DNA of 64,000 bases, from contig NC_083286.1 in the NCBI RefSeq assembly GCF_963506605.1, forward strand, positions 27,218,001 through 27,282,000, read 5' to 3'. How positions within the stretch are numbered: the stretch's first letter is position 1; each line of letters starts with the position of its first letter. Shown here piece after piece: positions 1 through 64,000 of the stretch. Origin of the DNA: Zootoca vivipara (taxonomy: Eukaryota). Below the pieces are notes generated by a model. That model ran no database searches. It saw only the letters and a list, made by a program, of their open reading frames with translations, and was not told where the DNA came from. The position numbers and the translations under genes were made by a program.

Positions 1-2720
1 CTTGTCTTCAATATTTCCATTTTAGAGATAGGGAACTGAGTGCACGACACTAATTGGTGAGTTAATAGGTGCACAGCAATTTGGATCTAGACCTCCCAAC
101 TCCAAAACCAACATTCACTATGGTTTTAGAACCTCTGGTTGTTGCGTTTATTGGTGTATTACTTATAAGGAATCTTTATGCAGCAAAATTGTTTTAATTT
201 CTAGTAAATTGTCGCTACAACAATCTGTTCACAGGTACGAATATAAATTAAAAACACATGCAGTTCGTTTTTTTTTAAATGCTGCCTTTTAAAAGAAATT
301 AATGGGAAGGTGTAATTCAAAGTCACCTGTACTGCTGACAGCTTAATCTGGGCATAATATCCCTGGCATGGTTGTACTGTATGAATACTAATCATAATTT
401 AAATAAATGAGTCTTCTTTTCTGAATATCAGTAACATTTGTAGCCAGAAAAATGGGAGAAATCATTCAAATCCAAATGAAGCACTTACTAATTTTTTAAT
501 GTATGCCCCAACTTTCTTTTAATAAAGAACTAACCAACTGTAGTGTTATAGAAGAGAACCTGGCTTATTTTTCCTCTGTGAGACAATTTACTATTATTTA
601 AGCTTGCTCCAGCCTACACATTCCCAGCATACAATAATCTGCACTCCAATACTCCCTTTGACTGGCACTTTCCCTCATTCTCTTATTTCAATTATTATAA
701 TAAAATTCTGAAGGTCCAAGTATGGAGAATGACAATCTTTTGTTTATTCTTACAAACAAAGGCCACCGGATATTCTACATTTGTTTCTCCAGTAGTATTC
801 TGGAAAGTTCACTACTAGAGAATGGAAAGGCCAGTCCAATGTCCTTGCTTCTTATGCAATGTATACTTATTACCAGCTGATGAAAGGCTTTCAGAGTAAT
901 CTCCTGCTCTCCTTATTTTTCAGTTTGTAAAATTCCAGTCTGCAGAAGTGCAGAAATAGCACAACAATTTGAGATTAGCATGAGACTTCCCAACATTCTA
1001 AATAACACTAGACAAAATAGAGAATGAGATAAATTCAGAATGTTTAGATTTGTGGGAAGTAAACGCAAGACGGGAACAGAAACAGAAAAGGAACAGAGAA
1101 ATGTGAAAACCGAAGACACAGAAAACAAGATCTGGAAGATTAATAAAACCAAAATTAATGCATTAAAACTTGTTTAGTGAATGAATGCACTGAGAAGTTT
1201 TAATTCACGGGCATATCTTTGTACATTCTTCACCCCACCATTCTAAATGTTGATCAAATATTTGCCCAATTAGAGAGCAACTATGCTGAAATCCCAGACT
1301 TCTGCAGGCACATTAGGAACCTTGATATACTTCTTAGGCCACGATAGTTAGGTCCTTCTAGATATCAATTCCCTCCATTTCAGAAGTTCAGAGATGGATG
1401 TGGATCCTTGTGTACCCAAAGCAGCACCACCCATACTCAAGGAAGAGAGAAACAGAAAGGTTTGCAAAAGTGCAAAAAAACACCACCCCACCTTTAGGAG
1501 AAAACCCTAAGGGAGGGAACCCCAGAAATAGCCCAGTAAGGACTGAGCATGCTCCGTGCCACAGAATGTTGACTGGGTGGAAGAGGGAGAGAAATAGTGT
1601 TCCCTGGAAAAGGGCATGAGTAACTTACTGAACACTAAACAGGCACAATTCACGCTACAATGGTTTGTTACAGGTCTCACCTGTTTGCTTTACTTGCAAC
1701 AAACAAGTTAACAACACGGGAAGTATTTTATATCTAAAAAGTATAGGATCTGGAACTATTGCTACTACTCTTGCACAACAGCAATTATCCTATATGTGCT
1801 AATATTTCTACCACCCTGTAGACTGATCAACATGGCAATCTCGAGAGTTGCTGCCTGACTTGTAAATACTGTATCTGGAAAGCTCAGATAAAGTGCTGCA
1901 AAAACATTATGTCTGAAGAAAGCTGACACTGCACCTAGGAATTAGTTTATTTCTAGGTAGACATATACAGTATAGGAATGTGGCATTTAATCAAACAATT
2001 TGAGATGTGCATAAAATACTAGTTTTCAACACTAATAATAAATAGCAGAAGTAAGCCAACTTGATTGCATTGTGTTCCAGACAGTAAATGCAAGGTCAGA
2101 TGAATCAATAATGTTGACTGTCAGTTGTCTCTGCATGTTTCCATACACAGACATATGTATGCATATACTGATCATTGCACAGCACAGATTGTGAAAGGGT
2201 AAAGATCTTAAATCACTGTTCTGCACATATGATCAGAAAAACTACAAATATGAATGCTTTGTGTGAAGCTGTTCAATTGATTTCATGTTTTTAACTGTGG
2301 GTACAGGTCTAGACCATGTTATTCATTCTTGATTTAATAGTTCAGAATGAATTTTTAAACATTGTCCTCAGGATTTGTCATGAGGCAAGAGATACCTTAA
2401 CATTATTTGTAATTAATCACTTTTTAAATCTGTAAAATCTCCAGAATTCTCTTAAGCGATAGGATCTATAACACAACAAAAGTTCTTCCTAGACAATGTG
2501 GTTTTGGGCACATGGTACACATATGCCAGGGATACAGGGGACCCTTTTCATCTACTGCATCAGTTCACGGATTTGAATGTTCCCTAAAATAAAGCTTCAT
2601 TATTGAGTTACTATGAAAATTCAATTTCTCCCCTACAACAGCAACTATTGCACTGAAGTTGTATGATCATGGTTTCACTACTTAATAATGCTTACAACAA
2701 CAATGTAATGAAGAGTAGTA

Positions 2721-3080
2721 ACCCAGGTGGCGCTGTGGGTTAAACCACGGAGTCTAGGGCTTGCTGATCAGAAGGTCGGCAGTTCGATTCCCTGCAATGG
2801 GGTGAGCTCCCATTGCTCGGTCCCAGCTCCTGCCCACCTAGCAGTTCGAAAGCACATCAAAGTGCAAGTAGATAAATAGGGACCGCTCCGGCGGGAAGGT
2901 AAACGGCGTTTCTGTGCGCTGCTCTGCTTTCGCCAGAAGCAGCTTTGTCATGCTGGCCACATGACCCGAAAGCTGTCTGCGGACAAACGCTGGCTCCCTC
3001 GGCCTATAGAGCGAGATGAGCGCCGCAACCCCAGAGTCGGACATGACTGGACCTGATGGTCAGGGGCCCCTTTACCTTTA
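2721..3080 (+). mobile_element. Sauria SINE, near full length
   Basis: Head acccaggtggcgctgtgggttaaacc...gctgatcagaaggtcggcagttcgattccc; characteristic body; tail ggtcagggg-cccctttaccttta. Confidence 0.85.
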
Positions 3081-4493
3081 ACACAATAGTAACTCTTCAT
3101 TCTACCAGTGCCACTTTGTACTTTAATTGCCCTGCCATTTAAATTATTTTTTGTTTTCCCTGGTTTCCATATACTGTACTTTCTTCAGACACTGTGCACT
3201 TCTGCTATACAACACCTATCCCAATATGTTGAAAATGGCTATGTCTCAGCAACAAGATTACCCCTCTTCTTCCATTCCAAGGAGTTGCAAATATAATGGC
3301 ACTAAAGAGGGTGGGTATCAAAATTATAACCTGCTTTTTGGAAAAGGTCCAAAGAGTGTGGTCCACATCCAAACAGGGAATAGATTCCTGTTTACAATAT
3401 ACTGTATGTTACATTTTTAGAGTCAACTCCAAAATAACCAACCGTTCAGTCACTCAAAAGATGTTCCTCGATGCATGCCATCTCAAAACATTTAGGAATT
3501 TCTAAAGAACCATAGTCTTCAACCATGGCACCCATGTTTAAATTTTAAACTGCATGTGTCTGCCTTTCTTCCCCTTTCTTTCATTCTACTGACATCACCT
3601 TGTTCCTATTAAATGCATACACAAACACTCCAAAAATGATGGTGGTGTGCTTTTGGTGCAGCCTAAGTGTGGTTGGGAAGCCATGATTTTTTTTATAGAA
3701 TATCTGTAAATGAAGATGTTGCATACAAGGAATGAGGGTAGGGAGGGAGATCTCTTTAAGTGAAATGAATGAAATTTACTAACAGAACCGTAAGTTGAAC
3801 CAATATAATTTACCCAAGGTCTTATGAAAAAGTTATAAATACGATTCCTGATAACTGACCCTATCATTAACTCCAGAAACACTATTAAGAGCCAAATTGG
3901 TATATGGTCAACTTATTACAAAAATAAATAACAGAACATGCACACTTTTCAAAACTTTATAATCATGCAACTGTCAATCAAATTCAAAGCTGAAAACCTC
4001 ATAGAAAATTAGTTGGTTAAACTGCTTTACTGTTCTATTAGTTCCAGCTAAATGTCTGCATGAAAAAACAGTTTTTCAACCCTCCAAGATGTGTTTCTTC
4101 TCTGAAACACAACTTCCATATCAGAACAGCAGGTGATAGTCCTCTTTCTTTTGATCTTTTCACGTTTCTTTAAGGAATGAACTTATTCAAATGGCAGTAA
4201 TTTACAGAAGATAGTATTTTCAGTTCTCTTTTTCTATTAAGCTATACTGTATTCTAATAACCTTATACTGGTTTAGAAGTTGACCAAACTAAGGCAGCAA
4301 TCCTAACTCCACTTACCTGGGAGTAAGCCCCACTGAATTCAATAGGACTTACTTCAGGGGACAAGATTAGGATTGCACTGAAAAGCTACAATATTAGCAT
4401 AATTACAAGGAAGTAAACCCCTTGGAACTCAATGAGACCTCTGAGTAAATACATTTAAGATGGCTCTGTTAACTTCATATTACAGTATCTTAC

Positions 4494-4939
4494 CCAGAGA
4501 GGACAGTCATGTACCACCAATCTGACATTTCCAAACACACAGGCTTGATATTCGGTGAATGCAGGATTTCTAACATAGTTGGCAGAGTTTAACAACAAGC
4601 TGCTGTCAGTCTCTGAAACCAGAGCACTTCTCCCAAGATAGGTCCAAATCAGACTCCTCTGCTGATCATCCTCGGAAAAGCCACCTCTTTCATTTCCAAA
4701 AGCTACAACGTGAACGGACCTACAAATAAACAATGTTTTTAATCTGCTGGTATCAAACATCTATTATGACGAAATGAAGAGAATGTGGGAAGGGGAGAAG
4801 AGGGGGGGGAAGCAAATGATGTTTTTCAAGTGACAAGAAGAATCATTATTATTTTCTCAAGGCACACGGTTTTTTTGTGTTTTTGTTTTTGCCAGAGACA
4901 GGAAACACTCAAGGAATAAATAACACAACCCACGTACAT
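4494..4939 (-). CDS. RHOBTB3: Rho-related BTB domain-containing protein 3, 5' part. Exon 1 codes only 'AT' (4938-4939); exon 2 is 4494-4719. The gene continues left of the window.
   Basis: Exon 2 (226 nt, tttgtag|G TCC ... TGG|gtaaga) encodes SVHVVAFGNERGGFSEDDQQRSLIWTYLGRSALVSETDSSLLLNSANYVRNPAFTEYQACVFGNVRLVVHDCPLW. This closely matches the recalled RHOBTB3 N-terminus (MSIHIVALGNE...FTEYQASAFGNVKLVVHDCPVW). The upstream gatcAT|gtacgt supplies a split ATG (this exon-1 assignment is inferred). Confidence 0.92.
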
Positions 4940-5039
4940 GATCTTAAATCCAAAAGCAGGAGAGCAAGGTGACTATGGATCCTGCAAAAGCTGCTTGCAT
5001 TATAAATCCAAAGCCTCTTGGGTTTATTCTTTCTCCATT

Positions 5040-5530
5040 TCCTGAGGTTGTTTCATTCACCCCGTCGACGGCCGTGGGGTGCTTCCGCCACCGTCCTCCT
5101 CCTATTCAGCAATCCCTTCTCTGCAAGTCGAAAATGAGCGTTAGCTCTCTGTGACAACAGCTCGCTGCTGCCGAAGGTGAAACCGGCACGTAAACTCAGC
5201 AGCTCCCAGCTTCGAGCTCAGCCATTTGCCTCGTGACGTCAGTAAACCCTACCAACAAAGGGTATTAGCACCCGCAAAGGGAAGAGCGGCTCGACATTTC
5301 TGCAGAGCCAACATAATACGGTCAGGTCAGCAGAGGGAGAGAGAAAAACAAAGTGTGGCGTTGGGAACAGCAGCATCTCACCGAACGGAACGAGCCTACG
5401 TGGTACATTGCTGTTGCTGCTACTAGCGGGAAAGAGATCCATAAATACATGAGCTCACTGGCAGCCAATCCACTTCCAGTCATTCCCAAATGCGGGAAGG
5501 TGGCCAGCCCGAGCTGGGGCAGAGGCGTCA
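5040..5530 (-). promoter_or_regulatory. CpG-rich promoter / 5' UTR region of RHOBTB3 with a full CRE palindrome TGACGTCA at 5234-5241
   Basis: Local CpG enrichment directly upstream of the RHOBTB3 start exon; exact CRE octamer. Confidence 0.6.
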
Positions 5531-7116
5531 ACACTCAAGAAAGAAATGCCCTCAGTTTAAAACATTTGCTTTCAGACCTTTCACTGGCACAACAGAGCCG
5601 TTGTTTTGAAAAAAAAAAGGCGTTTCAGATGCAGCATCATGCTTTGTTATTAATAGGAAGGTTGAATTGCATCTTATATTTGATTGTAAATATATATGAT
5701 TTTTTAAAAGATGTGGTCTCTAAATAAAGTATATTTTGTTCAGTAAGAATTTGTTCACTATGTCTGTTACCGTTTAAAAAGAGAAATACTGTAGGTGTTT
5801 TATGAGGCTCTTAATTTAAAAAAAACCCTGCTCCTAGCAAAGCTACTGCAAATCAATTTTGCTATACTGTATAAAAAAATTCTTAACAGTAATAATATTA
5901 ACTTAAGTTGCAGACCCATTGAAATCAATGGACTTTAACTTAGATGGATGCAACAATATGGGCTGTCCCCAATGTGTTATACTCAAGAGTAGATCCATTA
6001 TAAGTAATTGACATAGCTTAGGCATTAGTTTAAATGGGTTAACTCTGAGCAGAACTTAGTTGGATACCACAGTATGTATACCAAATATGGGGGGGGGAGT
6101 AAAAGCAACGAAGAGCACTTCAGACAAGGTTGGTCTGGTTCCTGTAGCACATATTTATTACAAGGACTAAACAGAAATCTTAATTTTATTTACAGTAAAA
6201 CGTTTTGGCTTCCACCTTCATCAGTCGCTCTGATAAAAATGATGCTGTTCCACAGGTGGTAGTTAAGATACCTTTGAGGATGCTCAGAAAGCCTTCGTTC
6301 CATCAAGGGTGCTGGTACCACCCACTAGGCTGAGGTCATGTGGTGTTAATGTGTCCAGCATGTACAGCCAGAAGTTCTCCCTTTTTTGCTAACACTGCTG
6401 GATCTGTTGGCATATGTCTAGAATTACTATTGCTAATTCCGACAGGCCGCGTTTCTCAGAAGTGTTTGGCAAACGCTTTGTAGTTTCTAAAACTGTGCGC
6501 CTAGCTTGTAGCTTTACCTATATATAGTGGATACACATGAGAGGAGCCTTCCTGTTTGCTTTGTTTTTAATCCTTAATAAATGCAGCAAAGGCAGGAGGC
6601 GTTGAAATACCGGTACTACTTCTGGGTTGTGCAATGTGTTGCTTTCCAAAATAAAATATGCAATTAATTCCTATAAAAACATACAGGCTGCAGACACGGA
6701 CGTAGCCAGGATTTTTGTTGGGGGAGGGCAGGCTTTTGTTGGGGGGGGGAAGAATCTCAGTTAGTTAAGTTTTTTTCTTGATGGGGGGGGGACTCCCACC
6801 CTGCCCACCCCCTTTGGATACACCCATGAGTCTTCTCTTTGAGGCTGCAAGTGTATTTACACATTAAAAAATACGAGTGACCTTATTTATACAGTATTGT
6901 GGAACTATCCTCAGCATGCTTCATTAGGCTGATTGCAGAAAGAGGGGGGGCGGGTGTTCGATACTGTTTTTTTGTGTTGAATATATGCTATATGGTAATT
7001 TATCGACCTAATAATAGGTATCTAAAGCCATTTGCACATAACAAAATATGTATTTTATCAAAGCAATTGTTGAACTGAAATACAATTAAAAAGAAGTATA
7101 TTAATAGTGAAATGTA

Positions 7117-7189
7117 GTTGTTTAGTCGTTTAGTCGTGTTCGACTCTTCGTGACCCCATGGACCAGAGCATGCCAGGCACTCCTGTCTT
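7117..7189 (-). mobile_element. Extremely 5'-truncated BovB/RTE 3' tail
   Basis: Near-identical to the 3' end of the BovB copies in this window (gagtcgaacacgactaaacgactaaacaac). Flanked by an imperfect repeat, gtgaaatgta/gtgaaataca. Confidence 0.8.
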
Positions 7190-7479
7190 TGTGAAATACA
7201 ACCCTATATATAGAAATGAGCAAACCAATGATATTTTAGGGAGAAGGCTAGCAGGCGGGGCCCATTACTTACATCATAGGAGCCTACACAACACAAAACA
7301 CTGTTGCTGTATGTAGGTTTTATTTGTTTTTTATATTATATTTTGGAAATGTACATCCAGTGTTCTTTTTCCAATAATTTTGGGGGGGGGGCTCAAGAGA
7401 GTGGGGCCCTAATCTAGCTTATACTTAAATCCGGCACTGCATGGTAAAACGGGTGACGTAGGAACAGTCATACACCGAC

Positions 7480-8110
7480 CAAGGTGGAATAAAATATGAG
7501 GCGGGGGAGAAGCTCCACCCACCCCCGGCCAGAAGAAGAAGAGGAAGAAAAGAGCACGAGACGAGGGGGCCATGAGGGGAGACTCAAAGAACAAGGCCGC
7601 CTCAGCGCTCGCCCGCGCCGCCTCTGCAGAAGCGCAACGGCCTCTCGCGCTCCCTCGCGTTGCCCTGGTTACTGCCCGAGCGGGCACCCCGCTTCCCCAC
7701 CCGCCGCGGCCGTTTGCCGCCATTCTAAGAAGCGCGTGCCGGCGAGGATCGGTTTGGCGCCCGCTCTGCTCCTCCGCCCGCTCCCCCTCCCCTCCTTCTC
7801 AACGTGACATGCACCGAGCGAGGCCCCGGTGGGGCGCCGCGGCCCTGTGGAGCAGCGCGGCCAGGAGCCGCCGCTACTGGAAGACCGTGGGGCAGCTGGA
7901 AGGCATCGTGTCGGAGCAGGACACGGACCATCACTTCGTGCACCGGAGCACCATTCCTACCATGCACTTCCAGCCCAGCTTGCCCAGGTTCCCCCGCGTC
8001 GCCGTTGCTCCAGACTTGCAGGGAGTGGGGAGGGTGTGTGAGGTAGAAAGCGGAGCCGAGGAGGAGGAAGAAGAAGACGAAGAAGCGGGAAGGCGAGCAG
8101 GCCCCTCGTG
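7480..8110 (+). promoter_or_regulatory. CpG island covering the promoter and exon 1 of the CPT2-like gene
   Basis: Very GC- and CpG-rich stretch in an otherwise AT-rich region; overlaps the first coding exon. Confidence 0.75.
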
Positions 8111-8238
8111 CCTTCTTCCTCCTTCTGCTCTCCCAAAAAGCCACTCGTTCCAGTTCCCAAGGGGGGGGGGTTAATATACAGGTGAAACTCGGAAAATTAG
8201 AATATCTTCAAAAAGTGCATTTATTTCAGTAATGCAAC

Positions 8239-8277
<39 letters not shown>

Positions 8278-11200
8278 TATTTTTACAAATGCTTTCTTTC
8301 GGAAATTCTACAGTAATAAAACAAATAGTTACAATAATACAAAAATAAACATAAACATCGCTATTACATTTCATTAATTGCATTCCATTTATAATTGACC
8401 TGCCTAAGGACAAATAATTACAATTGCAACAAATAAAGGCTTGACATATCTTCCTTTGCAGGTCATGCATCTATCTCATATATTGGTTTCACCTTTTAAG
8501 TTGCGTTACTGAAATAAATACACTTTTTGATGATATTCTAATTTTCCGAGTTTCACCTGTATGCACAGTAATTTGCACTTAAGAGCAAACGCAACAAAGC
8601 AACCCAAATGAAAGCTGGCCCGCTTGCTGGGCAGAGTGCTTGAGGTTGATCCTACTTGAGTGAGTTCCTCATTCCACCCTGAAGGGCAAAATATAAGTAA
8701 GATTTCTTTGACCACGTTGCACTTTTGCATTGTGAGTCGTCTCAGGACCACTTTTAAAAGCTGTCACCTTAAATAATAATGTAGTTACCATCTGCAGAAG
8801 CTTATGCTGTGCAGTATATTGGGTTGTAATCCTATGGCCACTTATTTTAGGGTAAGTTGGTTGAGCTTTGTGGAAGTAAATTTTCCGGTAAACAGATAGG
8901 ATCACGCTCTTAGGCGCCAAGGCACCACAATACTTTTTGTGCATGCCAGCTTAACACTAGGATCCATTGTGGGTACACCAGGCAGAGATGAAGCACTGAT
9001 AAGGGGCATTAGCAAAGCCCAGAGCTTTCCAAGCTTTTCATGTTGGTGACACGCTTTTTAGGCGTGCATCATTTTTTGACACTGTAATTCAGTTTTATTA
9101 GCAAACCGGAGGTCAAACTAGCCTCTTTCCATCTCCTGGAGGACTGCAGGGAGCATTCGCACGACACACAAACTGCAGCAGCCGATGCGCTCATGCATGT
9201 CCTGGGCAGAAGAAGGACCTGAGAAGGATTCCTTCATTGATTTTTTAATAAATAATATTTATTGACATTGTGTGCACATCTGTCCACCTAACATTTGTTC
9301 TATTAAAACTAATTTCATATTAGTTTACTTGCTAAACCTAAACATTAAGACTAATTACGCCTTAATATGTCTAGTTTACTGGAGTAGTTGCACCCTGTTC
9401 AATGGCTGCTCACAATCCGTAAATGGATGTAGTGCACATGTGGAAAGTGTGCAGCATTTAATAACTCTTTAACCATCCTGATTATGCTGCAGGATTGTAG
9501 GAAGCATTAAGCTGCTTGAAATAAGATGTTTTTTTGTAGGAGACAAGTGTTTCAGCGCTTCTGATCCTCACAGGACAAAATTTTGTTGTGTATCTGTGCA
9601 TGTGTCTGTGAGCATGGGGATAGCTCATACTGGTCCTCACCTGCTGACATTGCAGATATAAATCAGTATGAGTGAGGCACTGCTGGTTTGCTACTGTAGG
9701 GGGTCCCAGATATGTGAATGATTTTGCTTCCTCTGATTTTCATTGTGCATTATATCCTTTAAGTCTTAGAAGGCATAAAAATTAAGTGTGAATGTATCAG
9801 TGTGGAAACAGAACTAGTAATCTTTCCACTCTTACTGTTTTTAACATTTGTAGAGAAGAGGCTCGGGTGTCTTCATCATTTAAATTGTCTTTAATTTTTT
9901 AAAATAATACTTGTGGCAAGTAAGAATCACCTCTGGGTGATCAGGCAACAAAGGCTTTGCAAATTAAAAGAGTATTCTCCCCCACTCCAGGTAATCTATA
10001 AATTACGTGTCTATGTGCCATAAATTATTAATTTAAATATGAATGAACAGGTGGGCTGGTACATTGAAGGGGAGGTAGTAATCTCTGAGGATTTATGTGC
10101 CGGATCTATAATTTGTCAATATCCATTTGTAGATTGCCTATTCCAAAACTGGAGGATACTATTAATAGATATTTAGCTGCCCAGAAGCCACTATTGAATG
10201 AAGAAGAGTACAGGTACAAGAAATGACACTTGCAATTATTACAATATGTCAGATGTAAACACAAAAATTAACATTTGCTCTCCAGCTCTACCACCAGCAG
10301 CTGCTTAAACATCTACTCTCTTGTATGGCTCTGTATGTGTTTTCTATTGGTGCTCCATGCCAATAGGAAGAGCTGTTGTATGCTTGGCATACTGATTGTC
10401 CCAGGTTCAATCTTCAGCATCTTGTCTGAAACCCTGCAGAGATGCTACTAGTTAGTGTAGAAATAAGACAAAGGCTGTGTACACACTAACCCATTTGTAT
10501 CACAAAAACGTAACCTTTCTTGATCAAGAATTGTTAATGCCTGTCCTCAACATGCTGCTTTCAGTCTTGATGCGCTGCTTATCTCCCGCTTGGACTACTG
10601 CGATGCCTCTACGTGGGGCTAGCTTTGAAGGTGACTCGGAAACTGCAATTTGTAATCCAGAATGCGGCAGCTAGAATGGTGATTGGGAGTAGCTGCTGAG
10701 ACCACATGACCCTGTCCTGAAAAAGCTACATTGGCTCCCAGTACATTTCCGAGCACAATTCAAAGGGCTGGTGCTGACCTTTAAAGCCCTAAACGGCCTC
10801 AGCCCTGTATACTGCCCTTCTGGCGGTCCTCACACTGCGAGAAGTGAGGTTACAGGGAACCAGGCAGAGGGCCTTCTCAGTTGTGGCGCCACCCACCAGA
10901 TGTTAAGGAGATGAGTAATTACTGTATATAACATTTAGGAAACATCTGAAGGCAGCTATGTATAGGGAAGCTTTTTCAGGTTTAATGTTTTATTGTGTTT
11001 TATATATATGCTGGAAGCCGCCTAGAGTGGCTGGGGCAACCCAGTTAGATGGGCAGGTTACAAATTAATAATAATAATGATAATATTGATTCTAGATCCA
11101 GCCAGCCACAAGGTTTGGTGTGATTACTTAGTACCCATTTGAAAACCCATGCCTTGTTTAGCTTATCCATGACTTTTCCTCCCTGCGCATGTCCCAGGTG

Positions 11201-13903
11201 AATGAAGAAGGAAGTGGTGATTGTGATCTTGATATAGGCCCACCCACAAAAATATTGAGCAGTTGTTGATACACACACACATTGCCAGGACCGCCTACAT
11301 CTTGTTTTTGTCTTTTTTCAAATGGACACATTGTGGGGTAATGCAGAATCAATCTGCAATGAGCTTTTATTTTCAAAATGGAACCAATTTCTCAAGAAGC
11401 ACTTTTCAGGGGGCCCCAAAATAAAAAAATATTAAATAGATCTAGATTGTGTGTGGAATATGTAGGGGGGAAAACAATAACTACACAGTCTCCAGTGGTT
11501 CTTCACTAAACTGTTGTGTATACACAGCCTGAGCCAACTGGACGTATTCTCTGACTCAATGTAAAATAGCTTCTTATATTTACTGGTAACTCCTTCCCAG
11601 AACAAATGTATGGTGCCGCTTCCCGCTCCTCAGAAACCACAATTTCTGTGAAACCTTTGACTTAAAAGCACAGTTTTCATCCCTAGCTGAAGGAAAACAA
11701 TCTAAGATGCAATCCTTTGCACACTTACTTGGGACATGTATGTTGATGGTGCTGTTTCACTAATAATTAGGGGTCCAGCCCTTGTTTTTGGTTGGCAGTG
11801 CACTTCCTCTCCCCCTTCCCCCAAATTCTTTGGTGTGTTCAGATTATGCAAGGGAGTTTCCTGCTCAGCTTTGGAGAATCAGAAGTGGCACAGGACACTA
11901 GGGAAGGACTTCTGCTTCTTCTGCCTTCTTTTGCTGAAGGAACTAGGGAGAGGGGTTCTGGTGTCACTTCATACTGGGTTTGAGAGGTGGCAGAAACAGC
12001 CCAAGTCATTTTGCTGCTTCTGCTTCTCTAAAACCTAGCTGTTAAGGCCCCTGATAAGAGAGACCAGTCCCACCTCAGGTTCTTTCCACATGCACTGTGG
12101 AAGACTCTTCTGAGTTCTATGGAATTTGTAGACACCATAGGGGACCTGGAATTTGTGTTGAATAATCCAGGTCAATGATTCATGCAGCAAGATCAGGAAG
12201 ATTTGTCAAAGCAAACTCTCTTTATGGACTCCTAAACAGAATTCATATAAACATTTACTCCCTCAAAAACTCCAAGCCTGGAATTACAACAATTTCTATT
12301 TACAATATTAGTTAGCCTTGATTTTGATTAAGGAGCACACCTAACCTGACTCTTTTCAGAGTCATATTTACTTCATCCATTAATTTCCTGTGATGTTTAT
12401 TTAATGTGTGATTTGTTGAAACACTGCTCCTGCACAACCCACATTAATGTCAAGGTGTGTAAGGATGGCACTATATATTGTATATATGTATTACATAAAA
12501 GGGAACCATATTAACTAAATATTAAAATTTATTATAATAAATGCTGTTAAAATCCAGTGCTAAGATGAGTTACACTTTTTCAATTTCTAGAAATACTGAA
12601 AAAATTGCTAGAAAGTTTGAAGCTGGAGAAGGGAGGTTACTACATCGTGATCTTCTGGAACATGATAGACTTAATAAGCATACAAGTTATATAGCAGGTT
12701 GGTTTTTAATTTTCTTGCAATTAAAAAAAATACCCATGAACTTTCTTACTATTATTGATGTTTATTCCAGAGATAGTTTAGGAATTATTTTTCACCATCC
12801 ATGCTCTCTCATTATGTGCTGATTGTTTTTCCCACCAGATTATATATTTGTGATGAAGTAGTCATTTAAGAATTCCACTTCATGTGGAGACTGCAGTTGA
12901 ATGCTGTATCCCAAAACCTAAAAAGTTGATTGCACAATGGCTAGTTCACTCATGATATCTAGGTGAATAACAGAATTGTCACATGATCACTTTTCATTTT
13001 CAAATTGCAGACAAAACATAATCCAAGCAGAAAAAGCACTCAAAATGGTCAGCTGAATAATCTCTGTGCCTCTGCTGAAACTTTCTGTCTGGTAGACTAT
13101 TTACACATTATTCTGTATCTTTTAGTCCTCAGAAGCATGACCAGTCTTCACTTCTATTACTCTCTACAAAAAAATATTAATTATTATCTTCAGTGTTTTT
13201 CAAAGTTCTTAAATCACTGGTTTTGTTTCAAGTTTTGGAACAGTCAAGTCTGTGTGTTGCATATTCCCCAGATAATATCCTTATTTAGTATTCATTAGCT
13301 TAATGAATGCACATATTCTGTTAGTATTAGGTGAATAAATATTGACCAATATAAGAAGAGCTTATTGGATCAGACCAAAAGCCGGTATAGTTGAGCACTC
13401 TTTTGCTGTTGACTAAGTAAATCTCTATGGGAATCCCATAAGCAGGACATAAGCACTATAGCACTCTCCCACTTATGATTCCCAGCAACTAGCATTTAGA
13501 GGCATACTTCCTCTGATATTGGAGGTAATATATAGCCATCATTGATAGGTTTATCCTCCATAAATTCATCTAATCCCCCTGTAGAGCTGATTAAGTTGTC
13601 AGCCATCACTACATTACATGGTAACAAAATTCCATAGTTTACCAATACCCTGCATGAAATACGTTATTTCTGTTTCTCTGTCCTGAATCTCCCTAAAATT
13701 CAGCTTCAACTGATTACTCTGGGGTATTGAATTTTTCAACAGCACACATACTTTTGTACATGTCTATTATTTCCCTTATGCCTGCTTTTTTTCTAAGCAA
13801 AAAAAAAAACATAAACAAAAATCTTCTGCCTAGGGAAGTTGCTCCAGCCCCTTGATCATTTTGTGAATTGCACATATTCCAGCTCTCTAATATCCTTTTT
13901 GAG

Positions 13904-13938
<35 letters not shown>

Positions 13939-16900
13939 ACCAAAATTGTTCTTATTTGGGTAAGATTTCGACTTTCTTAAGGTAGACTTTTTTCTTTAAT
14001 GGCACACGTGACTGTGATTGTTATCCACACTGGTGACCTCTTGGATTTGGTTGTACAACTATCTTTGATATATCAAAGAGCCAAATGTGCATTTTTTTAA
14101 CTGGATTGTTTTTGTTTTTATAGGTCCCTGGTTTGATATGTATCTTTCTGCAAGAGATCCAGTTGTTTTAAACTACAACCCTTTCATTACTTTAAATCCT
14201 GATCCAAAACCAGAATACAACAAGCAAATAGTGAGAGCAACAAATCTGGTTGTATCATCGTTAAAATTTCTTAACAGCCTGAAGAATAACTATTTGCGGC
14301 CAGATATATATTATGTCAATCGCAAATGGGGTCAGAGTAAAGTATTCAAACATTTTATCCGTATTCTTCCACCTAGTATATCCTGGTATGGAGCGTATTT
14401 GGTGAATGCATATCCTTTAGACATGTCACAATATAAGTCACTCTTCAACAGCACTAGAATTCCTAATTTAAGTAAAGATGTATTGTTCACAAGTGAATTT
14501 GCAAGACATTTGTTGGTGATGAGAAATGGACATCTCTATGTTTTTGAAGTATTGGATGCTTTTGGTAACATTCTACACCCATCTGAAATCCTGGCTCATT
14601 TAACACAAATAATACATGATGCCGATCGTTTGCCTCCGTTTGAACTTTGCTACCTGACAACTGAAGATAGAAATACCTGGGCAACACTAAGACAGGAACT
14701 TGTTCAAAAAGGTAACGAAGAAAACCTCAAGAAACTTGACAGTGCTGTATTTTGTCTTTGCTTAGATAGAGCTTCCCCCAAAAATGAAGTTGAACTCACT
14801 CATTGTTTTCTTCATGGATATGGTTTCAATCGCTGGTTTGACAAATCTTTTAGTCTGATTGTCACTAGTGATGGTACCGCAGGAATAAATTTTGAACACT
14901 CTTGGGGAGATGGAATTGCAATTCTGCGTTTTGTTAATGAAGTCTATAGAGACAGCACAGAGCACCCGGCTCTTGTACCACAAGCCAGTCCAGCTCTATT
15001 TGTTACATCATGTGACAAGCTTGAATTTAATATGGATCACACAATAAAATCTGCTATAAGTGCTGCACTTCAGAAATTTGATAAAAAAAGGGGAATGCTC
15101 TGTGTTAGAACACTTAAGTATAAAAAGTTTGGAAAACAATATTTAATAAATCAAAATTTGAGCCCTGATGCTGTGTTTCAGCTTGCATGTCAGATGGCTG
15201 TCTATCACCAGTATGGAAAACTTCTTCCTTCTTACGAAGCATGTAGTACTGCAGCTTTTAAGCACGGTCGCACTGAAACAATTCGACCAACATCTGTGTA
15301 CACAAAAAAATGTACAGCTGCATTTATTGATCAACGAGGGAAGCATAGCGCTGAAGAAATAAGAAACATGATTGATGAATGTTCGAAGTATCATAAACGC
15401 TTGCAGCTGGAAGCTACATTAGGTTAGGCCTTTTCAACATTTTCTCATACTATTGGGTTTCTGTTGTTTGACTTGTCTTACAGAAAGGGTAATGTTTCCT
15501 AGGAGTTTTCACATGGAGATACATTCATTCTGGCTTTTCTTCATTTAACTAAAGACCTTGCTGAGAGATACAGAATGCAGTAATATTTTTCATACTTTAT
15601 TTCATTTATATATCCATCCCCCTTCCTCTGAGGAGCTCAAGGCATTATCTGTCATTCTCCAATGCCCATTTTATCCTCACAACAACCCTGTGAGGTAAGT
15701 TAGGCTGACAGATTGACAGCACAATCCTATCCATGTCTGCTCAAGATTAAATAAAATAAATACTCTATGAAACAGGAATGTTCTAAAATTCGGCATACTG
15801 TATTTCTTAACAGTCATAGACATTCAGATGCCATGCTAAATAGTGTCTTAGGATGGCATTTATGTGCCTACCTTCCTTCCAGGTTTACATGCTTTCCCCT
15901 CCTATTTCCTCCTGTAGCCTGGAGGACCTTAGAAGCCTTAAATTTGCCTTTTTGCATCTAAACCACAGACCATAGTTTACCATTAAATGTACCAACTTGA
16001 AAACATATGGTAGATTATGAAGCTGGTTTGTTGAGACTAATTAGTGCTAAACCACACAATGAAAAGTTGTATCTAAGAGAAAACAATGAACGCTTTTAAA
16101 TTCCTCCGCTCAGTTGTGGGAGAATTACAGAACTGTAGAGTTGAAAGGGACCCTGAGGGTTATTTAGTCCAACCCCCTGCAATGAAGGACTATGCAGCTG
16201 TCCCATACGGGGATCATACCTGCAACCTTGGCTTTATCAGCACCACGCTCTTAACCAACTGAAAGGAGATATAGACAGAAGATCAGGAGGAAGGTAGGCA
16301 CATGCAGGTCATGCTAAACCAAATGTGGCCATACACCCCCTAGTAAGATGAAATATGGTTATGCTTAGTGGGGAGACATTTCAGTGTATCGTTGGGGATA
16401 CTCATGGGTGTCTAGCTGTCTGGCATCATTAGACAAAGTTGCAGGTCATTCCAGGATAACAGGAAAATATAAAAATTAGGAACGGCATCAAGTCAATGAT
16501 AGAAGAAGCCGCTTAAAGCTATTTAAAAGCTATCACTTAATGGAGGTGTTTTCACAAAACAATGCATAAATAGTGTTTTCTATTTCATATAACTAGAATG
16601 GAAAAGTTTATTTACTAAGTATATAATCAGAATGTTCTAGCTCACTTTCTGTACATTAGGTTGTATCCAGAGCAGACCTAATGAAATTAGTGAACTTAGC
16701 TAACTTTCCTTTTCACCTGAGCTTTTGGTCATTCATGTGTGGGTTTCAAGTATTTGTGGCCTCTTTTAGTAGGCAGGATCTGTAAGCCCTGTTGTTGTTT
16801 TAATACTTACTCTATGTATTTGCCCTTTTTTTAAATCCAGGCCAAGGATTTGATCGCCATTTATTTGCCTTGAAGTACCTCGTCCAGCGCAGAGGTGGAC

Positions 16901-17169
16901 GTATGCCTGATATTTATAATGACCCAGCCTACAAAAACATAAACCATGTTATAATTTCAACTAGTACATTAGGCAGTGAAGCAATTAATCATGGTGCGTT
17001 TGGACCAGTTGTGCCAGATGGTTTCGGAGTTGGATATAACATGTTTGATGATTGGGTAGGAAGTATTACAACTAGCTATTTAGAAAAAGACTTAGAAGAA
17101 CTTATGAGATACATCGAATATACATTGAATGATATATATGATGTCTTAGAAGGAAGAAGACTTAAATAG
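7809..17169 (+). CDS. Carnitine O-palmitoyltransferase 2-like (CPT2 paralog), 664 aa. Exons: 7809-7987, 10133-10213, 12591-12697, 14124-15422, 16841-17169.
   Basis: Five GT-AG exons (179/81/107/1299/329 nt) join in frame with no internal stop. Motifs: Arg-rich N-terminal presequence, [35 protein letters not shown]2-specific insert ...[26 protein letters not shown], catalytic [53 protein letters not shown] at 17266. Confidence 0.95.
8179..8559. mobile_element. Tc1/mariner-type MITE with ~60-bp TIRs and TA flanks, interrupted centrally by (TTA)n and an AT-rich retroelement-like 3' end
   Basis: Left caggtgaaactcggaaaattagaatatc...gcaactt is the reverse complement of right aagttgc...gatattctaattttccgagtttcacctg; TA on both sides. 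Confidence 0.8.
10535..11085 (+). mobile_element. L2 LINE 3' fragment
   Basis: Degenerate [34 protein letters not shown] coding remnants, followed by a 3' UTR and (AAT)n tail. Confidence 0.75.
13352..13885 (-). mobile_element. CR1-like LINE 3' fragment (degenerate)
   Basis: ataagaagagc..ggatcagaccaa... resembles the reverse-complemented squamate CR1 3' end; a similar decayed piece lies at ~53260-53600. Confidence 0.5.
13906..13937. repeat. (GT)n microsatellite
   Basis: Direct reading. Confidence 0.95.
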
Positions 17170-19926
17170 TATCAAATTTTCTATTATATGGAGCTAGCAA
17201 AATAATGATGCAAAATTAAATACAGTATTTAAATATTGTACAGAGGACTGAAATGCAACAGAGAAAATAAACACTCTAGAAAGCAAAAATTTCAGACAAA
17301 GGTTAAAGTAGTTCTATGTCAATGTCAGTATACTAATATTGTAATTTCTTGTTCTTACTGTATATTATTGTTACTACTATTAATGATTTTATAGTAAACA
17401 TTTTTTATGCAATATTTTTTCATTGATTTTATTCACTGCTGCTCATCTAGGGAAATCATATTATGCTGAAGAGTATATCAATTTTGTAATCCCAAACACT
17501 GCAAAACCAAGCAGTATATATGCTGGTGTTTATATGTGTCACCCAGTCAGCCAGCTCTCAAAATGCTTCCTTCCCTCCCATTCTCAAGTGGGAAACTATG
17601 TACTGTATATACATTTTAGCATGCAGAGTCTGCACTGCATGATATTATAATTTCAAGGAACTTTCCCTGTTTTATATGCATGCACATCAACATAGGAGCA
17701 AGGGGCAGATCTGAGTAGCTCTGCCCCTGATGTCCCCTGCTCCTTCACCCAGACTCTATAAGTCAGCATGACTATCTGAATGGAGGGGAAATGCGGGGAG
17801 GAGTCTTCTGGGGTCTTCTGGGGAGGAGTGATGGCAGACTATTTGATTGCTGACACTCATCGGCAGAGATAGTTATGTGGTGATTAAAGGTAATCAAGGT
17901 ATAAATCTTGGTTACCAAACTCCCTGAATGGAGGGAAACTTCACAAGTATGTGCAGGTTGTGTGTGTACAGTTTGTTATACCACATCCGTTAGAAAAGGA
18001 TATAAAAATCCTCCCACATTTCTCTCTCAGTAAACCTAATCCTATTATAACAGTCATAGTAATTTGCATGAATTCCCTTTTAAAAGAACTGGGACAGGAG
18101 TTTAGGGATGATTCCTGGAGAAGCATGGGTGGTGAGGAGGGGCTCCAACAGAAAACTAGTTGTAGCTGTTGATTAATCAAATCACTCTGTTAAGTCTTAT
18201 TACTCCTAGAGGATTCCATTTATACTTAATATTTCTTCACTAAAAGCCATGTTACTGACTTACAAAGAAGAAAGATAGCCAGTGCAAAAATGGAGTCAAA
18301 AAACACTTAAGTAAAAGCAATGTGGTGTCTGCGAGGCTCATTTTATAAAAAGTAGCTTTCAGTGAAATACGGTCACCCAGTACACGTGATAAAGCTTACA
18401 AATCCTAAAAGCTACTGAATAGTTTGCAGAGACAGAAAAGGAACACACACTAAAAGCAATTGATTAATCTGTTTACAGAGAAAACTAGCCAGTTTAAAGT
18501 GCACAGGTCACAAGTTAGAACCGTTAAGAAAGTAAACAATTAACGACATAACTTACTGAGCAGTCAAAATAAACAGACCAATACACAATGGGATATTTTC
18601 CTCCTTTGCATCAATGGAGATTTCTGCCAAACATGGAAAGCAATTGAAAAGAATATCCAGATTTCTGACATGAAATACAGTATGCATGTTTAGTTCTTTA
18701 AGTAATCCCACTGACATGCAGGCCAAGACCTAACCTAGATGTATACTTCGGATACTGGTGAAGTGTGGTGAATCCTGAATTTCATCCAGTAAGAAATTGA
18801 AAAGGGGTAGTAATCAATTGTTGGGGATAAATTGGGCTTTGTCAGAGACAGCAGCCACTGCAGAGATTCAGTATTGGACCCTCAGAGAAAGTTATATATA
18901 GTATGTAATTTTGGACTCAGTCTGGTACTACTTAGCCCCGCCCCATCCCGCCCCCGCCCCATATCAGGCTTTGAAATTAGTGTGAGAACATTTTAACCAG
19001 TGGATTTCTCTTGCAGCATTGATGGCATTCGTTTTAGCGGTTAACACACAGCAGCAGCCTCTGCATTCAGAATCTACTTAAGTTTCCAAACCATCGGGCA
19101 GCCCATGTATTGTAGTTCATCAAGAGGTGATGAGGGCATGCATGACTGTGGCAAGACCTTGTTTCTGTGGGACAGATTACCTGCATACAGTAATTCAGGA
19201 GTACCCAGTGTTGCTCAGACACAGACCACTTAGTCCAAAATTGGAGTTATGGGTATGATGTGAGGACCTTTTAAAGTAGCATCCTCACTACTGCCTCTTT
19301 CGTACTAGCTGGAACAGTTTCTCCCAGAGAAGTATTGGTTAGATACAACAGGGATGGGGAATCTCTAGTCCAGCGGCTGAATCTGGGTCCCTTGGTCTCT
19401 ACCCAGCAGTCAGAACTCTCCCCAGCCACACACCCTCTCCCTAGACTGCAGTCCTCACCAAGCCTGACCCTGTACCTTTTCCAGGTACATTTACCTGTTT
19501 GGAATGTGTCCTTGGGCTGTGATGTTGACACCTATTGCTTGCCTGCGTTACACAACCAACAGGTATGTTTAGGCATGGTCGAGCAGAGACTGCTAGGTGA
19601 ACAGAACTGGGTATCCTGCCCACATCCTTGGATGTAAATAATTGAAAACGAGCCAATAAAATCTGATTAGAGGACTTAGATGGCTCTGCTGTTGACGCGG
19701 AGATAATGGTGGTATCAAGGCTGGAACAAATGCAAGGGTTTTTATCTGCAGAAACTGCAAGGAGCTACAGAAGATTCCGGCCCTTGTAAAGAAAGGAGGG
19801 GGAGAATGTAAAAACTCTTTAATCATGTGGGAAAGCTGTTTAATATTGTTGTTACAGGAATTCTAAGGTCTCAAATATAGAATAAATGTTGATAATTGCA
19901 CAAGGTAAACACACATTTTAAAAAAA

Positions 19927-19964
19927 TAAAGGTACCCCTGACCATTAGGTCCAGTCGCAAACTC
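19927..19964 (-). mobile_element. Sauria SINE 3' tail fragment
   Basis: taaaggtacccctgaccattaggtccagtc is the approximate reverse complement of the tail of the SINE at 2721-3080. Confidence 0.6.
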
Positions 19965-20010
19965 ACACATACGTAAGTATATAAAACACTTGTCCAAAAT
20001 AAAATTTAAA

Positions 20011-20826
20011 AAATCCTTCAGTAGCACCTTAAAGACCAACTAAGTTTTTATTTTGGTATGAGCTTTCGTGTGCATGCACACTTCTTCAGATACAGTGAAA
20101 TAGGAGTCCCCAGGCACTTATGTAGAGAAGGGATGGGGAGGGGGGTGGGGAGGGGAGGGGGGATCACTCAGAAGGGTGGTGGAAGTGGGTGATTGACTGA
20201 CTGATAGCTGTTGATGACCGAAAACGACTGCAAATGGTTTTGCATGAAAAAGCAAGGGTTGAGATGGCTGAAGATCGCTTATCATGTATAATGAGATAAG
20301 AATCCGATATCTCTGTTCAAACCAGGTCCCTCCATGGTTTTGAGCTTGGTGATAAGTTGTAATTCAGCAACTTCTCTTTCCAGTCTATTTCTGAAATTCT
20401 TTTGTAGTAAGACAGCTACTTTGAGATCTTGTATAGAATGTCCTGGGAGATTGAAGTGTTCTCCTACTGGTTTTTCTGTCTTCTGGTTCCTGATGTCAGA
20501 TTTATGTCCATTTATCCTTTGGCGTAGGGTTTGGCCTGTTTGTCCAATATAGAGAGCTGAAGGGCACTGTTGGCATTTGATGGCATACACAATGTTAGAA
20601 GATGAGCAATTAAATAGTCCTGAGATGGAATGTTGGGTGTTGTTGGGTGAGGAGTTGTTTAAGATTGGGTGGCTGTCTGTAGGCAATGAAAGGACTCCTC
20701 ACCCACAATAATACAACCACCAGACAACATGGACACTGGTACCAGAGCCTGCAATAAACCCAGATGCCAACTTTGCTGCCACATACACCCAGACAACATC
20801 ATTACTGGCCCCAACAACATCCAACA
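20011..20826 (-). mobile_element. Penelope-like retroelement, 5'-truncated and rearranged, encoding the GIY-YIG endonuclease C-terminus (ORF 20282-20686)
   Basis: NIVYAIKCQQCPSALYIGQTGQTLRQRINGH...GEHFNLPGHS...E..LI..L.T..GLN is the PLE GIY-YIG domain. The AYRQPPNLKQLL and CNKPRCQLC linker motifs are adjacent, and the 3' end carries a hammerhead motif. Confidence 0.9.
20056..20093 (-). ncRNA. Minimal type I hammerhead ribozyme motif of the Penelope element
   Basis: The minus strand reads GUAU-CUGAAGA-A-GUGUG(CAUG)CACAC-GAA-AGCU-C-AUAC: core CUGANGA/GAAA, helix I GUAU/AUAC, helix II GUGUG/CACAC and palindromic helix III AGCU. Confidence 0.75.
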
Positions 20827-21391
20827 ATAAATTGTAATATGAATATACCCAAGGCAGAGTAGGCCACTAAATTTTCTTAAAGTGAAACTTGCACACATTC
20901 CATCCAACATTCATTTTAAAACTAAAGGGAGGAGACTTTGGAACTTCTAGTTCATTCTGAAACAGAATTCCAAGAATGTTAGGTTCTGTATAACCCAGAA
21001 ACAAGAGCACTTTTTTCCACCTTGCTCTTCAGCTTTTATGCTAGTCTATCAAGGACCATAAACTCAAGAAAACATTACTTGTTGTTTCTGTGGTGTAAAA
21101 AGAAAGTCATCTTTTTTTGCATTATGTTATTTTGGAATGATCGTATTTGAAAGTCCTGGCGGTTGAGACTACAGTGATTGGAGGCGGGGGGGGGGGGCTA
21201 TTTTCTTGTGTACACATGATGTCAGGAGTCAAGGAGGCACTGTGCTTAAGAGGCACATTGTGTTCTCACAAAGGTTTATTGCCTTGGAGGTGGAGATACA
21301 CATAAGTATGGCATATTGTCATTTGCAGCCTGAAATATCAGCTTGGTTAGACTAATTTTAGGAGCTGTAGACAGACACCAGGGCATGCAGG

Positions 21392-24300
21392 ATGTCTCTC
21401 AGGCCAATTGGCTGGATATGTGGAGAGCTGGTCAGGAAATTTGCTGGACAAGGTATGAGCTACTCTGTGTGTGAGTTCTCAAATCCTGGATTCAGAAAAC
21501 ACTGCCTTCTCTATACCTTTGTACTTGATTTTTTAAAAAAATCTGTTTCTACCAGATAGGCCAGGGGTAGGGAACCTCATTCCTGGGGGCCAAATATAGC
21601 CCCAATGCCTCTCTGGGCTGTGGAATTTTCCCCATGCCACACCCCTTCTGCACCAGCCATGGCCCTCGCTAGCCCTATTCCATACATACATGTTTTTGCC
21701 TAGCTAGAATGCCTTTGGTCCCACCTACCACTAGCACATGGTCCTTGAAACGTTGGCCATGTTGGTTTATGGCCCAATAGAATAGAATTTTGCTAATTTA
21801 GATCAGCCAGCAATTGGCTGGACAGCAAGCATAGTTCTTCGTTCTGATGCTGCAGACTTGCTCCAACCTAAATATTTCATGTTTGAACAATGCTTACACG
21901 ATAAGTATAATTTTGAGAACAGGGGCTTTATTATTTTTAACTACTGTTTTTCAATTCAGCCCAGATAATACAGAGAGTCTTCTTGGAAATTATAGATGAG
22001 ATTAGGGATGAATTCCCCAATTTACTGAGACTGACAAGCTCCAACCAGGTAATGTTTCTGAACTAATACTAATACTATTTCACTATTATTTGAAAGTTAA
22101 GTTTCTTTATACAATAGTCTGTTAAAGATTGCATTTATTGCAAACTCAGCAAAGTTTCAGCTAAATGTTTTACTTATACCACAAAGTTATACACAAAGTT
22201 AGAAAAATAATTAATATATTCAGGGGAGACAAGTTTTGGCATAGCATACCTCCAGAAACCTGCTCCACATATTTTTTTTCTTTTTAGTATCATTTTCATC
22301 CAATGATGATAAAAACAATGTTATTACTAAATCCCCAAAATAAGCACACCCATGTGTGCATCTATTGAGTTTTGGCTAATTTATCCAAGTAAGCAGGGTT
22401 AAACTGATGTTTCTAAAGCAGTCTAAAGATCTATGGCATACAATGTTCTTTAGTAAGGAGCCCAAGGGTAGTAATGCTACCGTAATTCCCCCCCCCCTTA
22501 CTGGTGTTTCTGTGAATAATTGTCTAAAATACATGTCAACTTGGTGCATTTGCTGGAATGTTGGACTAGGAAGGACCAGGGTTCAAATTCCCACTCAGCC
22601 ATGAAGTCCCTGGATGACAGCCCTGTCACTGTCTCTCAGCCTAACCTCCCCCACAAGGTTGTGGGGAGGGAGAGATCCATTTATGCCATCTTGAGCTCCT
22701 TGGATTAAAAGTGAGATATTAATATAATAAATGAATGAATGCCAGGGCAAAGATGCTTGCAGATCTCATCATATATTCATTGTCCCCCCAATGGCAAACT
22801 ATACTACATCAGCAATAGGGCCCAGTGTGGGAATGTTGAGGATAGTAGGAGATAATGTTGTTGTTGTTTAGTCGTTTAGTCGTGTCCGACTCTTCGTGAC
22901 CCCATGGACCACAGCACGCCAGGCACTCCTGTCTTGCACTGCCTCCCGCAGTTTGGTCAAACTCATGTTCGTAGCTTCGAGAACACTGTCCAACCATCTC
23001 GTCCTCTGTCGTCCCCTTCTCCTAGTGCCCTCCATCTTTCCCAACATCAGGGTCTTTTCCAAGGATTCTTCTCTTCTCATGAGGTGGCCAAAGTATTGGA
23101 GCCTCAGCTTCACGATCTGTCCTTCCAGGGAGCACTCAGGGCTGATTTCCTTAAGAATGGATAGGTTTGATCTTCTAGCAGTCCATGGGACTCTCAAGAG
23201 TCTCCTCCAGCACCATAATTCAAAGGCATCAATTCTTCGACGATCAGCCTTCTTTATGGTCCAGCTCTCACTTCCATACATCACTACTGGGAAAACCATA
23301 GCTTTAACTATACGGACCTTTGTCGGCAAAGTGATGTCTCTGCTTTTTAAGATGCTGTCTAGGTTTGTCATTGCTTTTCTCCCAAGAAGCAGGCGTCTTT
23401 TAATTTCGTGACTGCTGTCACCATCTGCAGTGATCAAGGAGCCCAAGAAAGTAAAATCTCTCACTGCCTCCATTTCTTCCCCTTCTATTTGCCAGGAGGT
23501 GATGGGACCAGTGGCCATGATCTTGGTTTTTTTGATGTTGAGCTTCAGACCATATTTTGCGCTCTCCTCTTTCACCCTCATTAAAAGGTTCTTTAATTCC
23601 TCCTCACTTTCTGCCATCAAGGTTGTGTCATCTGCATATCTGAGGTTGTTGATATTTCTTCCGGCAATCTTAATTCCGGCTTGGGATTCATCTAGTCCAG
23701 CCTTTCGCATGATGAATTCTGCATATAAGTTAAATAAGCAGGGAGACAATATACAACCTTGTCGTACTCCTTTCCCAATTTTGAACCACTCAGTTGTTCC
23801 ATATCCAGTTCTAACTGTAGCTTCTTGTCCCACATAGAGATTTCTCAGGAGACAGATGAGGTGATCAGGCACTCCCATTTCTTTAAGAACTTGCCATAGT
23901 TTGCTGTGGTCGACACAGTCAAAGGCTTTTGCATAGTCAATGAAGCAGAAGTAGACGTTTTTCTGGAACTCTCTAGCTTTCTCCATAATCCAGCGCATGT
24001 TTGCTATTTGGTCTCTGGTTCCTCTGCCCTTTCGAAATCCAGCTTGCACTTCTGGGAGTTCTCGGTCCACATACTGCCTAAGCCTGCCTTGTAGAATTTT
24101 AAGCATAACCTTGCTAGCGTGTGAAATGAGCGCAATTGTGCGGTAGTTGGAGCATTCTTTGGCACTGCCCTTCTTTGGAATTGGGATGTAGACTGATCTT
24201 CTCCAATCCTCTGGCCATTGCTGAGTTTTCCAAACTTGCTGGCATATTGGGTGTAGCACCTTAACAGCATCATCTTTTAAAATTTTAAATAGTTCAGCTG

Positions 24301-27300
24301 GAATATCATCACTTCCACTGGCTTTGTTATTAGCAGTGCTTTCTAAGGCCCATTTGACTTCACTCTCCAAGATGTCTGGCTCAAGGTCAGCAACCACACT
24401 ACCTGGGGTGTACGAGACCTCCATATCTTTCTGGTATAATTCCTCTGTGTATTCCTGCCACCTCTTCTTGATGTCTTCTGCTTCTGTTAGGTCCTTACCA
24501 CTTTTGTCCTTGATTATGGTAATCTTTGTACGAAATGTTCCTTTCATATCTCCAGGAGATAATATATTGATTAAATATTACCCTTCCTCACTCATGCTAG
24601 TGAGCTAGTAGCAGAGGACATTCCCTCCCTTGTACATTGCAGGAAGCTAGTTGATGGATTTGTGAGAATCATTTGAGTTAAGCAATCCAATCTGACTTGT
24701 CCAGATTGGATTGTTCCTGGTAAATCCCCTTTAGTTCCCTCTTAAAAAGAATAATGACACAACAGTCTTCCTTTTAAAAGTACGGTAATGGTAATGTTTA
24801 CTACATTCAGTTCACTGTATGGTCCTGGAGGCAGGCTTTATCTTGTAGTTACAGATACAGAGAAAAATGTGGGTTCATCCTCTGTGAGGGATGAGCCCAT
24901 GTGCTGCTGGCTGAGAGCCTGCGGACAGCAAATGGCAAAATGGTATAAGGTGGAAAAGGGAAGATGGCTGCTTGACCAGCCCTTTTGTAGGGTCTGCTAG
25001 GGCCATGTCCATATACCTGGTCACACACAGGGGGAGGATGCTCCAGACCAGGTGTGACAGTAAGTCCTCCTGGCTGGAGCAACATTCCCCTGGGTGCCCA
25101 CTCTGGACAAACAGGAAATGTTGTATTTGACTGCTTCAGTGATGTCACATCCCACACCCAGAGGCATTGGAAATAAGGAAGATGCCACCAGTTGCAGCTA
25201 TCTCACTTCACACTTGGCTGTGGCGTACCAAGTGTCTGAGCTGTACAGTTTCCAGTGGGATCACCACCTACTACCACTCATTTCCTCCGTTCCCCTGGTA
25301 AGGGAATTTCGATGGGAGGAGCATGTTTTGGAAGCTAAGCCTGCTGAAATTCATCTAGACAACTGTTGAAGGTACAGGAGCCTTGTCCTCTTTCACATCT
25401 GACCACATCACTTTCCCTTTTTCCCATACACATAATGCATACTTAAAAGTGGAATGTGGAATTTTCATGTGATCCCGAATGCTCTACCCAAAGGTCTTAA
25501 TAATGCATCAAACTGCCTTTCTCTGTTCTAGACCTCTCCCTCCCCAAGTACCGTAATTTTACTATTTTTTTCTCCCTCCTTGTATTGACTTATATTTCAG
25601 GACAGCAATCGCACCGTGCAGGAGTCTAGGTCTGTTGTGGCAAGAGTGTTCTATTCCGCTCATGCGGTAATGATTAGGAATGGGCTAACTCACCTCTCCC
25701 GCTCTTCAAAATCAATTGCTAAATTCGTGCAGCCACACCTCCTCCGAAAATTGACAGACCTGCAAAGGGTATCACACCGTCTCTTGCAGAAACTGAATGC
25801 TCCCAAACAACCTCTTTATAAATTGAAGGTAGGCAATGAGTGTGACTCCCCCATCTCATATTTTCTAAGTGAGTTCTAAGTGAATGTATGAGCGATTTTC
25901 CTCAGCACCACAACAGAGGATGAGAAGGTAAAATTTCCTCCTCCATGCCATCTTGAGATTCTCATAATTATAAGCCGCATCAGCTGATGCTATTTGCCCT
26001 AAAAATGTTAGGTGCAAATACCTTTTTTTTTAACATTCACATAGCTTGATCTTCCTTGTGCAGACAAGGATTCAGTATAAGATTCAGTATGGCAGCTTCC
26101 AATGTTCCTGTGATAGCATATTACAGCACAAACAAAAAGGAATCTTGTGGCAGACTAATAGAAATATTGTGGTATAGGCTTGTGGATTAGAGACTAGTGT
26201 TTTGTGCATATTTGCTAGAAACTAAGTCCCACTAAGTTTAAAGGGTTTACTCCCATGTCAATATGCGTAGGCTTGTAGCCTTATGTTCTATTGATATCAA
26301 TGGAAACTATTTCCATGAAATATGTTTAGGATTTACATAATCTACAACAGGGTGGTACCTGTCAATTTGTGGACCTGATCATTCCCAAGTCTTCCCCCCC
26401 CCCAAAAAAAATTTGTCTGGGGCAGCAGCGTGTGTGTGCGCACAGAGAGTTAACGAACCACATCAGGGGCTCTGCATGGAAATATTTAGGAACTGTCTAG
26501 CATGTGGACATTAGATTGTTATCCATGTTGAGCTTTATGTCCCATTGATTTAAATAAGGAAGATATAAGCAAGTTCTTAACTCTCCCATTCAAACCAATG
26601 GAACTTAAAAGTGAATGGATCATGGATACCAAACTGCAATATGGCAGAAGAATGAATCCCTTGACTGTGAATCCCAGCGTGGAGTAGTGGTTAAGAGCGG
26701 TGGACTCGTAATCTGGTGAACCGTGTTCGCTTCCCTGCTCCTCCACATGCAGCTGCTGGGTGACCTTGGGCTAGTCACTCTTTTCTGAAGTCTCTTAGCC
26801 TCACTCACCTCACAGAGTGTTTGTTTAATGTTTTTTTAAATAATTAAAACCCCATCTTTATTTAACTTCTTTAAAATATAACAAACACAAACAGAAAAAG
26901 AAATTTAAAACATAAACAAAAAATAGAAATTCAATCCCTCCTTCCTAAAAAAAGGATACAACATAATATAACATACATAAAAAATATACAGATTGTAAAA
27001 GAATTAAAGAGAGCAATAAAGAAACAAAAGGAAAAAATTATTTAAAACTTAAAAACGACTTCCAATTGTTTGTGTATCACTTCCTTCACCAATTTCCATT
27101 CGCTCGCTTTCCTTAATTTACTCATACTACAACCCTAAGGGGTTTTGGCTTACACCACCTTTCAAATACATCACTCTATGTGTATCTTAATTTAGGCAGA
27201 TCACCAATTTTGTTTCAATACCCTCTTTGTTCAAATAATCCTCCACATATTTCCACTCATTTTTTTATTTTTTGTTTGGGAACATTTCTTATAGTAGCCA

Positions 27301-28698
27301 TCATTTTGGCTAGGTTCAAAAATTCAACTAATTTAACATGCCAATCTTGTATTGTTGGAACTTCTTCCCCCTTCCATTTCTCTCACAGAGTGTTTGTTGT
27401 GGGGCAGGAAGGGAAAGGAGATTGTTAGCCACTTTGAGACTCCTTAAGGGGAGTGAAAGGCGGGATATCAAGTCCAAACTCTTCTTCTTCTTCTCTACAG
27501 GATAAATCCATGTTCCTTTATGATGTCATTTCCTATCCAGCGAAGACCGCCCTCAGTGGTGTAATGTGCATTTCTTATGCAGCACTAATTTATTTGGTAG
27601 GTTAGTAAATACTGTTCTTTCTGGTCCTTCTTGTTTCGTGCTTCCCCTTCCCCTCAGCAAAGAATTGAAGCCATGCATTATTCTTCAATTACTGTGCACA
27701 CTTTTAGTGCACATTACCAATGCCCAGCTGTAGCTGGCTTGCTAGCTGTGACCTTTCCTCGACCAGCATTGCCTACCTACAGTAGCATATATACAGGTAA
27801 CCTGTAATTTAGGTTATTTGTATTGCACTCTGCAAAGGGCAGCTCTTCACGACAGTCCAGAAACTGCCACTGGCACTCAAGCAGGATCAAGTGTCACTCA
27901 TCCTTGAACCTCAAGAGGATGATCATCCAACTGCCAATATGCCAACATTTATTAATGTTCATGAGAAAAATGTGTTGACCATATGCAGTATTGATGGGAT
28001 GGTTCAAGGGGTAGGACAACACACACACATACACACAGCATTTTAGGCTGAAACCAGTCCGGAAATTTTCAAAGTGTGAATCTGCTCACCTCATCCCCAT
28101 CGCGATTCTATCCTTTCCTCCAGGCATTTGATATACAGTGGTACCTCGGAAGTCAAATGGAATCCATTCCGGAAGCCCTTTCGACTTCCAAAACGTTCGG
28201 AACCCAAGGCGCGGCTTCCAATTGGCTGTAGGAAGCTCCTGCAGCCAACTGGAAGCTGCGTTGGACGTTCGGGTTCCAAAGAACATTCGCAAACTGGAAC
28301 ACTCACTTCCGGGTTTCGACTCACAAGGCGTTCATGAACCAAGGTACCTAACCAAGTAGCCTACTCGCTATACTGCAAAACTCTCTCTCTTAAAGTTAGG
28401 CAGAAATGCAGAGGATTCCAAACCTTTCCGTTTCTTTATGCCAAAAAATGTACCTCTTATGTGTATACAGGCACTCTCCATTAATAAAGCACTGGGAAGA
28501 ATTAAAAGCATAATTGAAACAGACAAGAGCTCCAGGGAAAGCAGCAGTGATGATCTCGATGCAGATGGATTTCCCAGAGTCAGGGCAACGGCAAGCGACT
28601 CTGCAACTTCCTTCCCACACGAAGTATCTTCAGAGTTGATTAAGGAATCACCAAGCATCCATACACTACTTTTGAAAATAGATAATAAAAATGAATAA
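21392..28698 (+). CDS. SPATA9: Spermatogenesis-associated protein 9, 233 aa. Exons: 21392-21452, 21960-22048, 25601-25828, 27501-27596, 28471-28698.
   Basis: In-frame exons encode MSLRPIGWICGELVRKFAG / QRVFLEIIDEIRDEFPNLLRLTSSNQ / GLTHLSRSSKSIAKFVQPHLLRKLTDLQRVSHRLLQKLNAPKQPLYKLK / VISYPAKTALSGVMCISYAALIYL / ALSINKALGRIKSII. These match recalled SPATA9 blocks (PVGWICGQVLKNFSG, DEFKDEFPTILRL, SRSSKSVAK, FPAKTALTS..SYAALIYL). The gene is next to and opposite RFESD, as expected from synteny. Confidence 0.92.
22857..24554 (-). mobile_element. RTE-BovB LINE, 5'-truncated (1.7 kb), in SPATA9 intron 2
   Basis: Open 559-aa RT ORF (FIDYAKAFD, GVRQGCILSP, YADD); (CAA)n tail; 10-bp TSD aggagataat at 22847-22856 and 24554-24563. 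Confidence 0.97.
26674..27492 (+). mobile_element. tRNA-derived CORE-type SINE (Squam3-like, (CTT)n tail) split by a nested insertion
   Basis: Head cagcgtggagtagtggttaagagcg... (A box), CORE-like gggtgaccttgggctagtcac, and tail ...aagtccaaactcttcttcttc. Confidence 0.8.
26826..27381 (-). mobile_element. L1-like LINE 3' end nested in the SINE
   Basis: 17-bp TSD ctcacagagtgtttgtt (26809-26825 and 27382-27398). The minus strand encodes an ORF2-like C-terminus KWKGEEVPTIQDWHVKLVEFLNLAKMMATIRN...EWKYVEDYL, followed by an AT-rich 3' UTR and short A-tract. Confidence 0.8.
28136..28348. mobile_element. Tigger/pogo-like MITE (right TIR damaged) in SPATA9 intron 4
   Basis: Left end TA-cagtggtacctcgg; right end ccaaggtacc. 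Confidence 0.65.
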
Positions 28699-30703
28699 TA
28701 ATGCTCCCTTGTATGGTATACATAGCTGTAATTTTTCTGCTTGTGCACTGTTTTATTTCAATACACAAATATGTGAAGATAGTCTTCATTTTCCATTACT
28801 CAAGCAAATGCAATTTACACACACACACACACACACACTACAGATGAACGCAGGTTCCACACTGTAAATAGTTTGGTATGTTCCTTCTCTAGTAGAAATA
28901 AACCAAATAACGGCTTGTCCATGTGTATGCTCAGTACCACATTTCATGCAATAGTTTCAGAATGTCTTAATCCTCAAAACACTGAATACCATTTTGATAG
29001 AATCAACAGGCATGTTTTTAAATAGATATTACAAAAACAGGTCAATGGACTTATGCAAGAAAAACAAACATTTCCAAAGTCTCATTTTTTCACCATACAT
29101 AATTTGCCAGTATCTAATTATTAAGGTAGTAAAAGTAATATTAAAAAGTTGAAGAATGACTAACATTTTAATTACTAGTTGATAATTGCAAGGCTATTTT
29201 GGAATTTTTGACAGCAAAATAGCTGCCTATGTATGTATATATGTCACAATTCCTATTATTTTCCTAAGCACACTCATAGCTTCTTTTGACTGATCCTGTC
29301 CAAAAGGCATTTAGTTTTACAGTATTTTGTCTTTTAACTCGCTCTTCCAGTATGTATGCAATACAGTACAGAGCTTTCCTTTGGGCTTGGTTTAAAAACA
29401 AAGTTCAATCGTACACTAGAAAATGGTTTCAGAACTCTGAACTCCAGAGAAGCGTCATCAAATTAAGGGCAGTGCAGGAATTTGGTTATTTTCTTTTCCT
29501 TCTCAATTGTCCTTGTCAGTCAGCTAGCCACATACTGTACAGGAAGGGCAAATTGCTCCCAGCAGCTCCACCTACACAGCAGTGAGTGCCAGGCTTATCC
29601 AAAGCTACTGTGTAAAAGGGGCTTTGTTGCTCACAAACTCTTTCCTGTGCAGAGTTTCTCGCTACTGGAAGAAAAGGGCTCTGTTTGCAGCTAGGAGAGA
29701 AAGGGCAGATTTCTTTACTTAGCAAAAACCCCAGACCTGATTAAATGTTACAGATATGTGTGGCTGCTGCTGCTGCTGCTGCAAAGTTTATCCTTTGTGG
29801 TGAGATAACTTTTGAAAGCTTTTACAGCATCTCTGCATCAGTTCCAGCACCTACCAGGGATTTGCAGTGGTAGTGTGGGGTTGGCAAACACAGTAGGATG
29901 GGTTTTTAAATACTACATCAGCCACATAGAAGGGCGCCACATGGTATTGCTTTACATTTTGATAGGGGTGCCAGGGGTGCCAACTTGAATAAAATATTGC
30001 GGGGGCTCAGATAAGACCCTCCCTACATAATCAATCACATGGTGTGGTGCATGCACACCATTTGAATGGCAATGTCCATCAACCTGGGGGGTGGCGGTCC
30101 CCTCAAATATTTTATTGGGGAGGCGAAGGGGCCCTAGCCCCTAGGAGTTGACTCCTTTGCCATCATCAATTGCCAGAGTTTCCAAGGACCAGGAGAAAGC
30201 AATCTAAAGACCTGCCAACCACTGGTTGGCAAGGGAGAAAATGCATTACGTGGCACATAAGAAACTACAATATGCTCCCTGAATTGCTTTTAGCCTTTCC
30301 TTCTGTATTTTCAGCGAAAGTTTCATAAGTATTTCAATAGACTTTTGTGATGCATTGCATATCTAGAAACGAAACTGACAAAGTAAGAGTTAAATACTTA
30401 ACATTCCTCAGAGCATGGCTGTACCTAGGTAATATGCATAACTGAGTAATTGCACATCTATTAAGACAAGAATAAGCATGAAAAAATGCCAGTGTGTCAA
30501 ATCCTTGAGCATCATTTCGTGAAAATGAAACCATTATCTGAGAAGGATTATGTGTCTCTGTGTTAAAGATGAGTGATAGACTTCTCTAAGTCATGGTCCT
30601 CCATCCTTTGGCAAGTATTTTCTCCCTTTTCTGGAGTCCACTCTACCAATTTGGACCACCCAGGTGTTTATCACTGCATTAGCTTACTGTATCTCTCTCA
30701 CTC

Positions 30704-33700
30704 CCCTTCATGGATCAATGCCTTGTCGTGGCGAAGGGGCTTGAATAACTCAGAGAAGCTATGAGCTATGCCATGCAGGACCACCCAAGATGGACAGGTC
30801 ATAGTGGAGAGTTTTGACTAAACGTGATCCACCTGGAGAAGGAACTGGCAAGCCACTCCAGTAACCCTGCCAAGAAAACTCCATGGACAAAGACAACAGG
30901 CATATAAAAGTTATGACGCTGGAAGATGAGCCCCTCAGGTCGGAAGGCGTCCAACATGCTACTGAGGAAGAGCGGAGGACAAGTACAAGTAGATTCAGAG
31001 CTGATGAAGCGGCTGGGCCAAAGCCGAAAGGACGCTCAGTTGCGGATATGCCTGGAAGCGAAAGGAAAGTCCGATGCTGTAAAGAAAAATATTGCATAGG
31101 AACCTGGAATGTAAGAACCATGAATGGAGGTAAGCTGGATGTGGTCAAAAATGAGATGACAAGAATAAATATCGACATCCTGGGCATCAGTGAACTAAAA
31201 TGGAAGGGAATGGGCGAATTCAGTTCGGATGACTATCATATCTACTACTGTGGGCAAGAATCCCGTAGTAGAAATGGAGTGGCCCTCATAGTCAACAAAA
31301 GAGTGGCAAAAGCTGTAATGGGATGCAATCTCAAAAATGACAGAATGATCTCGATACGAATCCAAGGCAGACCTTTTAACATCACAGTAATCCAAGTTTA
31401 TGCACCAACTACCGGTGCTGAAGAAAGTGAAATTGACCAATTCTATGAAGACCTACAACACCTTCTAGAAATGACACCAAAGAAGGATGTTCTTCTCATT
31501 ACAGGGGATTGGAATGCTAAAGTAGGGAATCAAGAGATAAAAGGAACAACTGGCAAGTTTGGCCTGGGAGTTCAAAATGAAGCAGGGCAAAGGCTAATAG
31601 AGTTCTGTCAAGAGAACAAGCTGGTCATCACAAACACTCTCTTCCAACAACACAAGAGACGACTCTACACATGGATATCACCAAATGGGCAGCATCGAAA
31701 TCAGATTGATTATATTCTCTGCAGCCAAAGATGGAGAAGCTCTATACAGTCAGCAAAAACAAGACCTGGAGCTGACTGTAACTCAGATCATCAGCTTCTT
31801 ATAGCAAAATTCCAGCTTAAACTGAAGAAAGTAGGAAAAACCACTGGGCCAGTAAGATACAATCTGAATCAAATCCCTTATGAATACACAGTGGAAGTGA
31901 GGAACAGGTTTAAGGATTTAGATTTGGTGGACAGAGTGCCTGAAGAACTATGGATGGAGGCTCGTAACATTATACAGGAGGCAGCAACGAAAACCATCCC
32001 AAGGAAAAGGAAATGCAAGAAAGCAAAATGGCTGTCCAACGAGGCCTTACAAATAGCGGAGGAGAGGAGGCAAGCAAAATGCAAGGGAGATAGGGAAAGA
32101 TACAGGAAACTGAATGCAGATTTCCAAAAAACAGCAAGGAGAGACAAGAGGGTCTTCTTAAATGAGCAATGCAAAGAAATAGAGGAAAACAATAGAATGG
32201 GGAAAACCAGAGATCTGTTCAAGAAAATTGGAGATATGAAAGGAACATTTCGTACAAAGATTACCATAATCAAGGACAAAAGTGGAATGGACCTAACAGA
32301 AGCAGAAGACATCAAGAAGAGGTGGCAAGAATACACAGAGGAATTATACCAGAAAGATATGGAGGTCTCGTACACCCCAGGTAGTGTGGTTGCTGACCTT
32401 GAGCCAGCCATCTTGGAGAGTGAAGTCAAATGGGCCTTAGAAAGCACTGCTAATAACAAGGCCAGTGGAAGTGATGATATTCCAGCTGAACTATTTAAAA
32501 TTTTAAAAGATGATGCTGTTAAGGTGCTACACCCAATATGTCAGCAAGTTTGGAAAACTCAGCAATGGCCAGAGGATTGGAGAAGATCAGTCTACATCCC
32601 AATTCCAAAGAAGGGCAGTGCCAAAGAATGCTCCAACTACCGCACAATTGCGCTCATTTCACACGCTAGCAAGGTTATGCTTAAAATTCTACAAGGCAGG
32701 CTTAGGCAGTATGTGGACCGAGAACTCCCAGAAGTGCAAGCTGGATTTCGAAAGGGCAGAGGAACCAGAGACCAAATAGCAAACATGCGCTGGATTATGG
32801 AGAAAGCTAGAGAGTTCCAGAAAAACGTCTACTTCTGCTTCATTGACTATGCAAAAGCCTTTGACTGTGTCGACCACAGCAAACTATGGCAAGTTCTTAA
32901 AGAAATGGGAGTGCCTGATCACCTCATCTGTCTCCTGAGAAATCTCTATGTGGGACAAGAAGCTACAGTTAGAACTGGATATGGAACAACTGAGTGGTTC
33001 AAAATTGGGAAAGGAGTACGACAAGGTTGTATATTGTCTCCCTGCTTATTTAACTTATATGCAGAATTCATCATGCGAAAGGCTGGACTAGATGAATCCC
33101 AAGACGGAATTAAGATTGCCGGAAGAAATATCAACAACCTCAGATATGCAGATGACACAACCTTGATGGCAGAAAGCGAGGAGGAATTAAAGAACCTTTT
33201 AATGAGGGTGAAAGAGGAGAGCGCAAAATATGGTCTGAAGCTCAACATCAAAAAAACCAAGATCATGGCCACTGGTCCCATCACCTCCTGGCAAATAGAA
33301 GGGGAAGAAATGGAGGCAGTGAGAGATTTTACTTTCTTGGGCTCCTTGATCACTGCAGATGGTGACAGCAGTCACGAAATTAAAAGACGCCTGCTTCTTG
33401 GGAGAAAAGCAATGACAAACCTAGACAGCATCTTAAAAAGCAGAGACATCACCTTGCCGACAAAGGTCCGTATAGTTAAAGCTATGGTTTTCCCAGTAGT
33501 GATGTATGGAAGTGAGAGCTGGACCATAAAGAAGGCTGATCGCCGAAGAATTGATGCTTTTGAATTATGGTGCTGGAGGAGACTCTTGAGAGTCCCATGG
33601 ACTGCAAGAAGATCAAACCTATCCATTCTTAAGGAAATCAGCCCTGAGTGCTCACTGGAAGGACAGATCGTGAAGCTGAGGCTCCAATACTTTGGCCACC

Positions 33701-33932
33701 TCATGAGAAGAGAAGAATCCTTGGAAAAGACCCTGATGTTGGGAAAGATTGAGGGCACTAGGAGAAGGGGACGACAGAGGACAAGATGGTTGGACAGTGT
33801 TCTCGAAGCTACGAACATGAGTTTGACCAAATTGCGGGAGGCAGTGCAAGACAGGAGTGCCTGGCGTGCTATGGTCCATGGGGTCATGAAGAGTCGGACA
33901 CGACTAAACGACTAAACAACAACAACAACAAC
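30704..33932 (+). mobile_element. Full-length RTE-BovB LINE (~3.2 kb)
   Basis: 13-bp TSD atctctctcactc (30691-30703 and 33933-33945); typical BovB 5' end; (CAA)n tail; intact ORF. Confidence 0.98.
30883..33915 (+). CDS. BovB ORF: APE-like endonuclease plus reverse transcriptase, 1010 aa, uninterrupted
   Basis: EN motifs GTWNVR, LGISE, YAPT, GDWNA, IDYI, SDH; RT motifs QAGFR, DYAKAFD, GVRQG, YADD, FLG. Confidence 0.95.
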   Translation: MDKDNRHIKVMTLEDEPLRSEGVQHATEEERRTSTSRFRADEAAGPKPKGRSVADMPGSERKVRCCKEKYCIGTWNVRTMNGGKLDVVKNEMTRINIDILGISELKWKGMGEFSSDDYHIYYCGQESRSRNGVALIVNKRVAKAVMGCNLKNDRMISIRIQGRPFNITVIQVYAPTTGAEESEIDQFYEDLQHLLEMTPKKDVLLITGDWNAKVGNQEIKGTTGKFGLGVQNEAGQRLIEFCQENKLVITNTLFQQHKRRLYTWISPNGQHRNQIDYILCSQRWRSSIQSAKTRPGADCNSDHQLLIAKFQLKLKKVGKTTGPVRYNLNQIPYEYTVEVRNRFKDLDLVDRVPEELWMEARNIIQEAATKTIPRKRKCKKAKWLSNEALQIAEERRQAKCKGDRERYRKLNADFQKTARRDKRVFLNEQCKEIEENNRMGKTRDLFKKIGDMKGTFRTKITIIKDKSGMDLTEAEDIKKRWQEYTEELYQKDMEVSYTPGSVVADLEPAILESEVKWALESTANNKASGSDDIPAELFKILKDDAVKVLHPICQQVWKTQQWPEDWRRSVYIPIPKKGSAKECSNYRTIALISHASKVMLKILQGRLRQYVDRELPEVQAGFRKGRGTRDQIANMRWIMEKAREFQKNVYFCFIDYAKAFDCVDHSKLWQVLKEMGVPDHLICLLRNLYVGQEATVRTGYGTTEWFKIGKGVRQGCILSPCLFNLYAEFIMRKAGLDESQDGIKIAGRNINNLRYADDTTLMAESEEELKNLLMRVKEESAKYGLKLNIKKTKIMATGPITSWQIEGEEMEAVRDFTFLGSLITADGDSSHEIKRRLLLGRKAMTNLDSILKSRDITLPTKVRIVKAMVFPVVMYGSESWTIKKADRRRIDAFELWCWRRLLRVPWTARRSNLSILKEISPECSLEGQIVKLRLQYFGHLMRREESLEKTLMLGKIEGTRRRGRQRTRWLDSVLEATNMSLTKLREAVQDRSAWRAMVHGVMKSRTRLND

Positions 33933-34731
33933 ATCTCTCTCACTCATATGTATACACACACACCACACCACACCACACCCCTACCCTCTCTCCCTACAGC
34001 CACATAGAGGCATACCTAGTATTCAGCCACAACACACACCGATTGCACTCTTCTCCTTGCCTGTTAAGAGAGGCATGGCAAACTACCAAGGAGTTCAGCT
34101 TTTCCAGGATATACCTTCAGCACAGTCAATTTGGCCCCAAAGCAGCCTGTCACTTCCAGATGATACAAGGCTGAGCTGGCTTCTAGCCAAGTTGCATTAG
34201 GCAGAAGCTGGGCGCCCTCCTGTCACCCTCCTGCCTCACTTACAGGCAGATCTATGCACTGCTAAATAACTACACAGCTGGAACAGCCTTCAGGAATTCT
34301 TGCACAAACCAATACGAACTTTGGCTATCATTTTGAGAAGGACTGGATTAAGGGCGAGACAAAGAATAAAAGACTCCCAACAATAACAAATCATATTAGC
34401 ACACAAGCACAACATCTCCAATTATATTGATAACATTTGTCCATCATGATAGTTTTAAAACATCATTTTATATTTTGGAAGCGAGAGACACTTGAAGGCT
34501 GGATCAACATAAATCTAACATTTTGATTACTGGCAAAATTAATCTATTATAAGCATACTATACTATATTCTTCTCAAAGGCACAAATACTTCTCTGATCG
34601 ACTCCCTTTTTAGAGAGAGACTGGAGCTCAGTTTCATACCATCACTCAGAAGCTGAATGCTCTTTAGACAGCAAGGATACCATTCACATTCATTGTTATT
34701 TTAAAGCCATTTCTATGAAGCACAGAAGATG

Positions 34732-36842
<2,111 letters not shown>

Positions 36843-36997
36843 ATTCTGAAAGCAAGAGAAAATGCGCTATATTACTTAATATGACTGTCAGAAATAATCA
36901 TGTTGAGGAAAGAAAATCACAACCATTACTGGCCACCATTTATAGCAGAACGGTAGGCTGGTGCACAAAGAACTTTTGTTGCAAACAATGAGGTATA

Positions 36998-37238
36998 CAG
37001 GTGTACCTCAGTTTACGAACTTAAACCGTTCCGGAAGTCTGTTCTTAAACTAAAACCGTTCTTAAACTGAGGCGCGCTTTCCCTAGTGAGGCCTCCCACC
37101 GCTGGTGCCCTTCCACTGTTCGGCTTCCGTTCTTAGACCGAGGTAAAGTTTGCAAACCAGGACACTACTTCTGGTTTTGTAGAGTTCGTAAACCGAATAG
37201 TTCGTAAACAGGGCTGTTCTTAAACCGAGGTACCACTG
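36998..37238. mobile_element. Tigger/pogo-like MITE
   Basis: TIRs caggtgtacctcagttta / taaaccgaggtaccactg; TA flanks. Confidence 0.8.
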
Positions 37239-39053
37239 TATTTATTTTATGTGGATCAAATGGTATCCTCCTATTTCAAACATGATATGGAAAGAGTGAA
37301 TAAAAATAAAACAGGAGTAGTACATCCTGTTCGGCATTTGAAAACCGTAAATTTGAAATTTACTGTAGACTATGTGTTTTAAAAAGAGGGATTGATCCAT
37401 TCATGTGTGTGGCGATCCATTCTGTGAACTGGACAATTTTTACCCTATCTTTTATCCACATATGGTGGTGTGAAAATTTTAAAGGTTATCTGATCTATGT
37501 GGTAAGTTGTTGAATGCAAATGGCTTATCCTGTGAGGACAGTGTCACAAAGATCAACTCTTAAAAAAAAGTCCTCATCTGATGGCCAGTATATTGAGACA
37601 AGTAGCCCTTGTTCATGGCACCAACATAGGAACAACTTTCCACAGCAATAGCGGAATGTTAATCATAAACTAAATGAAGGGTGGAGGTTTTGTGTGTATG
37701 AACATTTTTCTTTTCTTTCCTGAAAGTCTGTCCATTTTCATTCTGTGACAACAGGGTATTATTTGTTCAAAGGTATGCAAAAAAACCTTGATTTTTCAAC
37801 TTGTCACAAGTTCTTCTGAGGATGCAGTGGCAGCCAAAAACTAAGATATAAAGCATATAGGACAACCTGGAGGGGAAAAAAATTCACATTCATTTTGCCA
37901 TCAGTGACAGCTGTGAATTTCTGTTGTATAATACACAGTTCTTGGTTTGGTTTGGTTTTTTAAAAATAGATTCATATTGCACAAAAATGTGTTTTAAGAG
38001 CCAGAACAGATAGAGTATTTAATGATTTTCTGAGTGCTTAAAGCTGCAATCTAAGAGACAGTGGAGTAAATTGCATAACTGTCAGATCTTCAGTCACTGT
38101 GTCTCGTCTTCGGTCTTAGCTTCTAATACTTTCCAGCTTACAAACCAACCCTAAATGAGCCCCAGTGAGTTCAATGAGAACTCACTGCATTAGGCATGCA
38201 TAGAATTGTAGAATAAGATAAAAGGAAATACTTAGCAGCACAAGATGAAAGAATACATATAATTACAGGCAATATCTTCAACTTTGGCAATAGAATGTAC
38301 AAAATAGTACAAAATAATACATATGCAAGAGAGAAAACAAGATACTTTCTGAATCCACTTTAATTGTATTTCACGATCGGAAACACCTTTAAATGAAAAA
38401 GTCAGTGGCACTGCATTTAAAAACTAATGTTAAGAATGGTACCTGTGTGGAAAGTGGCAGATTCACATTCCCAAGGAAATCTGAAGGGTGATCCTCTAAG
38501 ACAGTAGTGCGGCAAACAACACAGAAGTTGTATTGTCACAGAAATATAGAAGGAAGATTGTAAGAGGTGGGTGAAAGTTCTGAATCATCAGCTTCCAACA
38601 GTCACATCCACCACATGTGCCTTCATACAGAGCAGTTCTTTACTGCGAAAGACGTTTTCGTAGAGCCTTCACACAGTGACGTGAATTGGGAGAGGATGCA
38701 TCCTGCCTGAGCGGATAGGAAAGTTAAGAACCAGGCTGCACTGAACCGATAAGGACATTTTAGCTCCTAGGGAGTTCTGCAATCACTTGTTCACCTTAAA
38801 AGTAACCCCTAACCTAAAGTACAGCAACTAGATCTTTTAGAGTAATCAAATGAAATTTTATTACGGATAATGACCAAAGTCTGCAATTTTATTGAGACAA
38901 GTTGTTTGTTGCTTACTGTCGTAACAAAATGTATCTTCTGTACCATGAAAAATAAATAAAAACATGGTTTGTAAAATAAAAAGTAGCCCCAAACTTCCCT
39001 CCTCCAGGAACGCTGGATCACAATGATGAAAATATTACTCATGTCTCAGGCTT

Positions 39054-39109
<56 letters not shown>
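39054..39109. repeat. (AAC)n microsatellite
   Basis: Direct reading. Confidence 0.95.
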
Positions 39110-39110
<1 letters not shown>

Positions 39111-39287
39111 TTATTTGTACCCTGCCCACCTGACTGGGCTTCCCCAGCCACTCGGGCTGCTACTGTTGCCCATGATCAAGGGTGGATTTTCACCCCCACC
39201 CACCCCAGTGCTTTATTTTTCTGATAAAACATCCTGTTTCCTAAATTCATTAGTAACAATGAATAGAGGCCAACTATAAATCCAATA

Positions 39288-39515
39288 CAGTGGTACCTCA
39301 GGTTAAGAACTTAATTTGTTCTGGAGGTCCGTTCTTAACCTGAAATTGTTCTTAACCTGAGGTACCACTTTAGCTAATGGGGCCTCCCGCTGCTGCACGA
39401 TTTCTGTTCTCATCCTGAAGCAAAGTTCTTAACCCGGGGTACTATTTCTGGGCTAGCGGAGTCTGTAACCCGAAGCGTCTATAACCTGAAGCATCTGTAA
39501 CCCGAGGTACCACTG
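39288..39515. mobile_element. Tigger/pogo-like MITE
   Basis: TIRs cagtggtacctcaggtta / taacccgaggtaccactg; TA flanks. Confidence 0.85.
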
Positions 39516-41539
39516 TACTAGACAAGTGTGGCATTTTCAAAGTTTTTTTTATTTGTTTATGAAATGCAATAAGCATGAGGAGCTTAGAGCACTCTCTAGG
39601 GGCATCAGAAAATGTTATGATGCAAATTATCCCAGAAAATTCACATCACTGACTATGACCTGCCAATCTTGTACAAGTCAAAGTGGTGTATAAACAGTAC
39701 AACTGAACTTTGTTTGAGAACGCACTCTCAGCCAAACATGCATATATAGGATCAGGCTGCAAAAGGCCTCCATTCATCCCAGTTAAACAATACTGCCCCA
39801 AGCAACATCAGAACCCCACACCTTTTGCAGACATAACCCCAGTGAGATGAATGGGCTTCATGCTATCACAGAAGCTTTGAAATATTTAATCTATGCAGTT
39901 CCCAGCACACAGATACAATCCTTATTCAGCCACAAGCAAGTGGAATCTGATTGCTCATAGAGGTGTGTAACTCGTAGCAGCGTCTGTGTAAATTGGCCAT
40001 AAAAACTCTCAGTACGGAGAGAGTGTAAAAGGATTTCAGTTGCAATGGGAGAAGGCCAGCTGTGGACACTTGCCAATGTCTATAGCAAATTCGATTAACT
40101 TGTGTTTCCCAGCTTTCATTCTTCCTGTGAGTCACCCTTCCTACTGCCAAGCAGACTCTTAGCTGGGAACACTCTGAGATTTGTGATGAACAAGGAAAGA
40201 ACTGCCTGGAAGTAAACATACTGGCACAGCATCCATAGAAGCATTGTGTTCAGAATAGAGAAATGTGAAGAGGGAGGGGAGAGAACCACCTAGTAGTGGT
40301 TTGAGATGCCAACTCCACTGCGATGCCATGGCAATCCTTACTGTTAATAACTAGATCTTACCCCTCTCTAGGGCAACCACCTGAAAGAAAGAAAGTGGGT
40401 TCTTCTCACTTGCACATGTTCATTTATTTGTATGCACATTTTAAAAAAGTTGTCCTCTGCCTAATATCCAGCTTTAACTAAAAATAAGCCAGATGGCTTA
40501 GATGCCAAAAGTCATGCAAGTGGGTTTATTGCATACTTATTAAAATGTAAAAAAACCCACAATGTGTGGGATTTATATAACGTGAAACACACAAGCATCC
40601 TTCCCAATTTACAAAGCTTTCGATAAATCTATGGAATAAGATAGGAAGTGGGGAGAAGTATTAAGTTGCCACTGAAATCATGTAAAGCTTAAAAGATACA
40701 TTGTGATAATCACAGAATTGTAGAATTGGGAGGTCATGTAGTTCAACCCCCTGCAATGCAGGAATCTTTTGCCTATGTGGGACTTGAACCCCCAAACCCT
40801 GAGATTAGGAGTCAAATGCTCTACTGACTGTGCTATAATAAAATAATGGGCACAATTATTTTTAAAAAAATCAAATCAAGTAATTTAGAAAAATGTATCA
40901 TGGCCATAATCCAGTCTCTCATTAGATTATCTTCACCCACTCCTGTGTGTGCTGTTTTGGGGTGAGGGGCTGTCCTTCTACTCACTTCCCCTTCTTTCTG
41001 ACAGTTTTACTACAAGCAGACAGCTGTGGGCAGCTAACAGCATTCAGGAAGTAGAGCCTGGATGACCATACTCATGGTCATTTGTATCCTGTGTATCTAC
41101 TTAAAGTAGACCACTGGAATTTAATGGGCATTATGATAAAGGATTCACTGCCTCCTGCTGTTTTTGCAGTACATTTTTAGAGTAATTGGCTAGAGTGGTT
41201 ATATAGCTAACACTGATCCACAACTTTGCTGTACTGTAAATTACAAGTGCCTAACAGTCAGGAGTAGCTCATACTCATTAGAGAATGCCCATATTTTTTT
41301 TGAAACACGAGCAAAGAAACCTGAGACCCTTATCGGTTTAGTTTAGCTCCTCGCGGCAAATGTAAATATAAAATTTCACCCATGCTACACAGCACTCTTA
41401 ACAATCAAGCTGCATAAATCTACCAGGTTAAATGCACTGTTTAAAATATCCCTGCTTCTTTGAATAGGTATCACTTTTCAAATAATATCACGACTGCAAG
41501 ATGTAGTACGTATGTAAACGGGAGTTACACAAATATATT

Positions 41540-42250
41540 ATTTGAAAGGCGTGCGACGGATCCACACGCTACGGAGTGATTTATTTCCATTTATACTTCA
41601 CAGCTTCGGAACCAGGCATTCTCCTCCCGCCGTACCCAATTTGGTAGCAAAGCTCAGAAAAACGTCGGCAATTAAAGACGATATAGCACTGATAACAACA
41701 ACCACTAGGCGGCGATCGACACAAAGTCTTCAAGCAGCGTAGCCTTATCGAGTAGGCAACACGCATGTGCACGAGCTTTATCTCCAAGCTCAGACTGGAA
41801 TACCCAGCAGTCACCGCGCTCCTTGAGACTACAACTCCCGAAGGTCCTTGCGCTGTCACCCCTTTCCCCCAGCCTCTCCGTCTCCCTTCCTCTCGCGCGT
41901 TTTATGTGGGCTTAGGGGGAAGGGAAGTGGCTTCTTGACGTCTACAAACCTGCTTAATGTGGCCTAACGCTGCAGCAGCAACCAAAGGGCGAGACCCACG
42001 AGTGAGGCGCCACCGCAAATCGCTAACTGAAGAACCGCTTTTGCTTCTCCACGGCGTCGGTACGTCATTAAAACGCGAAGGGAGAAATGCTATTGGACCG
42101 CGAGGTGTCACGTGATAGCGGCTGCACCACCTTTCCTAGATCTAGAACGCAGACCTAAATTCATGCTGGCAGAGGGAGCAGTCCATCCCCCCTGAGCGGA
42201 ACGTACTTCTGAGTCAATATGCAAAGGGCTGCGCTGTTAGGAAAGCCGTA
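41540..42250 (-). promoter_or_regulatory. CpG-rich promoter, probably of RFESD. Contains a ZNF143/SBS-like ACTACAACTCCC (41828-41839) and an E-box TCACGTGA (~42108-42115).
   Basis: CpG cluster about 5 kb upstream of the RFESD ATG exon, with housekeeping-promoter motifs and no credible ORF. Confidence 0.6.
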
Positions 42251-42864
42251 AAAGCGTTGGAAAAATAATAATAAAGAGACACCATATGGTAATGCCGTCA
42301 TATAATATAAAACTAAAATAAAACCTACATAAACTACCATATCTATATATATAAAAATGTAAAAGGTCCATGTTTGTGTTCTATGACGTTTCTCCACAAC
42401 TGCTTGACTGATTGCGTTGAAATTTGGACACGACGTCACATGCGAATATCCGAGGGTTTGTATACTGTTTGTGTGGACAGATGTCACACCTACGGCAGGT
42501 AAAGCAGGTAAAACCCACTGTTTCCGAACACAAAACTCAGTCGGGGATGCTGGGAGTACAGGAGAGGTTGCACAACAGTGGCCTCTACCAGCGGCTACAC
42601 TGGTACTGCGGGTAGGAAAGCTTTCCTCTCCACATCTCCGCTCGACTTTGCAGACTAGGCTGAGTAGCGGTGGGGGGTCTCATGGGTGGGGGATGGGGGA
42701 GGAGGGGGGAAAGGTCATGGGTCGGGACAGGCTGGGGCCAATCACAGGGATGAGCTACAGCAACGCATGGCCGGGCCAGCTAGTAGCATATATACAACAC
42801 AAAAAACAGCGACAATTTGTTGTTGGCAAAGGACAGCTGGACATAAAGGGCCCCATTACCTTCA

Positions 42865-42930
42865 GCCTGGCGTGCTCTGGTCCATGGGGTCACGAAGAGT
42901 CGGACACGACTAAACGACTAAACAACAACA
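42865..42930 (+). mobile_element. BovB 3' tail micro-insertion
   Basis: Near-identical to the BovB 3' end; flanked by direct repeat accttcag(c) at 42858 and 42931. Confidence 0.85.
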
Positions 42931-43460
42931 ACCTTCAGCAGCTTAAGGCCTCATCAAATCCAGCCCTGATCACACTTGAGGAGCAGCACAAAGGATGGGG
43001 GGCATGGGCATAGCAGGGACAGGGAGCAACTGCTCCCTCAAACAAACAAATCTAAAAGTAGAAATAATTAGAATGTTTGAAATTGAAATGCCCACTGAGG
43101 TCACTTGGATGATGCTGTGGTGCATTCTAGCAACGCAACTGGCAACCCGACTGAGGGATAGTGCTAGACAGAGTATGATGACAGGTGAGTGTCCTGCCCC
43201 CCCAACATATATCCAGGCTACGCCCATGGGTGGAGGAGTGGGTAGAAGAGGGGCTGTATCCCCTCCTCTGCAATCATGTGATGGTTGGGGCCAGAGGCAA
43301 AAGTGGGCAGAGCAACAGAGGTAACTCTTTAACTTTGTACAGTTGGCTACACTTCGGCCACATAAAAGCCAGATGTTTCCACATACCTGCACATCTCTCT
43401 CCATCCAGGCAAGCAAGAGGCATTGTCACAATTTAAGAACACGTGTCAGACATGCCCAAA

Positions 43461-43551
43461 CATAGCTGCCAAGTTTTCCCTTTTCTCGCGAGGAAGCCTA
43501 TTCAGCATAAGGGAAAATCCCTTAAAAAAAAGGGATAACTTGGCAGCTATG
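43461..43551. mobile_element. 91-bp hAT-type MITE
   Basis: TIR catagctgccaagtt / aacttggcagctatg; perfect 8-bp TSD tgcccaaa. Confidence 0.85.
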
Positions 43552-45430
43552 TGCCCAAAGCACTAGACAAGGGTACAGAGCACAGCTGATGGGGATGGAT
43601 GTGACCTGAGGACATGGCTTGTTGCCTGGGGAGGGGCCATAGGACCGGGCAGAGAGGCCTGAAGGACTGCATTCAACATCTGGGCTACTGGCTCCACAGC
43701 ACTATAGCAGCCATTATGGCTAGAAGCCATTGAGTTAAGATGGAATCAGACGTTTGCCTTCCAATCCAAACTCACTGATTACAAGTCGGCTTCACTGATT
43801 TCAGGCTCAACCTATATCAATGTTTTGAGGGTCAAAAATGAAATAGTAATATTAAAAAGTTGCCAAAAAATGAACAGAAAAAAGTAGCAGCAAATTTTAA
43901 AATAACAGAAGCAGCATTTTTGTTGTTTAAACAACAAGGAGTATTTCCAAATCTTTTTTTTTTTTTTGGATTATTTTCTTTATTTTAAGATGAAAACCTT
44001 GGATGCTTTCCTACCATTTCTGATTCATTTCTGATGGGGGCGTACTTATAAAGAAGTACCATCTGGTAGAAATCATATTAGAAATGCCTTGGTGTAGGAG
44101 AAAGGTTTATTCTTTGCAATGAAAACACAAGTGCATTCATGCAGTATTAATCTGTGGCCAACCTTTATGCCTTCCGACAAGATACAACTTTCCAGACTAC
44201 CAAGGCAAAGAATCGCTTTTGGTTGAACAGGATTTGTAAACAAGTTTAGTTGTGTATGTGTGTATGGGTTGTTTTAATTAATAAAAAAATAATGCCACAT
44301 AACACAATGACAGTCAATCAACCTCTTTGTGGTTCCCCCCCCAAGTGATTGAGCCACTCTCCCCAAAGACCTCTGTAAAGTCACCTGATCATTTAGGCTT
44401 TTTTTTGTTGTTCTTTAGGCATTTTAAAAAAAAATCAGGGGGACGGTAACTGCATTTATATCCCATCCTTTCTTTCACCATGGAATTTAAGACAGAATAC
44501 ATAGGCAGTCTTTCATCCAGGACTGAGCAGACTCAGACCTGCTTAGTTTGAGCAAGGTGGTAGCGCCTTAAAAAATAACATATTTCCTGTTTGATGAAGT
44601 GGGCTCTAGTTTACAAATATCTATGCCTCAATACATTTGTCAGCTGTCAATGTGCCACAAATTGTGGGTCTGCATCTTAGTTACCTTACTTCATTTGTTC
44701 CTATTCTCCAAGGGAAGAATGAAGAAGACCCTTTGCTGGTCTGATTTCCCCTTTCTACCAAGTTGGGGCAAAAGCTGTGAAAATACCACAGGAGCACTGT
44801 AGGAAGTAGGGAAATCAGGAGCAATAGTTTCTGGCTGTTTAATCTGCCTCGGTGAGTTGCACAGTTGTCAGCTATTTAACCGGCCACTATAGTTATGCCT
44901 AAAACAGCAGCTTGATGTCCAGACATCAGCTGATAAGTGTTGATGCTGCGAAAAGCTTAACAATTTCTGTACATCAAACTGCTGCAGGGGCACAAGACAA
45001 TTTTAGCGTTGATAAGGTTATGAAGAATATGCAGTCTGTTCTTGGTGGCGCCAATGGCAAGACTCCTGGAGTCCTGGGCTTTTACAATACAGTACAGCAG
45101 GATTTATTTGTGCTTCCCTTGCAACAGGTTTTCTAGCACATCCAAGCTAGATATGAACCCCTTTGAGAAAGCAACAGTGAATTGATGTGGCGATCCCTTT
45201 GGTTGAGTGAGAATTGAACGCCGGTATTTAGCTGCGAAAGGCGTGTGCTTTCGGGAGACGTCTGTGGAGAATGTGACAATGAAGAGACCCTGACTCCGCT
45301 CAAGACGACTGCAACCGTTGAATTGGAGGGGAGGGCGAGATGGGCTGCAGAGTGGGCAGAGCACACAGGCGCGATGGCTGCAGCCTGGTGCGCCCACCCA
45401 CGGTGAGTGACAGGTGACAGGCAGAGCCCC

Positions 45431-45437
45431 TATATAT
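45431..45437 (+). promoter_or_regulatory. TATA-like box upstream of GPR150
   Basis: TATATAT embedded in GC-rich sequence about 90 bp 5' of the ATG. Confidence 0.45.
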
Positions 45438-45523
45438 GCTGCCGAGGGCACCCTTGCACAATCCTCGCTGCTCCTTTCCCAGAGTAAAGTTCACCCCCAG
45501 TTGGGCGGGCGACGTCGGAAGGC

Positions 45524-46873
45524 ATGGAGGACTCGTTCAACCCGGACACCCTTGCCGTCGGACCCAACTTATCCGGCATCGCGATTCCCGGGTGGAACTT
45601 GAACTTTTCGTCCCACGGGGCTACTCTGGGGCAGCCTAGTGCGCGGACCCTGTCGGCGGGCGCGATCCTGCTGCTGGCGCTGGTGGGCAACGGCTTGCTC
45701 TTGCACAGGCTGCGCTGCGGAGGGTGCTGCTGCGGGTCCCGCTTCGGACGGCGGCGCAAGATGGATTTCCTGCTGGCGCACTTGGCCATCGCCGACCTCT
45801 ACGGATGCGGGCTGGTGCTGCTCTCCCAGCTTCCACCTGCCGATGTGGAGCCGGGGCAAACGGCGTGGCCTGCAGGGGACGCCACTTGCCGCCTCCTGTG
45901 GCTCCTGCAAGGCTCTGGGCTGCTGGCGCCCTCGCACATGCTCGTCCTGATCGCGATCGAGCGACACCACATGGTGAGGGGCCCCGCGCACCCGCCGCTC
46001 TCTTTCCTGCCCGCCCGAGGCGCTTTGGCTGCGCTAGGCTGGCTGCTGGCGCTGCTGCTCGCCTTGCCGCAAGCCTTCGTTTATCGGCTGGCGCCTCTCG
46101 AGTCCGGGGGTCGTTGCCTCAGCATCTTCGCACAGCGGCCCCGCTGGCACGGCCAGACCTACGCCGTGTACTGGGCAGTCGCGGGCTTCGTGGCGCCCGC
46201 CTGCCTCCTGGGCGGGACCTGCGGCCGCATCCTCAGCGCGCTCGGCGGCGCACCCGGCGCCAAGAACGACGACGACGCCGAGCCGTCGCGGGGGGCAGCG
46301 GGCAGCGCCCGCCATTACGGCGCGGAGCTTCCCGGCGCCTCTGCCGCTCCTCGCCCGCCTCCGCCGCTCTTGCTGCGGCTCCTGCCCCTCGCCAAGTGCG
46401 CGCTGCCCTCGCCGCCTGCGCCGCGGAGCCTGCCCCGCGCGCGGGCCCGGGCGCTGCAGCTGACGCTGGCGCTGGCCATGCTGTTCGTGCTCTGCGGCTT
46501 CCCGCGCTTTCTCCTAGAGCTCGCCTTGGCCTTCGCCTCCTCGGAGAGCAGCGGCGGCGCCACCGACGAAGCGCGGGCGGCCCTGGGGAGCATCATGGCG
46601 GCCACCAACAGCGCCCTCAACCCCTACGTGTGCCTCTTGTTCCACAGCCACGGCCCGTGGGCGCGGCGCCTCCAGCGCAGCCTGTGCCGCTGCCCCGACG
46701 GGCAGCCCCGACGGCGCGCTCGACACCGGCATCGCCCGCCGCCGCAAGCGGCTGCCGAGCGCCCTGGACGCTGGCTGTGCCCTTGCCAGACCAAGCCGCC
46801 CACCGTCTCCACGGTCGTCCACCTCGAGGAGGGTGAGACGCCGCTCTCTGCCGCTTGCGAAAGCGGCTTCTAA
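45524..46873 (+). CDS. GPR150: Orphan class A GPCR GPR150 (vasopressin/oxytocin-receptor-related), intronless, 449 aa
   Basis: Starts MEDSFNP...GWNLN; contains RRKMDFLLAHLAIADLY, LVLIAIERH, LPARGALAALGWLLALLLALP, AVAGFVAP, NSALNP and C-terminal CESGF, matching recalled GPR150. Seven hydrophobic segments, lies in a CpG island, and sits between RFESD and ARSK. Confidence 0.95.
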   Translation: MEDSFNPDTLAVGPNLSGIAIPGWNLNFSSHGATLGQPSARTLSAGAILLLALVGNGLLLHRLRCGGCCCGSRFGRRRKMDFLLAHLAIADLYGCGLVLLSQLPPADVEPGQTAWPAGDATCRLLWLLQGSGLLAPSHMLVLIAIERHHMVRGPAHPPLSFLPARGALAALGWLLALLLALPQAFVYRLAPLESGGRCLSIFAQRPRWHGQTYAVYWAVAGFVAPACLLGGTCGRILSALGGAPGAKNDDDAEPSRGAAGSARHYGAELPGASAAPRPPPPLLLRLLPLAKCALPSPPAPRSLPRARARALQLTLALAMLFVLCGFPRFLLELALAFASSESSGGATDEARAALGSIMAATNSALNPYVCLLFHSHGPWARRLQRSLCRCPDGQPRRRARHRHRPPPQAAAERPGRWLCPCQTKPPTVSTVVHLEEGETPLSAACESGF

Positions 46874-48620
46874 ACAGTTTCTTGTGGGATTGCAGGCACG
46901 GAAGGATTTTTGCAGTATCCCCAGGACGTCATCAACAAGCATTTTTGACTCATTCAACCCGGATATGTCCCTTTCCTGGAGAAATCCGATGTTTTAACAC
47001 CCACACACACCCCACGACCTCTGTTACCGCAATCTCCTGGGGATGTCTCAGCAGCCGATTTGCAGTAGTATCTGGACTGGGAAGCACCCAAGGAGGAAGA
47101 CAAAAAAGCAAAAGAGAACTGACAAATTATTATAATGCCCACCTCAAGCATACTAGGTGCTCTCTTCACACAATGTGTCACAGAACTTTGTTGTCCTTGG
47201 TTGTAAGAGGTTCTGGGGTGTAAGCTTCCCTGTGGGGTCCTCACTTGCTCAAATCTGGGAGACTCCCATCTTAACTCCGGAATTCTGAGGGCTGCTGCCT
47301 ACTCCAGTGTGGAAAACACACTCTGTACTTGCTCAAGAACTATCTTAATTAATACTTTACACTTCACAGCGCTGACCCGTCCCTGAAATTTGGCTGTGAA
47401 TCTGGAGCCCTTGTGACCCTTGCTTAGTTTAATCCATTATGAAGCCATGACCCTCTTCCAAATCAAGGAAACCCAGAAGGGCCAGGAGATTCCACTTGAC
47501 CATTTCAGATCTAGCTGCTATTTTAAGCCCTTGCTGGGAATGTAGGGACTTGTTTCCAAGTAAATGGGCTTAGCTTGGACATGGTAACAGCCAAATGTTT
47601 TAAACTTCCTGAAGTTTTGTTCAATTCATTGCACTCCATAACTTATGATGGGACTTACACAATGTGGTTTTAGCACAATCATTCTGTAAGGTTTGTCAAG
47701 AACAGGGTTCTGCATAATCTGTTGCTTTCACTCATCACAGCAGTTTTCAGGTGTGTTATTTTCAAATTCCATTGCCACAGATTTTGCCCCTTTTCAAGAG
47801 AAAGGGGCAAAAATAAGGACTGCTTTTGCTATGCAAACTGACCGTATATACTGTCTTTCTTAATTTTGTCATATTCCACACAATCAGTGCAAGTGAACTT
47901 AATATTAGACATTTTGTATATGAAGCATATGATAATTGACTTTTCTGTTCAGTATAATTGGTCTAATCAGCATATAAGCTGTAATGAAAGCTGCCAGTGA
48001 CCTGTGGGCAGAGGTTGAGAAAAATCAGCAGGTACAAAAATGTAACTTGCAAAACTGAAAGGCTTTTAAGAATGCTTTATGCAAATGTAGCTCTTTTCTA
48101 AGTGGGCATTAGTGGCAAGTATGCAAAAATATGTGGCCTTGTAACAGGCATAAATAAATGTCATATATAAGTACCCCTGACTGATAATCTACAATTGCAG
48201 TAGTTTCTAAAAGAGTATAATTGCTTTTACCTTTGATAGTTAATATTCTGTTCTCTTCTCACATAATAGTAGAGTTCATTCCAGCAGGTGGATTTTATTT
48301 TTTGCACAATTTGCTCTAGAAAAAAAGTGCAAGGAGTTGATAGAATGTCTATGTTCTGGGTACTCCACTCCCCTTTCACAGAAAAAGTCTGTTTCTCAGT
48401 AAAAAAGGTTGAAGCTTTTGTGCAGTTGGTCCCTTGCACACTATATAAAATGATATTTGGGTGTGCATGGGTACAATTTAGGAAATTAGCATTTATAAAC
48501 AAAAAAGAACCCAACAATTCCAGGACAAGCAAGGATGTATGCACAGGACACATGCAAGCAAACTGTAATAGAATAGAGGGAGTGAAGTAAAATGAAATGT
48601 AACAAGTGCTTGTCTGAATA

Positions 48621-48808
48621 CAGTGGTACCTCGGTTTAAGTACACAATTGGTTCCGGAAGTCTATACTTAACCTGAAGCGTACTTAACCTGAAGCAAACT
48701 TCCCCATTGAAAGTAATGGAAAGTGGATTAATCAGTTCCAGGCGGGTCCGCGGAGTACTTAAACTGAAAGTACTCAAACCGAAGCGTACTTAAACCGAGG
48801 TATGACTG
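48621..48808. mobile_element. Tigger/pogo-like MITE
   Basis: TIRs cagtggtacctcggtttaagtac / gtacttaaaccgaggtatgactg; TA flanks. Confidence 0.85.
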
Positions 48809-49823
48809 TATAGCCCAAGCTGTTCATTAATGCTGAAATGAATTCCAGCATCCTATCCTATTACTCCCTTCAGAGACAGCATCGCTTAAAGCAGTAATAG
48901 CTCTGTCCCACTAGCTTTCATTTTGGAAAAAACACACAAAGATGTTGTGTAGCTTGCGTAACAAAAGATTAACAAGTAGGAGCACACAAAAAAGGGGCAC
49001 ACTTCATCATTAACCCATGACAGAAGTTCTGTTGTTCAGGATTTCCAAGCCAACTGCAACAGGAGCTGGTGGTGCTGTCTGCAGTTTGCAGGGGAATGTC
49101 AGCCTCAAATGCAAGCATTTTCTGAGAGTAATGGTATATTTCTGCAGTAGGAAAAGGCAAAACTCGTTTTTCCTTTTCCTTCAGAGCCCACCTCCCCCAA
49201 ACTCTGCAATGCTAGGATTCCTGCTGAAACCCTTTAATGCTGGGAGAGGAGTTTGGGGCTGTTGTTTTTAATTTCATAAGGCAATCTCAAATGGGTAGCA
49301 TACTGGCAGCCAATACAGTTCTTACAGCTCAAGGGTGTTACATGCTGATGCTAGGCTGCTCCAGTCATGAGACTGGCCACTGTATTCTGCTCCAGCTGCT
49401 GCTTCAACCTCAGCCTCCACATGTAGGTCTTGGAGGCTATTGAGCACAGGTTCATAGCAGGATACTTTTGCTTAATCTAATTTTAATGTACAAACTAAAA
49501 CACTTCTGCTTGCCTGGGGAGTTCCCAAAGTATATACCGGTATATAAAACCCCCCACTACCTTGTTTTTGGACGGCTCCTTTTAGCTTGCTAACTGATAG
49601 GCATGGGGCCACTCGTGTTCAGCATTTGAGGGAAATGTGATGAGATTTGCCTACACAAATACCACCTTTCTTCGTTTTAAACTTCACCTCTCAGTTCCAA
49701 TACATGGGGTTTTTGTGGGGGCAGGGAGAGATTAAGACAATAGTTTTTCCCACAGCACTAGAGAGCAGATCCAAATTATTCTGAGTTTCTTCTTATTCTT
49801 TGCATTTGCTTGAAGGGGACTAG

Positions 49824-49824
<1 letters not shown>

Positions 49825-49874
<50 letters not shown>
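49825..49874. repeat. (TG)n microsatellite
   Basis: Direct reading. Confidence 0.95.
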
Positions 49875-49875
<1 letters not shown>

Positions 49876-52512
49876 TGGAGAGGACAACGGTTGCTAGGGA
49901 GATTTAACATATTTGAGTAGCAAAAATCTGCATGCAAATCTCTTGGATATTTAGACCAAATGAAACAACATATGCTGCTCGCACTTAAACTGCAAATGCA
50001 AGCCATGTTGGTATACCCAGACAAGTATCTGGAGTGTGTTGCATGAAGGTTAAACAATACGTAAAAGGCTTATGCAATACAGTAAAAGAAAACAGCGGTT
50101 TTTAATAGCTGCAAGCCCTTAGAAGAATAAGAAGGAAGTGTAGATGAATCTAGCATTAACCTGCACCACCATGATACTAACTTCGTTGGGAGGGGGTGTT
50201 AAAAAAAAAACCCCACTTGTAAATTGCTACACAAACCATTAACCCAAAGGAATTCAGGAACGTATCACACAATCATTAGTCACAAATGGCATCAGTATGG
50301 GGGGGGGGACCTAAAATTGCATGCATCTCTTTTGTGTTCAATAGTAACTGAGGGCATTACCAGACTCGCTGTTATGTGGGAAGAATTCAAATGCATTCCA
50401 GAACTTCAGGTTTCTACATTTAAGGTGGGTTAAAGGGTTATGTTGCTCTTGTGCAACAAATCCACTTTTTAAAAAACTCAAGACTTTTTGTGGTTTTGAA
50501 AGTGACAGAAAAACGCACCAAAAAGTGGAGGGTGAACAAATGATTCCATGTACTGTAAACATAACCACAAGCAAAATGGAAGAAATGCTCAATAAAGACT
50601 AGGTATAATCTAACCTTCACATAATAACCTTCACATTCTTAATGCTTAAGAAATGGATCACCTAGAGGGAGCCTGAACAGATGTGCTTGCCCTTGTTCAG
50701 CCCTAAACTGCACTTTGAAATGTTTTGAAATGTTGTGTTCTGACCAAGAAAAATCCAGTTAGAACACAAACTCACACACAAAATGAATACTTTAACCAGG
50801 GCAGGAATAGCTTACAAAGTACGCTGTGGATGCTGTTGGACTCCAATTCCCATAATCCCTGACTATGAACCATACCGGCTGGGGCTGATGGGATGTGGTG
50901 TTCAATAACATATGGAAGCCCAAAGGTTAGCCACTGCAGTTAGGGCACTGTAAATACTATACTTGTTAATCCAAGTACTGTATAGTAATACAAATGTGTA
51001 TAGTGTTTTCAGAGTGTTTTACATGCATCTAATTGTTATCCTTACAACACTGTACGGCAACAGCGATTATTCCTCATATTGCAGGCAACAGCGGAGAAAG
51101 TGGCTTCTCTAAGGCACCTAGTGAGTTCATGGCAGTGACAAGTTTGAAACGTGAGAATTCCTAATTCACAGCTAAGTCCTAGCCACTACAGTATATACTT
51201 TCCCACATGAAAAAGTATAGTCTTGGGGGTAGTGCAGATGTAAAAAGCAGCTTTTGCTTCTGTTTTCAGTTGACTGCTTTTTATTGCTTTGTCCAAACCC
51301 CAAACTCTGATTAATCTTAACAAAGGTTTAGGGAAACAAGCAAACTGTCCTGTGCCTCCAACCATGTCGGGGCTTAGTTCTTAGGCAGAGGCTGGGGTAG
51401 GCCCTGTCTGCTCCTGCAACCAGGTGAAAAAGCAGACTGAAGTCAAAGTGTAGTCCGTGTCAAAGCACAACAAAAGCAGTCCATCAATAAGCCTAGTTCT
51501 AAAGGCAGGATCTAAGAAGCCAGCAACAGAGGCCATCAGTCAAAAGGCAGGGCAGAATAGGCAAGGTGGTTCACAAGAGTTGCTGGATTTCAATATGTGC
51601 TGTTCCAGCAGCTTCCATAGTCTGGTCTCCCACACTTCACCCAAGACCCCTTAATATGAGTAGCTCTATAATTTTGGACTCTCAGACATGTACTTCTTTG
51701 GTAGGTAAATGCCCGAACCTGGACTTTTTGGGCTCTATGCTCTCTCTATGCTGGGAGATGGTTTGGTCTCCCCCTCTGAAAGGGGGATGAGTTGGGAACC
51801 CGCCTCAAGAGTCCTTCTAGAGCAACCTCTGGATACAGGCATGGTGAGATTTCTCCTGGATGTTAAGGGCTTCTTATCAGTGCTAGAGATGGTGGAGGGG
51901 TGGCAGTTTACATTTGCTCCCTGGGGTATCCTTTGCTCAGGGGTTTTGCTGGCAGAATACGGTACTTTTATTGGCAGGCCCCAGTGTGACATCACATTCA
52001 CAAAATGCAGCTTGAAGTTGGTTGGTTTCTCTGAACCATAGTTGAGACTAATCATGGTTTGCTGAGGTTTGAACATAATGCTAAACTGTGGTTAAAAACG
52101 GAAGGAAAAGATTTTGATATCCTCTTTGTGGCTGTGCCAGAGGAGAAGGGAGATGGGAAGTGCAGACAAGGCTCATGCTAACAACCATAATTTAACACTA
52201 TGTCCCAATAAGGCCATTATATCAACATCCATGTGAATCACAGGTCACTTAGCACGGATTCTTCTTAACCAGAGTTGAAATCAGGTTTTGAAGCTGCCTA
52301 GCAAATCCTGGTTAACAGGCAACTGGGCCTAGCTAGTATTTATAGCTTAGCAGAGTAGATTTGTGTTGGGAAATGGGAGGGACTGGAGGATAGCATCCGA
52401 CCCCATGTTCCCATTTCAGTATCTGTTGCAGTAAGAGGTAACTGCTTATTGCACCCGCACTGCCTCTTTACATCCAGGAGCAGATTGTCCATTCTCACTT
52501 TCTGCAGACATT

Positions 52513-52904
52513 TCACAGATTTGTCTTCTCTTTAATCCATCTATCAATTGCATCCTCGTACTTCTTTGGGTCCTTCTTCCAGTTCTGGTGCCACCTGAGG
52601 TTAGCTAAGGTATCAGAATAGTTTTGTCCTAAACTTTGTTTCCAGTTGATAAACTCCTGCTTGTTGTACTGTTCAACAGAGGCAGAGACTTTGGGATAAT
52701 CAACGATGGAGTAGAGTTTTTTGTTCAAATACTGTGTGATCTCTGGAAACTTGGTTGCTACGTTTGTTAGTTCATCTGGATCGGCAGAGAGATCTGCAAC
52801 AAAGAACGATTAAGACAAATTAATGAGCCCGAACTTGAAAAAAGCAGCAGCGCAGCACTGGAGCATTTGTTTGGCATGCAGAAGGTCCCAATTCCAATCC
52901 CCAG

Positions 52905-52942
<38 letters not shown>

Positions 52943-54880
52943 TTGCTTTTATATCTCAGCTTTCCTCTAAGGAGCTCAAGATTGTGTACATGGCTCTCCC
53001 ATCTCCATATTATCCTCACAACAAAGCTGTGAAGTAGGTGAGATGGTGTCTGGCCCAAGGTCACCCAACAAGATTCCTATCTGAGAAGGGATTTGAACCC
53101 TGGTCTCCCACATCTTAGTCCAACAACCTAACGGCTACACCATCCTAGTGTAGCTTGGGCTAGGAAAGCCCCCTGCCAGCCAGTATGGAGCAGGAGAAGG
53201 GAAACTCTTTCATCTCAAGGACCATACTGTGTTAAGATACTGGAGGTGGCACACAGCTTCATCTTCCTTGGAATCCCCTTTTAAAGCCACCTGAGTTGGC
53301 AGCCATCCCTACACCTAACAGTAACAAATTCCATTAACTATGTGCTGCGTGGAAAAATACTCCTTTCCCTCCCCTCAAAACTCTCACCATTCAGCTTCAT
53401 TGGATGGTCTCAAGTTCTAGTTTTATGAGAGGAAGAAAAACGTCCTCCACTTTCTCAACACCATGCATGCTTTTATATACCTCTCTCATGTGCCACTTTA
53501 CTCACCTTTAACAAACAAACAAACAAACAAACAAACAAACAAACAAAACCCTCAAATGTTGTTACTCCTCATAGGGGAGTTGCTCCCTTGATTATTTTGG
53601 TACAGGCCTAGACTACAGCATGCCACCTTTTCGGACCTTAACCTCTTTGGGTGCCCAGTCATCTGACCACATTGTCCAATCTGAGAGGATGGAACCATAG
53701 TTCAGTGGTCAAATTCAAACCCAGGTTTATGGGTTCAAGCCAGGCTTCCTCAAACTCGGCCCATAGATGTTTTTGGTCGACAACTCCCATGATCCCTAGA
53801 TAGCAGGGATGATGGGAATGGTAGTCTCAAAACATCTGGAGGGCCGAGTTGGAGGAAGCCTGGTTTAAGCAGACTGGGCTATGCACAGTTGAGACATTGA
53901 AGAGACAACTGTCCTACCTGTCTCAGGCTTTGGCCAGTGATTCTAGTGTTCTCAGACTGTACTTTTGCTGTTTCCAACAGTGCAGTGCATTGACTGCAGA
54001 ACTGTGTTTTGATTTAACGGTCCTATTTTGTTTGTGCAAACTTGCATTGTTGCAAAGGAGAGTGCTGATCTTTATGAAGAATGGGATGCTAATTACTATC
54101 ACTACTACTTTACTACACTGCTTCTCTGCTCTTCTCTTCCGGTGAACCACGCAAGACATGATGCAGCAACAATCGTAGGTCTGGTAGTTTGTGTTGCTTC
54201 AAGACAGGAGCTACATAGTTGTGCTAATGCAACACTGATTTGCACCTCCCTATCATACTCGTGCGGAGCAGAACAGAGGATCAGACTGCACATTAATCAA
54301 GTAGCAAACGTACCAAACAGCTGAGGAGATACTGAACGGCCATCTGAGTATGCTATGTATTTCCACCTGTCAGTTCTCAGCATGTAGGTCGAAGAATTCA
54401 CATTGCAGCCATGGAATTCACTCAGAATCCAAGTAGGATGTTGCTGTCTAGTTGGGACTTTATCTTCTGCCTCTTTCAATACCAGGGGCATCAGTGAATA
54501 TCCACTGAGATTTTTTGGTATAGGTATCCCAGCAACATCTGAAATAGAAATTGTGACTTAAGTCAATTTGTTTTCAAAATTTTGTATTTACATTATTTAA
54601 AAAGAATTAAACATAATTAAAAGGAAAAGGCAGAAATATATAAAACCAACAAGGAAATAAATTATATACTATGTCAACCATTGCAACTTGTCCTTTGCCC
54701 CTTATAGTGATAATTCTGAACCTCTTATCTTTGCATTTATATTAAGTCCAAGATCCCTCTTACATTTTCTTACTGCAAAATTAATAACTAGCTACTTAGG
54801 GAAATTATTTCCACAAAACTTCAGTTCTGTTCTAACCATTGGCAGTTTATTTGTTATTTTTAAGCAACTCATATGTGGTG

Positions 54881-54957
<77 letters not shown>

Positions 54958-57900
54958 TCATTGAAATTAAACCTAAGATCTTTCTGAACTAATGGTGGCA
55001 TCTAATTGCAGTGTCCTGTTTGCACAAGTAAGACTTACCCTTCCTTCTCCCTGAAGGCCCCCCCATCTGCCTAATTTAAATAACCCTTAAGATGGAAGTA
55101 CAACATCATAGGTTGCATCCAATGCTGAATTTTTTTGGGGGGTGGGGGTGGGGATTCCGTGGTGTACTACAAAGAGAAATACAGGATGGCAAAATCTGCT
55201 GCAGGAATAAAAGTCTGTTTGTGCCATGTTGGATACAACAGCACACTTTTAAGGGAGATTGTTAAGCTGTGACACACACATGTACAGAAACAAACTTTAA
55301 AATCAAATGGCAAAGCACAGAGACAGAGACTATATTCCTATCTACTGTATATTCCTGTCTACAGATAAGGTCAGAGCTTACTTCATCAGTCGGAGTGTCT
55401 GAGAAAATAACATTAATCATTTGTTTGTTACTCACCTAAATAAATTAATCATTTTGTATTTTTTAATATTCTGAATACAGGAAGGAAGAACCAGGAGAGA
55501 ACATATGGAGAATGAGAGCACAGGAAGAACGGTGATTTAAAAATACAACCTTCAAAAAGAGAGAAGGGGGAAATTAAGACAGTTGGAACAAGAAGGTAGG
55601 GGCTGAGATTTGATTAAGAGAATGTGTGACTCATTGATTAGTAATGTTAAACTAAAGTCTCTAGTTAGAATATAGGGTTTGAACTGAAAGTACTAACTAT
55701 TTTCCAACAGTGTAAAATTCCCCAACTTCTTGGCGACCTTTCAGTGATTCCTTCGTAAGAGTTTACCTATTCAGAAGGTTTTGCCCTCACTCTGAATTTA
55801 CTCAATTTCCCCTCCATAATACTGTCATGTCAAATACAGTTAACTATGAAGCATGGCCATCTTATCATGTTCACAGTGTGAATCCCAATTGGTTAGGATC
55901 GCCCATGTGACCGGCCCAGGAAGCATCATCCTCACACTCATTAATTTTATGCTGCTGCACTTCCATAAAACTTAAGGTGGCACACATGGGGTTACTATCC
56001 AAGCATTAACCAGACCTGTTTTGCATCAGAAAGGTTGTACCATGTGCCTTCAGACAATGCCAGGGTAAGTGAATTAGTTTTGTTTCTCTCAGTAAAATCA
56101 AATTGGCTTTGCAATATTACAAGATCATCCTATTTACTAAATGACCCCTAGACAACTGAATACATTTTTGTTCCGACAAACTTTCCCAGTTGGATAAATT
56201 GTTCCTTACTGTGGGTGTCTACTTTGCTAGGGTTTCAGTACTGTTTTTAATGTATTTGCTGTTTTGGTGTTTTAAAGTGTTGTCAATACTCTTATGTGCA
56301 AATGGTTGTTCAGAAGGCAATGAATAAATCAAAGCTGATGATGATGATGATGATGATAATAATAGGTGGGATAACTCATGTCACTGATCCAGGTAGCAAT
56401 GATCCCAGTTTCACATTGATTTTTTGTCCTCAGCGATGTCACATAGCTAAATCTACCAAGTTTCTTAGTGTCTTGACAACATTCAGGTCACTATGTGGCC
56501 TATGATTAGTCTAGGATTGCCTGCGTGATTAGTCTAGGAAGAAGAAGCAGGACTCAGAAATTTGGTGGGAAGGAAATCAAGCTGCAGCAGACAGAACAAC
56601 CAACAGCAACAAACATGACTGGAAAAAGGCAAATATTCCCACAATTAAAAGGGTTTCTTTTCTCCAGGAAATATTTCTTATCCTTCCCGCAAATGGGACA
56701 CTTTTGACACAGAAATGGAAATAAGGCAGAATACATTATTTTCCACGTTCCAGGTGTTTATAATTTCAGAAGGATTTTGAGAGCCTCATTATTTCATTCA
56801 GGTTTTGGTGTTGTTGTTTTTTTAAAAAAAACATTTTTCCCATTACTGTATTAAAACATTCAGTAATATCTCATTTTGGAAATGACTGGGGATCTGCTGA
56901 AACCTTCACGCCCACCTGCCTAAGTATATAACCCGTTACATGTCCTTTGACCACACTATTATTATTATTTTAAAGTGCGGTTTTTATATGTGTGCAGAGC
57001 AGTGCAAGTATCACATGAAACAGAGTAGCCTCGGTGCGCAAGTGGACAAAAACACATTATTCATATACACTAACGTTAAATCAAAGGAGGTGAAACTGAC
57101 TGGGGCATCTCCAAATTTTGGCTTTATTGATCAGTGTCAGATCCTTTAAATGTCCTTTCTTTGCAAGCTGAGCAGTAAATCACAACATGGTGTAGGCATG
57201 TTGGGGAAGTTATCTGACAGTAGTGACACCATGGTTGCTAGTCAGCAATGCTTTAAAACCAGGGGTGGCTAACCTGTGAGACATTTGTGGACTCCAACTC
57301 CCACCAGCCTCAACCAGCATGACCAAAGGTAAGGGATGATGGGAGCTGCAGTCCAGCAACTTCTAGACCAGGCACCCCCCAACTGCGGCCCTCCAGTTTT
57401 GGCCTACAACTCCCATGATCCCAATCTAACAGGACCAGTGGTCGGGGAAGATGGGAATTGTAGTCCAAAACATCTGGAGGGCCGAAGTTTGGGGATGCCT
57501 GTTCTAGACAGTCCCAAGTGAGCCGGCCGTGCTTTTAAGCGATCTTCTGCAATCATATTTTAACAAAGGGGATGGTTTTAAATATTTTTTTATCCCTGCC
57601 GGTCATGTGAAGTGAGCTTGCTATTCCAACAGAAATATTGCTTACCGAGCATGGTAGGGTAGATATCCACAAGGGACACCACATTGGGGATGAACTGCAG
57701 CTTAGTATTCGGTCCCATTATAAGGAGAGGAACATGGGAGCTTGCTTCGTACATGCTCATTTTGTAAAACTGCCTGTGTTCCATGGCAAGTTCTCCGTGG
57801 TCTGCAGTGAATACGACAAGAGTCCTTCTGAGTAGTCCTGTGTCATTTAGAGCAGAAATTATCTCGCCTGCAACAAAATATAAGGCAGGGTTAATACGCA

Positions 57901-60900
57901 AACATCAAAATATGCATAAAAATAGTTTTTAGATGTCACAAGGAGGTAGCTCTTCTGCCAGTGTAATGAAAGCACTAGATCACATTGCCTGTGTTCTCAT
58001 TTATACAGAAGGCATTGCTGTTTCAAGGATTCCAAAGAAAAGTCCTCTGGGAGGATGGAGAGAAGCTGATTATGAGAGATCATGAGGGGCAGTTTATTTT
58101 CTCCTTGAGAACTCTGAATAAGTTTCTTCCACAGCTAAATATCAGCATGCACAACTATGGCTTCCATACTTCCAGAAATCTCCATCCGAAATGCTGCATT
58201 TTGCTAATCTGTCGCTAAACACCCACAGTTATCCACTTTTAGAAGCTCACATTTATGTCTGCCATACAGATCTCAAAGTATGCTTTAATAGTCTGAAACT
58301 TGCAATGGTTTTTAAAACCACACTGAACGTTCAGTGATGAGTCTGAATCCCATTTAAGGTGGTGCACAAGCTCAGATGCAAGATTTAGGTCACAATCCTA
58401 ATCCTATACATACATACATGGGCGTAGTTGGGGGGCAGGGAGGGGCAGCTACCCCCCTAAATAAATAAAAATCAATAAAATACATAGCAAACTGAGTTTC
58501 TGCCCACCTAACAAAAGGTCTGCCACCACAACAAAAAATCCTGGCTATGCCCAGCATACTTATTTGGGTGTAAGCTCCACTGAACACAATGGGACTTGCT
58601 TCTGAGTAAGTGTACCTAGGATTTGAGTTGTCAATCTGGGTTCGTTGTAGTTCTCTTGACTTCACCTAAAGTGTTTATTATCATGTATGAAACTGTCAAA
58701 TTTCTCCTGAATTTCTACATACAATAAGGGTTTTCAAAGGATTGTAATAACTGATCAGTAACCCCAAAACATGCAGATTTTCCATACTGCCCATATACCA
58801 TCAAAGAGACAGCAAGGCACCAAAATTCTACCCAAAGAAAACACTTGACCTAAGCTCCTTCTCGCTTCTGTTCTCCATCTCTCTCATTACACTTAGGCTT
58901 TTAAGGAATTAAAGCTGGAATTCTCAGAATGCCAAATTCTGCAGCAGATGGGAACAGCATTCCAGATGTGAAGCCAACATATAAAAAGAAGATTTGTAAT
59001 AACTGAGAGAGGATTCCTCACCCCACCTCTCTTCAGTTTCAGTAGATGTTCCTTGACAATCTTTCTGCTCTTCTGGCAATAACAATATAAAAATGCTACA
59101 GTGTCAGTATCCCTTCATTTCCAACCTTTTCCCCCAAGGCAGCCATCTCAGAATATATTATTTCCATAAAGTACATGTCTTACATGTATTAAGGTACAGA
59201 GAACAAATATTTGTGGTTGTTGTTGTTGTTGTACAGAGAACAAATATACAAGATTAATTACATTCCCTCCCCAATGATACTCCTATCAGAATTGTACTGC
59301 AGGCATGACAATACTCAACACTCCCTTTGCAGCACTTTCTGCCACAGATGTTTGGCACAGACATCTAAAACCAGGTTAATGTCATTTTTGTGGTGGTGGC
59401 CGAGACCAGGTCTCAGGAAGATGTACATGGGGCAGAACCACATGAATTATGCCTTGTGTGACACATGCAAAGGCCCACCTGATCATTTCCTCATAGGAGT
59501 TGCAGAGCCATGCAGCTCAGACATATCGGATGATATCCAGCCTGAATCAAGTCCATTTATTTCAATGGGTCTACTAAGTTTTACTTACAGTGGTACCTCA
59601 GTTTATGAACACAATGGGTTCCGGAAGTCTGTTCATAAACTGAAGCGTTCATAAACTGAAGTGAACTTTCCCATTGAAAGTAATGGAAAGTGGATTAATC
59701 TGTTCCAGACGGTCCACGGAGTACTTAAACTGAAGAGTTCATAAACTGAAGCGAACTTTCCCATTGAAAGTAATGGAAAGTGGATTAATCCGTTCCAGAC
59801 GGGTCTGCAGAGTACTCAACCTGAAGCGTACTTAACCTGAAGAATGGGTGTAATTGGTTCTGGAAGTCTGTTCATAAACTGAAGCGTTCATAAACTGAAG
59901 CGAACTTTCCCATTGAAAGTAATAGAAAGTGAATTAATCCGTTCCAGATGGGTCCGTGGCGTTCATAAACCGAAAATTCATAAACCGAGGTGTTCATAAA
60001 CTGAGGTTCCACTGTAGTTGAATAACATCACAGTACAGAGCTACATTTGTAAACATAATTGCTTAGCTTACATAATACATTATTTGCATTAAGATTGCCA
60101 GGGCTGGCTCTAGGTAGAGTCCTGGTGGTGTCGGGTGCTGCGCGGCAAGGCCGCACGGAAGCCATGCTACACGCTGCGAGGGCAGGGGCGCCGGAGCGAT
60201 CTCCGCCCCTCAGTGCCAGGGCGCCCGACCTGCTCGATACTGCCCTGAAGATTGCTGTGTACACTCCTGAGATTGTGTCCCGGCCAGGGACGGCCTCTTG
60301 CATTTTGCCACCTGAGGCAAAACAAGGAAGTGGCTACCCTTCTGCACAGCTGTGCCTTCCTCTGGTGAGATCTTGCAAGAGTTCTGTGAGATCTTGCTGG
60401 AAGAAGATGCAGCTGCCACTGTAGCTGCGCAACCCTAGCAGTAGTGGCAGGGGTGGGAGCACCGCCCTGCAGGATTCTGCTGCCTGAGGCAGCTGCTTCA
60501 GCCTACCTCATGGGTGGGCTGGGCCTAGTCCTGGCCTCTGCAATTGAAATGACATTACCATAGTCCTTAATACATTAACTGAGACATATTGTTTTCTTCA
60601 TGAATCAGATTCTAACCTTGTAGACTGAGTATGATAGAAGTTTTATTAAATAATAGATTAAAGAAACCCCAACAGAAAACACCTAGTTGTTACTGTCACA
60701 GGGTCCGGAGTGGCTACTCTAGAGTAACGACGCCTCACAGGTCTGCATTTTATCCTTTTATTGGTGCAATCTATTTACAGTGCTGAATCAGTGCTATATA
60801 CAGGTTGTCGGTACATGTTCTCAGTCCGGCACAGAACCTCCGAATGGCGGTTCCCGCGTTTTCCTCCAGCAAAGTAATCTTGGCATACTGAATCTCCTCC

Positions 60901-61499
60901 CTCTGCGCTTTTTACGCAATTCCGGGGTGGCTGGGATCGGTCTTTTTCCCACGGTCCCTTTGCTTCCCCTTTCCGTTCCCAGGCGGTGCCTGGGCTCAGC
61001 TATCCTACTTGAGCTCATGCTTCCACTTCCTGAATCCCCGCTGGAACTATCCCCCTCCCCTCTCCCACTTCCGCTGGGTGAGGAGCTCGTGTTCAAGATG
61101 GGAGGGGGCTGTCTGTAGGTCTTGTCCCTCACAGTTACTTTCTGGAAAAAATCTTTTTACACGAAGCTTAGCTATGAAAAATATATAGGCTGCAGTTCTA
61201 AGACTTTGAAGAATGCATAATTAGGGCTGTAGCCTCTACATGGGTAGAATCAGGGAAGAAAACTATCTTTGCAGTAATAGTATTGAGAAATACATGGTAT
61301 TAGTAAGATAATCGGGATATCACTTACCAAGCATTGCATCCGTTTCTGCACACATGGCATAATAATGTGCCCGGATATCTCTGATTTCTTTCTCCGTAAA
61401 TTTCTCTGTGCAGTTCTTTGTATAAGAGGAATAGTAATCTACTGAGTGCATCTCTGAAAATGGAAGCCATTTTGGAATCTTGATGGCTTCGTATCTCAC
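52513..61499 (-). CDS. ARSK: Arylsulfatase K, last four coding exons: 61328-61499, 57646-57867, 54314-54538, 52513-52793. Earlier exons lie beyond the window.
   Basis: In-frame exons: AIKIPKW...DYYSSYTKNCT...YYAMCAETDAML / GEII...FTADHGELAMEHRQFYKMSMYEASSHVPLLIMGP...SLVDIYPTML / ...WILSEFHGCNVNSSTYMLR..WKYIAYSDG..PQLF / DLSADPDELTN...LRWHQNW. The sulfatase DHG metal-binding motif is present. Confidence 0.95.
52906..53140 (-). mobile_element. CORE/MIR-like SINE with (ATT)n tail; similar copies at ~15600-15710 and ~22560-22730
   Basis: cctcacaacaaagctgtgaagtagg...cccaaggtcaccca...ggatttgaaccc B-box pattern. Confidence 0.65.
53510..53547. repeat. (AAAC)n microsatellite
   Basis: Direct reading. 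Confidence 0.9.
53741..53862. mobile_element. hAT-type MITE
   Basis: TIR caggcttcctcaaactcggccc / gggccgagttggaggaagcctg; 8-bp TSD gttcaagc/gtttaagc. Confidence 0.8.
54883..54950. repeat. (AG)n microsatellite
   Basis: Direct reading. Confidence 0.95.
57369..57501. mobile_element. hAT-type MITE nested in an older hAT MITE (~57260-57530)
   Basis: TIR caggcaccccc.aact.cggccctccag / ctggagggccgaagtttggggatgcctg; perfect 8-bp TSD ttctagac. Confidence 0.85.
59588..60014. mobile_element. Tigger/pogo-like MITE with internal tandem duplications
   Basis: TIRs cagtggtacctcagtttatgaacac / gtgttcataaactgaggttccactg; three copies of aactttcccattgaaagtaat(g/a)gaaagtg(g/a)attaatc. Confidence 0.85.
60694..61133 (-). 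mobile_element. Solo LTR (440 bp) in an ARSK intron
   Basis: TGT...ACA termini; 5-bp TSD gttac (60689-60693 and 61134-61138); on the minus strand a TATA-like box (~60796-60801) precedes AATAAA (~60757-60762); retains CpGs. Confidence 0.85.
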
Positions 61500-62968
61500 C
61501 TAGTAACAAAGTAAAAATGTTTTATTTTGTCAAAAGGTAACTATTATCACCGTCCAATTTGCCAGCAGCCCAAGGTAGACATACTGACTGAACATGAGGA
61601 CTCCATGTTTTATAAATGAGGGGAGAAGAAGAGGTGAAGGCCCCATTGCACAAGCAGAAGTCATCGAACAGGGCTTGTACTGATGTGACTTATTAGGTGA
61701 ATCCCGCCCAATGCATTATTTACAGAGGAGGACCAAAGTGCATAGTGCTTTACAGAAAACAAGAGCACAGGATCCTGCCCTGAGGGACATGCAATCTGTA
61801 ATATGACCCAGAGGAAGAGGAGAGAAATGGAGACAGGGATAAACAGGTATGTTCAGTTGCACATACTTAGGCATATTTAGAGAATGCCATGAGGACTATG
61901 GACTTATGCCAAAAAGCTTTGCTGAGAAAGTGTGCTTAGAGGAAGGTGTCCAGGGATGCATTCAATGAAGGGTAACAAAGTACAATGATTGAAATCAATG
62001 GGCCTAACTTAGTTATGTTCACTAACTACAATGGATATAGTCAGGGTAAAACTTAGTCGAATACCACCTCCAATATGCTTCTCAATAGGTTAGAACATTA
62101 GTGTAAGGGGAGAGCCCCTGACCCACTGCTGTTCTTATCAGAGATCTGTGCAGCAAAATGCAGCATGTGTTTAGAAGCAATACTCCAGGCATTACCACTA
62201 CACTTGCTGCCTTTTTCCTGCCTGTGCAATTCATTCGGAATGCATAGGTAGAGAGTTGGATCTTCTACAGCCCGCTTCCATAAGGTTCAGTTAGATTTTA
62301 TGGGATTATCACAGCCTTCCACCACAATGACTTCTTCTTTTGCAGCCAGCAGCCTTTTCCGGTTACGATATATCCCCTCACTAACTATATGAATGCTTAT
62401 ACAAATTGTCTACAAGAAAGACTTTTCCTTAAAAAATTGAATGTGTGATCTTCTCTTGCTCACCGCAGCGCCTGTGTCTAGGAACAAAGCCACACGTCTT
62501 AAAGATGGCTCCAGCTGATACCTTACAGACCATCTGCTTAATAACACAGCGTACCGTGAGAGCATCATGTTGATGCACTGCTTTGAATTGATTCAGCAAA
62601 TGAGAGAGCTTGATTCAGTGCTAAGCTCCATTCCAACCTAGACAGGCCATTGCTGCAACCCCAAGAACCACACAATTAATTCTATGTGCCCGGCAGGAAT
62701 TCCAGTGATACATACACATAAACACGATGGCAATACAATAGCAAAATAGCAAAAAGCAAAAGTCAAAGTGTGACATACTACATAGAAACCCATGGCTTAC
62801 AGAAAATAACTCCTTTGTTTAGCAATCAAATCATTGCTAAAGTACCGTATGTTAGCTTGGTAGCAATCCTCTGGAAGTGAATACCCAATGATTTTTTTTG
62901 TAGAACGTGTATTTGAGCTCATGTTCATATTTAGGCTTCAATGTTAGCTGAAGCTGCTGATTCAACTA

Positions 62969-63209
62969 CAGTGGTATCTTGGTTGTCAAACATAATCTGT
63001 TCCGGAAGACCGTTCGACTTCCGAAACATTCAACAACCGAGGTGCAATGGGCAGTCGGCAAATTCCATTGAGAAAATTGAGAAACGCATCGCAGAAGCTG
63101 TTTGACTTCTGAGGCGCGTTTGAAAATGGAAGAATTTACTTTCAGGTTTTCGGCATTCAAAAACCAAAACGTTCGGCTTCCGAAATGCTTGAAAAGCGAG
63201 GTACCACTG
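62969..63209. mobile_element. Tigger/pogo-like MITE
   Basis: Ends cagtggtatcttg ... cgaggtaccactg. Confidence 0.75.
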
Positions 63210-63658
63210 CACTGCTACTGGGCAAATGTGTTCAAGTTAATTGTCAGCAATGGAGACAATGTCACAGCTAGAGAAATGAACAGTGCGTATTGGTTGCTGT
63301 GAGGCAACAGCACAGGAGGTCTACCCTATTGTACTGCTTCGAAACATGTGATTGGCTACTGTGAGAATCAGGATGCTGTAACTACATGCATGTTTGGTTT
63401 GATACAGCAGGGTTCTTGACTTCTTAGATGTTCACAGCTGTCCCCTCAGAAAACTCAGGAGCGAACAAAAGACTATTCTGTCTGGCTCCAGTTTTTCCAT
63501 GGAAAACAATATAGACAAACATTCAGCCAAAGCAATCCCGTGAATTAGTGCCCTAGATACTACAGCCACCTAGGTTTTGTATGAAAATGTAGTAAATAGA
63601 TGCTTCAAGGAAATTCAGAATCCATACATACAACAGAAGATAAAACATAATTGCAATA

Positions 63659-63898
63659 CAGTGGTACCTCTACTTAAAAATAACTCTACTTACGAATGTT
63701 TCTACTTACGAACGGAGCTCCAGCCGCCATCTTGGATGCAGTTTAGATAGGATTTTTTCTACTTACGAATTTTTAGATAGGGTTGCTTCGACTTACGAAT
63801 TTTTTCTCCCAATGCATTCCTATGGGATTCGACTTACAAATTTTTTCGACTTACGAATGTGCATTTGGAACACATTCAATTCATAAGTAGAGGTACTG
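63659..63898. mobile_element. Tigger/pogo-like MITE with internal acttacgaa repeats
   Basis: Ends cagtggtacctctactta ... taagtagaggtactg; TA flanks. Confidence 0.75.
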
Positions 63899-64000
63899 TA
63901 ATCACTTTCATAGTCAGCTCACAGGAATGGGGAAGCCACAGTACACATTATGTACATTGTACAGTACACATTATGGTATACTCCAGAACATACCACCCAT

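What the first reader, a model, noticed from the sequence alone, without database searches (positions are those of the whole stretch)
7809..17169. Intact second CPT2 gene between RHOBTB3 and SPATA9: a candidate ancient paralog absent from mammals
Seen: a complete 664-aa carnitine acyltransferase with five exons and a CpG-island promoter. It has a mitochondrial-type presequence (MHRARPRW...RSRRY), the catalytic His (FEHSWGD), the STS motif, GFDRH and the CPT2-specific membrane-binding insert. Knowledge (recalled): mammalian CPT2 is single-copy at 1p32 near MAGOH/LRP8 with the same five-exon layout (81- and 107-nt exons 2 and 3, ~1.3-kb exon 4), and no such gene lies between RHOBTB3 and SPATA9 in human. 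Inference: retained introns exclude a retrocopy. The marked divergence (e.g. [17 protein letters not shown] versus recalled EPEVFHLNPAKSDTITF) and a location on the block paralogous to the LRP8 region (LRP8/VLDLR/LDLR paralogon) suggest a whole-genome-duplication ohnolog kept in reptiles. That would be an uncharacterised second inner-membrane enzyme of the carnitine shuttle.
Basis: partly seen in the sequence, partly recalled or inferred. Interest (0 to 1): 0.85.

Follow-up and report, generated by a model that had tools for sequence, protein, structure and literature searches.

The report
Ancient second CPT2 gene in lizard
This lizard window carries an intact second copy of CPT2, the enzyme that hands long-chain fatty acids to the mitochondrial matrix. 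The copy is older than the shark/bony-vertebrate split. It survives in sharks, one caecilian, reptiles, ratite-type birds, monotremes and marsupials but not in placental mammals, and no paper we could find describes it.

Summary
A five-exon, 664-codon gene lies at 7809-17169 (+), with GT/AG introns, a CpG island at its start and a poly(A) signal after the stop. All five exon translations are 100% identical to an auto-annotated protein, Zootoca vivipara XP_034955880.1 "CPT2, mitochondrial-like".

The same species also has a canonical CPT2, on another chromosome-sized contig, so this is not a relocated single copy.

A maximum-likelihood tree puts the gene in a "CPT2-like" (CPT2L) clade. Its members are sharks, a caecilian, monotremes, marsupials, palaeognath birds, crocodilians, turtles and squamates. 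This clade is sister to all canonical gnathostome CPT2. An AU test rejects an independent shark duplication (p = 1e-11).

"Absent from mammals" is therefore wrong. The gene is missing only from placentals, and also from neognath birds, frogs and ray-finned fishes.

All catalytic and substrate-site residues checked are kept, apart from S488A in most tetrapod copies. Divergence is concentrated in the region of the membrane-facing insert. Within lacertids CPT2L is nearly as conserved as CPT2.

Three things remain untested: a whole-genome-duplication origin, expression and enzymatic role.

The parts
7400..8200 (.). CpG island over the 5' end of CPT2L (presumed promoter and first exon)
   Evidence: GC 0.54-0.73 and CpG o/e 0.64-1.15 in 200-nt bins, against window background 0.37
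7809..7987 (+). Exon 1. The ATG at 7809 starts an Arg-rich presequence-like N-terminus, followed by the clade-specific YW(R/K)TVG...[10 protein letters not shown] motif
   Evidence: Sequence. The start Met is conserved across squamate, turtle, crocodile and mammal orthologues. 59/59 identical to P0413
10133..10213 (+). Exon 2, 81 nt (LPIPKLEDT...)
   Evidence: AG/GT borders. PF00755 positions 1-26. Same size as human CPT2 exon 2 (PMC10080702 Table 1)
12591..12697 (+). Exon 3, 107 nt
   Evidence: AG/GT borders. PF00755 positions 28-61. Same size as human CPT2 exon 3
14124..15422 (+). Exon 4, 1299 nt, 432 full codons. It holds most of the catalytic domain
   Evidence: PF00755 E 5e-119. Rat CPT2 2h4t E 2e-171. 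Human exon 4 is 1305 nt
14291..14407 (+). Region of the CPT2-specific membrane-facing insert (about rat 170-208), with the clade-specific signature PDIYYVN(R/P)KW
   Evidence: Translation. 11 of 15 amniote-CPT2L diagnostic sites fall in rat 137-195. Same-species CPT2L-versus-CPT2 identity is 0.33 in rat 176-200, against 0.56 overall
14897..14899 (+). Codon of the catalytic His (residue 381, equivalent to rat His372) in FEHSWGD
   Evidence: Invariant in 24/24 CPT2L and 27/27 CPT2 rows
15239..15241 (+). Ala495 codon (equivalent to rat Ser488, which from recall contacts the carnitine carboxylate). It is a tetrapod-CPT2L-specific Ser-to-Ala change
   Evidence: YEACS. Ala in 19/24 CPT2L rows. Ser in shark CPT2L, all CPT2 and all five invertebrate outgroups
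16841..17169 (+). Exon 5 coding part, with GFDRH, the STS motif at 16957-16965 and the TAG stop at 17167-17169
   Evidence: PF00755 positions 480-572
17266..17271 (+). AATAAA poly(A) signal about 100 nt after the stop (an ATTAAA also lies at 17215)
4455..4760 (-). Putative first coding exon of RHOBTB3, head-to-head with CPT2L. It has its own CpG patch at 5000-5400
   Evidence: ORF. The name rests only on recall of the human RHOBTB3 N-terminus. Pfam, Atlas and PDB gave nothing. CpG data
21968..27599 (+). SPATA9 exons found so far (21968-22048, 25661-25831, 27516-27599), downstream on the same strand
   Evidence: tblastn with the wallaby chimeric model P0031. Pfam PF15824 on each piece

Best explanation
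The locus is the Zootoca vivipara member of CPT2L. CPT2L is a paralogue of carnitine palmitoyltransferase 2 that arose after the tunicate split and before the last common ancestor of sharks and bony vertebrates.

The duplication copied the gene as DNA, with its introns, and the copy ended up on a different chromosome from CPT2. In amniotes it lies between RHOBTB3 and SPATA9.

It has since been lost repeatedly: in placentals, neognath birds, frogs, salamander, lungfish, coelacanth, ray-finned fishes and batoids. It is kept under purifying selection elsewhere.

Inferred mechanism (not shown):
- It is imported into mitochondria by its basic N-terminal presequence.
- It sits on the matrix face of the inner membrane through the CPT2-type insert.
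- It uses the His381/Asp385 pair and the STS motif to convert long-chain acylcarnitine plus CoA into acyl-CoA plus carnitine.
- It would thus be a second exit enzyme of the carnitine shuttle.

Its remodelled insert and the Ser-to-Ala change at the carnitine site suggest different membrane or translocase docking and different carnitine kinetics, probably in a restricted tissue.

Sub-claims and odds:
- Old pre-crown-gnathostome paralogue: 0.9.
- Origin in the vertebrate whole-genome duplications rather than a single-gene duplication: 0.65.
- Still a matrix-side long-chain carnitine acyltransferase: 0.6.
For: Identity:
- All five exon translations are 100% identical to P0413, Z. vivipara XP_034955880.1, 664 aa (name).
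- The same species has a canonical CPT2, P0428 XP_034977974.2. The two lie on contigs of 64.2 Mb (CPT2L) and 96.1 Mb (CPT2). They are 55% identical.

Phylogeny:
- The careful ML tree has 57 rows, model LG+C20+F+G4 and five invertebrate outgroups. CPT2L clade support is 100/99, canonical clade 98/93 and vertebrates 90/84. Each clade has its own chondrichthyans at the base.
- The AU test rejects a single chondrichthyan clade, which is what independent duplications would predict. Delta lnL is 62 and p = 1.4e-11.
- Discrete characters agree. D174 and L548 are shared by shark and tetrapod CPT2L against the outgroup state. G451, V195 and M155 are shared by all canonical CPT2 against an outgroup-like state in CPT2L.

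Gene structure:
- Exon sizes and phases match human CPT2, 81 / 107 / 1299 nt against 81 / 107 / 1305 nt. This excludes retroposition.
- CPT2L and CPT2 lie on different chromosome-sized contigs in every species where both contig lengths were given.

Synteny:
- SPATA9 lies downstream here.
- Chimeric CPT2L-SPATA9 gene models with both Pfam domains exist in Alligator sinensis, tammar wallaby and Podarcis lilfordi.

Constraint:
- The ORF is intact in more than 60 listed species.
- Lacertid pairwise identity is 95-97% for CPT2L against 97-98% for CPT2. Podarcis-gecko identity is 80% against 83%.

Function:
- Y120, H372, D376, Y486, R498, T499, R554, S588-T589-S590, G600 and F602 (rat numbering; roles from recall) are invariant in CPT2L wherever the site is present in the row.
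- The AF2 model of the Podarcis orthologue has pLDDT 84.6. It superposes on rat CPT2 2h4t with TM 0.90/0.96 and rmsd 1.9 A.
- The first 39 residues are disordered in that model. In the Zootoca protein the first 30 are basic with no acidic residue.
Against:
- The Logan proteins of this clade are unspliced exon-4 ORFs.
- No codon-level dN/dS could be computed, because no orthologous DNA could be fetched.
- With the shark CPT2L rows removed, a duplication inside bony vertebrates is only marginally rejected. Delta lnL is 7.2 and p-AU 0.047. The long CPT2L stem could be pulled towards the long outgroup branches.
- No cyclostome sequence and no shark synteny were available.
- Paralogy of the two chromosome regions is recalled, not tested.
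- Ser488Ala and the rebuilt insert leave room for a changed or weakened activity.
Confidence: 0.85

Rival explanations
1. The gene is an old paralogue, but it arose by a single-gene or segmental duplication in the gnathostome stem lineage, not by the 1R/2R whole-genome duplications.
For: The tree fixes only the interval, after the tunicate split and before crown gnathostomes.
Against: The two copies are on different chromosomes in all species checked. From recall, not tested: human 1p32-p31, where CPT2 lies, shares several paralogue families with 5q/9p (chicken Z), where RHOBTB3-SPATA9 lies. Examples are LRP8/VLDLR, JAK1/JAK2, NFIA/NFIB, PDE4B/PDE4D, PLPP3/PLPP1 and MAST2/MAST4.
Confidence: 0.25
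2. This is the genome's only CPT2, simply moved to a new place and evolving fast.
For: None after testing.
Against: Z. vivipara has a separate canonical CPT2, P0428, 667 aa, on another contig. The window gene falls outside the canonical clade, which has 98/93 support.
Confidence: 0.01
3. It is a recent duplicate specific to lizards or reptiles.
For: None after testing.
Against: Orthologues with the same SPATA9 neighbour occur in a crocodilian and a marsupial. The clade includes monotremes, a caecilian and sharks. It is only 55% identical to the same species' CPT2.
Confidence: 0.01
4. The gene is intact and conserved but no longer does the CPT2 job. It may have a new substrate range, a new partner or a non-shuttle role, possibly germline-specific and co-transcribed with SPATA9.
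For: Tetrapod CPT2L changed Ser488 to Ala and fixed a new signature across the insert region, at R161K, K164N, T165S, F176Y, H177Y and T185S. The stem branches are about twice as long as in CPT2. Gene models in three species join it to the gene named spermatogenesis-associated protein 9 (SPATA9).
Against: Every catalytic, CoA-side and acyl-tunnel marker residue examined is kept, including G600, which from recall permits long chains. The fold is CPT2-like at TM 0.96. The chimeric models may be annotation artefacts.
Confidence: 0.3
5. It is a decaying, unexpressed relic that merely looks intact.
For: No expression evidence could be obtained here.
Against: The frame, splice sites and catalytic residues are intact in dozens of lineages that separated up to about 450 million years ago. 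Amino-acid divergence within lacertids is close to that of CPT2. The gene keeps its own CpG island.
Confidence: 0.03

Closest known systems
Canonical CPT2 (carnitine O-palmitoyltransferase 2; rat structures 2H4T, 2DEB, 2FW3)
   Same: Same Pfam family and the same five-exon layout. Same fold (TM 0.96, rmsd 1.9 A). The insert that other carnitine acyltransferases lack is present. The catalytic His/Asp, STS motif, carnitine and acyl-tunnel marker residues are kept. The N-terminus is basic.
   Different: It is only about 55% identical to the same species' CPT2. It forms a separate clade, lies on a different chromosome and has different neighbours. The insert region is remodelled, and Ser488 is Ala in most tetrapod copies. 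About 16 extra conserved residues (YWRTVG...[10 protein letters not shown]) follow the presequence. Deep branches are about twice as long.
CRAT / CROT / ChAT (short- and medium-chain carnitine and choline acyltransferases)
   Same: Same superfamily fold and the same catalytic His mechanism (TM 0.87-0.89).
   Different: Much more distant, E about 1e-39 to 1e-31 against 1e-171 for CPT2, and 24-27% identity. CRAT, CROT and ChAT lack the CPT2 insert (from recall).
Lineage-variable CPT1 paralogues (Cpt1a1/a2/b/c; Lopes-Marques et al. 2015, PMC4589379)
   Same: They are a precedent that carnitine-shuttle genes have vertebrate paralogues retained in some lineages and lost in others.
   Different: That work treats CPT2 as one protein and does not examine its gene repertoire. 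CPT1 enzymes are outer-membrane, malonyl-CoA-regulated proteins.

Membership tests
Carnitine/choline acyltransferase superfamily (Pfam PF00755) | Full-length match to the family profile | tested here: met
   E2-E5 cover profile positions 1-572 of 574 collinearly. E4 alone scores E 5e-119.
Carnitine/choline acyltransferase superfamily (Pfam PF00755) | Catalytic His in the EHxxxDG motif, and the S-T-S motif | tested here: met
   FEHSWGD at 14891-14911 and STS at 16957-16965. Both are invariant across the clade.
CPT2 subfamily (as opposed to CRAT, CROT, ChAT, CPT1) | Closest in sequence and fold to CPT2 | tested here: met
   Rat CPT2 E 2e-171 against CRAT 1e-39. TM 0.96 against 0.87-0.89.
CPT2 subfamily (as opposed to CRAT, CROT, ChAT, CPT1) | CPT2-specific insert (about rat 179-208, range from recall) proposed to mediate membrane association | tested here: met
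   The segment is present without gaps and aligns to rat CPT2. Its sequence is strongly diverged. Membrane binding itself was not tested.
CPT2 subfamily (as opposed to CRAT, CROT, ChAT, CPT1) | Five-exon gene with 81- and 107-nt exons 2 and 3 and a roughly 1.3-kb exon 4 | tested here: met
   81 / 107 / 1299 nt here, against 81 / 107 / 1305 nt in human (PMC10080702 Table 1).
CPT2 subfamily (as opposed to CRAT, CROT, ChAT, CPT1) | Cleavable mitochondrial presequence and matrix-side location | tested here: inconclusive
   Only composition was examined. The first 30 residues are basic with no acidic residue, and residues 1-39 are disordered in the orthologue's model. No targeting predictor or experiment was available.
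CPT2 subfamily (as opposed to CRAT, CROT, ChAT, CPT1) | Long-chain acylcarnitine:CoA acyltransferase activity | not testable with these tools
   Needs a recombinant enzyme assay.
Canonical CPT2 orthologue group | Groups inside the clade of canonical vertebrate CPT2 | tested here: not met
   It falls in the sister clade, which has 100/99 support. The canonical clade excludes it with 98/93 support.
Canonical CPT2 orthologue group | Single CPT2-type gene in the genome, at the canonical locus | tested here: not met
   Z. vivipara has a separate CPT2 on another contig. This copy sits next to SPATA9.
Vertebrate 1R/2R ohnologue pair | Duplication node after the split from invertebrate chordates and before crown gnathostomes | tested here: met
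   Support drops to p = 0.047 when the shark CPT2L rows are removed.
Vertebrate 1R/2R ohnologue pair | Both copies lie in paralogous chromosome blocks (paralogon) | not testable with these tools
The claim rests on recalled gene-family maps only.
Vertebrate 1R/2R ohnologue pair | Placement relative to cyclostome copies | not tested
   No lamprey or hagfish CPT2 sequence appeared among the listed hits.

The most novel reading that the evidence does not exclude
CPT2L is a tissue-restricted second exit enzyme of the carnitine shuttle, possibly germline or testis, transcribed together with its neighbour SPATA9. Its rebuilt membrane/translocase-facing insert and altered carnitine site (Ser488Ala) would give it different docking and kinetics from CPT2. 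Non-placental vertebrates would then run two parallel matrix-side acylcarnitine-to-acyl-CoA routes, a layer of fatty-acid-oxidation control that placentals, neognath birds, frogs and teleosts each gave up.
Probability: 0.2. Interest if true: 0.75.

Novelty: new member of a known kind. Interest (0 to 1): 0.58.

Why it matters
CPT2 is treated as a single-copy enzyme without substitute. [quoted passage not shown]

A conserved second CPT2-type gene in sharks, reptiles, palaeognath birds, monotremes and marsupials has three consequences:
- Comparative work on lipid metabolism in these animals may be attributing two enzymes to one. Relevant topics include reptile fasting, hibernation and marsupial physiology.
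- Expression tables that list "CPT2-like" need re-reading.
- The repeated losses give a natural experiment on what a second shuttle exit is good for.

It is also a clean case of a lost ohnologue candidate of a human disease gene.

Tried and rejected
So there was no orthologous DNA, no codon-level dN/dS and no direct look at neighbours in shark, caecilian, marsupial or bird.

No read-level expression evidence exists in this report.

3. The look-up of sequencing runs listed no holder on record as RNA. Small runs guessed to be RNA hold 29-78% of the exon-4 words. They could equally be capture or DNA libraries, so I do not use them.

4. The Logan proteins of 427-429 aa looked like possible transcripts. 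They are exon-4-only ORFs that stop at the donor site, which means unspliced DNA.

5. P0123 is named SPATA9 in Alligator mississippiensis, and I first took it for a CPT2L member. The tree shows it is a canonical CPT2, so I dropped it as synteny evidence.

6. The RHOBTB3 name for ORF 4455-4760 could not be confirmed by Pfam, the Atlas or PDB.

7. The rat CPT2 structure paper (PMC2937350) and the review (PMC11115844) are not held. Residue roles and the insert range are therefore from recall.

8. The paper search for a 1p32 versus 5q/9p paralogon gave nothing usable.

9. The search of earlier findings had no note on CPT2 in this genome.

10. The spliced protein was never joined from the exons. 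Searches were done exon by exon by reference. P0413 and P0001 are database proteins returned by the tools. P0413 is identical to all five exon translations. They served as the full-length stand-ins.


Full report
**1. What is in the sequence**

The + strand between 7809 and 17169 holds five exons with canonical AG/GT borders:
- E1 7809-7987
- E2 10133-10213
- E3 12591-12697
- E4 14124-15422
- E5 16841-17169

They add up to 1995 nt, which is 664 codons and a TAG. Translated exon by exon in frame, E2 to E5 match Pfam PF00755 collinearly over profile positions 1-572 of 574. E4 alone matches rat CPT2 structures at E 2e-171, against 1e-39 for carnitine acetyltransferase.

- FEHSWGD at 14891-14911
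- STS at 16957-16965
- GFDRH at the start of E5
- [17 protein letters not shown] in the insert region

The 5' end lies in a CpG island at 7400-8200, with CpG observed/expected up to 1.15 against 0.37 for the window. An AATAAA lies about 100 nt after the stop.

**2. Whose gene it is**

All five exon translations are 100% identical to P0413. P0413 is Zootoca vivipara XP_034955880.1, "carnitine O-palmitoyltransferase 2, mitochondrial-like", 664 aa (name). So the window is common-lizard DNA, and NCBI's pipeline already predicts exactly this model.

Searches used the exons by reference. Two database proteins served as full-length stand-ins: P0413 and its Podarcis orthologue P0001, which is 95% identical.

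**3. Surroundings**

Downstream on the same strand lie SPATA9 exons at 21968-22048, 25661-25831 and 27516-27599 (tblastn; Pfam PF15824).

Upstream, on the minus strand, ORF 4455-4760 reads like the first coding exon of RHOBTB3 as I recall the human protein. It has its own CpG patch at 5000-5400. No tool confirmed that name.

**4. Not the only CPT2**

The cluster of canonical lacertid CPT2 proteins contains Z. vivipara XP_034977974.2 (P0428, 667 aa). It sits on a 96.1-Mb contig, whereas the window's gene sits on a 64.2-Mb contig. The two Zootoca proteins are 55% identical.

The same two-gene state, on contigs of different length, is recorded for many other species:
- the lacertids Podarcis muralis, P. 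lilfordi, P. raffonei and Lacerta agilis
- the other squamates Paroedura, Hemicordylus, Elgaria and Ahaetulla
- the marsupial Gracilinanus
- the caecilian Rhinatrema
- the sharks Heptranchias and Heterodontus

**5. Phylogeny**

I built a careful maximum-likelihood tree of 57 rows. It held the window's E4, 23 CPT2-like proteins, 27 canonical CPT2 proteins, one unnamed Logan protein, and outgroups from a tunicate, a starfish, an amphipod, a wasp and a nematode. The model was LG+C20+F+G4.

The tree gives two vertebrate clades:
- CPT2L, support 100/99. It contains sharks, then the caecilian Rhinatrema, then (monotreme + marsupials) and (palaeognaths, crocodile, turtles, squamates).
- Canonical CPT2, support 98/93, with its own sharks and rays at the base.

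Three further checks bear on the timing:
- Forcing all chondrichthyan rows together, as independent duplications would predict, costs 62 log-likelihood units, p-AU 1.4e-11.
- Discrete characters agree. D174 and L548 unite shark and tetrapod CPT2L against the outgroup state. G451, V195 and M155 unite all canonical CPT2, while CPT2L keeps an outgroup-like residue.
- As a check against long-branch attraction, I removed the shark CPT2L rows. Tetrapod CPT2L still falls outside a canonical clade that includes sharks (SH-aLRT 89). However, a duplication confined to bony vertebrates is then only marginally rejected, delta lnL 7.2 and p = 0.047.

So the pre-crown-gnathostome date leans on the shark genes. 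No cyclostome sequence was available.

**6. Distribution**

Three database searches were run, with E4, a shark CPT2L and the platypus CPT2L as queries. Three cluster look-ups were also run.

They list CPT2L in:
- four sharks (Cetorhinus, Carcharodon, Heptranchias, Heterodontus)
- Rhinatrema
- platypus and echidna
- at least ten marsupials
- ostrich, emu, cassowary, kiwi and tinamous
- crocodile, gharial and Chinese alligator
- many turtles
- geckos, skinks, cordylids, lacertids, anguids, an amphisbaenian, iguanians, Varanus and many snakes

No CPT2L-type hit came from placentals, neognath birds, frogs, a salamander, lungfish, coelacanth, ray-finned fishes or batoids, although their canonical CPT2 proteins fill the same lists. 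A CPT2L member would have ranked above them.

"Absent from mammals" is therefore wrong. The loss is placental. Absence here means absence from annotated protein sets, not proof of absence from genomes.

**7. Conserved position**

Gene models that join CPT2L exons to SPATA9 exons, carrying both Pfam domains, exist in Alligator sinensis (P0366), tammar wallaby (P0031) and Podarcis lilfordi (P0414, P0415). The Hemicordylus CPT2L protein is filed as a SPATA9 isoform.

Whether these are real read-through transcripts or merged predictions, they show the same adjacency and strand in a crocodilian, a marsupial and lizards. That points to the ancestral amniote position.

Ostrich and emu each carry the protein on two large contigs. 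This would fit a Z/W-shared region, but I did not test that.

**8. Mode of duplication**

Intron positions, phases and exon sizes match human CPT2, 81 / 107 / 1305 nt (PMC10080702 Table 1). The copy was therefore made as DNA, not through an mRNA.

Human 1p32-p31 and the 5q/9p block (chicken Z) share the LRP8/VLDLR, JAK1/JAK2, NFIA/NFIB, PDE4B/PDE4D, PLPP3/PLPP1 and MAST2/MAST4 families. Nothing here tests it.

I put the whole-genome-duplication origin at about 0.65 and a stem-gnathostome single-gene duplication at about 0.25.

**9. Constraint**

Codon-level dN/dS could not be computed, because no orthologous DNA could be fetched.

At protein level CPT2L is almost as conserved as CPT2 over recent time:

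| Comparison | CPT2L | CPT2 |
|---|---|---|
| Zootoca-Podarcis | 95.3% | 97.1% |
| Podarcis-Lacerta | 97.4% | 97.3% |
| Zootoca-Elgaria | 83.7% | 85.9% |
| Podarcis-gecko | 80.1% | 82.7% |

The extra divergence lies on deep branches. Root-to-tip path lengths are about twice those of CPT2.

An intact frame, intact splice sites and intact catalytic residues across lineages that separated up to about 450 million years ago are not compatible with neutral decay.

**10. What the protein looks like**

These residues are invariant in CPT2L wherever the site is present in the row: Tyr120, His372, Asp376, Tyr486, Arg498, Thr499, Arg554, Ser588-Thr589-Ser590, Gly600 and Phe602. The numbering is rat, and the roles are from my recall of the CrAT and CPT2 structure papers, which were not held.

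An AlphaFold2 model of the Podarcis orthologue, built from a 34-sequence alignment, has mean pLDDT 84.6. It superposes on rat CPT2 with TM 0.90/0.96 and rmsd 1.9 A over 623 columns.

Three differences stand out:
- Ser488 is Ala in 19 of 24 CPT2L rows. It is Ser in shark CPT2L, all CPT2 and all outgroups. From recall, this residue contacts the carnitine carboxylate.
- Eleven of 15 sites that are fixed-different between amniote CPT2L and all CPT2 lie in rat 137-195. The 176-200 window has only 0.33 same-species identity, against 0.56 overall. This is the CPT2-specific insert, which the literature links to membrane association (PMC8125234).
- After a basic, acid-free N-terminus, amniote CPT2L carries a conserved stretch that CPT2 lacks: YWRTVG...[10 protein letters not shown] in sauropsids and YWRS...DHH(F/Y)VHRS in mammals.

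There is no C-terminal SKL-type signal. The protein ends in ...EGRRLK.

**11. Most likely working**

Shown here:
- It is an intact, conserved, CPT2-fold carnitine acyltransferase gene with its own CpG-island 5' end.
- It is paralogous to CPT2 since before crown gnathostomes.

Inferred:
- It is imported into mitochondria.
- It binds the matrix face of the inner membrane.
- It catalyses acylcarnitine + CoA -> acyl-CoA + carnitine through His381.
- Its membrane or translocase docking and its carnitine affinity differ from CPT2.
- It may act in a restricted tissue.

Expression is the weakest link. No run that holds the exon is on record as RNA. The Logan proteins of this clade are unspliced exon-4 ORFs. 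I sent nothing from 15664-15702 to any search tool afterwards.

**12. Novelty**

Full-text searches found no paper on a vertebrate CPT2 paralogue. The search terms were CPT2-like, paralog(ue), duplication, ohnolog, "two CPT2 genes" and carnitine acyltransferase gene-family evolution. The one gene-family study found deals with CPT1 only and presents CPT2 as one protein (PMC4589379).

The sequences themselves are in public annotation under "CPT2, mitochondrial-like", or are misfiled as CPT2 or as SPATA9. I therefore file this as a new member of a known kind: an undescribed paralogous subfamily of a well-known enzyme, and not a new mechanism.

**13. Verdict**

- Right: it is an ancient paralogue.
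- Wrong: "absent from mammals".
- Open: the whole-genome-duplication origin, expression and function.

Interest is moderate to high, 0.58. A specialist in fatty-acid oxidation would be surprised that marsupials, monotremes, reptiles and sharks carry a second CPT2. But lineage-specific loss of old paralogues is common, and no functional difference has yet been shown.

Noticed in passing
window 30883-33915 (+) and 22868-24547 (-): There is an intact 1010-aa LINE ORF with endonuclease and reverse-transcriptase domains. A 5'-truncated, inverted near-copy (559-aa RT ORF) sits inside a SPATA9 intron.
   Followed up: partly
window 20282-20686 (-): A 134-aa ORF with a GIY-YIG nuclease domain (Pfam E 6e-06) lies between CPT2L and SPATA9. 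It is probably a Penelope-like element relic.
   Followed up: partly
window 45524-46873 (+): A single-exon, very GC-rich (0.60-0.70) 449-aa rhodopsin-family GPCR ORF (Pfam 7tm_1, E 1e-23). By recalled human gene order it could be GPR150. The name was not tested.
   Followed up: partly
window 7572-7808 (+): An in-frame ATG lies 79 codons upstream of the conserved start, inside the CpG island. Podarcis lilfordi gene models (P0410, P0414, P0415) carry a comparable N-terminal extension. The conserved Met of all other orthologues corresponds to 7809.
   Followed up: partly
P0366 (Alligator sinensis), P0031 (tammar wallaby), P0414/P0415 (Podarcis lilfordi): Public gene models fuse CPT2L exons to SPATA9 exons, with both Pfam domains in one protein. 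Some CPT2L proteins are filed under the name SPATA9. These are either real read-through transcripts or merged predictions.
   Followed up: partly
window 5000-5400: A second, smaller CpG-rich patch (CpG o/e 0.77-0.94) lies just upstream of the putative RHOBTB3 first coding exon. The two head-to-head genes therefore seem to have separate CpG islands about 2.3 kb apart, not one shared bidirectional island.
   Followed up: no
window 8238-8277: An (ATT)n microsatellite of about 13 units lies in intron 1, just after the CpG island.
   Followed up: no
P0351/P0352 (ostrich, emu): The CPT2L protein is recorded on two large contigs (about 86-90 Mb) in each ratite. This would fit a gene in the shared part of the Z and W chromosomes.
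   Followed up: no
The tool says its filter also trips by chance.
   Followed up: no

What the first reader, a model, noticed from the sequence alone, without database searches (positions are those of the whole stretch)
30703..30831. Predicted HDV-like double-pseudoknot ribozyme beginning at the 5' end of the full-length BovB
Seen, in HDV order: P1 CCCCUUC (30703-30709), P2 UGGAUCA (30711-30717), P3 GCC (30720-30722), L3 UUGUCGU, P3' GGC, P1' GAAGGGG (30733-30739). An extended P4 follows (AACUC/GAGUU and CUAUGA/UCAUAG stems), then J4/2 CUAA (30818-30821) and P2' UGAUCCA (30825-30831). P1 starts within 1 nt of the TSD-defined 5' boundary. L3 keeps the U...CG pattern, and a single swapped G-C P1.1 pair is possible. 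Knowledge: HDV-like ribozymes process the 5' ends of R2, L1Tc and some RTE retrotransposons. Inference: BovB may cut itself out of host read-through transcripts, a promoter-independent strategy that would suit its repeated horizontal transfer. Caveats: position 1 is C-G rather than the canonical G-U/G-C, and the P2/P3 junction has mismatches in this copy.
Basis: partly seen in the sequence, partly recalled or inferred. Interest (0 to 1): 0.7.

Follow-up and report, generated by a model that had tools for sequence, protein, structure and literature searches.

The report
Self-cutting RNA heads lizard BovB retrotransposon
A young, intact BovB jumping gene begins exactly at the first base of an RNA fold of the hepatitis-delta ribozyme type that relatives keep through compensating changes, so the element likely cuts its own RNA out of host transcripts, a strategy known for related elements but untested for BovB.

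Summary
Observation confirmed; interpretation mostly supported. Window 30703-33932 is an intact BovB/RTE LINE (1010-aa APE+RT frame, 12-bp TSD). Its first 129 nt have every HDV-like element at the stated coordinates. Of 30 genomic copies picked without regard to their start, 25 begin exactly at C30703 and none extends further. There is no excess of G before the start (354 of 1900), so no sign of a cap. Across 23 related families, P1, P2, P3 and the one-pair P1.1 covary, and C30818 is invariant in a C-N-A-A linker. An older subfamily (at least 223 copies) lost 47 nt of P4, kept the core and rebuilt a hairpin. C1-G is no defect: active trypanosomatid ribozymes also start with C. Cleavage itself is untested, RNA-seq was inconclusive, and a co-located promoter is not excluded. 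The link to horizontal transfer is speculation. HDV-like heads are known for RTE elements (Ruminski 2011, not readable here); I found no BovB report in the searchable library. This scan noted the same fold before on other DNA (e1-9393647, e1-9885827). New member of a known kind.

The parts
30691..30702 (+). 5' target-site duplication (12 bp), abutting ribozyme nucleotide 1
30703..33932 (+). Full-length young BovB (RTE-clade) LINE, 3230 bp
30703..30831 (+). Predicted HDV-like ribozyme, 129 nt; predicted cut between U30702 and C30703
30703..30709 (+). P1 5' strand, pairs with 30733-30739; first pair C-G
30711..30719 (+). P2 5' strand: 7 bp with 30825-30831, A30718.G30824 mismatch, U30719-A30822
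30720..30732 (+). P3 (3 bp) closing the 7-nt L3; G30725 pairs with C30740 (one-pair P1.1)
30733..30741 (+). P1 3' strand and J1.1/4 (C30740, U30741)
30742..30817 (+). Extended, branched P4 domain; 30764-30810 is deleted in an older subfamily that keeps the core
30818..30821 (+). J4/2 C-N-A-A; C30818 is the predicted catalytic cytosine
   Evidence: invariant C116, A118, A119 in alignment A2
30822..30831 (+). P2 3' strand with bulged C30823
30835..30890 (+). Conserved 5'-UTR segment just after the ribozyme, homologous to the first 56 nt of Bov-A2
   Evidence: by eye against supplement passages of PMC5786205
30883..33915 (+). Single intact ORF from the first ATG (1010 aa): APE endonuclease and reverse transcriptase
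33917..33932 (+). (CAA)n tail
33933..33944 (+). 3' target-site duplication

Best explanation
The first 129 nt of this intact BovB LINE are predicted to fold as an HDV-like double-pseudoknot ribozyme that likely cleaves the RNA just before C30703, which would release a unit-length, uncapped element RNA from longer transcripts. Shown: the helices, their covariation, the coincidence of nucleotide 1 with the insertion boundary, no extra G at junctions, and host-flank read-through RNA for the family. Inferred from the family: Mg2+-dependent cleavage with C30818 as general acid-base and a 5'-OH product. Inferred: the product is translated from ATG 30883, reverse-transcribed from the (CAA)n tail and copied to its last base, so each new copy regenerates a complete ribozyme. 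The core is of the L1Tc type (C1-G, one-pair P1.1). The large P4 extension is likely dispensable for cutting and may serve another step. Whether the source transcripts come only from host read-through or also from an internal promoter is open.
For: Boundary: 25 of 30 copies found with a downstream-only query start at C1, base -1 is mixed (G8 T9 A7 C6), 5 are 3-17 nt short, none is longer. 1900 of 2708 genomic matches to nt 7-20 also carry nt 1-6 exactly. 15 of 17 copies with a TSD have no extra base before C1 and none has an extra G; G at -1 in 354 of 1900 against 21% G in the window. Covariation: P1.1 is G-C in 64, A-U in 24, other in 2 of 90 metagenome matches (by family 20, 2, 1 of 23). P1 fully paired in 17 of 23 families; own partner beats shuffled partners in 100000 of 100000 permutations. 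P2: 14 of 23 own against 21 of 506 cross pairings; of 19 helices found without asking for the motif, 14 are preceded by C-N-A-A against 7% background. On a sequence-only alignment of 15 rows all 9 P2 pairs show two-sided changes, 92.8% of cells paired against 67.6% shuffled, 0 of 500; P1 pairs 5 and 6 change on both sides. Natural deletion: at least 223 copies lack 47 nt of P4, keep core, C-N-A-A and P2, and carry two C>T changes that form a 7-bp hairpin absent without them. Elephant RTE1-N1_LA keeps the fold with different P1, P2 and P3 sequences (read by eye, supplement of PMC5786205). Precedent: RTE elements with HDV-like heads (PMC6765202, PMC5786205, PMC3774820); cleavage mapped at C1 (PMC4035085); one-pair P1.1 active (PMC3185411).
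Against: No cleavage was measured. RNA-seq of the same species label (3 runs, 1 study, about 6% read) shows no pile-up of molecule ends at 30703 and many reads that run across the junction into host flanks (142 listed at 30702-30709 in X21); strand was not calibrated and many such reads come from truncated copies, so it neither supports nor refutes. Rfam finds no ribozyme. Folding z-score 0.13; without flank the nested model prefers an alternative to P1/P3 (P1 probability 0.15; 0.99 with 60 nt of flank). The young subfamily carries an A.G mismatch in P2 near P3. The search pattern fixed most of L3, two P3 pairs and the GGGG of P1', so those positions are not independent evidence; the 15 rows were chosen by me among good folders, and 9 of 23 families lacked a 6-bp P2 after C-N-A-A. 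Only 2 of 90 outside loci showed reverse transcriptase downstream within the short flanks, so most are not proven RTEs. Families are related, so counts are not independent events. The cattle consensus extends about 636 nt further 5'.
Confidence: 0.82

Rival explanations
1. The fold is real but an internal Pol II promoter sets the 5' end; the ribozyme is secondary or works alongside it, as for L1Tc Pr77.
For: L1Tc's first 77 nt are both promoter and ribozyme (PMC3185411). A sharp start alone cannot tell the two apart. RNA reads crossing the junction are abundant.
Against: No extra G at 17 TSD-resolved junctions and no G excess at -1 among 1900 heads; a cap-derived G is expected from recalled knowledge of capped retroelement RNAs. 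Conservation is of pairing, not of sequence.
Confidence: 0.1
2. The young subfamily's head is a weakened or dead relic: the fold is inherited and now serves as a protective or protein-binding 5' structure where reverse transcription ends.
For: A.G mismatch in P2 fixed in the young subfamily; uncleaved junction reads; some well-folded trypanosomatid candidates were inactive (PMC4035085).
Against: The subfamily with the mismatch made 1900 exact heads; catalytic C, L3 and P1.1 are intact; changes between subfamilies near the active site fall on the N of C-N-A-A and on the bulge. A dead head would let copies pick up host flank, and none of 30 does.
Confidence: 0.06
3. The helices are a chance arrangement in a conserved 5' UTR.
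For: z = 0.13; no Rfam match.
Against: Two-sided changes in P1, P1.1, P2 and P3 with controls; a deletion subfamily that spares exactly the core.
Confidence: 0.02

Closest known systems
[quoted passage not shown] 2011; not held, known here only through passages of PMC6765202, PMC5786205 and PMC3774820)
   Same: HDV topology at nucleotide 1 of an RTE-clade LINE; proposed release from host co-transcripts.
   Different: I found no report for BovB or a squamate; this head starts with C-G and has a G(L3)-C one-pair P1.1 and a branched P4. I could not see that paper's tables, which may list BovB-like elements.
L1TcRz / Pr77 ribozymes of trypanosomatid L1Tc, NARTc, SIDER (PMC3185411: passages, section 12, first part of discussion; PMC4035085: passages)
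   Same: Cleavage at C1 of an APE-type LINE with 12-bp TSDs; 3-bp P3; one-pair P1.1; missed by strict HDV descriptors.
   Different: 77 nt with short P4 against 129 nt with a 76-nt branched P4; different LINE clade and host; Pr77 is also a proven promoter, untested here.
HDV genomic and CPEB3 ribozymes (recalled, no call)
   Same: P1 7 bp, P3 3 bp, 7-nt L3 ending in CGU/CGC, C-N-A-A linker; CPEB3 also has a one-pair P1.1.
   Different: They start with G1 in a G.U pair and have C(L3)-G in P1.1; both are reversed here.
R2 ribozymes (PMC3774820, passages)
   Same: 5' processing of a non-LTR element from a co-transcript.
   Different: R2 is rDNA-specific; R2s that cleave at their exact end have variable junctions, whereas 15 of 17 BovB junctions here are clean.

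Membership tests
HDV-like ribozyme | Nested double pseudoknot order P1, P2, P3, L3, P3', P1', P4, J4/2, P2' | tested here: met
HDV-like ribozyme | 7-bp P1 beginning at the RNA's first nucleotide | tested here: met
   7 of 7 pairs; 17 of 23 families; 25 of 30 copies start there
HDV-like ribozyme | 3-bp P3 with 7-8-nt L3 | tested here: met
   first pair G-C 4, A-U 16, unpaired 3 of 23 families; the other two pairs were fixed by the pattern
HDV-like ribozyme | P1.1 pseudoknot of 1-2 bp | tested here: met
   G-C 64, A-U 24, other 2 of 90
HDV-like ribozyme | Covarying P2 preceded by J4/2 with conserved C (C-N-A-A) | tested here: met
HDV-like ribozyme | Mg2+-dependent self-cleavage 5' of nucleotide 1, lost on C-to-U change | not testable with these tools
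   needs an in vitro assay; RNA-seq inconclusive
HDV/CPEB3 subtype (G1.U, C-G P1.1) | G at position 1 in a G.U or G-C pair | tested here: not met
   C1-G in 17 of 17 fully paired families; no Rfam match. Not filed under this subtype.
L1Tc-type (Pr77) ribozyme | C1 start and single-pair P1.1 at nucleotide 1 of a LINE | tested here: met
   against PMC4035085 and PMC3185411
L1Tc-type (Pr77) ribozyme | Same DNA acts as internal promoter | not testable with these tools
   absence of a cap-type G argues weakly against
L1Tc-type (Pr77) ribozyme | Pr77 sequence homology, ingi clade | not tested
   no Pr77 sequence was fetched; the host element is RTE clade, so the likeness is structural
BovB (RTE clade LINE) | Single ORF with APE endonuclease and RT, about 3.2 kb, microsatellite tail, 7-15-bp TSD | tested here: met
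   TSD range from PMC6007223 passages
BovB (RTE clade LINE) | High identity between squamate and ruminant copies | tested here: met
   92-99% to lacertid-labelled and 75-80% to Bos-labelled proteins; 5' UTR matches Repbase BovB_VA by eye. No tree was built.

The most novel reading that the evidence does not exclude
BovB has no promoter at all: a C1-type HDV-like ribozyme, invisible to Rfam and to G1-based descriptors, is its only device for making unit-length RNA, heads most animal RTE families, and lets the element be expressed in any new host, which helps explain why RTEs are transferred between species so often; the branched P4 is a separable second module.
Probability: 0.25. Interest if true: 0.72.

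Novelty: new member of a known kind. Interest (0 to 1): 0.47.

Why it matters
BovB is the standard example of a horizontally transferred LINE (recalled), and how it is transcribed in new hosts is not settled. A defined cut site, a one-base control and a young family with many intact copies (14 of 21 examined have a frame of 1013 aa or more) make that question directly testable. About 1900 exact heads could also cut host pre-mRNAs wherever they lie in sense orientation. RTE elements are being used as gene-writing tools (PMC13708176, passages, which mention ribozymes only for R2), so knowing that their 5' UTR is a ribozyme bears on template design. A specialist would find the result plausible rather than startling, as RTE ribozymes are already known.

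Tried and rejected
Rfam scan at E up to 10: two chance snoRNA hits, no ribozyme. Single-strand folding: no excess stability. The first genome search gave T at -1 in 29 of 30 copies, an artefact of a query that included the flank; repeated with a downstream-only query. An alternative register with a G1-C30740 pair and a 4-bp P3 was rejected, because copies have no fixed G at -1 and C30740 covaries with L3 position 3. Ruminant heads: a pattern scan of prokaryote assemblies for contaminating BovB found 0; a protein scan found 6 loci, and the only one with enough upstream DNA (L202) is truncated before the 5' UTR. RNA-seq could not decide cleavage. Linking metagenome loci to RT genes mostly failed for lack of flank. 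Alignment A1 had two mis-cut rows (L099, L111) and one misaligned row (L150) and was not counted; one row of A3 (L111) lacked the P1 5' strand. The gene that might read through this copy was not identified; reads cover 30660-30695 at depth 0 in all three runs. Literature: no paper holds BovB with 'HDV-like ribozyme' or HDV, ribozyme, RTE and Bos taurus; listings for BovB or Bov-B with ribozyme, RTE with ribozyme terms and the core motif showed no such report. Ruminski 2011 and Webb 2009 are not held.
Full report
The element. Window 30703-33932 (+) is a 3230-bp LINE with one open frame (30865-33915 stop to stop, first ATG 30883) holding APE endonuclease and reverse transcriptase domains, a (CAA)n tail, and a 12-bp TSD at 30691-30702 and 33933-33944. 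Its protein is 92-99% identical to lacertid-labelled and 75-80% identical to Bos-labelled proteins among the 120 listed hits, which fits BovB; I built no tree. The family is young: the 40 scored of 328 candidates are 98-100% identical over the head, and 14 of 21 copies examined keep a frame of 1013 aa or more.

The observation. Folding energy does not single it out (z 0.13) and Rfam has no matching ribozyme; neither test sees this pseudoknot well, so I tested the boundary and the covariation.

Boundary. A query that included the flank biased the sample. With a query that starts 42 nt downstream, I read 30 of the 40 scored copies (167 candidates; the window's own copy is one of them): 25 start exactly at the C30703 equivalent, 5 are 3-17 nt short, none is longer, and the base before is G8 T9 A7 C6. 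Genome-wide, 2708 sites match nt 7-20 and 1900 match nt 1-20. I fetched 20 full copies chosen for intact heads and added the window's: a TSD was found in 17 of 21, 15 with no base between TSD and C1, one with an extra C, one doubtful, none with an extra G. G precedes 354 of the 1900 heads (18.6%) against 21% G in the window. That capped RNAs tend to leave an extra G is recalled knowledge; its absence fits an uncapped end.

Covariation. The pattern fixed most of L3, two P3 pairs and the GGGG of P1', but not the P1 5' strand, P2, J4/2 or the coupling at P1.1. P1.1 reads G-C in 64, A-U in 24, G.U in 1 and A.C in 1. 65 of 91 matches, the window's included, had enough flank and fell into 23 families; I took the best-scoring member of each. 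P1 is fully paired in 17 of 23, with C-G at position 1 in all 17 and C-G/U-A exchange at positions 5 and 6; no permutation of partners in 100000 reached the observed score. A P2 helix of 6 or more Watson-Crick pairs follows C-N-A-A in 14 of 23 families, in 21 of 506 cross-family pairings and in 129 of 6900 shuffles; when the best helix is sought with no motif required, 14 of 19 strong helices sit right after C-N-A-A, against 7% background. On a sequence-only alignment of 15 rows that I chose among good folders, C116 (C30818), A118 and A119 are invariant, all 9 P2 pairs change on both sides, and 92.8% of cells pair against 67.6% in shuffles and 31-45% in slid controls; P1 behaves likewise on 12 rows, one of them lacking P1. 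Families are related and nine lack a clear P2, some being old or internally deleted copies. Only L128 and L177 showed RT downstream in the 400-nt flanks, so the others are RTE-like by their shared head, not by proof. The long P4 also has a covarying, branched consensus in 12 rows, of which BovB lacks one arm.

Natural experiments. An older subfamily has C-G in place of the A30718.G30824 mismatch (323 exact heads). In 20 such copies the recurrent changes in J4/2 and P2' are at the N of C-N-A-A and at the bulged C30823. At least 223 copies lack element nt 62-108 inside P4 yet keep P1, P3, P1.1, C-N-A-A and P2; two C>T changes give them a 7-bp hairpin (-4 to -5 kcal/mol) that does not form without the changes (-0.2). 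12 of 20 of these start at C1, and 4 run into the ORF to the end of the fetched DNA. In the supplement of PMC5786205 (passages, read by eye), elephant RTE1-N1_LA shows the same fold with different P1, P2 and P3 letters, whereas the tRNA-headed horse SINEs SINE2-1_EC and ERE4B, which carry this region internally, have lost a U of L3, probably one event, in line with Kojima's suggestion that an active ribozyme would cut off a SINE's head. Snake consensuses BovB_VA and BovB_ACo place the catalytic C within 2 nt of ours; the sheep and cattle consensuses extend about 29 and 636 nt further 5', so ruminants remain untested.

Expression. Three RNA runs with the same species label (one study, about 6% of each read) cover the element in both orientations. 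Reads run from 30702-30709 into varied host flanks, and no pile-up of ends appears at 30703. This shows that the family is co-transcribed with host sequence. It does not decide cleavage: strand was not calibrated, part of the crossing reads come from truncated copies, and such libraries do not mark 5'-OH ends. This copy's own upstream flank (30660-30695) has no reads. It lies about 800 bp beyond the stop codon of a Rieske-domain exon on the opposite strand.

Mechanism. Most likely the head folds as it is transcribed and cuts between U30702 and C30703, using C30818, to give a 5'-OH RNA that is translated and then copied to its end by target-primed reverse transcription, so that each full copy regenerates the ribozyme (0.82). 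The chemistry is inferred from the family. Rivals are a promoter-defined start with a secondary ribozyme (0.10), a weakened relic (0.06) and chance (0.02). By analogy with L1Tc, where a G at -1 extends P1 and disturbs the single P1.1 pair (PMC3185411), copies with G at -1 should cut less well; this copy has U there.

Comparison and novelty. HDV-like heads are known for RTE, Baggins, R2, R4 and L1Tc (PMC6765202 passages; PMC5786205 parts 1-3 of 5; PMC3774820 passages). Trypanosomatid ribozymes were mapped to cleave at C1, and that paper notes that earlier descriptors were too strict (PMC4035085 passages), so the C-G start is not a defect. This is not a member of the G1 HDV/CPEB3 subtype but works like the L1Tc type. 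Ten searches of the held library showed no report for BovB, but Ruminski 2011 and Webb 2009 are not held and may list it. Earlier notes of this scan describe the same fold on other DNA; they are unchecked leads, not support. The link to horizontal transfer is untested, and R2, which also has such a ribozyme, is described as vertically inherited. Verdict: real feature, new member of a known kind, interest 0.47.

Noticed in passing
G000, e.g. L228, L235, L244; corresponds to window 30764-30810: Older BovB subfamily (at least 223 copies) with a 47-nt deletion inside P4 and a rebuilt 7-bp hairpin, giving an 82-nt predicted ribozyme; some copies continue into the ORF.
   Followed up: yes
L200:3450-3540 (IMG/VR contig, minus strand): The same C1-type core with 7-bp P1, G-C P1.1 and a P2 partner only about 10 nt downstream, i.e. 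almost no P4, on a 112-kb viral contig with no RT match in 3.5 kb of flank.
   Followed up: no
L107, L158, L171, L094, L121, L137 (metagenome loci): Heads of this type directly follow short tandem repeats resembling telomeric arrays; L107 has a minimal hairpin P4.
   Followed up: no
L002, L061, L229 and paired hits 23-27 bp apart: Tandem duplications of the first 20-25 nt of the element at the 5' junction, as expected from template jumps at the RNA's end.
   Followed up: no
L081, L190, L196, L217, L233, L242: Internally deleted BovB copies that join the head to 3' parts of the element, possible seeds of two-part non-autonomous families.
   Followed up: partly
window 30835-30890: Bov-A2 begins with the segment just downstream of the ribozyme, so these SINEs exclude the catalytic fold.
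   Followed up: partly
window 22868-24577 (-): A second, 5'-truncated BovB-type RT fragment on the opposite strand.
   Followed up: no
window 14069-15427 and 16804-17169 (+); 34732-35001 (-); 45488-46873 (+): Host exons: carnitine acyltransferase family, Rieske-type ferredoxin last exon convergent with the BovB, and a rhodopsin-family receptor.
   Followed up: no
L201-L206; several hits: BovB-like contigs about 80% identical to this protein sit in bacterial assemblies, evidently animal DNA contamination.
   Followed up: no
window 30780: This copy has A where nearly all others have G, breaking one pair of a small hairpin inside P4.
   Followed up: partly
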